DNA of 64,000 bases from Phoronis australis. Lineage: Eukaryota; Animalia; Phoronida. Where the stretch lies: positions 1,726,503 to 1,790,502 of the forward strand of contig NMRA01000003.1 in NCBI GenBank assembly GCA_002633005.1, in the 5' to 3' direction. Below are positions 1-64,000 of this stretch, one piece after another (position 1 is the first letter of the stretch; the number at the start of each line of letters is the position of its first letter). The notes under the pieces are model-generated. The model was not told where the DNA came from and ran no database searches. It saw nothing but the letters and a program-made list of their open reading frames with translations. The translations under genes and the position numbers were made by a program.

Positions 1-25
1 GGGACGTTTGTTTGTTAGACAGGTC

Positions 26-240
26 AACAATGTGTTGGCCGCTCTTGAACAAGTTCAGTCCACAACTGTGTGAACAATGTGTTGGCTGCTCTTGAACAAG
101 TTCAGTCCACAACTGTGTGAACAATGTGTTGAACAAGTTCAGTCCACAACTGTGTGAACAATGTGTTGGCTGCTCTTGAACAAGTTCAGTCCACAACAGT
201 GTGAACAATGTGTTGAACAAGTTCAGTCCACAACTGTGTG
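26..240. repeat. Minisatellite, 5 units of 47/37 bp (order long-long-short-long-short)
   Basis: Unit AACAATGTGTT(GGCTGCTCTT)GAACAAGTTCAGTCCACAACTGTGTG repeats head-to-tail; short units lack the 10-bp segment. Confidence 0.95.
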
Positions 241-2223
241 AGAGTCACACTTATCAACGGGTCATTTATCACTGGTCATTTTTAGACAAACCCTTAATCT
301 CTTATTGACATTAAGTTATTTTTTTCGATTGAACTAGTTAAACTGTATTTGTGTCTCTATTGAAAATGCGTACCTGCTATGTTGGTCAATGTTAACGACT
401 TATCCATTAACCATCTTGCACCATATTTACAAAGCATCAATTTTGACACTGCCTCAAAATATTCCACTCACATCAATTTAACTCATGGTAGAAAAGTGAC
501 TACTGGTAACCCTTCACTTATTTCGCATAAAAATAACTTGAATAACAGCAAAAAAAAACCCATTTCTGTAGCCTGCAAATACGGACTACTAGTACCCAAG
601 TTACTATAAATGATCCATATTTCACCAGATGGTGTTTACGACAGCTCTTTAACACACTTAACTAACGGTTGTCAAGAGTGAAACTATGAATGTTCATTTT
701 TTTACTTAAGAAACCTGAAAATTTTTAATTCTAATTTGCAATATTGTGTGCTTAATTGGTGAAGAATTACCATCTAGTTTCCATGCAGGGAAAACTGACG
801 GATACCGAAAACATAGAGCAAGCTATGGAAGACTGTAATTAGGCTTTGTTTTCCACCATTTTATCGTAGCTACCTATGGTGTATTCATTCCAGTAATTTT
901 GTGTTCCGTCTCAGTTCAGGCTATTGCACAGCACCCCTTGTACATTCACCTTTAACTCGACTTCAGTCATTTGCAATGCATTGTGGGATACCAGTCACAC
1001 AGAAAAGGTATGCCTACATTTCTGGCCAACAGGTGGCATGGATGACTGATATTCCACAAATCACTGCGAAAAGGTCAATAGCACAAGCACTAGGCTCTTG
1101 TAGTTTCCAAGAGCTAAAATTTTGTGTTCACGCATGCCTCAGTTGTTCGACCGATTTGGTTTACTTCTTGAACAAATGTCACGAGGAAATTATTTATTAC
1201 TCGATATTTGCACAGATTGAAATCAACTTAAGTGTGAATTTGGCTAAACATGTCAAAGTGGCGTAGACCAGAGTTCAAAATAAATGTGATATAACAATGA
1301 GTAGAAGTTGTTACTGTGGTCCAGTATCATACACCTAAGAGATATAGGTAGGATCTTGTGGCGACAAATAAATTGTCAATTGATTGTTCTTTAACAAAAC
1401 TGCATTTCTTATTATATAACACCTGTCTGAATGTGTTGAAGAGCTCCTGGAGCAAGACCCACCTTCTCTTGTTGTGCAACTGCTAGAATTAAACATGTTT
1501 TGCAGCAGGTATTTTGAAAAAACATGGTGATTGCCTATAACCTACATGACCAAGTGTGTAGTGGAAAAAAATCTAGTCGGTTTCACACGAATACCTGCGA
1601 CAATATAATATGCGAATTTGTCTGTCATTTAACTAAACAAGCCAATTGAAAAATCATGAACACGTTACATTCTGCAGAACACAGTACATAAAACAATGTG
1701 AAACTGAAAAAATCCATTTATTATATACATTTTGCTACACTTGTTTATCGGACTACATTTACAACTTCAGGTTAACTGTCGCAGTCATGGCATAAAAAAA
1801 AAGATTGCCCGTCAAAATATCCAACAAGTGACGTTAAACTTGTATAACGCCTACTAGAGTAGCCCATCAATACAAATGAAATAGTTGGCTAGGCATCATC
1901 AACGGAGTATTCAATGTATGTTGCTTTAATAATGTTTCTCTGTTGATGACGTCACTCACTTGGTTCAATTAATGAATTATTTGTCTATTCCAGCACAGTG
2001 CAAGGTACAATTTAAAAGTGTCTATTTCATGTTCAGACTTAATTAAAAACAAAAATGTAAAAAAGTAAGTCTGCTGGATTTTCATAAGAGTACGCAAAGC
2101 ACTCGACATACCGGTACACTTTTTACATTTGAAGCTATCGTGGTTATACTTTAATTGTTCAACACACTTTTCTTCAGACCATTCACAAACTAATTACAAT
2201 AAATAATAATCTAAAAGTCCTCC

Positions 2224-5200
2224 TCATTTACTGATTGTATACAGAAATTCATCCTTGGGGTTTTCTACATCTTCCGGACGCCTCACTGAAAACAACAGGT
2301 AAAAGAAGTGAGAAACTGAAAGAGTACGGTAAACTCCAGAAAGAGATCCACTAATTAGAGGCCACATTTCTTAACAAAACAATAAATATCAGGTGCTCAA
2401 AATAAAACAAAGTTTTACAAAAAATTACAAATTCAAAGAAATATTCTACAGTTAAATTTTCCAAAAATATGAACCGTGGCAAAAACAGCAGTTTAATTCT
2501 TTCATAAGATCAACTCTTCACAAAAGTTTGCACATGTAGGTTTCATTAATTGGGATATACATAACAAATAAAAATTTGCATGCATTGTTAATCAACGACT
2601 ACAACCATTCTTTTTTCAAATGGAATTCTCAAGGACAATTTTACATCACAGTGCAGTAATGAGTACAAAGAAATAATAACCAATATTGTATTGATATAAC
2701 TTTTAGCATCAAACGAGATGACTTGGTGCAAATTCATTCCCTGGCAGTTGCTATTCATAGCACCTTCACAAAATGTACCCATGGACGTTACATACTACTA
2801 GATCAGTGTGCAGTCAAGTTTACATACTACTAGATCAGTGTGCAGTCAGGTTTACAATGGCCAATGTGTATTGAATGTAATCAGCTACTTTCATCACAAA
2901 GATCTGTTTTCTTAAATATTTGTTTACATGTTATCTGTAAATTTTCAAAATCCTTTGATCACAGAATCTTAAAATGTTTACCAAAATATTGCCCAGATAT
3001 TCATTACCACAGATTTAATACTAAAAATCAAGATTTTTAATGGAAATTGCAGTTATTTCCAAAAACATGATTGTTTGCGTGGAATTAGCAACAACACTGA
3101 GGATTTTCTTTTAAGGCCTTATAGCCAGAGAACTCCCCTGTCAAAAATGAACAAGTCAACATTCCTTGAAAAAATCTTGATTTTTGATGGTTGCACTCTA
3201 GAGTAAAATGTCTTTAAAATAAAATCTCAAACATACTTATTGTACTTAACAGAATAAAGAAAACAAATTTGCAACTCATGTTTGAGAAAAATACGGTGGA
3301 AATTTAAAAATAAGCCAACTAGCCATTTCTGATATCTGATGCTCCGTAGTAAGCCAAATTTAAATATTTTGTAAAGATCCAACAGAAAACTTAAAGGAAC
3401 ATTGTCGGCAATATTTTTCAAAAATGAGCACCAGCCCGGATTCGAACCCTCTAGGTCCCTAGTAGCAGCCAAATGCTCTGGCACTGAGCCAAATTTGACA
3501 AAGTAAATAACTGAGTATTTAAGAGTATTTACATGAAAACAACATCGGCACGATTTCAGCGAATGTCTGTCAGACAATGGTGTGAATTGGCGCTTTGTAA
3601 TACAAGAGCAACGCGGAGCGTTGAAATGCGCCCACAAATGCATTGCAAATGTTGTGCATTTAGGGTTGCTTATTTGTATCATAAAATGGGCACTAGATTG
3701 AGCAAAAACATACAATCCGTCCGAAAATGGGAACATGTCATTGCTTCTTTAATAGAAAGCTATACACCAAATTCCAAATTTCATAGAAATCCGCCAAGGA
3801 ACTTCAGAGAAACAAAGGAAAACAGAATAAAATGAAATTGCCATTAGGGGCACAATGTTCATTGGATCTGGCTGAAAGTTGTCATTGTCTGTTGTTCACT
3901 TCATATAAATACACTTACTAAATTTAATAAAGATGCTCCAGTGGGTTTAGGAGATACAGCTATAGGCGCAAAACAGAACAAAACTACCAGTAGAGTAGAG
4001 TAGTCAAAGTCGTCATCATCAACCGTCCTCTTCACACTGAGAATATATATGCCAATTTTCAAAACCATCCTTAGAATTATTTGGTTGATACAGAGGTAGA
4101 CGCCAAAAAAACAGACTCGAAAACACCAAAAATGGTGCAAATTACCTTGATTCTATCCAAAAACGGGAGGATAGCGTCATCTCATCAATAGATGCCCGTA
4201 TTCAAATTTTTTTGAAAATCTGTTGAGGACCCTTGAAGATACAGAGGTAAACGTAAAACTTAAATTGCCACCAGGGGGCATACCAGTACTCAGATCCATC
4301 CCAAAATCATTGTCCTTCGTTGTCAACATTTAAATACACTTCTTAAATTTAGTAAAGATCCTACAGAGATACAGCTATGGGCGCAAAAAAGAAACAGCCA
4401 CTAGGAGGGGCCACAGTAGTCAAAGTCATCGGAAAATCATCGTCAGCCGTCCACTTCATAGTAAAAACATATATGCCAATTTTCACAATTATCCTGAAAG
4501 CGGTTTGGTTGATAGAGGAGTGGACGCCAAAAAACAGACTCAAAAACAGTAAAAATGGCCACTAGGTAGCACAAACTACGTCGAATCCATCTGAAAATGG
4601 AAAGATAGCGTCACCTCACTAACAGAAGCCAGTATGCCAAATTTTATGAAAATACGTTGAGGACCTTTGAAGATACAGAGAAAAAAATTAAATTGCCACT
4701 AGGTGGCACACCAGTAGTCCGATCTCACCGAAAGTTGTCGTCGTCCATTGTAAACATCATATAAATGCACTAACTAAATTTAGTAAAGATGCTGCAAAAG
4801 GGTTTAGGAGATAAAGCCCTAGGCGCAAAAAACAAAACTGCCACTACGAGGCGCCACAGTAGTTGAACCGTCCTCTTCGTAGTAAGAACATACATGTCAA
4901 TTTTCACAATCATGCTCAGAACAGTTTGTTTGATAGAGGGGTGGACGTCAAAAAACAGACTCGAAAATAGTAAAGATGGCCACTAGGTGGCGCAAACTAC
5001 ATCGAATCCATCTGAAAACGGGAGGATGTCGTCGTTTCACTAATCGATGCCTATACCAAATTTCATGAAAATAACATGAGGACCTTTGAAGATACAGAGG
5101 TAACGTAAAAAACTAAAATTGCCACCAGGGGGCACACCGGTAGTCAGACACATCTGAAAGTTCGCTCATGATGTCCTATCCATGTAAGGAACACATATAA

Positions 5201-8200
5201 ATATGTGGGCGCATAAAAATCACAAAAACAAAACAAATTTTGTTGTTTTACAGCTCTGATCTAAGCTAACGACTTCAAGACGTCATAACAATAACCAAAA
5301 CCACTAACAATAATCAAAAATGAGTTTTTTGATGGAAAACCAATAATTTGCGTTGCCATTAATTGCAAAAGCAGTTAGGTTCGTGGCTTTAGTGTTTGTT
5401 GATCACTGTGAGAAACCTTAATTGGTGTTCTATTCAGCNNNNNNCCCCCCCCCCCCGCCATTCTATACAACTGTGTTTTGGTATTTCCTCCTTTGTTCTC
5501 GTTGTTACTCAATATGACAGGAAAAAGTACGGCAGCACTTAATAGGATTAAGTGATCTACCATGTCAAACTCTGATTACACAAATACATGTAACAATGTT
5601 ACGGCAGTATTATATCATTAAACGAGAGCAATGCACAGTGTTGAACTATGCTTATAACTGCACCGCAAATGATATGCTTCTTGGAAACATATATCAAATT
5701 TCATCAAGACTAATCAAAGAAATACACTTGGTACATATATTAAGGCACACGCAAAAAATAAAATTTTCCACCAAGGAGCACCACAGTAGTTCGACTCGAC
5801 CAAAAGACAAAGCCATACTCATCTCAATGGCATCACAGCTCTGAGAGTCTTTAATGACTTTGTGGATAGAGAAGCAAACGCCAAAAAAACAAATGCAGCA
5901 ATGATAAAAATGGCAACGAGGGGTTGCAGTTTATGTAGAATCCATGAGCCCTCCAAAAATCAGAAGGTGTCACCATCCCTTAAATCAAATGGCCTTTGCT
6001 AAATTTTACGTAAATCCGTTGAGGAACTCGTTAGATATAAACTAAGGTCGATATGAAAAAACAAATTCTTTTAAGGGGTACAGCGGTAGTCAAATCTGAC
6101 CAGAAATTCAGTCATGCCATATCATCAATCATAGCAACACGTCTGCAACATTTGATGAATACCCATCAGTAGACACCAGTAAAAAAAGATGGCGGCATTG
6201 TGCATAAAAACAAAGGTCATTTCCCAACTTTTGATTTAGCTTAAAATGAGAAAGAAGCCTGACAACATACCGATGTAATGGTGTCGATAGCGGAACATTT
6301 CTCCTGAATCAAAATGAGTCTGTCTCCAGTAGACACCGTAAGCACCAATAGCAAGTCCTAGTAAACAAAGAGGAATAGATTTGGAAAATAACATTGTCAT
6401 CATCAATGGTGAACTCAGAAGCCATCAAATTATTGAAACTCAGCAAGGTACAATGGACATGTAGTATGCATATCTCAATTGTAGTTGACAAAAATTTGTT
6501 ATTAGATTTAAAATTCCTTTCATCACGAAAAGGTAAAATGGTAAAATATCTTTCGATCACTTGTTTTCTGGTTTTTGTAACTATAGCCAATTGCAGGGTA
6601 CAAGACTAGAGATTAGACCTTTTTACTTAGTCTTGTAGTACCTCATGGTGCACAAGACACCAAACCTCAATCGCTACTAAATAAACACATTCAAGTTGTC
6701 CAATAATTCTGTACCTACCAGTGACACCTAGACAACAGGAGACCATCACATCAGGAATCTCATGCCAGCCTTGTTTCCACAGCTGGGACACTGAAACCAA
6801 GAACTAATTGAAAGAGAACACTGAACTAAATACTCAGAAACTTGTTACTAGAATATAATAATCCGTAAAACTATCTGCATGATAACTGACATCTTAGCAT
6901 CATGTGGTCACAAATTAAATTAATTAAAATATTCTTTGAGAGTGACTGGTGAGCATATAAGTGTAGTTATTCCAAGCAATCTAAGATTGTGGTTTGGTGT
7001 GACGGAGTTTTCACAAGAATATACGCTTGAAGCTTGTTGCACTGAGAATTACCTGAATGAAAATACTTGTGGTAGTTGGTAATGCGTTATTAATACAAGG
7101 CACACTAGAACAGTATGTGTGAAGAGTGAAGTTATAGAGGTGCTGCTGTTGCAGAACATTATCAAAGTGGTATCAAAAGTAACAGACAATTATTTATATT
7201 GGTCAACCATTATGAGGCCTTGTACGGAGGGAAGGTCTTCGTTCACGTCATTTTGACGAGTTAGAAAAGATTGTACTCCACTAGCCCCTGCAAACAACTA
7301 CTCGACTCCAGAACCAAGATAGCTTATCTCGATCTTCAGAGCATAGAACCTCAGTGGTGTGGCACTAAGCCTGCGAATGGTGCCAAGGCCACATATTCCC
7401 CATTTCATTTTTTACAGCTTAAGGAAAAATATGGTAAGTCTTCTGTTAGAATGCAAATGAATCAACCACGTTTTGCAGTCGGCCACAGAAGTGTTAATTT
7501 ACACCCAATTTAAAAATACCTCTTCTACCTAGTAAGTTGTCTGTTCATGGTGGCAGTCCTATCAAAAATGAGCATAGAGTGCAAATATTAATTTTCATAG
7601 TCTTGAGAATGCATAGTTAATTTACATTTACACAAAAATTTCAGTCATCAATTAATTTACTTACGTATGTATATTTTGAAGTGTAAGCGGGCCTTTAAAT
7701 GCAATAAGGTTGCGTTCCGTCTAAGAAACGAAATTTTGATTTATAGCGTGGACAGCTATTAAATTGGTCCAGCTTTTTCCTTACTCATACAAGAAGTAAT
7801 ATTTTGTAAAGAATTGACACTTCGTTATTCCTCTTGACCGTGCTCAACAAAGAAAATGACACCGAGATAAGTCAACTTGGGGAACCTGGTCTCAAACAAT
7901 AACAAAACATCAGTTTTATAACAGTAAGTGATTTGAATTGGAAATTCTTTTTTGGACAAAAGGATGAATTTATGGCCCCTTTAAATGTCTCTAGGCAATG
8001 AACTCACTGACACTTAAGAGTTTGAGCAAGACCTCTTTCCAAAGCAACATATCTTAAATTATTTATACAGTTTTGTGTCGAGGCTAACCCAGGGCTTCAT
8101 CTAGGATTTCGAACATAGGGTGTCCAAAATGGGGTTCCTAATATTCCAGGGCGTCCATGATTCCAACGCCGCATTACCCCCCCCCNTTATATTCTGTACA

Positions 8201-11200
8201 ATGAGTCATCAAAGCTACAGTTACCAACAAAAGAAAAATGCACAGATGATGTTGGTTTATATTTTGACAACAGGTGTCACTGCTGCTCCATTTTAGACGC
8301 ACATAGAAAAGCATGAAACAGGCGAAAACTCAAACATTTTAAATGGGGATATTCTTGCGGCTCATCATATTATTAAAATAATGACATTTGTTTTGCTTTT
8401 GGTATTTTCAAAAAAAGATGAAGTACATGAAATTACAGCTCTGAAACACCAGTTTGGAGTTAAGCAAGGTCCATGTCCCTATACAAAGTACAGAATGGCA
8501 GTGACATGTGAATCTATTGAAAGCAGACACTCTGGCAACCAACCACGTGCTAATGATTGACAGGTCTACCAAATAGTTTGAATATTGCAACATTTTAAAT
8601 ACTTTGTATATTTCTTTCTGAGTTGAAAGGGCCAACTTCCCGCTTTGATTAACTGGGAGTCTTAGTAATCTTTCAATGTGGGTGTCCAAACTGGAGAAAT
8701 TCTGATTGACAGGGCGTCCAAATGATACATTGGGCGTCCTTACCAGGGCGTCTACATTAGTGCTAGGGCGTCCAAATGGACGCCCAGGACGTACGCTGCA
8801 TGAAGGCCTGGGCTAACCCTTCGTTAGGCGGTGGCACATCCCAATGACCTCATATGCCATGTACGCTGAGAGATTTTCTGCAAATTACACATCACCCTGA
8901 CTCAACCACCAAAGTCATGTCACTGTAAGTACCGTTTGAGCATAGAGGAACGTCTCAGGAAACCGTTGATGTTTTTGAATCCTCAAAACTCAAACAAATA
9001 CTTTGGGTATCAAGATTCCTTTCAAGTATCTCACTTCCACCAACAAAAGAATCTTGAACTAGCCATTTTAGTTGTGATTGCAATCCCACGCATGTCTTGT
9101 GTCAGCTATCGAAATTTTTTAATCTCATCACAGAAGACCTTATGACCTTGGAAGTAAAAAGCTTACTGTAAGCTAATCGTCAATGGCCTATACTGGATCG
9201 GTAGTGTTGGAATTGGGAACTTGGCTACCAGCTTTACTACTCTTATACCTCTGCTGCAAAATGGCAATGTTGACCAATGACAGTGTCATAGACGTATAAA
9301 GAAAAAATCTTGGTAAAAGTGGAGTAAACGGGCCCCTATTGAAAATGGCTGCCGGGAACCAGTTTTTACTGATTAATGGCAATGTCCGTTAATCAGTGAA
9401 AACTGATTCCTGGTGGTCATTTTGAAGAGGGACCAGTGTAGTGAGACGTTATTTCACTTGTCTCAATGCTGTGCTAGCCTTCTGCAGCGCACGCCCTCTG
9501 TCGGCATCGAAGGACAACTGTTGTTCGTCTTGGAGACTGCCGACGTTGGCTGCTCCAGCCCATATGCTGGTGATGGCCAATAAGGGTGCAATATGAATAT
9601 TCAGTGGCCCTTCTGCGGCCACTACACGTGCTGGGGTGAGGAGCGGGATTCGATAATCAGACCGCACACCAACCAGACGTATTCAGCTCAGACCACAGAT
9701 AACCCAACGCCAGAAATTTGTAACATTCTTGATCCGCTAGGAGACACTTAGCGCCATGTCCCTAACCAATCATAACAACGCACAGTAAGGTTAAAGGTCA
9801 AGAAGCTTGGGCGCTAGCACTGTGAACCCGAAGTCAGTATGTATAGTCTGCAGAGCAATACTTGTCAAGTTTACAATAACAGTATTTGGAATTTCTGGAA
9901 TTCTAGTCTACAGTACGACAGTGCTGGCTGGGTCACCGGGTCACAGTTCTCTGTTAACTTGTACACATACCCACAACATAAGTGAACTGAACGCCAGCCA
10001 GCCGCGTGTGCTAGCATTGGCTAAAGCGGACTGCCAAAGCGCTTTTTATTAATCTCCAGATGTTTACCAATACATATTTGTGTCCGGAATCCACTCCAAT
10101 GCAACAGTGTTGAAGTAAGACGAAGGGCAACGTACTGAGGATCACAAAAAAACGAAACAACATTTTGAAGATAACTTGTATCAACTACTCACAGGCGAAA
10201 CTTAGTTGCATAAAACTGTATAAAATCTGACTTTTTTCAAAATTCGAAAGTATTTCTAAACTCATACCGGATGAAAAAATGAACATAACAGTCTCTTACC
10301 GATTCTGAGCTAATCTCTCATCTACAGAGTGCAAATTTCAATGCAAGACAGCCAGGCGATCGGCAACATTTCATCTCACAGCACTGTACGTGGATCCATT
10401 TTCTGAACACAAGAGACGTGGAAAATTTTTCAAAAAACAGCATGAAATTTGGATCAGCAACCTCTGAGTACTCCTGGTAGTCACCTAGGCTATCGGCAAA
10501 TCCGATGGCAAAATGAATTCAGCCACAAACTTGACTTCAAAATGAGCTATGCGCTCAAATATTGGCTTCCAGACGATCGTTAACATAGTCCTGAACGGGG
10601 CAAACTTCAAACTTCAAGAGACATGGAAAAATTTTCACCAATGATGCTGATATTTAGTAGTAACAAGTCTTACCATACACTCTATGCGACAGGCTATCGG
10701 CAAATTGTATAGTTATATCCCCTCACTTATAAATTCCAGATTATACACTGTTCCTGTGTATTTCTTACGGAGGTCTGCTAGCAAAATTTAGCGCATGCGC
10801 AGTAGTGCATGTTACAAAATTCTAGCATTGCAGAAAATAACGTAAAATTGCGTGAGGACTTGACGGGGACCTCAGGGATCTCACACTCCACTGATTTATC
10901 CACATTATTTTGAAAACGCTTTGCCCAGTCACACATTGTGTGTCATAAAAGAGATAAGCATACCAGCAGCTGATGCAGCAAGTAGAACTACTCTCGTTCA
11001 TCACATTAGTGTAGACTCACAGTTGAACTGTGGTTTTCTGTAGACCCCAGACCGTCCTGAGTTGCACCATATACCAACTCTGGACGGTCTCTCACGATGA
11101 TTAAGCGTTATGATGTAAGGTAAGATGGCACTAGTGGGATATAGCGGCCCCTGATTTTGAGAACCAGTTTCATCCACTGAATAACAGGCCTGTTATTCAG

Positions 11201-11510
11201 TGATATGTCTCTTTACTTGAAAGGTACTTATAGCTACGTGACTTGGATGGTTTGACAGTGTTAGGACTGTGTCTGTGTGCGACTTGTGACTGTGCCCGAG
11301 CTGTGGCAAGCCACAAGTGTGTAATTTGTATCCGACGTACAGAGGGTTTATGGCGTGGATACTGTCTCTGAGCATGCTGAGATATTTTCAACCGAACCAG
11401 CTTCATTTCTCCTAAATTCAACATGTAATACAAAAACAGATCACTATCTAAATGTGTAAAATAACATTGGCCGTAATCTTACAGGTTCTCCTTCCAGCTT
11501 GCGACGCCAT
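2224..11510 (-). CDS. NDUFA3: NADH dehydrogenase (complex I) subunit NDUFA3/B9-like, invertebrate type, 82 aa, 4 coding exons
   Basis: Exons 11510-11483, 6790-6719, 6357-6271 and 2285-2224 have GT-AG introns, all phase 1, and total 249 nt. Translation: MASQAGRRTLSQLWKQGWHEIPDVMVSCCLGVTGLAIGAYGVYWRQTHFDSGEMFRYRHHYIVRRPEDVENPKDEFLYTISK. The W-x-E-I-P-D motif, single TM helix and RY...Y-x-V-x-R-x-x-D tail match my recollection of insect NDUFA3. The gene structure is strongly supported; the name is recognition from memory. Confidence 0.8.
2788..2856. repeat. Short tandem duplication (~32 bp x2)
   Basis: TTACATACTACTAGATCAGTGTGCAGTCA(A/G)GT occurs twice in tandem. Confidence 0.85.
3431..3491 (-). 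repeat. Degenerate tRNA-derived sequence (SINE head or tRNA pseudogene)
   Basis: The minus strand has an A-box-like TGGCTCAGTG and a B-box GGTTCGAATCC at tRNA spacing, but no acceptor stem. Confidence 0.55.
3602..5216 (-). mobile_element. Helentron/HINE-like non-autonomous element with central ~140-bp tandem array (~427-bp higher-order unit)
   Basis: Terminal hairpin CAACGC-GGA-GCGTTG, subterminal inverted repeats ATGCGCCCACA (3626) and TGTGGGCGCAT (5204), and internal degenerate monomers each carrying a CCAC(T/C)AG..GGC motif. Confidence 0.65.
5620..6210 (-). mobile_element. Older degenerate copy of the same array-bearing element
   Basis: Begins AAACGAGAGCAATGCACAGTGTTGAA like the 3602 copy and contains eroded monomers. 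Confidence 0.45.
8090..8810. mobile_element. Non-autonomous hAT-like TIR element (MITE)
   Basis: TIRs CAGGGCTTCAT / ATGAAGGCCTG, perfect 8-bp TSD GGCTAACC (8082-8089, 8811-8818) and subterminal GGGCGTCC repeats. A related copy lies at 52998-53489. Confidence 0.85.
9845..10010. repeat. Fragment related to the interior of the 18088-19334 / 62592-63827 element
   Basis: Shares CTGGAATT..AGTCTACAG...TGCTGGCTGGGTCA...AAGTGAACTGAA.GCCAGCCA with those elements. Confidence 0.6.
11127..11202. repeat. Fold-back (palindromic) MITE family, partial copy
   Basis: Core GAGAACCAGTTT...CACTGAATAAC AGGCCT GTTATTCAGTG. Relatives occur at 9330-9436, 12159-12212, 27047-27168, 52242-53649 and 55414-55487. Confidence 0.65.
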
Positions 11511-11707
11511 TTTCAGAAATACGCGCCTGAATTATTATAAATTCGACCAAAAAAAATCATTCAGCAATTTAAAACATTGTTGTCGCGATCAAGTCTGAGT
11601 GGTAACAAAGTGAAAAAATATACACTTTTTTGTGTTTAATCATAATGGATATCAAAAACCCATAGCTACCGTTAAAATAGTCGATACCATATTCATTGAA
11701 ATCCAAT
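11511..11707. promoter_or_regulatory. Putative bidirectional promoter shared by NDUFA3-like and GFER
   Basis: The divergent start codons are 198 bp apart. YY1-like AAAATGGCG and AATATGGCAGC motifs overlap the two ATGs. Confidence 0.7.
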
Positions 11708-13998
11708 ATGGCAGCCTCCAGTGACGAGACACTTTCTCAATTCTTCGGCCAGAAACATGCTTCAAAGAAGCCTTGTAGAGCTTGCGTTGACTTCAAAACG
11801 TGGGCAAAACTTCAAGGAAAAGCAGATTCTTCTAAAACGTCTAATTTAGTTAGTATTTATCGATGGAACACAATTTAGGACAAGTTCAGAACCTGTCTTG
11901 TGTAAAAAACGACAGTTCTTCAGTATTTCAGTGAAATTTTCACTGTAGTGCAGGACCTGATTTAGTTTGATTTATTAAACCAGACAGTCACTGAGTGAAA
12001 TTGAAAAATGGCCTGGTACACAGCAGATGAAACTGGTTCTCTAACTCAGCAATTTTAACACCGTATGTTTACTTGCCATATTATATTGAACGCATGCTTG
12101 GATGACATTGATTCATGCACCTTTGAAACATGAAAGCAATGGTAGGCAATAATCCACATTTTGAGAACCAGTTTTTTGCCCGTTATTCAGTGAAAAATAC
12201 TGGTTCTCAAAATGCAGGCATGTTATATCCAACTGTTACATATCTCAAGGAAAGGATTCAGAAAATACCATTATCAAGTGGCTGTGAATTAGGAGTTGAA
12301 TTGTAAACAATAATCACAAAAACCATGAATTTGAAGATGATTTGTTCTCAGTAACTAGCACAAATTCAATGAAATTCTTTCTCGTGGAATCGGCTCTGAA
12401 CTCCAGTTTGCAAAGTAACTTTAAGAATATACCTCTTAGTGATGTTTTTAAACTTCAAAGCACTTTGGTTAAAATTAATTATTGACAATTAAATAGTGGC
12501 AAAATGCCCCTTTTATCAAATACTGAAATCTTTTTTGCTTCATTATATATAAGCATAGTTGTTCGTAATGTACAGTAAATGTAAAATAAAATCCGTTAAA
12601 TTTTAAAAAGGATTAGCCTTTGAAAATTTTTGTGCAAAACTGAAGAGAGCTTTATGTACATGCTGCTACTTTGTTTACACGGTTGCTGTTAGATTAACAC
12701 ATACTTTTCACTTAATAATACTGTGGAATTTCCTTAGAGTTCTGTGATAATACATAGAATATTTCTGTTGTTTTCAGGAAACAAGAAACTCGCGCTATTC
12801 CAGTTTGGATAGTGAAGGAGGAAGTGGAGCGTCACCATCTCAAGATCCCGAGTGTCCCCTTGATGTCACAGAGTTAGGAAGGAACACTTGGTCATTCCTT
12901 CATACTATGGCCTCCTATTATCCTGATAATCCCTCTGTGAAGCAACAACAAGACATGAAACAGTTCATGCACTTGTTTTCCAACTTTTTCCCTTGTGAAC
13001 ATTGTGCGGAGCATTTAAGACATAGGTAATGTTTCCTGAGAAATGTCCTCTCATTTTCACAGACTTGCATCAATCCAATACAAGTCTTCCAAATTGCAAT
13101 GTCTCTCAAGTGTACTTTGTAACATCTTGAAGTGTTGAACAATGGAGAATGCGTTACTTCTTTCTGTGCATGTTGTGGTGTTGCAGTCGGACAGTCCTAA
13201 CCTTCTGCGGGTCCTAAGCAAACATTGAATTGGAGGCCCCTTTCCCAACTGACTCTAACACACCCACTGACAGTATAACCAAGTTTACAATGAATGTTGT
13301 ATCTGAGGAGAGAGACAATGAACTGAATCCTCATGGTCCATAATACAGTCAAGTAAAGTTAGCAACATCAACATACTTTATTAAAAACATTGAAATTGAT
13401 CGATTTCAATTTCAGGAAATGGAATGTTGATGACATTTTTCTGCAGAAGATACGGCAAAGTGTCAAATCTTGATTTTTCTAGAAAGCTTCAAAACTTACA
13501 ATTAGCAGGCTTTCAATGTGTAAATCACCCACTGAAAATCATTGAGTCTTGCGAGTCAGATGTTTCCGCCCTTGTTTACCGATTGGATTTCCCTTGTGCG
13601 GCTAAATTTAAACACAGTGTCTATTAGCCACCATAGTTATGGACAAATGATTGACAAACGAGATTTGTTTTTTTAAGGGGTTGACTTGTTCAAATGTGTG
13701 TTCTCAGTGAGAACCAGTATTTTTGGTTTGATAGCTACTAATTTTTTAAAAGAAAATCTTCACTTTGGGTACTTTAAGCAAGTCGTGCTCTCAACTACTT
13801 GTTTCCAAATCTAATTGACAGCAACTACTTTATAGGTTAAAGGCAAGCCCTCCAGAGACATCAACTCAAAGTAAATTTGCTCAGTGGCTGTGTAGGATAC
13901 ATAACGATGTGAATGTAAGACTTGGCAAGCCAGTGTTTGACTGTAGTAAAGTAGATGAACGATGGCGAGATGGTTGGAAGGATGGAAGCTGTGATTGA
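11708..13998 (+). CDS. GFER: FAD-linked sulfhydryl oxidase ALR/Erv1, 183 aa, 3 exons
   Basis: Exons 11708-11848, 12778-13025 and 13836-13998 have consistent phases. Motifs: KPCRAC shuttle disulfide, CPLD..ELGR.TW.FLHT, redox CEHC, HNDVN..LGKP.FDC and C-terminal [12 protein letters not shown]. Confidence 0.97.
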
Positions 13999-14420
13999 CG
14001 AGAAGCCTCGATGGTGACTAAGTGGGGCAAAACCCTAGGACAGTTTTGCAAGATCAGGCAATCTCGCCTTCCGCCCTCACTGCATTTGGTGTGGGCACAG
14101 CTAGGTCAGCAGTGGAATGATTCTTGCACATGAAACCAGATGACTTGGTGATTGTAGTCTGGTTCACATGACGCTGGCTAAATGGCAACAGCATTCCTGC
14201 TTGGACAAGAAACCAAAGGGAAACTGCAATGTGAACCACATACAGGGATTCTTAGTTTACACGGATGATTTCGAAGTAGTATTCCAATTAATCATGTATG
14301 GACAAATAGCATGTCCTAGCTCTTATCTAAATTTACTCAATGATTATTTCCCAGTATATTTTGTTTAATTGGCTTCATCAGTTTATCAAATGTATAAGAA
14401 GAGAGAGAAAATGACTATTT

Positions 14421-14469
14421 AATAAATGATTTATTTTTATTGACATACGTAACAAAAATGACAAATAAA
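14421..14469. terminator. Interleaved poly(A) signals of convergent GFER and POLD2
   Basis: AATAAA on + at 14421 and 14464; AATAAA on - at 14430-14435 and 14436-14441. Confidence 0.6.
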
Positions 14470-14492
14470 AATGAATTTTTACTGTTATATCA

Positions 14493-17400
14493 TCACTTGT
14501 CAACTTCTGGACTTGTTTGATCGCAAGCTGAAAGTGATGCATTGAACGTGACGGGAAAGCAATCCAAAGTTCGCAGATTCAACATGACGCAAGTGTTTGT
14601 CTTGCTGTACTTCGGAACTGTAATAAGACGCACTTGTTGACCTCTGGGCCCTGAAATGTGAAAAATATGTGCAACATTTTTTGTAGAACGGACATATTTC
14701 GCATGTTGTTCGGATGTTACAAATAGCACGACAGATTGTGTGTGCATTTATAAAGGAATTTGGGCCTAGTATTGCAGAGAACGTTCTACACAGAAGGATT
14801 CCCAACAATACTTTTTACTTAACCATTGAACCACTACAATAAAACAAGGAGAACAAGTCATAACAATGAGTGATGAGAGTAATCAGTCACCCTTCCTACA
14901 CCTGCTCAAGCAAGCCATAAAATGAATGTAAACTACTGCAGGACTAATAAGTTTGTGTGCATTGTGGTCTGAAAAAGCAACAAGAGCAATGTATAGGGAT
15001 GATATGCACCCACCATGTGCATTACAAACGGTTAAGAAATAAGTGTGTTTCAATAGTGAAGAAATAAGGGGTGATCATGTTTCATATATTTCCAAGGTGG
15101 TCGGATCCATCTAAAATCAGAATCCACTGTGCAAGCTCTCCTCGCTAAGAAAACATGTCAAATTCGTGACGATGCGTCAAAGAGCTTGAAAAATATTGAG
15201 GGACAAACAATGGCAATCTGTCACTAGGGTGTACCACAGGAGTTGGAAATCAACATCAGTCCTGTTTTCCTCAAAAAGAACACATACGCCAAATTAAATT
15301 TAGAAACAACCAAAGAACTTAGTAGACATAAGGCAAACGGAACTACTAAAATTACCATTAGGGGGCACTGTAGTACACCTGTCCGAAAATAAATGTTGAC
15401 CTAGTTCTCCTCAGTAGGAACACAACTACTTGCTTTCATAATTCTTCCAAGCAGTTGTGGATAGAGGCAGATGCCAAAAACATAATTAATTGAGGAGGTG
15501 CCATCGTTTCCTTCACAGAAACTTACATGCCAAATATGATGATCTATCAAGGAATTTGAGAGAATTTGAGACATATGAACAGAAAACCTAAGTAGTCGCT
15601 AAGTGCATCACAATAGTTGGACCCATCCTGAATAAGGCAGGTACAATTCAATATAATGTTACGTAGGATTTTATGAAAATGTTCATATTAGTAGGCAGGG
15701 GAAGAGGTGGCTAGAGAGTGATGCACTATTCACATTGGACTGACCACTGGTGTCTGCACTATTCACATTGAACTGACCACTGGTGTCTGCACTATTCACA
15801 TTGGACTGACCACTGGTGTCTTTTGTCATTTACTCAGCACAAAAATAAAGCCTTTTGTTTCAAGAGTTTCGTTTAATTTGTGGTTTAGCAAACAGGTTGA
15901 CAAAAGTTGCCACCAAGAAGTCGTAGCATTCCTCCCAGAATTGATTGGTAAGTGCAGGGCTACCAACACATTCGGCACATGACCTGAACCTTCACCCTAA
16001 AAATATGTATTTTGATAACGAAAATTTGGGCAATTTCCAGAACTTTCATCGAAGTTTTAACTTTAATCTCAAGATGACGTGATACACATAGAAACCACAA
16101 ATTTCAGTAAATCGTGTTCAACTAAAACCCCCTTAAAAACAACTCAGCAGGGTTGATTTCTCCCCAAATATTGATTTCTTATTCATGCTAAAGTCATAGG
16201 TGCCCAAGTTCTCCGCCGTTGATGATGTCGGCGGAAAGAAATGTGGTGCATTTTTTATTCTGTTTTCTAAATTTAATTCTTATTAATTCATTCTCTTCTG
16301 AAATTTCGCGCTCAATATTTTGTCACGACTTCCAAAGCAGATATCCCACCACATTGAGCTATACAAGCATGTTTTTAATTTTCAATAGACCATTCCAAAA
16401 ACACAAAGCCTGACATGCAATATTACAGTGCACACTGGTACTACTGGTACTTAGGATCTTGCACTCTTTGCTATTTCCGTCATTTACCAATGAAAATTTT
16501 CTGTCGCCATCTTGCTTCAAAAACGACAATAATGTTAAAAAGTATGTTTTGCTTTTTTAATGATTTAAAGAGAAATAAATTTTCAAAAATAATATTCTTT
16601 GATTAAAAAGACCGTATGCACATTAAGATCATGTAGAATAGACAGCAGGAAAATCCGTATCAGTTGGCAACCCTTCCTGCTACTAAATATGTTGACTAAA
16701 TTTCAAGAATAATACATGGTTCAGGACATATCCACGGTCAATGTCCAGATGTCCGTCCAAAATTTGGCTCCTGACATCCTCTGCTCGATAGAAAGTCTTT
16801 CATAACTCCTAAAGACCGCTGATACGTTTGGATGATGGACACTCAATTCCCAGATGGAGATTACAATATGCACCAACTTAATGTACATGTGGGCACTATA
16901 ATGTCCCATAAAGGACTTTGGTGTACAGGAGTGTCGAAGTGAAAGTGTAATGCACCTGACCCTTAATTACCTTTAAAAAGCTCCGTCTTGAACTCTGTCT
17001 GGCTTCCAGCGAAATAGACATGAGGACAGCTATCAATGATAAAAGGATCTTTGTCCAAGTATGGGTAACATCCTGCAATGAACAGTTATGCATTAATAAA
17101 ACACTACATTCAGAACTACGTTTCATTTCACATTGCCAAAAAATTGCGGATATGTAGAGCATAAGATGAAATAAATAAAACGCTTTAAAATTACTATTCG
17201 TTGCATTGTTACCAAACTTTCAGTGTAAGATGCAAATGTGTTGCTTTATGATGGACAGTTAAGAGGCCATTACATTGACGGTAACTGAATCGAAATAAAA
17301 AATCAATTTTTGTCTGGATTTGCTAACCGTCTTCCTGTCATCTGATTATGTTGTTAAACTGTAGTTACCTCCCATGAAATTTAAGATAACTGGGTTTAGA

Positions 17401-20400
17401 ATAGGAAAGTACCCAACTTGCCGATTAACTCATTTGGCAGTAACAGGGGAACTCGATGAAAGGCATGCGTTTCAGTGAAAAGGTTGAGTTCAACACTAAA
17501 GAAATATTTTAATAGGGTATCGTGCGATCAAATAAAATTTGACTGGGCCATCAGGAAAGCCCATTTCTATGAGCATAACCCAACAACCACATCCCAACTT
17601 CAACTAGTCTGCGTAGATACAGAAATACATTGTATGATTGGCGTAGCTTTCAAAAGATTAGACTATTACCGTAATACATTGAGTTTGACGAAGAAAGAAT
17701 GACACATCCTGTCGCAACAACCTTCCCAAATGCCACCACTGCAACTCACTTTGTAACAGGAAAACTTTATTGGCATAAGATAATTTTGATGCAAAACAAT
17801 GTAAAGCATGGCAGCAGTCAGAAACATGTCCTACAGATGCATTGTGGGTAAATGCTGCAGAATAAGACTGGCAGTTTGGTATTTCAGGACATGGATTTTG
17901 TAAGACCTATATTATGCTTAGTTAAGGCAGAATTCGTTAAATATACAAATGAAAGTGCTCAGAGGAGTGACACTTGGCAAAAGTAAATGAAAAAAGTAGA
18001 GGTGATGTTGACGATGAAACCACGAACACCAACGACCATGACCCTGGCCTGACATCCCTCACACTAATGTAAAGCAAATGATAAACCAAAACGAGAGCGC
18101 TCGGAGGAGCGACACTTGGCGGAACTAATCGAAAAGACGACGATGAGGGAGACGACGACAATCAAGACGATCACGGCGGCAATTATGAATAAGACGATAA
18201 CACGATAACATTCATGTGACTAGCGAAGAAATCAAATAGAGAGCAGACAATCAACTACAATAAAGAACAATAGATGGCCCAGCATGACGGACGAGTCATG
18301 TCTGTTCCCACATTCTAAAATAGGTGGCGCTATGTGACAGTCTGCAAAGCAAAGTTATGTTTACAATAAGTATTTGCCCTGGAATTGTACAGTCTACAGA
18401 GAGCTATGCCACAGTAGGACACTGCTGGCTGGGTCAGTCTGGGTCAACTAGGCATAACCAAAACAAAGTGAACTGAAAGCCAGCCACCTGCGCGTTGCAT
18501 AGGGACAACGGTATCCGAAAATCTCGAATAATTCAAAAAGTAGACGTCGTAGCGCAAAATGGAAAGTATCCTCTGAAAGCCCGTTCAAATCTCTATCTAA
18601 TGTGATAGTTTGGCAAAAATCCAAAAATTTTTCGAGAAAATTGAAAATTTGCCGGTTTTTTTTGAAATTCAAAGTCAAATAACTCGAAAACGGTAAGTCT
18701 GAGAAATACGCTCTCGCAGACTTTTTGAAAGGCCATACTTCAAGGAATCCACATGCAAAAATTCACGTCATTTGCTCTTCCCATAAAAAATGCGACAGCA
18801 GAGCGATTGAAACCGTGTGAACATGCCCCACAGCCGCCATCTTGAAGGTGACTTCCGGTTCAATAATTTTTTATAAAAGCTTATTAAACTCAACAAACAC
18901 GTGACCAGTTTGAAAGTGATTGGTTTGCAATTGCGCCCTCTACAGGAGAAAACGTTTTTAGCCCTATTTCGGGGTGCGCATGCGCCACGTCCAATATTTC
19001 CGCCATCTTTAACCGGAAGTCAACGATTTTCTGCACAATTGTAGCACATGCGTTCTAGTATATTCGTACCGATTTTCAGCCATGTAGGTCGAAAAATGCG
19101 GCCTCTACGAGTATTTGACTGTGAAATCGGATACAAAATGGCCGCCACGTCCGCCATTTTGTATTCGATAATGACCAAAAACAATAGGCTTCTAGGACTT
19201 TCCGATCTACATGTTGTGTGCAAATTTCGTGAAAATCGGTCGAAAATTGCGACCTGTAGAGTGCGAACAAACAAAAAAAAAAAAAAAACTTGCTGTCAGA
19301 CCAACATACTTGGCGGAAGAATTCCGCCAAGTAAAAACTGCATTGAGGAATCAGTCAATAAAAGAACAGTCATCAAATCAAAAATTTTCAATTAACTCAA
19401 CAACAGGTAAGTTGAAGCGAGAAATCATCAAACCAATCCAGATAAATATTTTACTGTATAGCAAATTTCAGAAGGTTCCCTCAAATGACTGCAGTGCTAG
19501 AGCTCTGCAAGTGATGATTTGAAAAAAAATAATCGTCACTGTGTCATCTTGATTTCGATTTCACCCCAAAATAAAAACCTTGAGCTTTTAATGAAGAACG
19601 CGTTGTACATAAACTTTATGTAGATGAGACGTAAATTGAGACATGTAGCACCAATTTAAAAGACCAATAGAAGTGCAACAAGTAATTAGTCAACAAAAGA
19701 GCAGTCATTTGATCACAAAAACTTAAATATCTCGAGTGGCATATTAGAGATATGACTTGAAGAGATCTATCTACATGTCAAAGTTCAGAAAAATCCCTCC
19801 AGTGACTGCAGAGCTATGGCTACACAAACCATAACATAAAAAATGGCTGCCACAACGCCATCTTGCATTGATCGGATAACGCATAAGACATGCTGCCTAT
19901 AGCGAGCAAACAAACAAACTCACTACCCAGCAGAGCAACATATTTGGCAAAATTTCATTTCACCAAGTAACAACTACATGCCCTTGAATGTCTTTTGACA
20001 GCAAAGTAAACTATGCAAATGCACAGGCATGAATACACTACTTATAACTACAATAAGTAACTGAATAATAGCTAACATCCAATGTTGGTGTCACCAACAG
20101 CCAGTGCTCATTACCCAAAGTATCCGGAGCAGTGGGTGCCAGATGTGCCCACACAAGCGTCCTCTCTAGTATTTTCAAAGGGTTGTCCTCGGTTGAATAT
20201 TTGTATATGTCATCCAGGTTTTGACCGGACGTGCCCAGCAATCTGCAAAACACAGTATACAGTTACTGAGTTGTCACATAAAAGTTAAGTAGGACCTTAT
20301 CAACAAGTATTTGTAGTTTGCCAAAATTCTACAAACTATAGAGTTCAACCCAGTACAAGCAGCACTTCCAAAAGTAGATAGCCTGTAGAATTCATACCAA

Positions 20401-23400
20401 CCTGCAACCACCTCTATCACATGACCAAGTATTTTCAGGAAAAATGAAAGGTACATTCATAGCAATAACATTGCTAAATTTTGTTTTTCACCAATGTTCA
20501 AGATGAAATCTCAAAAAGGCTGACTTAGTTTTCTACATTGTTTTTAAAATCTTCCAAGTATTCATGAGGAGCTATCAAAATATATGACGAAAACGATTTT
20601 CAGGCAAAAAATCACAAAATGCATAAAACAAGAACAAAAAATAAATTACTAGAAAACTGTATTTAATAGCATTGTTGAGATTTCATTGTGAACATTTTTG
20701 TCAAATGAAATTTGATCATGTTACTGATACTATTGCTTTACAATCAATGTATCAGTTTTTTACTAAATTTTACTAAAAAACATGGTCACTTGACCCAATT
20801 AAAAGTAGACTGATAAACAGTCAAAAATCCAAATCTACAGGCTTTCCATTTTCAGAAAATACATACCTTTACTAAGCTTAAGTTAATAGACTTTTAGATA
20901 TTTGTCTAAATACATAGACATGTCGATAAGGACCTACGTAACCTTAACACAAAACAACAAAGTCTTAACTTACACAAAAACACATACATTATGATAACAA
21001 TTACCAACCCTGGTGGTGTATCTGAGGAAGGGGACAACCTTTTATTATTTGAATAGACTGAGAAGTAGAGAACTGACCACCAGCATAGGGGTGTTTGTGG
21101 TATAAGGAGCCATGTGATGAGAAAGCATGCATTTGTACAGGTGAGACAGTTACCTCATCAACAAGTCAGACTTGATGAGTCTCAAGTTGACCTTCTATGA
21201 TGCTTGGTGTTAAATCGTACAAATTCTTGCTCTGTACCACGTAATCCAATTCCATTCACTTATTTCGATAATCAAAGAGTACCATTCCTTTAGTCCCTTA
21301 CCACACTATGGTGCATCTTCTTACAACCTGACTTTGACGTGATGATATTTTAAACAAAATAATATATTGCGATCCCAGTTTGAATTTAATGGTAATAAGA
21401 AATACTTTACTAAAGAAGATACATTGTAAATGTTATAAAGAATATAACCTACTGAAATGTCGTGCTAAAAAGATAACAGCAACATTTAGATTGAATACGC
21501 AGAAAGTTTACATTGTCTAAGTCAAACACGAAATTACCGGACTCCATCCACTGAGAAATCATAGGGGTTGGTGACCAGGTGAACGCTGGAGTACTGCAAA
21601 GCCCTGGGGAACATACATGGATGGAGGGGCTGCTGAGGCAATATGTGGTTGGCAGGATCATATTCTCCACTCATCACATCCACATCAATTGACGTCTGAA
21701 ATGAAGTGCAAACTAACAGTCATAGCTAGGTGGTGGTTTATTGCTGACATTGTATACGCCTGTAAATGAAGCAAAAAGTGGCAAAATTGGAAATACCTAC
21801 AAAAACGTTGTACACTGAATTTTGAAACACAATTTGTGTGCAAGGCTTTAATTATCAAAATTAAATTGACCCTTAATTGACCAACAGTAAAACATGTACA
21901 AAATATGTTTGCAACAAGAATTACCACCTTGACAATAAGAAGTGGATTTACAAAGTATTACCTACCAACGTTGACACCTCACAGAAGAGATTATAGGAGA
22001 GGGAAAATACCTTAAATTTATCCTAATATGAAATTTCGCAACTTGTCATTAAGACATGACTTACAGCAAGTTGCATGATGACATCATCCACAGACATCAT
22101 GGCCTCAATGCTGCCAGCCTCAAACTTCTTACTCAAGTATTTGGCCTAAATCAACAAACATTTCACGAGTTAAAAATGATACAGAAGCGAAAATAACATG
22201 AATATGAGGACAATACGAAAAAGGTTTTCATCTAGCAGACCTCCACCGCATCCAACAGAGTACCCTGACTCAATTTTGGACACCCCAGATAGAATGACAT
22301 CTGCAGCATTTGGAGGCCCTCTTCAGCATTTAGACGCCAACCAAGTAAAGTAAGCAAGTAACCATTAGTGTCTCCAATAAAGGTAATTGCAGGACACAAT
22401 ATATTAAAAGGTCATCGCAGGACAAAATATATTAAAAGGTCATCAAAAGACACAAGCAATTAAATGGTCATTACATGATATATTATCCAGTTTAATCAGA
22501 ATCACGACTAATTGCAAATGACAGGTGCCACTTTCTAAAAAGTATTTTGAATTTCATACTCACATTTAACGTGATTCTCAAAAAGAAACATAAGTTCCCA
22601 AACACTAAAGCTTATCACTATTGACTTATTCCTAAAAATTGCACAGTGAGGCAGTGAGCTAATAAAAAAGAGGTCAAGAGGTCGCACAGCTCCACCCACC
22701 TTGTGAAGCTGCTCCTTATCTTGTGTATCCTGACTAAGGCAGTTGCCAGCGAAGACAACACGCACCACTTTGGACGACGACTCCTGCTCACACTCATCTC
22801 CCAACTGACCAGTCAGGTAATCTAGTAGCAACTGGAGACCAAATAAGTCCTGTGTACTCTTACTAATGTCCAGTCCTGACACCAGTGCAATGTATCTACA
22901 GGTAACAAAAACAGACTCTATGAAGTGTGGTTGTAACAACTGAGTCAGATTTTTGGCAGCAGGGCAATAAATTATTATCAAACAAGAGCAATGTAGAGCA
23001 TTGAAATGCGCCCACGACTGCAACGTAAATGGTGTGCTTCTTATGGTGTTTTTAGCATCTTAAAAATGGCAATTAGATGAAAATCTACCAAGGATCTCCA
23101 AATATACAGAGGCAGTAAGCAGGCACAGCAGTAGTCAAATCTGTCCATCTGATGTCATGTTAATAAGAACAGAATTGAAAAATTGTGATCTTAGATACAG
23201 ACACAGACACAAAAATAATGTCATTAGGGACTACCACAATAAAGTTGGACCCATCTGAAAATCTACGCCAGTCATGCTCATATCAGTAGAAACACATCTG
23301 CCAATTTTCATAACCGTCCTCTGAGCGGTTTAGCTGATACAGAAGCAAACAGAAAAAAAAACGGATTAAAAATAATTCACCTGGCCACTTGGTGGCACAG

Positions 23401-26400
23401 AATAGTTATGTTGAATTCATTGCAAATTGAAAAGATGGTGTCACCTTTATAATAGAAACTTGTTTCCAAATTTCATGAAGAAAACATCAAGAAACTCAGA
23501 AGAGACAGATGCAAAGGTAAAAGCTAAAATTGCTACTGGGGGCATAGCGGTAGCCTGAGCTGTCCAAAGTCATGGGCAGCCACTGTCACATCTAAAGCAA
23601 AACACATGCAAAACATCATACCTGGGAATCAGACGTTGCAGCCAGTAAGTAGTGCAAAATACACTGAATAGGTAGGAAAATGGAAAGGCAAAGTTGTCCC
23701 CTTAATAGAAACCTATTTGCCATATTTCAGAAAAATCCATCAATGAACTTAAAAGATACAGAAGCAAACGTAAAAAATGAAACTGCCACTAGGGGGCACA
23801 CCAGTAGTCGGATTGGTCTGATACTAGTCACCATTCGTTATCATCTCCATAGGAACATATCTGCCACATTTCATAAAGATCCTCCATAAAGTTAGGAGAC
23901 ACAGTCATATACGCAAAAAAATGCCACTAGCGATTGCCATAGTAATCGAACCCATCTGAAAATCCGTGTCAGCCACTGTCATCTCATCAGGAACAAATCT
24001 GACAATTTGGCGAATAGAAAGGCAGACGTCAAAACATATTCATAATATTTTTAAATTACCACCAGATGGCACAGAATAAGTCAATTCCGTTTGAAAATGT
24101 GAGGGTATCATTGACTCTTTAACAGACCTATTTTCTAAATTTCATGAAAATCCATGAACAAACTCAAAAAATACAGAGGCAAACGTAAAAAATAAAATTG
24201 CCACTAGGGGGCAGAGCAGTAGTCAAATCCGTCCGAAACTCATCGTATTAGTATAGTTTCTTCAAGGGTATGCAGAGGCCGATACTAAACGAGATTACTG
24301 AAAATTTGCCACTGGGGGGCACAGCAAAAGTCCAAAAATGGGCAAATGCAGAGTTCTCTCTTGGAAAAATCACATTTGTCAAATTTCATGAAGATCTTTC
24401 ATCAAAGTTGGTGGACATTGAGGGAAGTACAAAATTCTAAAACGGCCAGTAGCGAGCATAGTAGTAGTCAAAACTGTCCAAAAACCAGTGCCAGCTAGCT
24501 TTCCATCAACGGAACACAAAATTTGATAGATAGAATGGCTGAACAGTGGTCATTAACGGCAAATTCTAAAATTTCCACTAGGGGCACAGAGCATGCCAAA
24601 GCTGTGAGATAAAAGGGAGGTGCTGTCTTGTTCATTGTTGACACATAACCGTCAAATTTCACAACAATGCACAAAAATCATATTAAAATGTCAAGAAGCT
24701 AAACATGTTAAATGTAAATACTTTGCAAGGTCATGCATGTGTCAAATAATGCAACACCAGGGGAGCTAATCCCAGTTCTATTACCTGTCATCGTCTATAG
24801 CTGGAAGAGGTTCTTGTTGAGGTAACTCTTGATAACAAACATCCTCCACGTGAAAACAACCACGGTCATCCTCTGGTTCATAACCACACACAGCCAACAC
24901 AACACCTAATCACGGAAATATTACATGCGGTAAATCTTCAGATACAACAAGGTATTACATTCTCTTATATGAGAAAGATGACAAGGAACTGAAAATCCGA
25001 ATATGGACAATGTGAATGAAATATCTTGATAAAGCTAAGCATTTTAATTACCCTAGTTAGAGTTGTATACAATACCTAGATGAATGTTCCCACACAATTT
25101 CATTTACATGACTGAATTACGTAACTACAGGCTGCATAACAAACTTGTCTGTTTTTTATTTTTTTAGAGTTTACCAACTTCAAAATACAAAAAAGTAAGA
25201 ATAATGTTGTGGGCATTAAGCTAAACATGGACGTTAAAAAACAGAATTTTTCAGTAGATCGTAAGCATTTACCGGAAAGGTCAATTAACTAATATGATAA
25301 TATTGGAATGTGAATGAAACAAAAGAAACATTTCACATCTCCATCATTACAGGTTGCCTATATCCTGCCCAATAGGTGGGGCTTTTGCATATGTTTTGTT
25401 ATAAGGAAACTAAAAAGCAAAAATGGGGTGTGAGCCTTGAGCCCAGCTGAAATGAAAATTTGTAAATTTCGGGGTTGCACATAAACTGGACCAGTATGGT
25501 ATAATACAAAAAATAAATAAAAAAGCTTATGTTTATACGGTCAAAGTTTCATTTGTATTTCACTGAGTCATCAGAAAGACTGCAACAGGTCGCACCTGTG
25601 TAGTGCAATTTCGTTTAAAGCTAGGAGTGAATATGACGAAATACTATATCATTAAGAGTGTTAAACACAACATAATTTCATACTTCAAAATGACAACCAC
25701 AAGAACAAACCTGTCACAGATGTCTGTACGTCAGGTTTTCCCACCAGTTTAATTCGTTGAAGTTCATCTTCAAGGATCAGATCATCAGTTTCACAATTGA
25801 ACCTTGACCTAGGAGGAGGTGGCATCAACATGTGCTGAAAAGAAAAGCACATTTCCCTTTGAACATTTAACACAAAACCCTTTAACAGTGAGTGCACAAA
25901 CTTTATTGCAGACGCATGTCTCTGTAGAAACATACGGCAGAAAAATACCAATATGACTAAGGATTGCAAAAATGCAGTTGTGCGTCATTGACCACAAGAT
26001 GCTCCGAGAAATTGGGAATCCCGTTTGGACGTCCTCTTTTTGAAATCCTGTATGAGCCCCTGCGCTCAACATAGCTTTACTCATAGTCAGTTTTCGAACT
26101 TCAGCAAATAAATGTGGTGGCCCAATGGGCCAACTGGCCCAGCCAAATCCACAAAGGGCCTATATCTGAAAGTTGCTGACTCGCCAGGCTAGTCACTTTT
26201 AAAAGTTACTAGCCAGGCTTCACATCCACTGGCCCTGGGCCACCATGTATTTCAAACATAGCTCCTAGCACTTCCTTACTATGAAAATCCCAATCACCAA
26301 ACAATAGGCTAACAGAGACTCATGACAACAGCCACCGTCAAGCTCAACAGACGGTTTGAAAATGTGCAATATGTTGCCTTTTTTCATTTAATAGTTCTAA

Positions 26401-27635
26401 TATAATTCTATCACCAGTTGTCAATATAAAAATAGCCTGAACAACTAATAGCTTTATTATTTCAAAACTTACTTCCTCACTGATTTCCTTTAGTACACTT
26501 GGTTTCAGCTCCATGTTTTTGTACAGAGTTCCAATCACGATGCATTTTTGATTATGTTGTAATTCAAACAACTTCTTAACTGGAATATCCCCTGAAAACA
26601 ATAACTACCAGATAATAACTTTAAACAACAACATTCATTTCATAATTAGTCCATACCTCTGATGACTTCAAGAGGCACTAATGAAAACCACTATCCCACT
26701 AACACCAGACTTTTGAGGGTCAACCTCATTTTGTTACACACCACTAGAGTAGTAACCGTTGTGAAGCTTATATCAATGTGTAGAGTGCTTGAACAGCAGG
26801 TGCATGTAAAATGTGAGAATCAATTGACAATCACTTTGACTGTTGCAGCCGTGAAAAATAAGTTGTTGCAACTGACAGCTGGAGAAATAATACAGTATTT
26901 GAAAACAAGTTTTAAATTTGTTGACATCAGTCTAGGTTATAGTAGTTTTTCATATAAAACACATCTAATTCACGGCATTTGTTGAATGTCGGTTGGACTG
27001 TTTCTAAATATCGTTTAGTGTCACGTGCACTGATTACAACATAACCGGGCACTAGTCGGTTATAATGGACCCTGACTTAGACAACCAGTTTCATCCACTA
27101 AATAACGTCCGTTATTCAGTTATTGCCTGGTTCTCTAAATCAGGGTCCCTTATATCCAACTTGTGCCCATCACTGCTGGATTACGTGTGATTATCCGATG
27201 AATGCAAACAATGATATGAACTATGTAAAAATTGGTTTGCCAACTTTCTCCCCTTGCTATCTCCATCAGATTGATAACGATACGATCATAACCCGAGTTC
27301 CCCATCACACGCGAAATCGTGAAACTCAACCCACAGCGCGGGAGCGTAACGAGTTGGCATGTATATGGAACTGAAATGTACAATCAGATTCTGTCAATTT
27401 ACTGACCCCATTTGTGTTTGGCAGCGACTTCAAGAAGTGGCCGCGTACTAGCCAATCTAGTTGCGTAGAGATGAGCATACTGTCTCCGGTAACTTCTTTC
27501 TTTCAAGACAAAACGTGAGGAAAGATTTTCGTATTTTGATGAACAACGAGCGAACGTTGTAACACTTCCATCGGGTTTGGAAAGTAGTTTTCCAGTCGAC
27601 GACGAAGATGAAGTCAGCTCGGGCATCATTTTCAT
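14493..27635 (-). CDS. POLD2: DNA polymerase delta subunit 2, ~471 aa, 10 coding exons
   Basis: Exons 27635-27407, 26591-26473, 25834-25711, 24905-24785, 22895-22700, 22145-22065, 21695-21538, 20242-20115, 17072-16971 and 14650-14493 are all GT-AG and total 1416 nt in frame. Motifs: QYAHLYATRL, GTLYK.MELKPSVL, LILEDELQRIKL, LPQQPLHPCMFP, GTSGQN, HLAPTAPDTLGCYP, CPHVYFAG. The start could also be the ATG at 27629 or 27626. Confidence 0.97.
14980..15680 (-). mobile_element. Degenerate copy of the array-bearing Helentron-like element
   Basis: Starts ACAAGAGCAATGTA...TGCACCCAC and contains eroded ~140-bp monomers (e.g. CCATTAGGGGGCAC near 15355). Confidence 0.5.
15722..15820. repeat. Minisatellite 33 bp x3
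   Basis: TGCACTATTCACATTG(G/A)ACTGACCACTGGTGTC repeated three times. Confidence 0.95.
18088..19334 (-). mobile_element. Helentron-associated (DINE-1/HINE-like) non-autonomous element, ~1.25 kb
   Basis: One end has the palindrome ACTTGGCGGAA-GAA-TTCCGCCAAGT next to an A-rich tract. The other end has the subTIR ACTTGGCGGAA and a CGCTC-GGAG-GAGCG hairpin. No TSD; inserted in A/T runs. A highly similar inverted copy lies at 62592-63827. Confidence 0.8.
20281..20944. mobile_element. Old TIR element with probable TAA/TTA target site (Harbinger/Zator-like)
   Basis: Imperfect TIRs AAGTTAAGTAGGACCTTATCAAC / GTCGATAAGGACCTACGTAACCT. Related fragments occur near 50000-50760 and 58900-59130. Confidence 0.5.
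22980..24680 (-). mobile_element. Array-bearing Helentron-like element (same family as 3602-5216)
   Basis: Same terminus ACAAGAGCAATGTAGAGCATTGAAATGCGCCCAC followed by ~140-bp monomers with CCACTAGGGGGCA-type motifs. The right boundary is approximate. Confidence 0.65.
27047..27168. repeat. Fold-back MITE, near-complete 122-bp palindromic copy
   Basis: GGGCACTAGTCGG..GACCCTGA..AACCAG pairs with CTGGTT..TCAGGGTC..CCAACTTGTGCCC. Confidence 0.7.
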
Positions 27636-28129
27636 TTAATACAAACGTTATTTACAAACTGTAGGGTTCTATAGCATAGTAAAATGCAGTTAAATCGTGA
27701 AGTAAATACGTAAACACTCCCGAACATTGAATGAAAGCTTTTCCCGCGATTTGCAACAAGTACATCCGGTTTTGCGTGCCCTCTGGCGAGTATTGCTGAA
27801 AAATAAACAATAGCAACTTCCTGTGGGTGGATTATCTTGTTCACTTGTTGATTGATAGATAAGTCGGGTTGATAAAGTGAAATGCACATTCACAGACAAC
27901 CAGAGCATCAGTTTTCAATGGAAATGTCACATTAGGTTAGGTGCTAACACTTACAAGCTTAATAGGAACCGGAATCCTTTGCTAACGGCTTCGACCGAGT
28001 TGTCCAGTGCTCACGGTGTGGGTTGCAAACTTGCGGCGTTGGGAGCCTGTGCGGTGGCAAGTTATGAACTAGTAGGCCTACTTGACTTTGGAATGTTTTA
28101 AATTTCATAATTGCATTGAGTCGTACACC
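27636..28129. promoter_or_regulatory. Putative bidirectional promoter of POLD2 and the 7TM gene, with E2F and ETS-like sites
   Basis: Divergent ATGs are ~495 bp apart. TTTCCCGC (E2F consensus) at 27740-27747, ACTTCCTG near 27816 and ACCGGAA near 27968; locally CpG-rich. Confidence 0.6.
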
Positions 28130-31032
28130 ATGGATGGTATGCAGCATAGAGGTACACAAAACGAACCTGGTGCATCGTCTATCGCAGACAGTGGAAGTGG
28201 AACCCTGTTTGGTTCCTCCCGGAGGTTAGTGACTGTCAGTGTTTGTTGTTGCACAACACTTTACTGTTTAAACAATTAAATGTCAACCACAGTTAAGTCA
28301 AAATCACTCTATTTAAACTTGAAAAGTAGAAATAATCCATCAAGTTTGCGGTGGGATATCTTGCCTTAAATCGTAGATGCATATAACTGCAGTCCTGGTG
28401 GGCCTAGTGGGGTCTTTTCTTTTTAGTTGAAATCGAACTCGCAGTTATTTTTGTCATTGTCAATTCTACTTTGTTCAAGTTCAAGAAAGGAGTCTATATT
28501 AATTGTTCTGCGCTTGAGTGTGTACTGGCTCGTATGAATAACTTATCTTGATGACTCCAACATAGTTCGAGACCGGACTTGAAATTCAAGTTTATGCTAG
28601 AGTACTCAAGTTTTTATGGGAAGTTAACAGCAAAACTCTCAGTGGCAGGTCTAGAATATCATAAGGAAGGGTCCAACATTTTGTTACGGGCAATTGCGCA
28701 AAGCACAATTTCATGTGCGCAACCAGCCTGAAAGATGGGGGGGGGGCTCGAATTTTTTGGACCCTTCTACTAAAAAGCAAACGGAGGACTAAAAAAACGA
28801 GGAAAATGATTGCGCAGGTCGTTTGAGTCGGAATCTTGCAATCGGGTCTGAGACCTCCCCCTCAGCCTAGTGTTAATTTCCGGGGTTAATTAATGAACTC
28901 AATATTTCTTCACGCTCTTGCTGTTTTATTTTTTTGCTGCAGCCAAGGGGGTGACTGGTCTCCCCCAAATCCGCCTATGAATCTAGAGGTCATCAGGTGC
29001 AAACTTGGACTAGACATTCATATGTGCATTTATCATAATGTACTGGAGACAGAATAGTAGAAGCTTATCTTGAGTTTGCACAATTTAGAATAGAAATGTC
29101 AAAACAATTTTGTTCTACGGAGGTTTTGATTACAAAGCTCAGACCACTGCCCTGCCATCATGTCAAGTAAAACTAGGAGCACATATGTGAAAGTTTTGCC
29201 ATATATTGTTGTATTTAAAAATTTGTTTTTGTGTCTCAGAGAGCTTCTCTTGGTCAATTTGATTACTGAGACTGCTTGTTCTTAAGTTTATTGACAAATC
29301 AAATTGTAACTTGACGTCTTGATTATGTGTTTATGTTGCTATTGAAGTTCCATAAGCAGGCTTCCCACATTGTTAGGTGAAGTGGGGCTGACCTCTGTTG
29401 ACAAAGGAATGTTTGTGTGTGTCTCAGTGAACGATTCTGCCCAACACTCGACGGCATTGCAAAGCGCAACTACTGATAAGAGCTCGCCTTCCTGAGAGCA
29501 ATACTATATATAAACATCACAAAAATGTCAGTTGACTTGCAAGATATTGTCAGCTTGGTTAAATCTGTATTAGGAGTCTTTAAGCAAAAAAATTCCTCTC
29601 AGAATTTGTGATTTTCTTGCATTGATTTGAAGGTTTCTGTGTGACCTCATCATTCAAGCAGCTCAATCTTTTCTGCAGAAGTTCTGTCTGCATTGAAACT
29701 ACAAGTCATAAAACACCTGGTCTTGATGGATGTTGTCCATGGTGGATTATAGTGTGGTTCTCATTGAAAAAATCAACCTCACTTTTGTGATTTTGCTCTT
29801 GTGGAAATTTGTAGCCATGAACACTCAATGGCAATAGAATATAATTACTCATTCACTCACTAATGTGCCATCATATAGCATAGTAAGTTGCTTTAACAAT
29901 GACCTTCTTGTATAGTCAATATACTGTCTCCTTACTAGTTAACAATACTGCTGTAGCTAGAATCAATTAATGGAATCTTTTATCAATGGTACATTTGAGA
30001 AAAGACAAAAACACAAACTAATCATGAATTCAATTTGAAGTTTTTAAAAGAATTTCTCTTCATGATTAAATATTTCTCCTGTTAAGCCTTACAAGAAAAT
30101 AAAATTTAACTTGTTGACCATATTGTGTGCTGAATCATGGGCGGCGCCATTGGGGGCTAGGGGGGCTATAGCTGTCACTTTTTTCAGTGCTGCGCCATCC
30201 ATGGTTGAAAGGCGGTGCTCCACAGGGGGGCTGGGGGGACTTTAGGCACCCACTTTTTCAGTGCTGCACCGCCCATGTGAATTGGTTACATTTTACCAAC
30301 AATAAATATTAGTTTAAAGCTGTAGATTTTGTACCCCCAAAAGTGCGCATGGCGTAAGTTGTTATTTGTAATTGAGGACTATCAGTGTAGGTCATATTGT
30401 ATAGTCCAAGTGAGGTTTCAACTTGGTCCCTTACTTGCCCTCTTTTGCGTTGCCGTAATAAGGGAAACATTCCTGTGATTATTTTTTGTGAACCCGTTGG
30501 CGATGGTCCTGGACCCGCATCTTCCATGTTGGCAAGTTTCTCTTTGACGAATATTCAGTTGATGATCTATACCTTTTATACTTACACAAAGTATCGAGGC
30601 GCCTCCTAGACTTGTTACACAATGATCTGTAACCTTTTCTCTTCTCTCTTCTCCATTTCTTTGTGTTTTGGGGACCTTCTTATTAGCGATCGAAAACCTT
30701 TAGAAAGTCTCCTAATTAAAGTTCTCAATAGTTAAGCATTGTATTACGTCTAAATGTAAATAAATGTGCCTCTCCCTCTCCATTTGCAGAGGAGTGACAA
30801 TAGAGGGATCCAGTTCCAGACACTTTATGAGCTTCAAAGACATTCCAGAGGACATGTTACCACAACCTGACATGTATGATGAGAGCTGCGCGCCAACTTC
30901 GGAAGAAATCCGCAAATACAGCACAAAGCAGTCTGATCAATTATCTGGATGGCGTTGGATCTTACTCGCAAAGTCTCTTGCCATAAAAACACACGAAAAT
31001 GACAAACTTGTACCCGGTCTTATGTTGTATAT
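28130..31032 (+). CDS. First copy of exon 1 and the start of exon 2 of the 7TM gene, cut off by an N gap
   Basis: Exon 28130-28224 and an exon starting at 30790 match 31821-31915 and 34467 onward. This is the copy attached to the promoter. Confidence 0.7.
30136..30277. mobile_element. 142-bp MITE with 5-bp TSD (duplicate at 33813-33954)
   Basis: TIRs CATGGGCGGCGC / GCACCGCCCATG flanked by TGAAT on both sides. Confidence 0.75.
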
Positions 31033-31738
31033 NNNNNNNNNNNNNNNNNNNNNNNNNNNNNNNNNNNNNNNNNNNNNNNNNNNNNNNNNNNNNNNNNNNN
31101 NNNNNNNNNNNNNNNNNNNNNNNNNNNNNNNNNNNNNNNNNNNNNNNNNNNNNNNNNNNNNNNNNNNNNNNNNNNNNNNNNNNNNNNNNNNNNNNNNNNN
31201 NNNNNNNNNNNNNNNNNNNNNNNNNNNNNNNNNNNNNNNNNNNNNNNNNNNNNNNNNNNNNNNNNNNNNNNNNNNNNNNNNNNNNNNNNNNNNNNNNNNN
31301 NNNNNNNNNNNNNNNNNNNNNNNNNNNNNNNNNNNNNNNNNNNNNNNNNNNNNNNNNNNNNNNNNNNNNNNNNNNNNNNNNNNNNNNNNNNNNNNNNNNN
31401 NNNNNNNNNNNNNNNNNNNNNNNNNNNNNNNNNNNNNNNNNNNNNNNNNNNNNNNNNNNNNNNNNNNNNNNNNNNNNNNNNNNNNNNNNNNNNNNNNNNN
31501 NNNNNNNNNNNNNNNNNNNNNNNNNNNNNNNNNNNNNNNNNNNNNNNNNNNNNNNNNNNNNNNNNNNNNNNNNNNNNNNNNNNNNNNNNNNNNNNNNNNN
31601 NNNNNNNNNNNNNNNNNNNNNNNNNNNNNNNNNNNNNNNNNNNNNNNNNNNNNNNNNNNNNNNNNNNNNNNNNNNNNNNNNNNNNNNNNNNNNNNNNNNN
31701 NNNNNNNNNNNNNNNNNNNNNNNNNNNNNNNNNNNNNN
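31033..31738. other. Assembly gap (N run)
   Basis: Run of N. Confidence 1.
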
Positions 31739-31820
31739 TGTGCGGTGGCAAGTTATAAACTAGTAGGCCTACTTGACTTTGGAATGTTTTAAATTTCATA
31801 ATTGCATTGAGTCGTACACC

Positions 31821-34800
31821 ATGGATGGTATGCAGCATAGAGGTACACAAAACGAACCTGGTGCATCGTCTATCGCAGACAGTGGAAGTGGAACCCTGTT
31901 TGGTTCCTCCCGGAGGTTAGTGACTGACAGTGTTTGTTGTTGCACAACACTTTACTGTTTAAACAGTTAAAAGTCAACCACAGTTAAGTCAAAATCACTC
32001 TATTTAAACTTGAAAAGTAGAAATAATCCTTCAAGTTTGCGGCGGGATATCTTGCCTTTAATCGTAGATGCATATAACTGCAGTCCTGGTGGGCCTTGTG
32101 GGGTCTTTTCTTTTTAGTCGAAATCGAACTCGCAGTTATTTTTGTCATTGTCTATTCTACTTTGTTCAAGTTCAAGAAAGGAGTCTATATTAATTGTTCT
32201 GCGCTTGAGTGTGTACTGGCTCGTATGAATAACTTATCTTGATGACTCCAACATAGTTCGAGACCGGACTTGAAATTCGAGTTTATGCTAGAGTACTCAA
32301 GTTTTTACAGGAAGTTAATAGCAAAACTCTCAGTGGCAGATCTAGAATATCACAAGGAAGGGTCCAACATTTTGTCTCGGGCAATTGCGCAAAGCACGAT
32401 TGCATGTGCGCAACCAGCCTGAAAGATAGGGGGGGGCTCGAATTTTTTGGACCCTCTACTAAAAAGCAAACGGAGGACTAAAAAAACGAGGAAAATGATT
32501 ACGCAAGTCGTTTGAGTCGGACTCTTGCAATCGGGTCTGAGACCTCCCCCTCAGCCTAGTGTTGATTTCTGGGGTTAATTAATGAACTCAATATTTCTTC
32601 ACGCTCTTGCTGTTTTATTTTTTTGCTGCAGCCAAGGGGGTGACTGGTCTCCCCCAAATCCGCCTATGAATCTAGAGGTCATCAAGTGCAAACTTGGACT
32701 AGACATTCATATGTGCATTTATCATAATGTACAGGAGACAGAATAGCTTATCTTGAGTTTGCACAATTTTGAATAGAAATGTCAAAACAATTTTGTGCTA
32801 CGGAGGTTTTGATTACAAAGCTCAGACCACTGCCCTGCCATCATGTCAAGTAAAACTAGGAGCACATATGTGAAAGTTTTGCAGTGTATTGTTGTATTTA
32901 AAAATTTGTTTTTGTGTCTCAGAGAGAGCTTCTCTTGGTCAATTTGATTACTGAGACTGCTTGTTCTTAAGTTTATTGACAAATCAAATTGTCACTTGAC
33001 GTCTTGATTATGTGTTTATGTTGCTATTGAAGTTCCATGAGCAGGCTTCCCCGCATCGTTAGGTGAAGTGGGGCTGACCTCTGTTGACAAAGGAATGTTT
33101 GTGTGTGTCTCAGTGAACGATTCTGCCCAACACTCGACGGCATTGCAAAGCGCAACTAGTGATAAGAGCTCGCCTGCCTGAGAGCAATACTATATATAAA
33201 CATCACAAAAATGTCAGTTGACTTGGAAGATATTGTCATCTTGGTTAAATCTGTATTAGGAGTCTTTAAGCAAAAAAAGAATTTGTGATTTTCTTGCATT
33301 GATTTGAAGGTTTCTGTGTGACCTCATCATTCAAGCAGCTCAATCTTTTGTGCAGAAGTTCTGTCTGCATTGAAAATACAAGTCATAAAACACCTGGTCT
33401 TGATGGATGTTGTCCATGGTGGATTATAGTATGGTTCTCATAGAAAAAATCAACCTCACTTTTGTGATTTTGCTCTTGTGGAAATTTGTAGCCATGAACA
33501 CTCAATGGCAATAGAATATAATTACTCATTCACTCACTAATGTGCCATCATATAGCATAGTAAGTTGCTTTAACAATGACCTTCTTGTATAGTCAATATA
33601 CTGTCTCCTTACTAGTTAACAATACTGCAGTAGCTAGAATCAATTAATGGAATCTTTTATCAATGGTACATTTGAGAAAAGACAAAAACACAAACTAATC
33701 ATGAATTCAATTTGAAGATTTGAAAAGAATTTCTCTTCATGATTAAATATTTCTCCTGTTAAGCCTTACAAGAAAATAAAATTTAACTTGTTGACCATAT
33801 TGTGTGCTGAATCATGGGCGGCCCCATAGGGGGCTAGGGGGGCTATAGCCTCCACTTTTTTCAGTGCTGCGCCATCCATGGTTGAAAGGCGGTGCTCCAC
33901 AGGGGGGCTGGGGGGACTTTAGGCACCCACTTTTTCAGTGCTGCACCGCCCATGTGAATTGGTTACATTTTACCAACAATAAATATTAGTTTAAAGCTGT
34001 AGATTTTGTACCCCCAAAAGTGCGCATGGCGTAAGTTGTTATTTGTAATTGAGGACTATCAGTGTAGGTCATATTGTATAGTCCAAGTGAGGTTTCAACT
34101 TGGTCCCTTACTTGCCCTCTTTTGCGTTGCCGTAATAAGGGAAACATTCCTGTGATTATTTTTTGTGAACCCGTTGGCGATGGTCCTGGACCCGCATCTT
34201 CCATGTTGGCAAGTTTCTCTTTGACGAATATTCAGTTGATGATCTATACCTTTTATACTTACACAAAGTATCGAGGCGCCTCCTAGACTTGTTACACAAT
34301 GATCTGTAACCTTTTCTCTTCTCTCTTCTCCATTTCTTTGTGTTTTGGGGACCTTCTTATTAGCGATCGAAAACCTTTAGAAAGTCTCCTAATTAAAGTT
34401 CTCAATAGTTAAGCATTGTATTACGTCTAAATGTAAATAAATGTGCCTCTCCCTCTCCATTTGCAGAGGAGTGACAATAGAGGGATCCAGTTCCAGACAC
34501 TTTATGAGCTTCAAAGACATTCCAGAGGACATGTTACCACAACCTGACATGTATGATGAGAGCTGCGCGCCAACTTCGGAAGAAATCCGCAAATACAGCA
34601 CAAAGCAGTCTGATCAATTATCTGGATGGCGTTGGATCTTACTCGCAAAGTCTCTTGCCATAAAAACACACGAAAATGACAAACTTGTACCCGGTCTTAT
34701 GTTGTATATCTTAACTCTTTTCACTGGCTTTTCATATGCCGCATCCAAAACCTGGTTTTGTGTGTACGATATCAAGAGTGCGGAAACACCTTCTACTGTG

Positions 34801-37800
34801 TTTACAGGCACCGTCGATATCGCCATGGCATTGTTTTGGGTTTCATCTGGAATATACGCGCATTCATTGGCTGGGGACCTGTTCAGTAACCCCAGGTTTT
34901 GTAACAGTGTGCGCATGCACTCGAAGATGTTGTTTGGAGTTAGTGCATTGAAACTGACGCTACTTCTGGCTATTGCTGCGATGGTTGTTGATATTTGGAG
35001 AAATTATGAAAATCTGAGTAGTTCCACTTGTTACAAAGTGAGTGTGACGCCCATCATCTGTAAATTCATGTTCATCTCGCGAGTGTCTTTTTCATTCGTT
35101 GCGTGTGTCTGGAATCTGTTGTGTGCCAGTGTCTTATTCTCCGTCGTCAGGACCCACACAATAGGTATATGGACTTTGTTACTGATTATGGTCGATTTGA
35201 TGTAAAACTTATCTCCAATCTATTCTAATTTGGCATTCGGCTTATTTTACTATATTATGCAATATGCAGTTAAATTATGTTGATTAAATTTTATCTCTAA
35301 TGCTATAAAACTGGCATTAGTTGGTTCCTGGAATAATCTATCTAGATTTTATCTGGGGAAATTGGATTGATCTCATGGTCCAAGTTCACAAACTAGTTCA
35401 ACCATGCTTTGTCCAAGTTAGCAAGTTTTAGTGTTACAATGGTCCTAATACAGCTTTCTGTTTGCTGTACCATCAATCCAACTTTAAATGTTGTTAACAG
35501 GGTTTGGCACAGTTAGCTACACGGTATATTTATCGTTTAAGAAAGAAATCAACTGACTTATGAAATTTGAATATTCTGATTTAAAAAATGAAGGTTTTTT
35601 CACTGAGGTCTTATATTTTGTGGTTATTCAAAAACAAACATGATATCAGAATCCACGTGACATCAAAAGACTCAATGAGATGTCAGGGATGCTCGTGGCA
35701 CAGTGGATAGAATCGCGCTAAGTTCTTCATTACTTAACAAAAAATGTTTATAAGAGATTGTCTGTCCAAATCGCATAACGATAATAATCCTTGTTATTTT
35801 ACATCAGCATGCATGCTATTTATATGCTATTTCTAATTTTTGTTTGTAAGTGCTGCGGAGATTCATTAAGGAACTTGAAAAAGACGGTTTGTTGTTTGAA
35901 CTGGGATGGGCCAAAAGACGTGAACATCAGCTTACCAGACAACTGCACGTCACATCTATATCAGAGGGTAGGTCCTGCATTATCAAACTACGTCAGGTGT
36001 TGTATTCAAGCTTTGCAGGTGTATTAGTGTTTACAGAAATATTGTTTTACATTGTACTAACTCAAAAGCCTTTTTCTCTAATATTTTCCATTTCGATTCT
36101 GCCCAACAACCTTGTAGCACCACTTTTCCTTATTTTGAATAGTCTTTGCAACTTTTGTACTATAATACATATGTTATAACGTTTCATTATTCAATCTAGA
36201 TTATCACCGGGCCATGTTAGATAAAACACACCGTTTTATAGACTCTGTGGCACAAATACTCCCTAATACTATAAAGAGGGTGTATTTACCACCTGAATAT
36301 ACAGGTATAATTGCATGTGAACCTTCGAAGAATGGAAAGATGTGGTTGTAAAAGTATTAGGGTGCATGTGGCAGACAGTTCAGTAGGTCTTCACATCCAA
36401 AATAAAGTTTGGCACTCAATATGGTGAGTAAAAATAAAGTTTGGCATGTATAAAAGTTTACTCATGTTATCATCATGGCTAGAAGTATGGTCACAAATTA
36501 ATATCATAATTTTTATTATTTGGAACATGGTAGTTGAACTTTAAAAAAGTGGAACAGTTTCGGCATAATCCCAATTGTGCACTTTATGTTTTGTCATGCA
36601 TTTGTGAACAGTTGGTCATTAACACTGCATTTGCATTATCTCCACACCTGTCATAGCATGGCACACCGTAACAACTGCTTTAGTGTTTTGTTGTTAAAGT
36701 GCATTATTTGTCAGTCTTTGTTTACTAAATCTGATCAGCCATTTTTGAGAATGTTGTTCCGAAGTTCCCGTATTTGGACATTTTTAGGGTGCTATATAAC
36801 CATAATGTTGATGGAACACTTTTTGATTGGTGCTCCATCATTAGCTAACATTCTGCTGTTTGAGGGTAATTGAAACGTTCGCTACCGTGCACATGTTTTA
36901 CTGGTGTGAAATTTTCCCAAAATCAGAGCCACCACTGGATTACTCACAACTGTTTGACGTGAATTCAGATTTTGTGACGCCAAAAGCCTGGCCTGATTTT
37001 TTTATTATGTTTTTTTCTGGATTTTTACGAGATGTAATTTAAACTTGACTTCACATTAAAGTATTTTAGTATTTTCAAATGTCATTTGTCAATAATGTTT
37101 TGCTTTCTTACGTTGACTGTACTTCGGGAGCAGGTTTTCTGTTATACAGAATTTGTTGAATGCACGACACTTTTCATTGTTCACGGTCTTTATTCCGTTG
37201 CGTTCATACTTTCTGAACAAAACTCTACTCTCTACTGAACATAGATACAGTAACTGACCTAGCGACATAATTAAAAGACACACGATATTTCGAAACATAC
37301 TTGTTTCATTCTTACATTGAAATACATGTTTGTGAGTGGAGTTGTCATTTTAATTTTATTTCAGGTGAATACCTTTGGGACGATGACATTTCTTCTTTTC
37401 CTTCCACGTTCGCGGAATCAGGAAATCCTTCAAACACAGTTCTTATCAACATTGATCATGAGAAGGGTTTTCCAAGAGAAGCCAGGCCTTCAAATCAGAT
37501 GTTGAGTACCAGCTATGATTCACAAAGACGCTTGGATTTGATGGATGATCCCTTCATGGAGAGTGCAGCGTCTCGAGCCCAACTGATGTCTGTACGTTAT
37601 ACATCTTTGGAAACTATTGTAGTTTTGGTTCGTGGTATTACCATGGAACAAATTGATTTGCTATAGTCAGTGGAAAGATTCGCTGCTGTTAATTTGACTC
37701 ATTACAGTACAAAGTTGGTAATTTTAGCTTGATTTTACTGAATTCATGACTGCTTTGTGGTAGTGGATTAACTAAGAACTTGAGAAACATATGTTTAAAG

Positions 37801-40800
37801 GACACCAAGTCCAATTTTGACCTATTTACAGAAATTAGAAACTACTTTTCCTCCAGTTCTCTGAAACAAAATAATGTTTTGTAACCCCTGACAAACGGCA
37901 AGCTGTTGGAACAAAATTTGAATACTTATTTCAAAATCTTGATGTGCAAACATGACCTACACTTTAGGCAACTTACATAAAAACTGTTAGAAAGAACACC
38001 CTCCAAGATTCACAATATCCAGTCTTTGACCTAAATAGTATGAGTTTTTTGCTGAATCGTGCGTTTATCATTCAAGTGTGACGCCAATGTTGCATTAGCA
38101 GTTGACAGAACAAGGATTGGCTGAAATCACGAAACAGGGTTTAGTATCCCTTTAAGAGTTCAAAACTAACAGCATAACAAAAGTCATTATTCATTGTAAA
38201 CACAATGTTCCATTTTACTGACTGTTGGGCATTGGTATTTTTTAGCCTTTGTTCATCTGAGGATGCTTTATAACCATTATAAACTTAATATTCTACAATA
38301 ATTTTCCTCTGTATTAAGGTCAAAGAAGTTGTTATTAAGAAAAGATTTGACTGTAGTTTCCGTCCTCTGTGTTGCAGGATGAAAGGTTCTTGAGCTTTGA
38401 AATACTTTGCAACTAAACATTGAGTCTGATTCTCAGCAACAGCAACTGTTTTGAAAGGAGATGTTTTAGACAATTTAGAAGTTGTCTAAGGCTTCATTAG
38501 AATCTGGTCACTTTAGCTGTAAAATAAAGATTTCTTACCTTTTGCAATTCCAGTGATGGTCGACTATATTTGTTTTCACATGATCGAGCATGTTGTTACA
38601 CATGTCACTGTTGTGCGTTGGTTTTCTAGAATGTCAGTATAAACAGTGGTGATGATGAGTTAATGACCATGCCCCTGGAGGGCCCTAGAGAGCCAGGCAT
38701 GTTGTCGGTCAACCAAATACTGGTCAGTTGGTGGAAACTACAGGTAATGAGTGCCGAAGGTGTTGTGAATAATCAAATTAACCAGATCAATAGCAGTATT
38801 AATCTTCAGAACTTTTTTGAATTTAATAACCGTATCTCAGTGGTGTAAGCAGGTTACCAACCAATTGTCCTGGCCGAACGGACTAATCTTGTAGATATCC
38901 ATTGTACAGTAGCTGTTTACTTCTAATCATAGACCTCTACAAAAGTACATGCTTGAACCCTCAAAGAACCCTCTCTTTAATCTGGTTGCTTTGACGTGTT
39001 TTTACCGACTTTTTAGCAAATCAAGCAAAACAATTCCACTTACCATGTTTAGTTTTTTAATACGCACTACCTCACTTAAGTTGTCACCTTCGGTACCATC
39101 ATAAAAGCAGTGACTTATCTTAGTGATGACTGATGCGGAACAAATATGGTATTTGTGTTTTGCATGTAATTGGTAGTGAAGGAAAGGACACGACTCGTGC
39201 AGACTGATGAATTAATTATCTGATGATGAGTTGAGCGAGGCGATATGTACTGCCTTTTGTGATGTCACAGAATGAACATGTGTAACTCCTGAATGAAAGC
39301 AGCAGGAAAATATTTTTGCATTGTGCATTATGGTCTTTTTTGATTAAAATCAAATTTTCAATTCATGAATTGAATTTGATTAAAATATTTCCATTGACTT
39401 CCTCTTAGTCTCTCAGATAGATCAGTTAGGTACCATTTGATAACAGCTACGTAATACACTAACAGTTTTGTAATTGTTTTGTGAAGTTTTTATTGTTCTT
39501 TTAAATCTGTTTTTGAATTCGCGCCCTTTATTTTAGACGTCTCCTCTGATGATCGAACATCCTGGAATTACTATAAGTGATGTATTCAAGTGAATTTGTT
39601 CTCCTGGTTACTGCTGTAAACATTGGTCAATTATTACACTGTATGTCAACACAAGAGCGTGTGTTGGTTTGAAATTGTAATAGGAAGATAGAACCTGCAG
39701 AAGTCAGTATTGTCTTCATCCATATTTGAATGTACGCAAGAATTTGAATGGTACTGATCTGCCTTTGCTGCGTATTATTTGAATTCATTGGATATTTTTT
39801 GTTGGTGTCACTGTATTAGTCTATACATGTATTCTGTTTCAGTGTCGGCTGCACATCTCTTCATTAGCCCTGCAGCGCTGGTTATTTGGTTGGATCGTGT
39901 TCATCACCGTCATCTCAGTGCATTACATTGTAATGTGGCTCAAGCAAGAGCCCACGGTGCTGGAGGTGTTTGAGTTCGTCATACCCATCCTCTTGCTACC
40001 TCTACTGTGCTCGGCATATGCTGAAGTCAACTATGAATGTTCACGTGTACCAAGGGTAGGGAACTTTGTCAGCTGTGTTACAGTCTTCATAACTTATTAT
40101 GTTGCCACCATAATTTTGCCCATTATATACTGAAGTTAACAAAGAATATTTGCATGTTACAAGGCCCCAGTTTTGTAAAAAGCAACTGGACAAAATGCAT
40201 ACCATTGCCCCATGATGATAACCAATGGTTGGTGGTTTACCCAATCAAGACTTGCCACTGTAGCTTTAAAGTCTTCTCATAATCTCCTCATGTTCGTTAT
40301 TAATTTTCTCCATCATTCCTGGGGTGACTACTGCAATGGTGAATTATGGCATTAGGTGCTACATCTCATTTCCCCACTCACAACTATGACTGATTCTTAC
40401 CATTTGGGATTACAATAGCCACTTACCACAGCACTTAAGCTATGTTGCATAAGACTTCAAAATTATCCGCTGGATAAGTTTGATTGTTGCATGATGTCAG
40501 GTGCATTATTCAACAATAACTACATGGCGCGTGATAATGCGAAGTCATTGTTGCTATACGGCGTATAACGTTATGCAACTGGGCCCAGGACTTTTATCAC
40601 TGGCTTCATCTGTTTGGGGATTATAGGGAACAGAGATGGGGGCAGTGATAACTGGTGCCTGTTGGCGGCGACATTCTGCCCCACCCATTTTGACACTGCA
40701 GACTATAAATACTAAATCGGTGTGAAAATTGAACCTTTTCATTGTTTGAAACACAAAAATCAGCAAACTGCAACAGAAGAAAAGGGAAATAATCGCATTG

Positions 40801-43800
40801 CAACTGCTGTTCCTTTATTGATATGTTCCAACCTGCCTGAGCAACATAATGGAATGGCTTAACTTGCGTACATAGTTCTGCTTATCAGAGTGGTATTAAT
40901 AATCTCACTCTAGAGTGCAGTCTTATGTTGGAATGATTATTTATGGGATGTCCTTTAAACAAAATGGTGAAAGGTGTGATTACAGAAAGTTACCTGTCAT
41001 AGTCATATATTGAAGCCACTAGCCTAGTGAAAGATGTGTTTGAAAGAGGAAACAATTAATATATAAACCTGTCCATTCAGAAATTTATACTTGTAGTGAC
41101 AATTGAACAGTGTTTCTGTTTTTATGCATCTCCTTTTTGCATAAATGGGTGCTTGCAGCTGTCATTAACTGCGTGTCCATCATCTACCATCCACCTCTTT
41201 CTCTCCCGACCACAGTTGGATTTGAATTTATGAAAATTTGTGGATAAGTTTCTGTTATGTCGTGTGGAGAGGGGAGTGAAGAAGTCGTCTTTACTCGAAT
41301 AATACTTTATTGCAGACTTTTGTATGTTTTTGCAATTAGGACTAAATGCATATGAACTGTTTGGTAAGTGTTATGTAATAAACCATTCTAAGTGTGCCAT
41401 ATAAGGTAAGTGTAGTTCCAGTAAAACCACGTCGCTATTACAGTTTCTACCAGAAAGACTGAGAACAGAGCCTGCCGTATTTCAGACTTATCAGTCCAAT
41501 TAGTTCTGCTCAGTGGGAATTTTAATACTTTGGTGTTTCGTTTTGGAGTCTGCCTCTCCATCTGTTTGAAGAGCCATGTTGAAATTTCTCATTGTTATTG
41601 GGGATTGTTGGGTTGATGTTGATTTTTGGATGGATTAGACTACTGCTGTGCCCTCTAGTCAGTTTTAGTTTTTGTGACTTCTTGTCTGCCAAGAAATATC
41701 TTTATATTTGACAGATGTGTTTCAAATATGTTTGCCGTTAGTATATGCGAGCACCCATTTGTGTTCAGATGGATGTATTGCGCCCTGTAGTGGCAGATTT
41801 AATTTTTGAAATCAGTCTTATTCTGCCAGACCACTTGAGTTGCCGGTATGGTTTTATTAAAACTAAAATGGCCTTTTCTGTTGATGTTTGTTCAAATCTC
41901 CAAAGTGCATCCCTGTAGTGAGTATCATATTTTTGACACTCATTTTCTGCAAAATCTTTTGAAATTTTTGTAATATGTTTCCAAGACCTCCCCACCTGGG
42001 AGGAAGGATGCCTGTACCATCTGAGAGGGAAATGTATTAGTTGAGGGGAAAATCCTCCCCTTCCTTCTTCCCGGTGACCACCTATTCCGGCAATGCTTCA
42101 AATAGCAAAACTAACTAACCTGAAAGGAAATTTTTAATTGCTTCATGGTGAATTTTGGGCCTGGTGAACATTACATGATTTTTTAAAATTTCTCTTAATA
42201 GGGGAATGAGGGCAATATTCAGCCTCAAAACCAAGGCTTTGAGGGAGCCTGGTTTCTGTTAACAAGATTATTGCACATTCCCTCATGATTTTTCAGACTA
42301 GTGTAATTTGTGCTGTGTGAGGCATTTTTAGGTTTAGTAGTGCTGGTCATTAATGGAAAGTTTAATTATAGAGAGTACCTCTTTTATTTTTCTCATTCTT
42401 CATGCACATGTTGAATGCATATCACTGCTCTGTATTGTTGAAACATCACTGCCTGTATCAGATACTACTGATTTGATGTCCATATCAGTGAAGAACTTTT
42501 TGTTTTATTCAGGCGATTGTACCAATTAGTGAACGACTGCCTCTACTGAGACAGATGCTGCAGCAGCCCTTACAACTGACGGTATGTGTACACTGAGTTT
42601 TTATTACTATTTGCTCTCATTCAGTGGCTATCCCAGACAGTGGTAGAGATAGAGCAATAAAATCTTTCTCTGTTACTTAAATGTCGTTTGTTAATATAGT
42701 TATTGTAATAAAAATGATCCAAGCATAAATGCACATATTTAGCCCCATGCATCCATGTAAAGCTGTATCCTACACCCTGAATTAGATGAATGTGCCTATT
42801 TGTAGTAACAAAAATAGAATTCTATCTCTGTGAGGAATTTGCGGTATTACCGTAGATCCAATGTTATGAGTAAAAGGCCTAATTTACTTTTCATTTTGGC
42901 CTATTAAAAGGGCGAAATGCATCTTTAAACAATGCGATTGGTAGTGTTTTGGTTTACCAAAATTGTTTTCATCTGTTACTTTTCTCCACTTTCGTCGTAA
43001 TTATTTAAGCAAGACAAAATACAAACGAATGGAGCTTACATTTGACTCTTGTGTATACAAAAAATATTTAATGTGCTTGGGTTTTCCTCAAGATGGTTGT
43101 AACTGAATTAGGATACTGATAGCCATGAGGCAACTTCTCCACTAACATTTGGGGTTATGTTGCCCCAACTCCTAAGTGAGCTTAAAGGCGAAGGCAACCT
43201 TTTTTCATGTCATTTTGAGCTAAAATATGGTTGGTTGGTTATCCTAGACATATTTTCCACTTAATTACAGCTTTTCGTAATTTTATTAATTACTCGTCCG
43301 CTACTCAGGAAGTGACGTTTTAGGAGACAAGCGTTTCCCGCCACTTGGTTTTGCGTTGAGTTTACCGTGCGAATCTGTTCTATTCTACTTTTGTTTTGTG
43401 CTGTTTTACAACAATTGTCGCCATCACTTTCCATCGGCGAGTATTCTGCGGCAAGATAGGTTAATAGAGAACTCAACTACGTTGGATTTAGGGATTGTTT
43501 AGTGTGTTGTAAGCTGAAAATGGCTGGAGTCGGTGACCCGTATCACAGTGACAGTAGTGTGAGTGACGGAGACCTTGTTCACAGCAGTGGTGACGAGGAA
43601 TTTTTTCACGGACATTCAGTGGGTGGGTACATGTTTGAGCCCGAGTATAACGAGGCAGAGTACGCACAGGCACAGGCAGCTGTTGAGAGAAACGAGGCGG
43701 CTACTGAGGACAGACGTGGTGACACATCTTGGTGCAAATGCACTGTGTGCGTTGTTATGCCTACCTCAATGGAATGCTTGTGCTGTTCNACGGTAATTCT

Positions 43801-45702
43801 CGACTGCTTTGTACGTTGCGTGGACGGGTAACGCTGCGTTCTTCACACGAACGAGCCAAGTACGGCGAAGTGTGTCATCCATCGGAAAGCGATGCAAAGG
43901 TTCTCCCAAAGCGCGCGTGAGACGATAATTAGTACATCCCGGTACGCAGCAACAGTGTGGCGTGTTGACTGACTAGTAAATGAAAGCAAACGAGGACGGA
44001 ACTTAACACAACCGAGGTAGAACAATGACTGACTCGGCAGCTCTCACAGTCAGACTATATGAAAAGAAATTGACGCGAAATGCTTGCCTCCTAAAACGTC
44101 ACTTCCGGAGTAGCGGACGAGTAATTAACAAAATCCCGAAAAGCTGTAATTAAGTGGAAAATATGTCTAGGATAACCAACCAACCTTATTTTAGCTCAAA
44201 ATGACATGAAAAAAGGTTGCCTTCGCCTTTAAGCCAGACCGAGACTAACCCATCGTAGTCGATTCACAAATTAATGTTTGTGGCTTAGCTGCGCATTGGT
44301 CATTTGCCTTTATACTCATTTTTCGTTTTTGAGTTAGAAAATCTCATGTTAAACAGGCGCCTTGGTTTACGACCCCAATTATCTCATCAGTCAAGCTCAT
44401 GAATAGTGACCAGCTCACTTTAATCTGTGAAGGCACCAGTAAGCTTTTGATGTGCTGCAGAATTTGGTGGATACTTTGGGGTAAACAGCGCACACTTTCT
44501 CGTTCACTTGCGTGCTATTCCTGTTAGATCAAGATTTGCCCAATACCTCTAGTAAAGCTCAAGTGTTTATGTTACTGTCTGCCATTATTCACTTCTCAAG
44601 GTAGACTTTTTAATATTGTGGTTAGATGGCTAGTTCATGAGTCAATTGCATATTGTCCAGTTAATCAAAAAGACGTGCAGACTTTCCTGCACAAATCCTT
44701 ACCACTCGAATATTGACAGCAATTCCAAGGATAACATCTCATGGCAGTATCCACAGGCAATTCATTTGTAGACTGTCATAAACTACCACACTGGACCATG
44801 AAACAAATATGTATCAATTTAGTGTGAGACACGTGAAAATTATACCTAGCTATCAGTCCGATTCACACAGTCATATTTCTTCCCAAAATATAAATCGAGT
44901 TGCATATGTACATCATTTCAATTTAGATCAGGAAACTTTTTTACAAGAGCAATCGTATGCACATTGTATATTCCAAGGGAATATTTGTCCTAAGCTTTTT
45001 TACAAGAGCAATCGTATGCACATTGCATTTTCCAAGGGAATATTTGTCCTAAGCTTTTTACAAGAGCAATCGTATGCACATTGCATTTTCCAAGGGAATA
45101 TTTGTCCTAAACTTTTTTACAAGAGCAATCATATGCACATTGCATTTTCCAAGGGAATATTTGTCCTAAGCTTTTTACACGCTGCTTCTGCCATCAACCT
45201 GCATGGAAAAGTACTGAGCATCCAGTCTAATATTGTACACATATTTACACACCTGGTTTGACAGTAGGAAGTGGCCATGGGTCTCATTAACCAAGTCGCC
45301 TGGAACTACTTCCATACCACACGAGGTCCAGAGGTACATGAATTGCCCGTTTTCGATTTAAGTGAGGCTATGAAATGCAAGATTTCTATAATTTGGTGTT
45401 GAAATTTTTTTTCAAATCCAAGTACTTCTGAACATAAACATTGAAAGTACATTCAAGCAGGTGCTCCAATTGCTCATTGCACCCATATTTGCCCAATTTC
45501 TCATTTCAGATGTTCGATTCACCCTATCACCTGTACGTACATTTCTTTGATGTTTGGTTCACCTGCCACCTATATTGACCATTTCTTTCAGATGTTTGGT
45601 TCACCCGTCAACTATTCAAGCATCGCCACAGTGATCACTGCTGTAGGGATAGCGTTTGCAACCAAGATCATATTCGACGAGTTCTCCAAGAGTCCATTAT
45701 AG
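31821..45702 (+). CDS. Seven-transmembrane protein, gustatory-receptor-like / DUF3537-like (7TM ion channel superfamily candidate), 547 aa, 8 exons
   Basis: Exons 31821-31915, 34467-35164, 35851-35967, 37365-37591, 38630-38743, 39843-40055, 42513-42581 and 45592-45702 total 1644 nt in frame with GT-AG introns. There are seven hydrophobic segments and a long polar loop between TM4 and TM5. The C-terminus is ERLPLLRQMLQQPLQLTMFGSPVNYSSIATVITAVGIAFATKIIFDEF. The exon chain is well supported; the family assignment is inference. Confidence 0.75.
37799..38151. mobile_element. Degenerate TTAA-flanked MITE (Kolobok-like ends)
   Basis: TTAA-AGGACACCAAGTCC ... GGGTTTAGTATCCCT-TTAA; the TIRs are imperfect. 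Confidence 0.45.
41500..41810 (+). repeat. Eroded monomers of the ~140-bp array family in the opposite orientation
   Basis: GTGCCCTCTAGT and GCGCCCTGTAGTGGCA are ~130 bp apart, with TTTTGGAGTCTGCCTCT matching the reverse complement of the monomer. Confidence 0.45.
43520..43788 (+). pseudogene. N-terminal fragment of a KolX / P2X7 C-terminal (ballast)-like cysteine-rich protein
   Basis: An acidic N-terminus is followed by GYMFEPEY and RRGDTSWCKCTVCVVMPTSMECLCC, the W-C-x-C-x-x-C-x-x-M-x-T-x-x-E-x-x-C-C signature. It breaks off at the N at 43789. Confidence 0.8.
43790..43963 (-). pseudogene. THAP zinc-finger N-terminus of a transposase (start codon reads ACG); not in the ORF track
   Basis: Translates (T)PHCCCVPGCTNYRLTRALGEPLHRFPMDDTLRRTWLVRVKNAALPVHATYKAVENYR, i.e. 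THAP C-x-V-P-G-C, HRFP and RR..W motifs. It is truncated just before the expected C-x-x-H-F. Confidence 0.8.
44937..45178. repeat. Minisatellite ~59 bp x4
   Basis: TTTTTACAAGAGCAATCGTATGCACATTGCATTTTCCAAGGGAATATTTGTCCTAAGC repeated four times. Confidence 0.95.
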
Positions 45703-46161
45703 AGTACCAGATGGCACCTCAATCTCAATGATTTTCATATTTTTACAATATGCAATTTTACATACATCCTGTTAATTGTATTTATTGGATAAGGTTTATG
45801 AACTGTTCTTATTTTAAGTAACTAGTTTTGTAGTTGGAATTTTCCATACTTAACGATCATGTTGCCTAACATTTCAACGATTTTAATATTTTATGATATA
45901 TATGTAATTCTACATATATACTATTAATTGTATGGTTTGTTGGTGAAAGTTTGTGAATTGTCCTGAAAAATGTTTATGACTAGTTTAAATAACTGTTTTT
46001 GTGGGTGATTTGCACCTTATTTAATGACCATCTTATATAATGCCTCTTTATAAATTCGATTCAGGCAATGTCTTTCAACCGTTTCGAATGACCTGTCTCG
46101 CACAATAAAACGTTACTGTTAACATGTTTTTTTTGTGTATTTTCAACTTATTTTTTACATT

Positions 46162-49100
46162 TTAAATCATTCTCTTGAGAAGAGCATTAATGGCATCTTC
46201 ACGACAACCAAAGTCACCACCCTCGACAAAGTGGTTGTTCTTCTTTCTCCAACCACCGTTCGGAGTGTTGAGTTTGAAGGGCCACAGGAAGTTGGCTGCT
46301 TCTTTAAAGTTGGGTCCACACGTGAAGATCTCATGGATAAGGTCCTCCATACAGATGATGCCCAGTTTACCTAACAAATATAAACAGTAGGAATGAATAA
46401 ATAAATACGACTGCAGTGAAACCACTGAATACAAATTTAAAGCTTGGCAAAATGACACAACTGCAGTATTTGTGAAAGTTAAGGGAATAACCCAGTAAGA
46501 AAACTGACAAGAAATAACACTTAATCATTTGGCATAGTATTGATATACACCCACTGCATGCTCTGTAAATGGCAGAGATATAAGGGAGCTCAGTTTTTCA
46601 AACACAAGTTACAACTGTCCAAAATTTAGCAGTAATTGTACAGGAAGTTTTGGACTCGGTGGAATTTCACTTGATTTTTAGTATTTTTCACAGGGAACTG
46701 GGCTGATATTCCGCCCCACAACTGAAACACCTAGGGTCCCATCATAACGTTTGAACCATTTCACATCCACAGTGTAGGAGTTAATAATGGTGGCCAGACA
46801 CTGCAAAACTAAGTCTCGGGGTGTATGCTAATCTTACCCAGTTTTTTCTCTATGATGGCGTTGTCTGTCAAGGGTATCCTCTTGTGATCAACTTTACCAT
46901 AACCCCTCTTGTAAATGAGTTCACGCACAGATTTAAGATTTGGGTACCTAAGGAGTAAACAGGAAAATTCTGAATAAAAGATTCTCTTTTTAACATTCTG
47001 GTTACATAAACAACATGGCTGCTGCATTCATAATTTCACTTCACAGACCCAATAAACTCGGTTAGTTCACTGACTCACAAACATCACCCAACCACCAAAC
47101 ATAGTGCTAACTCGGAACATGACTTATGCACTCAGAACTTGTTCCCCGAGTCCTAAACATGGCTACCCGACTGTCCATGCTCCGGGTGGTATGTGCGCTG
47201 CGCAATTTCTTAGGATACGCAAGAAGTTTTTTGCAATCGGTACTGAAATGATTTCATGGGATCCATGATCTGTTATAAATGAAGGAACTACGTTTAAAGC
47301 CTATCTTGAATTGTAACACCTGTAAATTTGGTTCCAACAGTATGTTAAGAGCATTGCTCTGAGCCCACTAGTGCCATAAATTGCCTGTAACGAACTGTTA
47401 GGCGTATTGGCTTGCTCTTGTCTACGTAACCGTGAGAATCACCTTTTAATTCAAACAGCTGTGAACACCCGCACACAACGGTGTCCTATTCAGACTCCTA
47501 TTCAATACAACTGTTATCGGCCTTTTGTTGTTTGTGCTGGAATCTCGCGGTGACACAACATGGCACGAAATGGTAGCTTCAGGGCTTGGAATTTTGCGCG
47601 GAAACGCGATTTCCGCTTTTTTCAAATGTGCTTTCCGCTTTTTTTATAATATTTCCGCGTAAAAAAAAAATCGGATTTGATATAAAATTTCCGCGGCAAA
47701 TTCCTTTCTTACCGCGGCGTTGCAGACGACGTTCACCTCGAAAAGCGGAAGTTGCTCTTTATGTTTCGGAGGAACGTAAATTGTCAACATTGCCGGGGCA
47801 TCTGGGACAGCGTGGTGGGATTTTCAATGGCGTCTCGTGTTATTGTTAAGCGCGGCGACAAATACTACCGCTCTGCAGCCAAAAATGTGTNNNNNNNNNN
47901 NNNNNNNNNNNNNNNNNNNNNNNNNNNNNNNNNNNNNNNNNNNNNNNNNNNNNNNNNNNNNNNNNNNNNNNNNNNNNNNNNNNNNNNNNNNNNNNNNNNN
48001 NNNNNNNNNNNNNNNNNNNNNNNNNNNNNNNNNNNNNNNNNNNNNNNNNNNNNNNNNNNNNNNNNNNNNNNNNNNNNNNNNNNNNNNNNNNNNNNNNNNN
48101 NNNNNNNNNNNNNNNNNNNNNNNNNNNNNNNNNNNNNNNNNNNNNNNNNNNNNNTTAACCACAGGTGCTCGAATTTCTCGATGGCTAATAACCATATATA
48201 AGAAACATATGTTTTCTTAGTAATGAATGACGTTAGTGGTGATGGAGGAACAGATAAACTCAAGCGCCTGTGCAGTCTACCACAAGAACAAAAAAAATTA
48301 CGGGTGGTTGCATTTCAAACTTATTAAAAATTACGGGTGGTAGGCTGAAGAAATAAATGAAAAATATGGGTGGTGGGTGCGAAAAAAAGGTGCCTTCCCC
48401 CCCTCCCATACAGATTTTACTGGAACAGCCCTGATGGTGGTAACCTTTTTTTTTCTTTTTTTTAGTCCTCCCGATTTTTGTCGGGGAAAGGTTCACATTG
48501 ATCATTTCAAGGCTGGTTATCGGGCATGATTTGGGCCGTAAAAGTTTCAAAGTTTCCGCGTTTTTTGTCATTGGTCATTCCAAGCCCTGTAGCTTCCCCT
48601 GTCATCCGACAGGCTTAAATTTGCGTGATTGTACTCGCGTTTTCTTATATTACTAAGGCTTTGCTAGGGCTGTCTGGTTAGCCCAATACATCTTAAATCA
48701 CAAAATTCGCTGAAGTTAAGCTTGATGTAGGCGCCAGCCATATTGCTCAGGTAACCAGACATTGCAATTAGGATTCAATATCAGCAAACAATCAGATAAC
48801 TTACTCGTAGATGAACAGTCCTGTTTAACTGTCCCGCTAACTTATGCAATTCAGTTACCTATAGAACAATTTCCTCTTTACAGAGGTAGGAAAATACACA
48901 CAGTACAACTTACATAACAGATAGTCAGGCGATTTCGATTCAAGTTGAATACGAAATGTTACTTTTTGTATTCGCAATGCATGCAATCACCATTAAGTGT
49001 AACTGTAAATTTCAAAGTACTCTGGTTTCAACAACACCAACCAACTTTGAATCAACTTTGTGTAAAGTATGCTAGGCTACATCATCCTAACAACACCGAG

Positions 49101-52100
49101 TCACGTGTCCCCCTGTTGATTGCAATGAAGAACTCCCCTAGTCGAAACTCATTTCAACTTTGCGTTTGCCCCTCCCGTGTATTGCAGTGTCCCAGACTGA
49201 CTCTCATTTCAACAGAAAGAGAATAAGATGTGCCCAACGGATGAACAGCATCATGCATGGGGTAAAAAACGTGGAAGTTAAATAAAATATAAATTGAATC
49301 AGTGCAATTGCTACCCAATTCTGGATGGCATAAGGAAGTGAACGCGGACATCTTTTGTACGAGATGTAACCTTACCCCCATGCAATGTATGGTTCAGCGA
49401 TTCTTAACATGTTGATGGTGGCTTTGTTGAGTCTGACGAACACTCCATTGTTGATCTGGCGTAAACGGAACAGTTGTAACACCTTCCTTGGCTTGGGATG
49501 AAGGCCATTGACACTGAAAAATAATTATCTGACATAAAACAAATGCCCCTACAATTCAAATGTACGTTATAACTTGCGCAAGTCTGACATACCTAAGCCA
49601 GAATTATTTGTAACCCGTGGTATGGTAAGTCTAGTTCATGCACATGGCGTTTCAGACAACGCTAAGAAAACGCCGAAATTGCAACTAGCGAACAGAGTCA
49701 AATCAGGTTGACAATTTAAAGCTGAAGTCACTAAAAATTTTGTGTAACGTCCAAAAAGACACTACTTCAGGCAGCATGATGCTATTCGGACATCAAAACA
49801 AACCACGACTAACTGAATTTGACACATTTTGGCATTTAGCCATTTAGATGCCTTTTTCTTGGATTTTCTTAGAAATGATTAGAATATGGCAATAAATATT
49901 TTGTTTGAATCATTTCCTGACTACATGTCACTCTTTCCACTTCAAGACTTTTATGAAAAAAATGTGTAAAATTGCACGACATGAAAAAGAAAAGGATTAT
50001 TTAAAAAACATTAACAGCACTTTTGAGATTTCATCTTGAAATCAAATGAAATGTGCACGTTATTGAAGCTATGGTTGAACATTTGCTAAATTTTACTAAA
50101 GCCAGTCGCACAAATCCATCAACGGCACAATGGCTCGGTCAAAAATCACATGATAGATTTGCACACATTTAATTGAATGCAGAGACTTTTTAAAGAGGTC
50201 CAACATTACCTTAAAACACAATCATCAAAATACTCAATGCTGGTGGCCATGATGAGTTTACTCGTACCAGAAGCCACAAGCATATCTACTCATTAAGACC
50301 GCATTGACAAGTTTGTACATGTAGCCAAATTTCTATAATACTATAGAATTTATCTCAGGAAAAGTACATATTTTCTGAAAGTAGAAATTCCGTAGAATTT
50401 GATTTTTGACAGATACCAAACATAAGTTGCCAATTATTATGCCACGTGACCTTGTTTTTAAAGGAAAAGGTACATTTAGAGAAAAACAACAGGATAAGTA
50501 ACACGTTCAAGATAGAATCTGAAAAATGGTGTTACAATTTTCTAAATTATGGTTTTGTTTTACGCAATTTTAATTTTTCACAAAAACATACTATTTTTAA
50601 TAGCCCCTCGTGCAAAAGTGAAATGTTTCAAAAACAATTCGTAATTGCATTTTGGAAAAGAATGCATATAAACTTATAAAACATAGTGTCTCAAGGTTTC
50701 ATTTCTGATATGATGTTCCAAAATGGAACATTTTACTAGGTTCCTACCAAACCTTAACATTCTTCATTGTGTTACGTGATGATTAACATCACATTGGCCA
50801 GTAATAATAAACGAGTTCTCACCCTTACCAAGTTCGGATCAGATAGCCGCCACCAGATTTCAAAAAAGAGGCTGCAAAAGTGCCTAAGTGTGTATAGACA
50901 AGTTCTAAATTGTTAAGAAATTTGTCGGAAAGCACCAAGTGGTGGAAATTTGAAACTGGAAAGTCGCATTTGGTGAGTGAGGTTCCAGGCAAATCCTATC
51001 TGCAATCTGAGGGTACATTTGTGCTTACCATATCTGACCCTCGCTCTAGTTGGACCCGATTTATGGAGCTCCACTTTTAAGTCCAAAAATTCGTGCTAAC
51101 TTAAACATGATCTACCTCCATCACAGGTTCATCAGACAACAAGCAAACACTGACCTTTGCTTATTGAGAATTGCTCGGGTGAGAAAGCCAACACTTAGAA
51201 ACTTTTGAGGTCAACAACCATTACATTGGGTACCTACCCCCTGATACGAATAACAAAGGCAAACTTGGGCTCCGCTGGAACGTAGAAGTTGCCTGCCTTG
51301 CGAGCCTGTCGTGCCAACCGGATCTCATCCCGCTCCTTAACACGGTACTCCTTCACGTACTTCTCAGCACGGCTAAAAGCAAGCTTCCTCCTGTCCTTTT
51401 GCCTCTGTAATATCACATGATAAATTACTATTCGACTAAAATTGCCGAGCACCAATTTCACACGCACACATTTCATCCAAGCTCAGATATAACAGTGGGT
51501 TGGCAAGGCAAAACTAAAAATGTATGGCACATCAATAAAGTAAAGATTTGCTCCAAATCTCTACTCTGATAACATGTAACATTTTCTGTGGCACACGTGA
51601 ACCCTCTAATAAATGCATTAGAAAAGGGGTGTAGATGTGTGCAGTTTATGGATCTCACAGTGCACAGGCAAATCAGCAAATGCAAAACACTGATCAAGAG
51701 ATGAAGATGCACATTACACTACATTTATGGAGCCTCAGTGTATAGCAGAAAAATCGATGCTGAACATTCAAATGTTCATTTTGCAGTTTATTGACTTCGC
51801 ACTGTAGTGACCAAACAAGACCTTTGAAAAGTTAGTGTTGGCTCATATAATACATCCTAAAGACCATGCTTTGGATCATACCTGATGCACCGGGATTACC
51901 CAACTGCAATAACACTAGTGTTTCTGTAGAACAGAAATGTCTCTCAAGACATCGCCATGCATTTTCCATGAGAGTACGTGATTTTGGCTAAATTTTTCGA
52001 AGCGAGACATTTATTGAGCTCGACCCTGGCCTTAAGCCAAATTGAAATGTCAGTTCTTTCAAAGCTCAGAAACCACCTAAAACTTCACCCGTTACAAATT

Positions 52101-54185
52101 GCCTGCCATTTACCAGTGCCTCAACTCAAGTGACAGCCATGCAGTGTTTGACAACCACCAAACACTGCCCACGGCATAGCCATAGCCATAGCCATACATA
52201 GGTGGCCACGTGACACGGAGATCCCCAAGCAATGGTGCTCCGGCACTGCTGGGATATAGCCGTCCCTTATTTTGAAAACCAGGCAGTCACTAAACAACGG
52301 GCACATTACTTAGTGAATGAAAAGGTAATTGTTTACAATATGACGACATTGACTTACACACAATTTTGGTATCGTTCGATTCCTTGCAAAGTTATCTTTC
52401 CAAAAATACACAAAAATTTTTCCTATCCCGTTCCCTTAGTATTTTATCATGAAATATCTTCTCGCATTATTTCCTGGCATACGGTAGTAATACCACCATG
52501 TTGAATGGAGGGTGCCCCTGGTGGTCAAAAACTGGACTAATCTACCGACTTCTGCAGAAGGTCGCTTTTCATAAGTTCAAACTGACAGAGACCCGTCTAT
52601 CCCCTGCCCGAGTTACGGTACCAAGCGATCGAATTCGATCCTATGGCGACCCCGATACGCATCTGCTAGCAAGAATCCGGGAAAAAAGCAAAGGTTGTTT
52701 TTGAGGTCCAAATTGGTGAAAAGGGTATCACTTCAGACAATTTCGTGGAAAAATGGTCACAATTTTAAGTAATTGGAAAAGGTGAAATGCTGCTACTTGT
52801 TCCTCCATATTATGTCAGGAAAACTTTAGCGGGAACTGAATCTTGCACGGACAAACACCATTCAGAATCGATGATGCTGTTTCATTCATTAACAACAGGT
52901 GTCGGAGTAATCTTGAGTTGAGCTAACATGGCGGTGTCAACCGGGAAATAGTGCGAGCCGAAAATCGACGATAAAAAAGGAAAAAGGGCAATAGGGGCAG
53001 GCCTTTATGCAGCGTAGGTCCTGGGCGTCCAAATGGATGCCTTAGCACCAATCTGGACACCATGGCAATGACACCCAATGTATCATTTGGATGCACACTG
53101 TCAATAAGAACCTTTCAAGTTTGGACTCACACACTGTAATGAATAATAGGAAGCCTCTGAAGGCTCACAGTGGGGGGGCTCTTTTTTCAAAGCAGGAAGA
53201 AATATACAATGTATATACAAAGTATATACAATGTTGCTATGCTCACTCTTGGTTGATAGCAGTGTAAGTCTAGGTCTACAGTGATTTTTTAGTAAAAATG
53301 CTCACTACAGAATGCTGTTTTGTAAACTTAGATGTAAAAACCGGTTGGTCTACGCATATTTTTGTAAAAGAATCTGTGTGTTTGGGGGATTGCTGGGAGT
53401 GGGGGGTTACGCGTCGGAATCATGGATGTCTTGGAATAATAGGAACCCAATTTGGACACCCTATTTTCGAAATCCTGGATAAAGGCCTGGGTAGGGGATA
53501 CATTCATATATTTTTGAAAAGTTAACGTTGTGAGGAATCGAACGATACCAAAGTCATGTGTGTAGGTCAATGTCGTCATATTGTAAACAATTACCAATGG
53601 AACTGGTTCTCTAAACCAGGGACCACTATATCCGACCAGTGGCAGTGCCTCCGACCAGTGCCTGGAGCCCAAAAGAATCCAAGATGGGCCCAAAAGTTAG
53701 GTTCCCAAACATAACCAGACTGCTAACAAGTAAAATCTATACTTCAATGCAACAGATCGTCAAATATTAATCGAATTACCTTCTTGTTGAGAAGGTTGGC
53801 TTGGGCCCGTTTGGCCCTCATTTCAGCATTCTGTTTCCTCCTTTTCAGGAGGGTCTCTGGGACCTGCGGAAGCTTTTTCTGGCTGAAAAAACACATTCAA
53901 CAAAGACAATGCAGAGCAGTCTAAACAGTACGTATTTTTCGATCAACAACAAACTGAAGTTTTCGGTAATACATTAAAATCAACATTGCCAGTGGTCAGT
54001 CCTCTTAAAATTCGGCAATGATTTTCTGAACGTATCTCGCTATACAGAAAACATAAAACGTCACAGTTACAATGATGAAAAGTCGCTTTAGATATCAATT
54101 AAAACAAATAGAAAATATAACACCAAAATCGAGATGCAAAGCGATTTATATAGAGAGATAGAAAACATCATTACGCGTCCGCCAT
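46162..54185 (-). CDS. RPL7: 60S ribosomal protein L7 (uL30), 245 aa, 6 coding exons
   Basis: Exons 54185-54175, 53882-53780, 51404-51238, 49513-49376, 46947-46838 and 46370-46162 total 738 nt in frame. Motifs: [105 protein letters not shown]. Confidence 0.98.
47581..48588. mobile_element. Non-autonomous TIR element spanning an N gap (47891-48154)
   Basis: TIRs (C)AGGGCTTGGAAT / ATTCCAAGCCCT(G). The flanking direct repeat is GTAGCTTC (8 bp), or TAGCTT (6 bp) if the termini are CAG/CTG. Subterminal TTTCCGCG repeats are present. Confidence 0.8.
52324..53595. mobile_element. Merlin-like non-autonomous TIR element inserted in a fold-back MITE
   Basis: ~60-bp TIRs start GGTAATTGTTTACAATATGACGACATTGAC, with an imperfect 8-bp TSD AATGAAAA / AATGGAAC. 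GGTAA ends with an 8-bp TSD fit Merlin. Confidence 0.7.
52998..53489. mobile_element. hAT-like MITE (family of 8090-8810, inverted) nested in the Merlin-like element
   Basis: TIRs CAGGCCTTTAT / ATAAAGGCCTG, TSD AATAGGGG / GGTAGGGG (6/8 match), shared GGGCGTCCAAATGG and GGACACCCTAT motifs. Confidence 0.75.
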
Positions 54186-54387
54186 GATGGTTATAGAAAA
54201 GGACGATAATCCGGGATCTTTATCCGTCGACAGGAGAGACATCAGCGGTAGGAAACGATAACTAATTCAATATGAATATGGTGAGTGTTGTTCTTGTCAT
54301 TTGACCGCTTTCAAAGCGTTCTGATTGCCTTGCTTGAAACTACCGTGACTTGCTCTGATAACTATTCGTTGACTTTAGGAGAACGCT
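54186..54387. promoter_or_regulatory. Putative bidirectional promoter of RPL7 and the SDR gene, with TCT/5'TOP initiator for RPL7
   Basis: ATGs are 203 bp apart. A minus-strand pyrimidine tract TCCTTTTCT at 54203-54195 lies just upstream of the RPL7 ATG, as is typical of ribosomal protein genes. Confidence 0.7.
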
Positions 54388-57300
54388 ATGATCTTCGTTG
54401 TCGAATTAATTTTGTTTCTTTATGATGTTTTTGTCTCCATCTTGGTTTCGTGGTTTCGCTGTTTTATTCCGCCTGTTCAGAAGGAGGTTTCAGGCGAGCG
54501 AGTACTCATTACTGGAGGCGCGCAAGGTTTAGGCCGATTGTTGGCATTGGAGTTCTGTAAGAAAGGCGCACGTGTTGCAATATGGGACAAAAATGTAGTC
54601 GCCAGTGAGGAAACAGTACGATTAGGAAAAGAACTTGGAGGAACCATTTGCTATTATTATTGTGAATTGAGGTGATCAAAATTTTATTCAAATATTTTAT
54701 TTTTTATTTGAAAGCTGCTGGTGTTCGCTCCTTAACTCTAAAAATATCTTGATTTTTCATATAGCCTGTCAGGATTTAATTTATTTTTGCCCAAAGTCCT
54801 TTCAATGTTTTTCATAAAATGAAAAGTGTTTGACTTCATTACTTGGTGACTTTTACCAAGTATGTCACTCTGTCGTAAAATTTTAATTTTTATTTTTATT
54901 GTCATAAAATTTTAATTTTTACTTTTCTTTTTTTTGTTTCTTTGAGTGTGCTAGTTGCGGGGCACATTTCTTATCCAATCAACATGAAATTTTCACACAA
55001 TGTCCGGTGAAGCCTATTGTTTTTAGTTGAAATTTGGCTCAAAGTGGCACTGTGGCGGCCATGTATTCTTCATCATTGTCATCACCATTGTCATTGGCAT
55101 CACTGTTATCATCATCATCATCATCATCATACATCACAAACGGCAACAATGATCATCCTATTGCATTCAATTTCACCAATTTTTACTGTGTCGGGTTGAG
55201 ATATTTCTCAGTTTCTTTTATTTTTATCATCTTCTTCTCATTCATGTTTTTACACGATTTCGCCATTATGCTTGAAAATGAGGCTTTGCGTCCAAACCAC
55301 AAATGGTACTGTTTGTTTAGAACACCCACGAATTCACGTTTGTGTTGTTAAAAGTGATACTGAAATGAAGCACTTATTGTGCCCTTAACGGTGCACAACA
55401 ATCATGTTGACGATAGTCGGATATAGTGTCTGTATTTTGAGAACCAGTTTGATGCCTGTTATTCAGTGGAGAAAACTGGTTCTCAAACAAAATTTGGCTC
55501 ATTATGTCTGACCATTACCATCATTTTTTGCAGCACCAGTGTACAAGTTGTGAATTACCATGAGTTTTGCCAACAAAGCATCAATCTCTAGAGTGCTTTT
55601 ATGACCCTTGTTTGTATTTTTTACAGTAACAAAGAAAATATTTATAAGGCGGCAGGACAAGTAAAAGAAGATTTTGGAGGCATAGACATCCTGATTAACA
55701 ATGCAGGCACTGTGTCTGGACATAACTTTATGGACTCCTCAGATGAAGAATTGGAAACCACCAATCAAGTGAACTTCATGGCTCAGCTATGGGTGTGTAC
55801 CGTCTGTCTTTCACAAAATTGATAGTTTTTCTTGATGAATAACAGACTGGTATCCAGTCTATAAACATGTTTTCAGTTGCATACATCATTAGAGTAATTG
55901 GCTTGGTCTTGCGTCACCTGCTTGAGTGCATGGTAGGCTATTGTAGCTATATATTCAAAACAGAATTTACAATCTTAACCTTGACTTTTTGTGATATTAA
56001 ACATGACATTTCATTGGGTTTTCTACTAACTGTCAATGGCTGATGTCAGTGACTGTCTAAAAAAGTTGTAAACAACACTGTACCAGTCATTAAGTCTGTG
56101 TATCATCATAGTAAGGAGAGTGTCAAAAAAACAACATACTTCGTTGTGGTCTGTTTTAATTTTTTTTTTTTTGAAAATTGACTCTGTGGTGCTGTATTTT
56201 TCAGTTGGTCGCTTATCCATAAAAAAGCCATCTAAGATGAGCAAAAGTGATGTGGGGTTATTACTTGGTGAAAGAAATTTCATTTTTTACTCACGGCATT
56301 TTTTCACTCTTATATTTGGCTTTCCAAGTTTCTCCCCTTGCTATCACTGTCAAACTGATGACGGCACAGCTGTAACCCAAGTTCCCGATCACCGAAATCG
56401 GGAAACTCTCCCCACACCGCAGGGGCGCAACGCTATTGAGAATCACCTTGCATTGTCAGCAAGGGAATTCCAATCAATTTGTGTATAACCTGTTTCGACT
56501 CACATAAAGGATAACACGAAAGTTGTTTTGAAACTGAAAATGTTTTATCACCCATACTTAGTTTAGAGCAAAAATTGTATAAAACTTGTCACAGATCACA
56601 TGATTCCTGAGTGCAAAATATGATGTTGGAGAATGACTAACTGTTACTATGGTAACGACTTGTTTGTAACGTAATTAATTGTGAGTGCTTTGTAGTTGTT
56701 TCAGCTTTGTTTTTCATTAATAATCTGTATAAATGAGGCAAAACCCTTTACAGTGTGCATTAATTTTAGAATTGTTGGAGTCAAAATGGAGGTGCCAGTG
56801 GGCAACTATGTTACTAAATTGTATTTGGCATTCCTGCAGTGGCACATGTGTTGATATATAGCTAGTTACCAGAGACATGTGTCTGCCTTCTTTAGTACAG
56901 ACTGTCCACATTTATACAAAACCAGATGGTACATACAATCACTGTAGCAGTGTTGATTTTAGGTTGGCCTTTTCTCCAATTACAGTCAGTCTGGCCAAGT
57001 ATGTCTTGAATGCTTCTTTGTGGTAGCAGTGATTCAACAGATGTGTATCTAGTGATATAAATTGTTAGGGACTAACTGGGTTCTTTGAGTATGGGCCATT
57101 TTGAAGTCATGCCAGTGGTGGGTAAACTTCTAGCTCTTTTTAATTTGACCTTTTGCCCTTTTGATATCTCTGAAACCTGACTAAGGCAGCATTTACAAAA
57201 GATTTCCACAAGTTGTTGGATGAAAAAACATTTCGATGTTGATTATTACCAGTCCGACAAAACTTTAAAACATCCACAATAATATAAGACATAAAAACAA

Positions 57301-60090
57301 CCATTATTATCAGGAAAAATTTGTTACCCAAAGAACTCAGTGTGATGTAAAAGCTGAATTTTAGTGTAAGTCCTCAAAGACGTAACAAATGAAAATTTTC
57401 GTCAGTTTATGTACCTTCTCGGCCTCAAACTACAAGTTCTGTAACCTGAGTTGGGTTAATGTCAAAAATATCTGTGTTTAGTCTGAAAACAACCCACAAA
57501 GAGATGTGTGTACTTGTATAGTTCTTCACACAATGGAATGAACAAAGTTAAAATGTTATGACTATGCGTATGGTACTTCATATGGTCTGCAAAAACGCAT
57601 ACCGGTAATTGGTCAATTCACTCTGACTGTCACGGTGAGTGATTCCTTGGCCGTTTTAGAATGATATCTGACACCTGTCCCCGGTTGCATGAAACAGTCC
57701 TATATAGGGACTTAACTATGTTCCCTAAATCTTTTGCATATTTGTTTCATTCTTTACTTAAAGATGTAGTATTTTTCTATCATTTTCTTTTTATTATGAG
57801 CTCCTCTTTGACTAATGAGATTGTCTAATAATATGACTAAAACTGAGCCCTTAATGTAGTCAAAATTTATAGGGACATAGTCCTTAAAGTAGGGACGTTG
57901 CATGAAAAGATCCCTTCTTATTTTTAATAGTAATGAGAATTCAACGTAGAGTTCACTCTCGATTTGTATCAAAGTCAAAAATTGACTTAGTGATGAGACT
58001 CAAATAGTATAAGGAAGGACAATCAGTGATTTCACAAGCTCATAAATACGCAGTAGATTTAGGGAGCTTAGTTGAGTCTATATTGGGACTCTTTCATGCA
58101 ACCAGCCACTGGTTCCCTCAGGCATTAAATTGACGCGCAAAATTTCATAGGAATCAGCCTATACATTACAGAGAAATCTATGCTGACCTGCAAAAGATTT
58201 AGAAAATTAAAAGAGGCCAGAAGATGGCCCGTATAGTTTTTCTGCATATCAAAATAAATTGAAGTCATCCCAAATAACTTATCCATTTCATATAAATTAT
58301 GTATTTAAAGACAATTAGCTAGTAGCACTAAGGTTATATACCGGTATTTGAATAAAAATTGCTATGAAGGTTGACAATCACACTAATACATGTCACATGG
58401 TAACCTGGCGTTCTCAATTCCTGCTTTTGGACCTTTGCCAATCAGAGCCTTCTCCATAACCTGTAGACTGAGGAAAGCCAGAGGGTTTTCATTACTTCCT
58501 TATCATGCTAAGCCATCTAATATCTTTTGTGAATTGGCAGGCTGAGTCTCATATCTCACCTCTGTGCATTACAATGACTCCACCACAGCATGGCAAAAAC
58601 CACATTGGCAGGGTCTGGGAGCAACTTTTTAGCATTAGCCAGCGTGATCTCCAAGGCTACCTGCTTAGTTTATCATGATAAGCATATCACCATTGGCTCT
58701 AATGCCCCAGTTTTTCAGAATCCTGGCTAGGTTGTACGCTTATTTCACTTACTGGGTATGTCCACTAGCCCCTGATATTAGGGAGGTAGTCAAACGTCTG
58801 GTCATTTTTCTATGATTGTTTTTGAATTATATGAAATACTCATTTGCACATTGGTCACAGTTTGAGAATCAGCAAATGGTGTTTATTTTTCTTCAGTTTC
58901 TTCATGAGTAATTAGAGAAGATCTAATTGATGAATTGGTGCCTTTTGTTTTTTGCTAAATTTTGCTGAAAATACATGGTCACATTACCAAATTAATGACG
59001 CATTGGTAAAAAGTTAAAAATCAAATTCTTCAGGCTTTCTTAAATAAAATATTTCACCTACGTTAAAATCTATTGTTTTGTAGATATTTTTGCTAAATAT
59101 TCACCCTAGTGAATAAGGTCCTACATAACCGCAAGGATATGTAGGATCTTAAATTGAAAAGTTGTGCGTATTTGGTCAAGTATCTACAAATTAAACTGTA
59201 AATTTCAACTCAGTAAAACTTTTACTAAAAGTATGTATTTTGTCAAAGAAGAAAGCGCATATATCAGCTTTTTCAAGTGGGACATCAATTAGATCACATA
59301 ACCATGCCTTCTTGTTCATTAGCAGCATTTTGCAAAGAGAAAGCTACAGTAACCAAATTAGTCATGTCATGTATGTATGTGTACATGGTTAACTGGTAAT
59401 GAGACCATGAATATTAATTATTTGTTAAGAGATTGATATGCTCACAAATTTGTTAAAAAAACTCAGCATTCATTTCTACGTTATGTTGCTTAGTATTTTT
59501 AAGCTCGGTATGTTGATTAGTAGATCTGTTATGTAAAAGATAACTTCTTATCTTTTTTGTGTGTGGCTGTATCAAACCTCTGTGTGACCTTGGATTTTTT
59601 AATTTTGGAGGGAGTAATGTTCACATAGCCCAAGAAATGTCATGCCAACAGTGTTTTGTCTTGGTTGTCTCTGTAGGTAGTCCAAGCCTCCTCTCCCTTC
59701 TAAATCCAACTATGAAAAATATTAATGAAAACCGCTGCTAATAATAATAATAATGATATTTAAGTTATTCATGGAGCTACAATACTTATTATTCATGCAC
59801 TCTTCATTTTTCAACATATTTCAAGTTTGTAATTATTCCTTATAGGCAACTCGCTGTTTCTTGCCGTCCATGCTGGAGAGTAACCATGGTCACATTGTGT
59901 GTGTCTCTAGCGCTCTGGGTCTGGGAGGCATCAGTGGCCTTGTGGACTATACTGCCAGCAAATTTGGCATCATCGGTTTTCTGGAGACCCTCAACTTGGA
60001 GATTGAATTCGGTGGTTATGATGGAGTAAAAACCACCATTGTGTGTCCTTACCACACTCGCACAAGCATGTTTGAAGGATGTCGTATCAG
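54388..60090 (+). CDS. Short-chain dehydrogenase/reductase, SDR16C family (RDHE2/RDH10/HSD17B11-like), first three exons; 3' part presumably beyond the window
   Basis: Exons 54388-54671, 55627-55792 and 59846-60090. N-terminal membrane anchor, VLITGGAQGLG (TGxxxGxG), DILINNAG, GHIVCVSS, catalytic YTASK and TTIVCPY..T.MF.G. Confidence 0.92.
54840..55140 (+). repeat. Eroded 5' end of a HINE-like element followed by a (TCA)n microsatellite
   Basis: TTACTTGGTGACTTTTACCAAGTATGT palindrome, AAGCCTATTGTTTTT core, then (TCA)n. Confidence 0.55.
57683..58103. mobile_element. MITE with ~35-bp imperfect TIRs (PIF/Harbinger-like)
   Basis: GGTTGCATGAAACAGTCCTATATAGGGACTTAACT / AGTTGAGTCTATATTGGGACTCTTTCATGCAACC. 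No clear TSD. Confidence 0.6.
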
Positions 60091-62591
60091 GTACCATACT
60101 TGTGTTTGTAGTTTTCTCAAAGATGCTAATAATTTTATTGTCTCATTAAAACTGCGCCAGATAAACTAAACATGTTTAATCCGCAGACGACAATACAACG
60201 AGACAGAACCCAGAGGGTTCCTACCAACCACAGTCGTACGAATACCAATACAATGGCACTGTGAATATTTAATTTGTAGCAAGCGCCACCTAGTGACTTC
60301 CTGGAGAACTGTGTGTACAAGTATAATCAGGGATTAAAAAACAATTCATACATAAATTACGGTTTTAAAGAGAACACCTATACCGATACACTTAAAAACA
60401 AGTGTGAACTTACAAAAGTCCTAGTAATTCCAAGTATTATGGAATACGGTCCTTATTTGACAGTGAAATCAACAAAAAATAAAAACTGTGCCTTGTTTCG
60501 TTAGGATAACGATATGTTACTCATTTACATAAAAATAGTCTTGCAAAACAAGACTTTCGCGAGATTGTAATGGTAACTCGGGTTCTCAGATGGTTTTTGG
60601 CATACTGAATGATCTAGAGTTGTTTGTAAATTAGTACTTCATGTGCATATTCACAATTTAATGACGCTATGCATCTTTAAACATCTTCTGGTGTTTCATA
60701 GCCAAGTTTTTTCCTGAGGCCAAAAAGAAGTGCTTTGAGTTACCAATTTCTGACTGGACAATGGTGTTATGCCTAATTGAATTACACATAGTAAACATCT
60801 AGAGTGTCAAATTTCTCCAGAAACCAGTTTTCAGTGGAGAATTTCTCACTTACACTGGTCACCACTGGGAGGGGGGGGGAGCAGACAACTTTTATTATGC
60901 CTATTCAGCACTTGCTCTTTGTATTGATGTAGATCTGAACTAATGAAGTGGAAAGGTAATTAGCTAGCATTACTGTCTCAACAATGGTGGTTGTTTATTA
61001 CACTCAACTTGGTTTTTGAATTTGCACAGGGTTACACCTTGCAACTGCAGAACTGTGGAGAGTAGTTTTAACTTGGTACATTTTAGATATAACAAAATGA
61101 CTAAAAACTTAATTTGTATTTATCTTGACTAAGGGCCACTTCCCAAAGGAAAGGTGATTTTAAATATGTTTCATACCAGTTTTTGTTATTTCATTTTTAA
61201 AACTCCTGTCAACTTGTTTGTTTTTTCTTACTATCTGGGAACGGGTTGATAACTTTTTATTTTATTTTTAAACTTAAAATACCAAAACAGTGGTAGATTT
61301 TGTTCGCCAGCGAAACTTAATTAGTTTAGCTAATTGTGAACCCATCCATGAGCTTTCCAGATTACAGCTACACTAAGCAGTTCACAGCAAACAAAACTAT
61401 AGGAATCGTTAGTTTAAGTTTAATCTTTATTAGAACTCAAACCATGAAATATATACAAAAGTGCAAATATGGTGAAAGCCAAACTGAAGATTTGGAATCT
61501 CTGGACAATTTCAGTTGCACTGGTTACATAACTATTTTAGCTTTTTGTCGATCATAAAAAATGAAGAGTGGCCAGGTTATAAGTTAAGTACAACTGATTC
61601 CCAGTCAAAAATCTGGTTAAACAGGATTGAAAGAATGTTAAAAGAATAATCCATGTGATACTCTTAACTCTCATCAGCCTTGTTTGTAAGTCCACTGAGT
61701 ATATCAATGCGCACAGTCGTATATTTTCAATCGTATCCAATGTTTGTAGTTTTTAGCTTATCAGTTCATCGATTTTTAAAAGAGAAGACCATACTTGGTT
61801 GTTTTTTTTCAGATGAATACCGCCGTGGTGTTCGTTTTTAATGAAAGTTATTGGTGTAATGCATTTTTAAAATTCGGCAGTATGCACAGGCAGAGATGTT
61901 TTCTACAGTTCATGGATGGGTAATTACACCGTATTGGGTGTTGCTTGCACCGGACAATGCGGTCATCACAACTGTGTCTGATTCTGGCACCAAACTCCCT
62001 TTGATCCCGGTAAAAGCCACTTAAAAGGAAGGACAAGCGGTGAAAATTCTCATGTCTTTAGGAATGCACGACTTGAACAAGCATATTATTCACGGTATGG
62101 ATTGGTTGTCATACAAGACCCCATGCTGTGCATTGATGGCTATTTTTCAGTTCTTTCACTTCGCACTCCTGTGATGCCTTTCTGGTGGATTTTTTCTGAA
62201 TCTGATGTGGTTGGATTTGTCATAGGCTATCTGTAATATATCATCTATTTCTCATGAGACTTAGTGTTTTTGAATTCAAGATTTTCAGTGGTGACTGTTC
62301 TTTTGTTGGCTGATCAATCCTGGTCTTCTTGTTGAATGACCTGTGCTGTAGGCCGCATTTTTGTCCAATTGATACGGGATTGGGGAACAAACAAGCATCT
62401 CGAATGTTTGCATACGGTGCTACTCATCAGGCAGCCTTTACTATTTTTCTTTTTTTGAAGCCATGGCTCAATCAGCCATCGCTGAAGGCTCAATCTTGGT
62501 ATGTGAATAGATCTCACTAAGGCCTGTATGCTATCTGTATCTGGGTCACCTGCTTATGTGGGTTTGTCAAGCATGGTTTGTGTGTTCTTTA

Positions 62592-63827
62592 TTACTTGGC
62601 GAAATAAATTTCGCCAAGTATGTTGCTCTGTCGTCAAGTTTTTTTTTTTTTGTTCGCACTCTACAGGTCGCAATTTTCGTCCAATTTTCACGAAATTTGC
62701 ACACAACGTGTAGATCGGAAAGTCCTGGAAGCCTATTGTTTTTGGTAATGATCGCGTACAAAATGGCGGACATGGTGGCCATTTTGTATCCGATTTCACA
62801 GTCAAATGCTCGTAGAGGCCGCATTTTTCGTTGTACATAGCTGAAAATCTGTACGAATATACTAAAACGCATGTGCTACAACTGTGCAGAAACTCAATGA
62901 CTTCCGGTAAAAGATGGCGGAAATATTGGAAGTGGCGCATGCGCACCCCGAAATATGGCTAAAAACATTTTCTCCTGTAGAGGGCGCAATTGCAAACCAA
63001 TCACTTTCAAACTGGTCACGTGTTCGTTGAGTTTAATAAGCTTTTAAAAAAATTATTGAACCGGAAGTCACCTTCAAGATGGCGGCTGTGGGGCATGTTC
63101 ACACGGTTTCAATTGCTCTGGTGTCGCATTTTTTATGGGAAGAGCAAATGACGTGAATTTTTGCATGTGGATTCCTTGAAGTATGGCCTTTCAAAAAGTC
63201 TGCGAGAGCGCATTTCTCAGACTTACCGTTTTCGAGTTATTTGACTTTGAATTTCAAAAAAAACGGCAAATTTTCAATTTTCTCGAAAAATTTTTGGATT
63301 TTTGCCAAACTACCACTTTAGATAGAGATTTGAACGGGCTTTCAGAAGATATTTTCCATTTTGCGCTACGACGTCTACTTTTTGAATTATTTGAGATTTT
63401 CGGATACCGTTGTTCCTTCGGTCACGTATGCACTCAGCTGGCTGGCTTTCAGTTCACTTTGTTTTGGTTATGTCTGCACAAGTTAACAGAGAGTTGTGAC
63501 TCCGACTGACCCAGGTAGCACTGTCGTACTGTAGACTGGAATTCCAGGCGAAATACTATTGTAAACATAACTTTGCTCTGCAGACTGTCACATAGTGCCA
63601 CCTATTTTGGATTGCGGGAACAAAGCATGGCTCGTCCGTCATGTTGCGCTATCTATTGTTTTTTATTGTAGTTCATTATATGCTCTCTATTTGATTTCTT
63701 CGCTAGTCACATGAATGTTACCGTGTTATTTATTATTGTCGCCTTGATCGTCATGATTGTCGTCGTCCTCCCCATTGTCGTCTTTCGATTAACTCCACCA
63801 AGTGTCGCTCCTCCGAGCGCTCTCGTT
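62592..63827 (+). mobile_element. Helentron-associated (HINE-like) element, second copy of 18088-19334
   Basis: 5' palindrome TTACTTGGCGAAAT-AA-ATTTCGCCAAGTA and 3' end CCAAGTGTCGCTCCTCCGAGCGCTCTCGTTT; collinear with the reverse complement of the first copy. Confidence 0.8.
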
Positions 63828-64000
63828 TTTTGTTTGTTCGCACGATACAGGTCGCAATTTTCGTCTGATCATCACAAAATTTACACATATCACGTACTTC
63901 CGGAAGTACAGGAAGCCTATTGTTTTTCGTCAAAATTGGATCCAAGATGGCGGCTGTGGTGGCCATTTTGTTTCCATTTAAAGGTTCAAATGCTTCTGGA
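63828..64000 (+). mobile_element. Diverged core of a related HINE-like element directly abutting the previous one
   Basis: TGTTCGCAC..TACAGGTCGCAATTTTCG...GAAGCCTATTGTTTTT...AAGATGGCGG repeats the core seen at 62650-62790. Confidence 0.65.

Follow-up and report, generated by a model that had tools for sequence, protein, structure and literature searches.

Phoronis australis carries a real, expressed eight-exon gene within the window, the 64,000-nucleotide stretch of contig NMRA01000003.1 that was analysed. Sequence comparison places it in a conserved bilaterian family, so that it is not the lone divergent gene of the preliminary description, which had missed this main point. Structural models predict with high confidence that its protein has the Class-A 7TMIC fold of the insect OR and GR proteins, and the family is likely to be a distinct lineage of that superfamily. 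An apparently unnamed, conserved bilaterian 7TMIC lineage is thus the well-supported reading of the data.

Gene structure, transcript and neighbours

Splice-site fitting yields a spliced reading frame on the + strand of 1644 nt in eight exons, encoding 547 aa with one terminal stop; the seven introns are all GT..AG and have phases 2, 1, 1, 0, 0, 0 and 0. This is the same model as the one proposed earlier, with eight in-frame exons in one transcript and phase 0 for the last four introns. Exon 1 (31821..31915, aa 1-32) encodes a disordered N-terminus and is followed by a phase-2 intron, with junction reads in all three RNA runs (X1, X2 and X3). Exon 2 (34467..35164, aa 32-265), which precedes a phase-1 intron, carries the re-entrant helix TM0, TM1-TM4 and the Cys pair C220/C230 of EL2. 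The cytosolic extension of TM4, a predicted part of the anchor, lies in exon 3 (35851..35967, aa 265-304). Exon 4 (37365..37591, aa 304-379) encodes IL2, predicted to be disordered from the model of a relative (loop pLDDT <50), and exon 5 (38630..38743, aa 380-417) the last part of IL2 and the beginning of the cytosolic helix of TM5. Exon 6 (39843..40055, aa 418-488) carries TM5 and TM6 together with the invariant anchor motifs QRW and ExNxE, exon 7 (42513..42581, aa 489-511) the S7a helix, and exon 8 (45592..45702, aa 512-547 and stop) the beta-hairpin and TM7b, the predicted pore helix.

The RNA evidence consists of three raw bulk runs chosen by species label, in all of which the transcript is readily picked up. 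An RNA-seq check of the junctions, as suggested in the preliminary description, finds 7/7 of them in raw reads, seven in X3 and six each in X1 and X2; the counts of junction reads are small (33 in X1, 20 in X2 and 69 in X3). First mates map to the - strand, indicating a + strand transcript.

The upstream neighbour is POLD2, encoded on the - strand (PF18018 and PF04042 matches, seven junctions seen); downstream, tail to tail, lies a gene with a PF08079 match, which we take to be of the RPL7 type. Exon 1 (ATG 28130), intron 1 and the opening part of exon 2 are present a second time, at 28048..31032 on the + strand. This stretch repeats 31739-34709 at 97.6% identity and ends exactly at an N gap, with differences at 0 of 338 exon bases as against 52 of 2551 intron bases. 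The two segments are likely uncollapsed alleles at a scaffold gap. A genuine tandem duplication is less likely, since the two segments lie against the gap and their differences are confined to non-exon sequence. This bears on the earlier proposal of a promoter shared with POLD2. As assembled, the exon 1 quoted there, at 31821, is about 4.2 kb from the POLD2 ATG, and only the upstream copy lies close to it, across a head-to-head interval of 495 bp (27635..28130); with the copies collapsed, the window gene's ATG would stand head to head with that of POLD2 at this distance. The ratio of junction reads between the window gene and POLD2 is 0.36, 0.25 and 2.09 in the three runs, which argues against tight co-regulation and leaves the broad, non-chemosensory role once deduced from the shared promoter a weak proposition.

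A conserved bilaterian family

An exhaustive phmmer search with exon 2 retrieves 116 representatives at E <=0.001, 24 of them at 1e-30, and full-length matches also align to the C-terminal half. A word-index search of exon 2 against longer proteins returned 0 of 1546 candidates, a limit of sensitivity given the 116 found by phmmer. Named members have been traced to Lingula, Owenia, Paralvinella, Tubulanus, bivalves, gastropods and Argonauta, to Priapulus, Limulus, a scorpion, decapods, a copepod, an ostracod, cockroaches and a cricket, and to five echinoderm classes and Branchiostoma belcheri. Among the 37 of 116 representatives traced to a source there is no vertebrate, tunicate, nematode, holometabolous insect, cnidarian or non-animal sequence, and a scan of viral contigs found no relative. 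All named members are labelled "uncharacterized", "hypothetical" or "unnamed", bar one automatic UniRef label as a GPCR. A description of the family was not found in the literature searched, including passages of PMC7746228, PMC12635824, PMC5850775, PMC11526382 and PMC11730519, nor was any paper found under six LOC ids of its members.

Identity across phyla is 30-45%. Two loci each are present in Limulus, Patiria, Dreissena and Sinanodonta, so that the family, judged from database proteins, is low-copy and not strictly single-copy. Together, low copy number and cross-phylum identity suggest a single conserved function and not a growing set of chemosensory receptors. In a quick tree of 43 rows, built without bootstrap after truncated models, isoforms and fragments had been set aside, Mollusca (99), Echinodermata (100) and Arthropoda (98) are each recovered. 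The window protein has a long branch there, within a lophotrochozoan group whose order is not resolved; Owenia is nearest, at 39%.

The intron positions of the family are old, as shown by a comparison of 31 protein models and 34 N-half fragments. Pinctada and Limulus models lack exactly the exon 7 block, two Patiria isoform records exactly the exon 6 block and one Limulus isoform exactly the exon 3 block; 24 of the 34 fragments, including six of a single Mytilus cluster, stop at the exon-2 donor. Within the family, three phase-0 introns (after aa 417, 488 and 511) are conserved.

Topology and predicted fold

The seven-transmembrane architecture described earlier is borne out by seven hydropathy runs in the window protein, with peaks at 105-123, 143-161, 188-206, 241-259, 430-448, 455-473 and 521-539, and by seven long helices in the model of the relative P0021. 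In that model TM4-TM6 are long (helices of 64, 46 and 34 residues), the outer loops are short, TM0 corresponds to H49-59 (H53-62 in a model of the window's exon 2), and TM7 is split into S7a (H469-480), a hairpin of two short strands and S7b (H494-518). IL1 is about 20 aa, IL3 about 30-43 aa and IL2 long; the polar TM4-TM5 loop of the window protein measures 168 aa. The positive-inside pattern over 53 homologs predicts an internal N-terminus, in keeping with the preliminary description, and an external C-terminus; the EL2 Cys pair is conserved.

Structure comparison of the relative's model gives Z scores of 17.3-20.8 for OR/GR-type structures versus <=9.5 for others, over about 320 residues, and GPCR rows in Foldseek have a probability of <=0.11. 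An ESM Atlas search with one C-terminal half returns named matches of the 7tm_7, Trehalose_recp and 7tm_6 types. The N-half alone is uninformative (scores <=0.90), and Foldseek with the window exon-2 model lists no OR/GR. The agreement of the relative's structure model, Foldseek, the Z gap and the ESM Atlas argues for the 7TMIC fold, that is, for the wider assignment to the OR/GR/GRL/DUF3537 superfamily made in the preliminary description.

Profile searches give no family name. None of 40 family proteins matches Pfam at cut-off. The 7tm_7, 7tm_6 and Trehalose_recp profiles match 0/40 proteins, 0/38 members and 0/5 C-terminal halves, and the five exon-containing ORFs of the window give chance matches only. 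BRI3BP, seen below cut-off in 3/38 members and in 2/5 C-terminal halves, is hydrophobic-pattern noise; CatSper2, the sole match in a profile search of PDB sequences, is a low-complexity match in the acidic loop. The special closeness to DUF3537 that had been suggested finds no backing, as PF12056 matches 0/38 members and 0/5 C-terminal halves and the DUF3537, 7tm_7 and DUF267 clusters of the ESM Atlas stand level at 0.93. By sequence criteria, the family fails as GR/GRL, as DUF3537 and as PHTF.

The pore helix and proposed function

The canonical TYhhhhhQF motif, whose absence had been noted earlier, is indeed missing: a pattern of the type (T/S)Yhhhhh(Q/K/E)(F/L/M) occurs in 0/53 homologs and not in the window protein. 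In place of this GR gate motif stands a stretch of the (A/G)Fx(S/T)(K/R)hhhx(D/E) type, a pattern met in 41/53 homologs. Small and hydroxyl residues (T524, A528, A532 and T535) form a stripe on one face of TM7b. The replacement of the motif, together with this stripe, suggests that gating or selectivity probably differs from that of insect GRs. Conservation within the family is highest in the anchor helices, as reported for the 7TMIC superfamily, and in the outer half it extends to T115, W449, F462, P465 and the EL2 Cys pair.

In OR/GR, according to PMC12635824, a tetramer is held together at the cytosolic anchor, its central pore is lined by the four TM7b helices, and ligand binding in an outer pocket opens the gate. 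By analogy, the somewhat favoured reading is that the family forms a homotetrameric, ligand-gated cation channel, possibly with one conserved internal or environmental ligand. Four subunits would meet at the anchor formed by TM4-6 and S7a, their TM7b helices would line the pore, and a ligand held in the outer pocket among TM1-6 would tilt TM7b and open the gate. A four-copy complex prediction for the C-terminal half of P0021, made without an alignment, has a score of 0.01 and a mark of 0.32 and speaks neither for nor against a tetramer.

It is unlikely, although the best of the alternatives, that the fold serves a channel lacking ligand gating or cation selectivity (such as a leak, organellar or pH-gated channel), its pore altered by the TM7b Lys/Arg. 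Position 536 is K or R in 46/51 homologs and position 535 S or T in 49/51, where the GR motif is hydrophobic, and expression in three of three bulk runs would suit such a channel. However, on a helical wheel K536 lies at 260 degrees, off the small-residue stripe at 140-220, and the outer mouth often carries acidic residues, against an altered pore. A rather improbable alternative makes the family an Orco-like common subunit that would co-assemble with GRL/GrlHz and aid trafficking and the pore while itself binding no ligand. Its low copy number and strong conservation across phyla are compatible with this, as is the long IL2, which in passages of PMC7746228 is a distinguishing trait of Orco as well; GRL and GrlHz loci coexist with the family in Lingula, and GrlHz loci are found in Limulus, Penaeus and Branchiostoma. 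Bulk RNA near the level of POLD2 would nevertheless be untypical of a gene confined to sensory neurons, and the outer-half residues named above show the conservation expected of a ligand pocket. A merely convergent or incidental likeness of another helical membrane protein, otopetrin-like or GPCR, is very improbable in view of the Z gap, the low GPCR probability, the matching TM0, N-in topology and hairpin-split TM7, and the independent agreement of the protein language-model matches.

Significance

The family, whose function is predicted, would be a new branch of a known superfamily in which a comparable lineage, GrlHz, is already described. The family may be an overlooked ancient branch of the insect smell and taste channel superfamily. 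Functional knowledge of 7TMICs comes almost wholly from insect ORs and GRs, according to 10.1101/2023.08.30.555482. A bolder proposal is that the family represents an uncatalogued urbilaterian lineage beside Gr/Grl, GrlHz and PHTF, held to one or two copies in animals as far apart as arthropods and amphioxus, with a rewired pore helix and acting either as a shared subunit in the manner of Orco or as one conserved internal sensor. Doubtful as that proposal is, if true it would offer a conserved handle on the role of 7TMICs before their use in insect smell and taste. Clear orthologues in shrimp, cockroach, sea urchin, limpet and amphioxus offer one gene per animal in which an ancestral role can be tested. 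The lancelet members would represent one more chordate lineage in a superfamily that chordates have mostly lost, and dozens of proteins labelled "uncharacterized", among them some from farmed shrimp and molluscs, can be given a predicted fold.

Comparison with known 7TMICs

Insect GR, OR and Orco proteins (BmGr9 8vc1, A. pisum OR5-Orco 8z9a, MhOR5 7lic and DmGr43a 8jm9) share 7-11% identity with the family. They are expanded and fast-evolving, whereas this family is low-copy, conserved across phyla, devoid of TYhhhhhQF and equipped with a TM4-TM5 span of 80-275 aa predicted to be disordered. DUF3537 (PF12056) belongs to the same superfamily, has a degenerate TM7 motif and, by eye in one supplement passage, a similar S7a-hairpin pattern; however, its proteins are from plants whereas the named members of this family are all animal, and its long IL3, as given in passages of PMC7746228, contrasts with the short IL3 and long IL2 found here. 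PHTF / Class-B Euk7TMIC is also a conserved, low-copy animal lineage, but its defining feature according to 10.1101/2023.08.30.555482 is a long IL1, the loop joining TM2 to TM3, which has only about 20 aa in the family. With the long loop in IL1 in PHTF and in IL3 in DUF3537, a long TM4-TM5 loop does not serve as the common hallmark of the superfamily that it had been taken for.

Himmel et al. state in the same work that animals were not formally screened, that preliminary screens gave no obvious new animal-specific 7TMICs and that their PSI-BLAST set is deposited on Dryad; there is a real, if less than even, chance that members of the family sit unlabelled in that set. Of the 53 supplements of PMC9998090, 12 were searched together and four singly (29, 30, 49 and 51). 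The 7TMIC network name list in file 51 contains 0 of 10 family accession or LOC terms; its five Lingula rows and two Branchiostoma rows all fall under other loci. The family motifs do not occur in about 4 million characters of file 49 or in the searched part of file 4, in which two AYAEVN matches, both in plant sequences, are taken as chance.

The closest parallel is GrlHz, described by Benton and Himmel 2023 in passages of PMC9998090 as a conserved, non-expanding Class-A 7TMIC lineage that lacks a Pfam-style GR signature and is present in lancelets, features shared by this family; the fly GrlHz gene is reported there to be broadly expressed. Yet GrlHz has a Drosophila member (CG3831), whereas the named matches of the family include no holometabolan, and the family motifs HTIG and QRW have 0 matches in the GrlHz FASTA (PMC9998090, supplement file 29). 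The two also occupy separate loci in the same animals: LOC106174721/31 versus GrlHz LOC106152049 in Lingula, LOC106468871/LOC111088082 versus LOC106470240/LOC106474369 in Limulus, LOC113800691 versus LOC113828531 in P. vannamei and LOC109485082 versus LOC109472973 in B. belcheri. Loci and motifs thus set this family apart from GrlHz as a separate one.

Repeats and transcript ends

The 5′ part of the 7TMIC gene, the eight-exon gene with a predicted insect OR/GR-type fold, lies in a 3-kb duplication whose copies (28048-31032 and 31739-34709) stand on either side of a 706-N gap. This is probably an assembly artefact arising from high heterozygosity. A 1.25-kb repeat with two inverted copies that are 89% identical (18088-19337 and 62588-63829) is probably a dispersed mobile element.

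At the other end of the gene, the final splice acceptor, together with the opening codons of exon 8, is repeated in three degenerate tandem copies (45495-45625), and among the RNA junctions listed only the third copy (45592) is used as an acceptor. The 500 bp past the stop codon contain a single AATAAA/ATTAAA motif, at 46104 (region 46104-46164). The convergent ribosomal protein gene has many reads starting at 46126, about 20 bp from this poly(A)-type signal, and the 3′ ends of the two genes therefore abut.

Intron 7, which precedes exon 8, contains a tandem array of ~59-bp units (44933-45179). It also carries a ~1-kb element (43180-44234) delimited by 173-bp terminal inverted repeats (93%) and ending in TTA/TAA. 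RNA depth in raw reads is high on both strands, and loose read ends at 43788/43790 adjoin a single N inside the element, indicating that it is multi-copy and that its copies are probably collapsed here in the assembly. In domain searches, the + strand of the element shows a P2RX7_C-like frame (E 1e-4) and its - strand a THAP frame (E 3e-6). It looks like a non-autonomous transposon of the PIF/Harbinger type.
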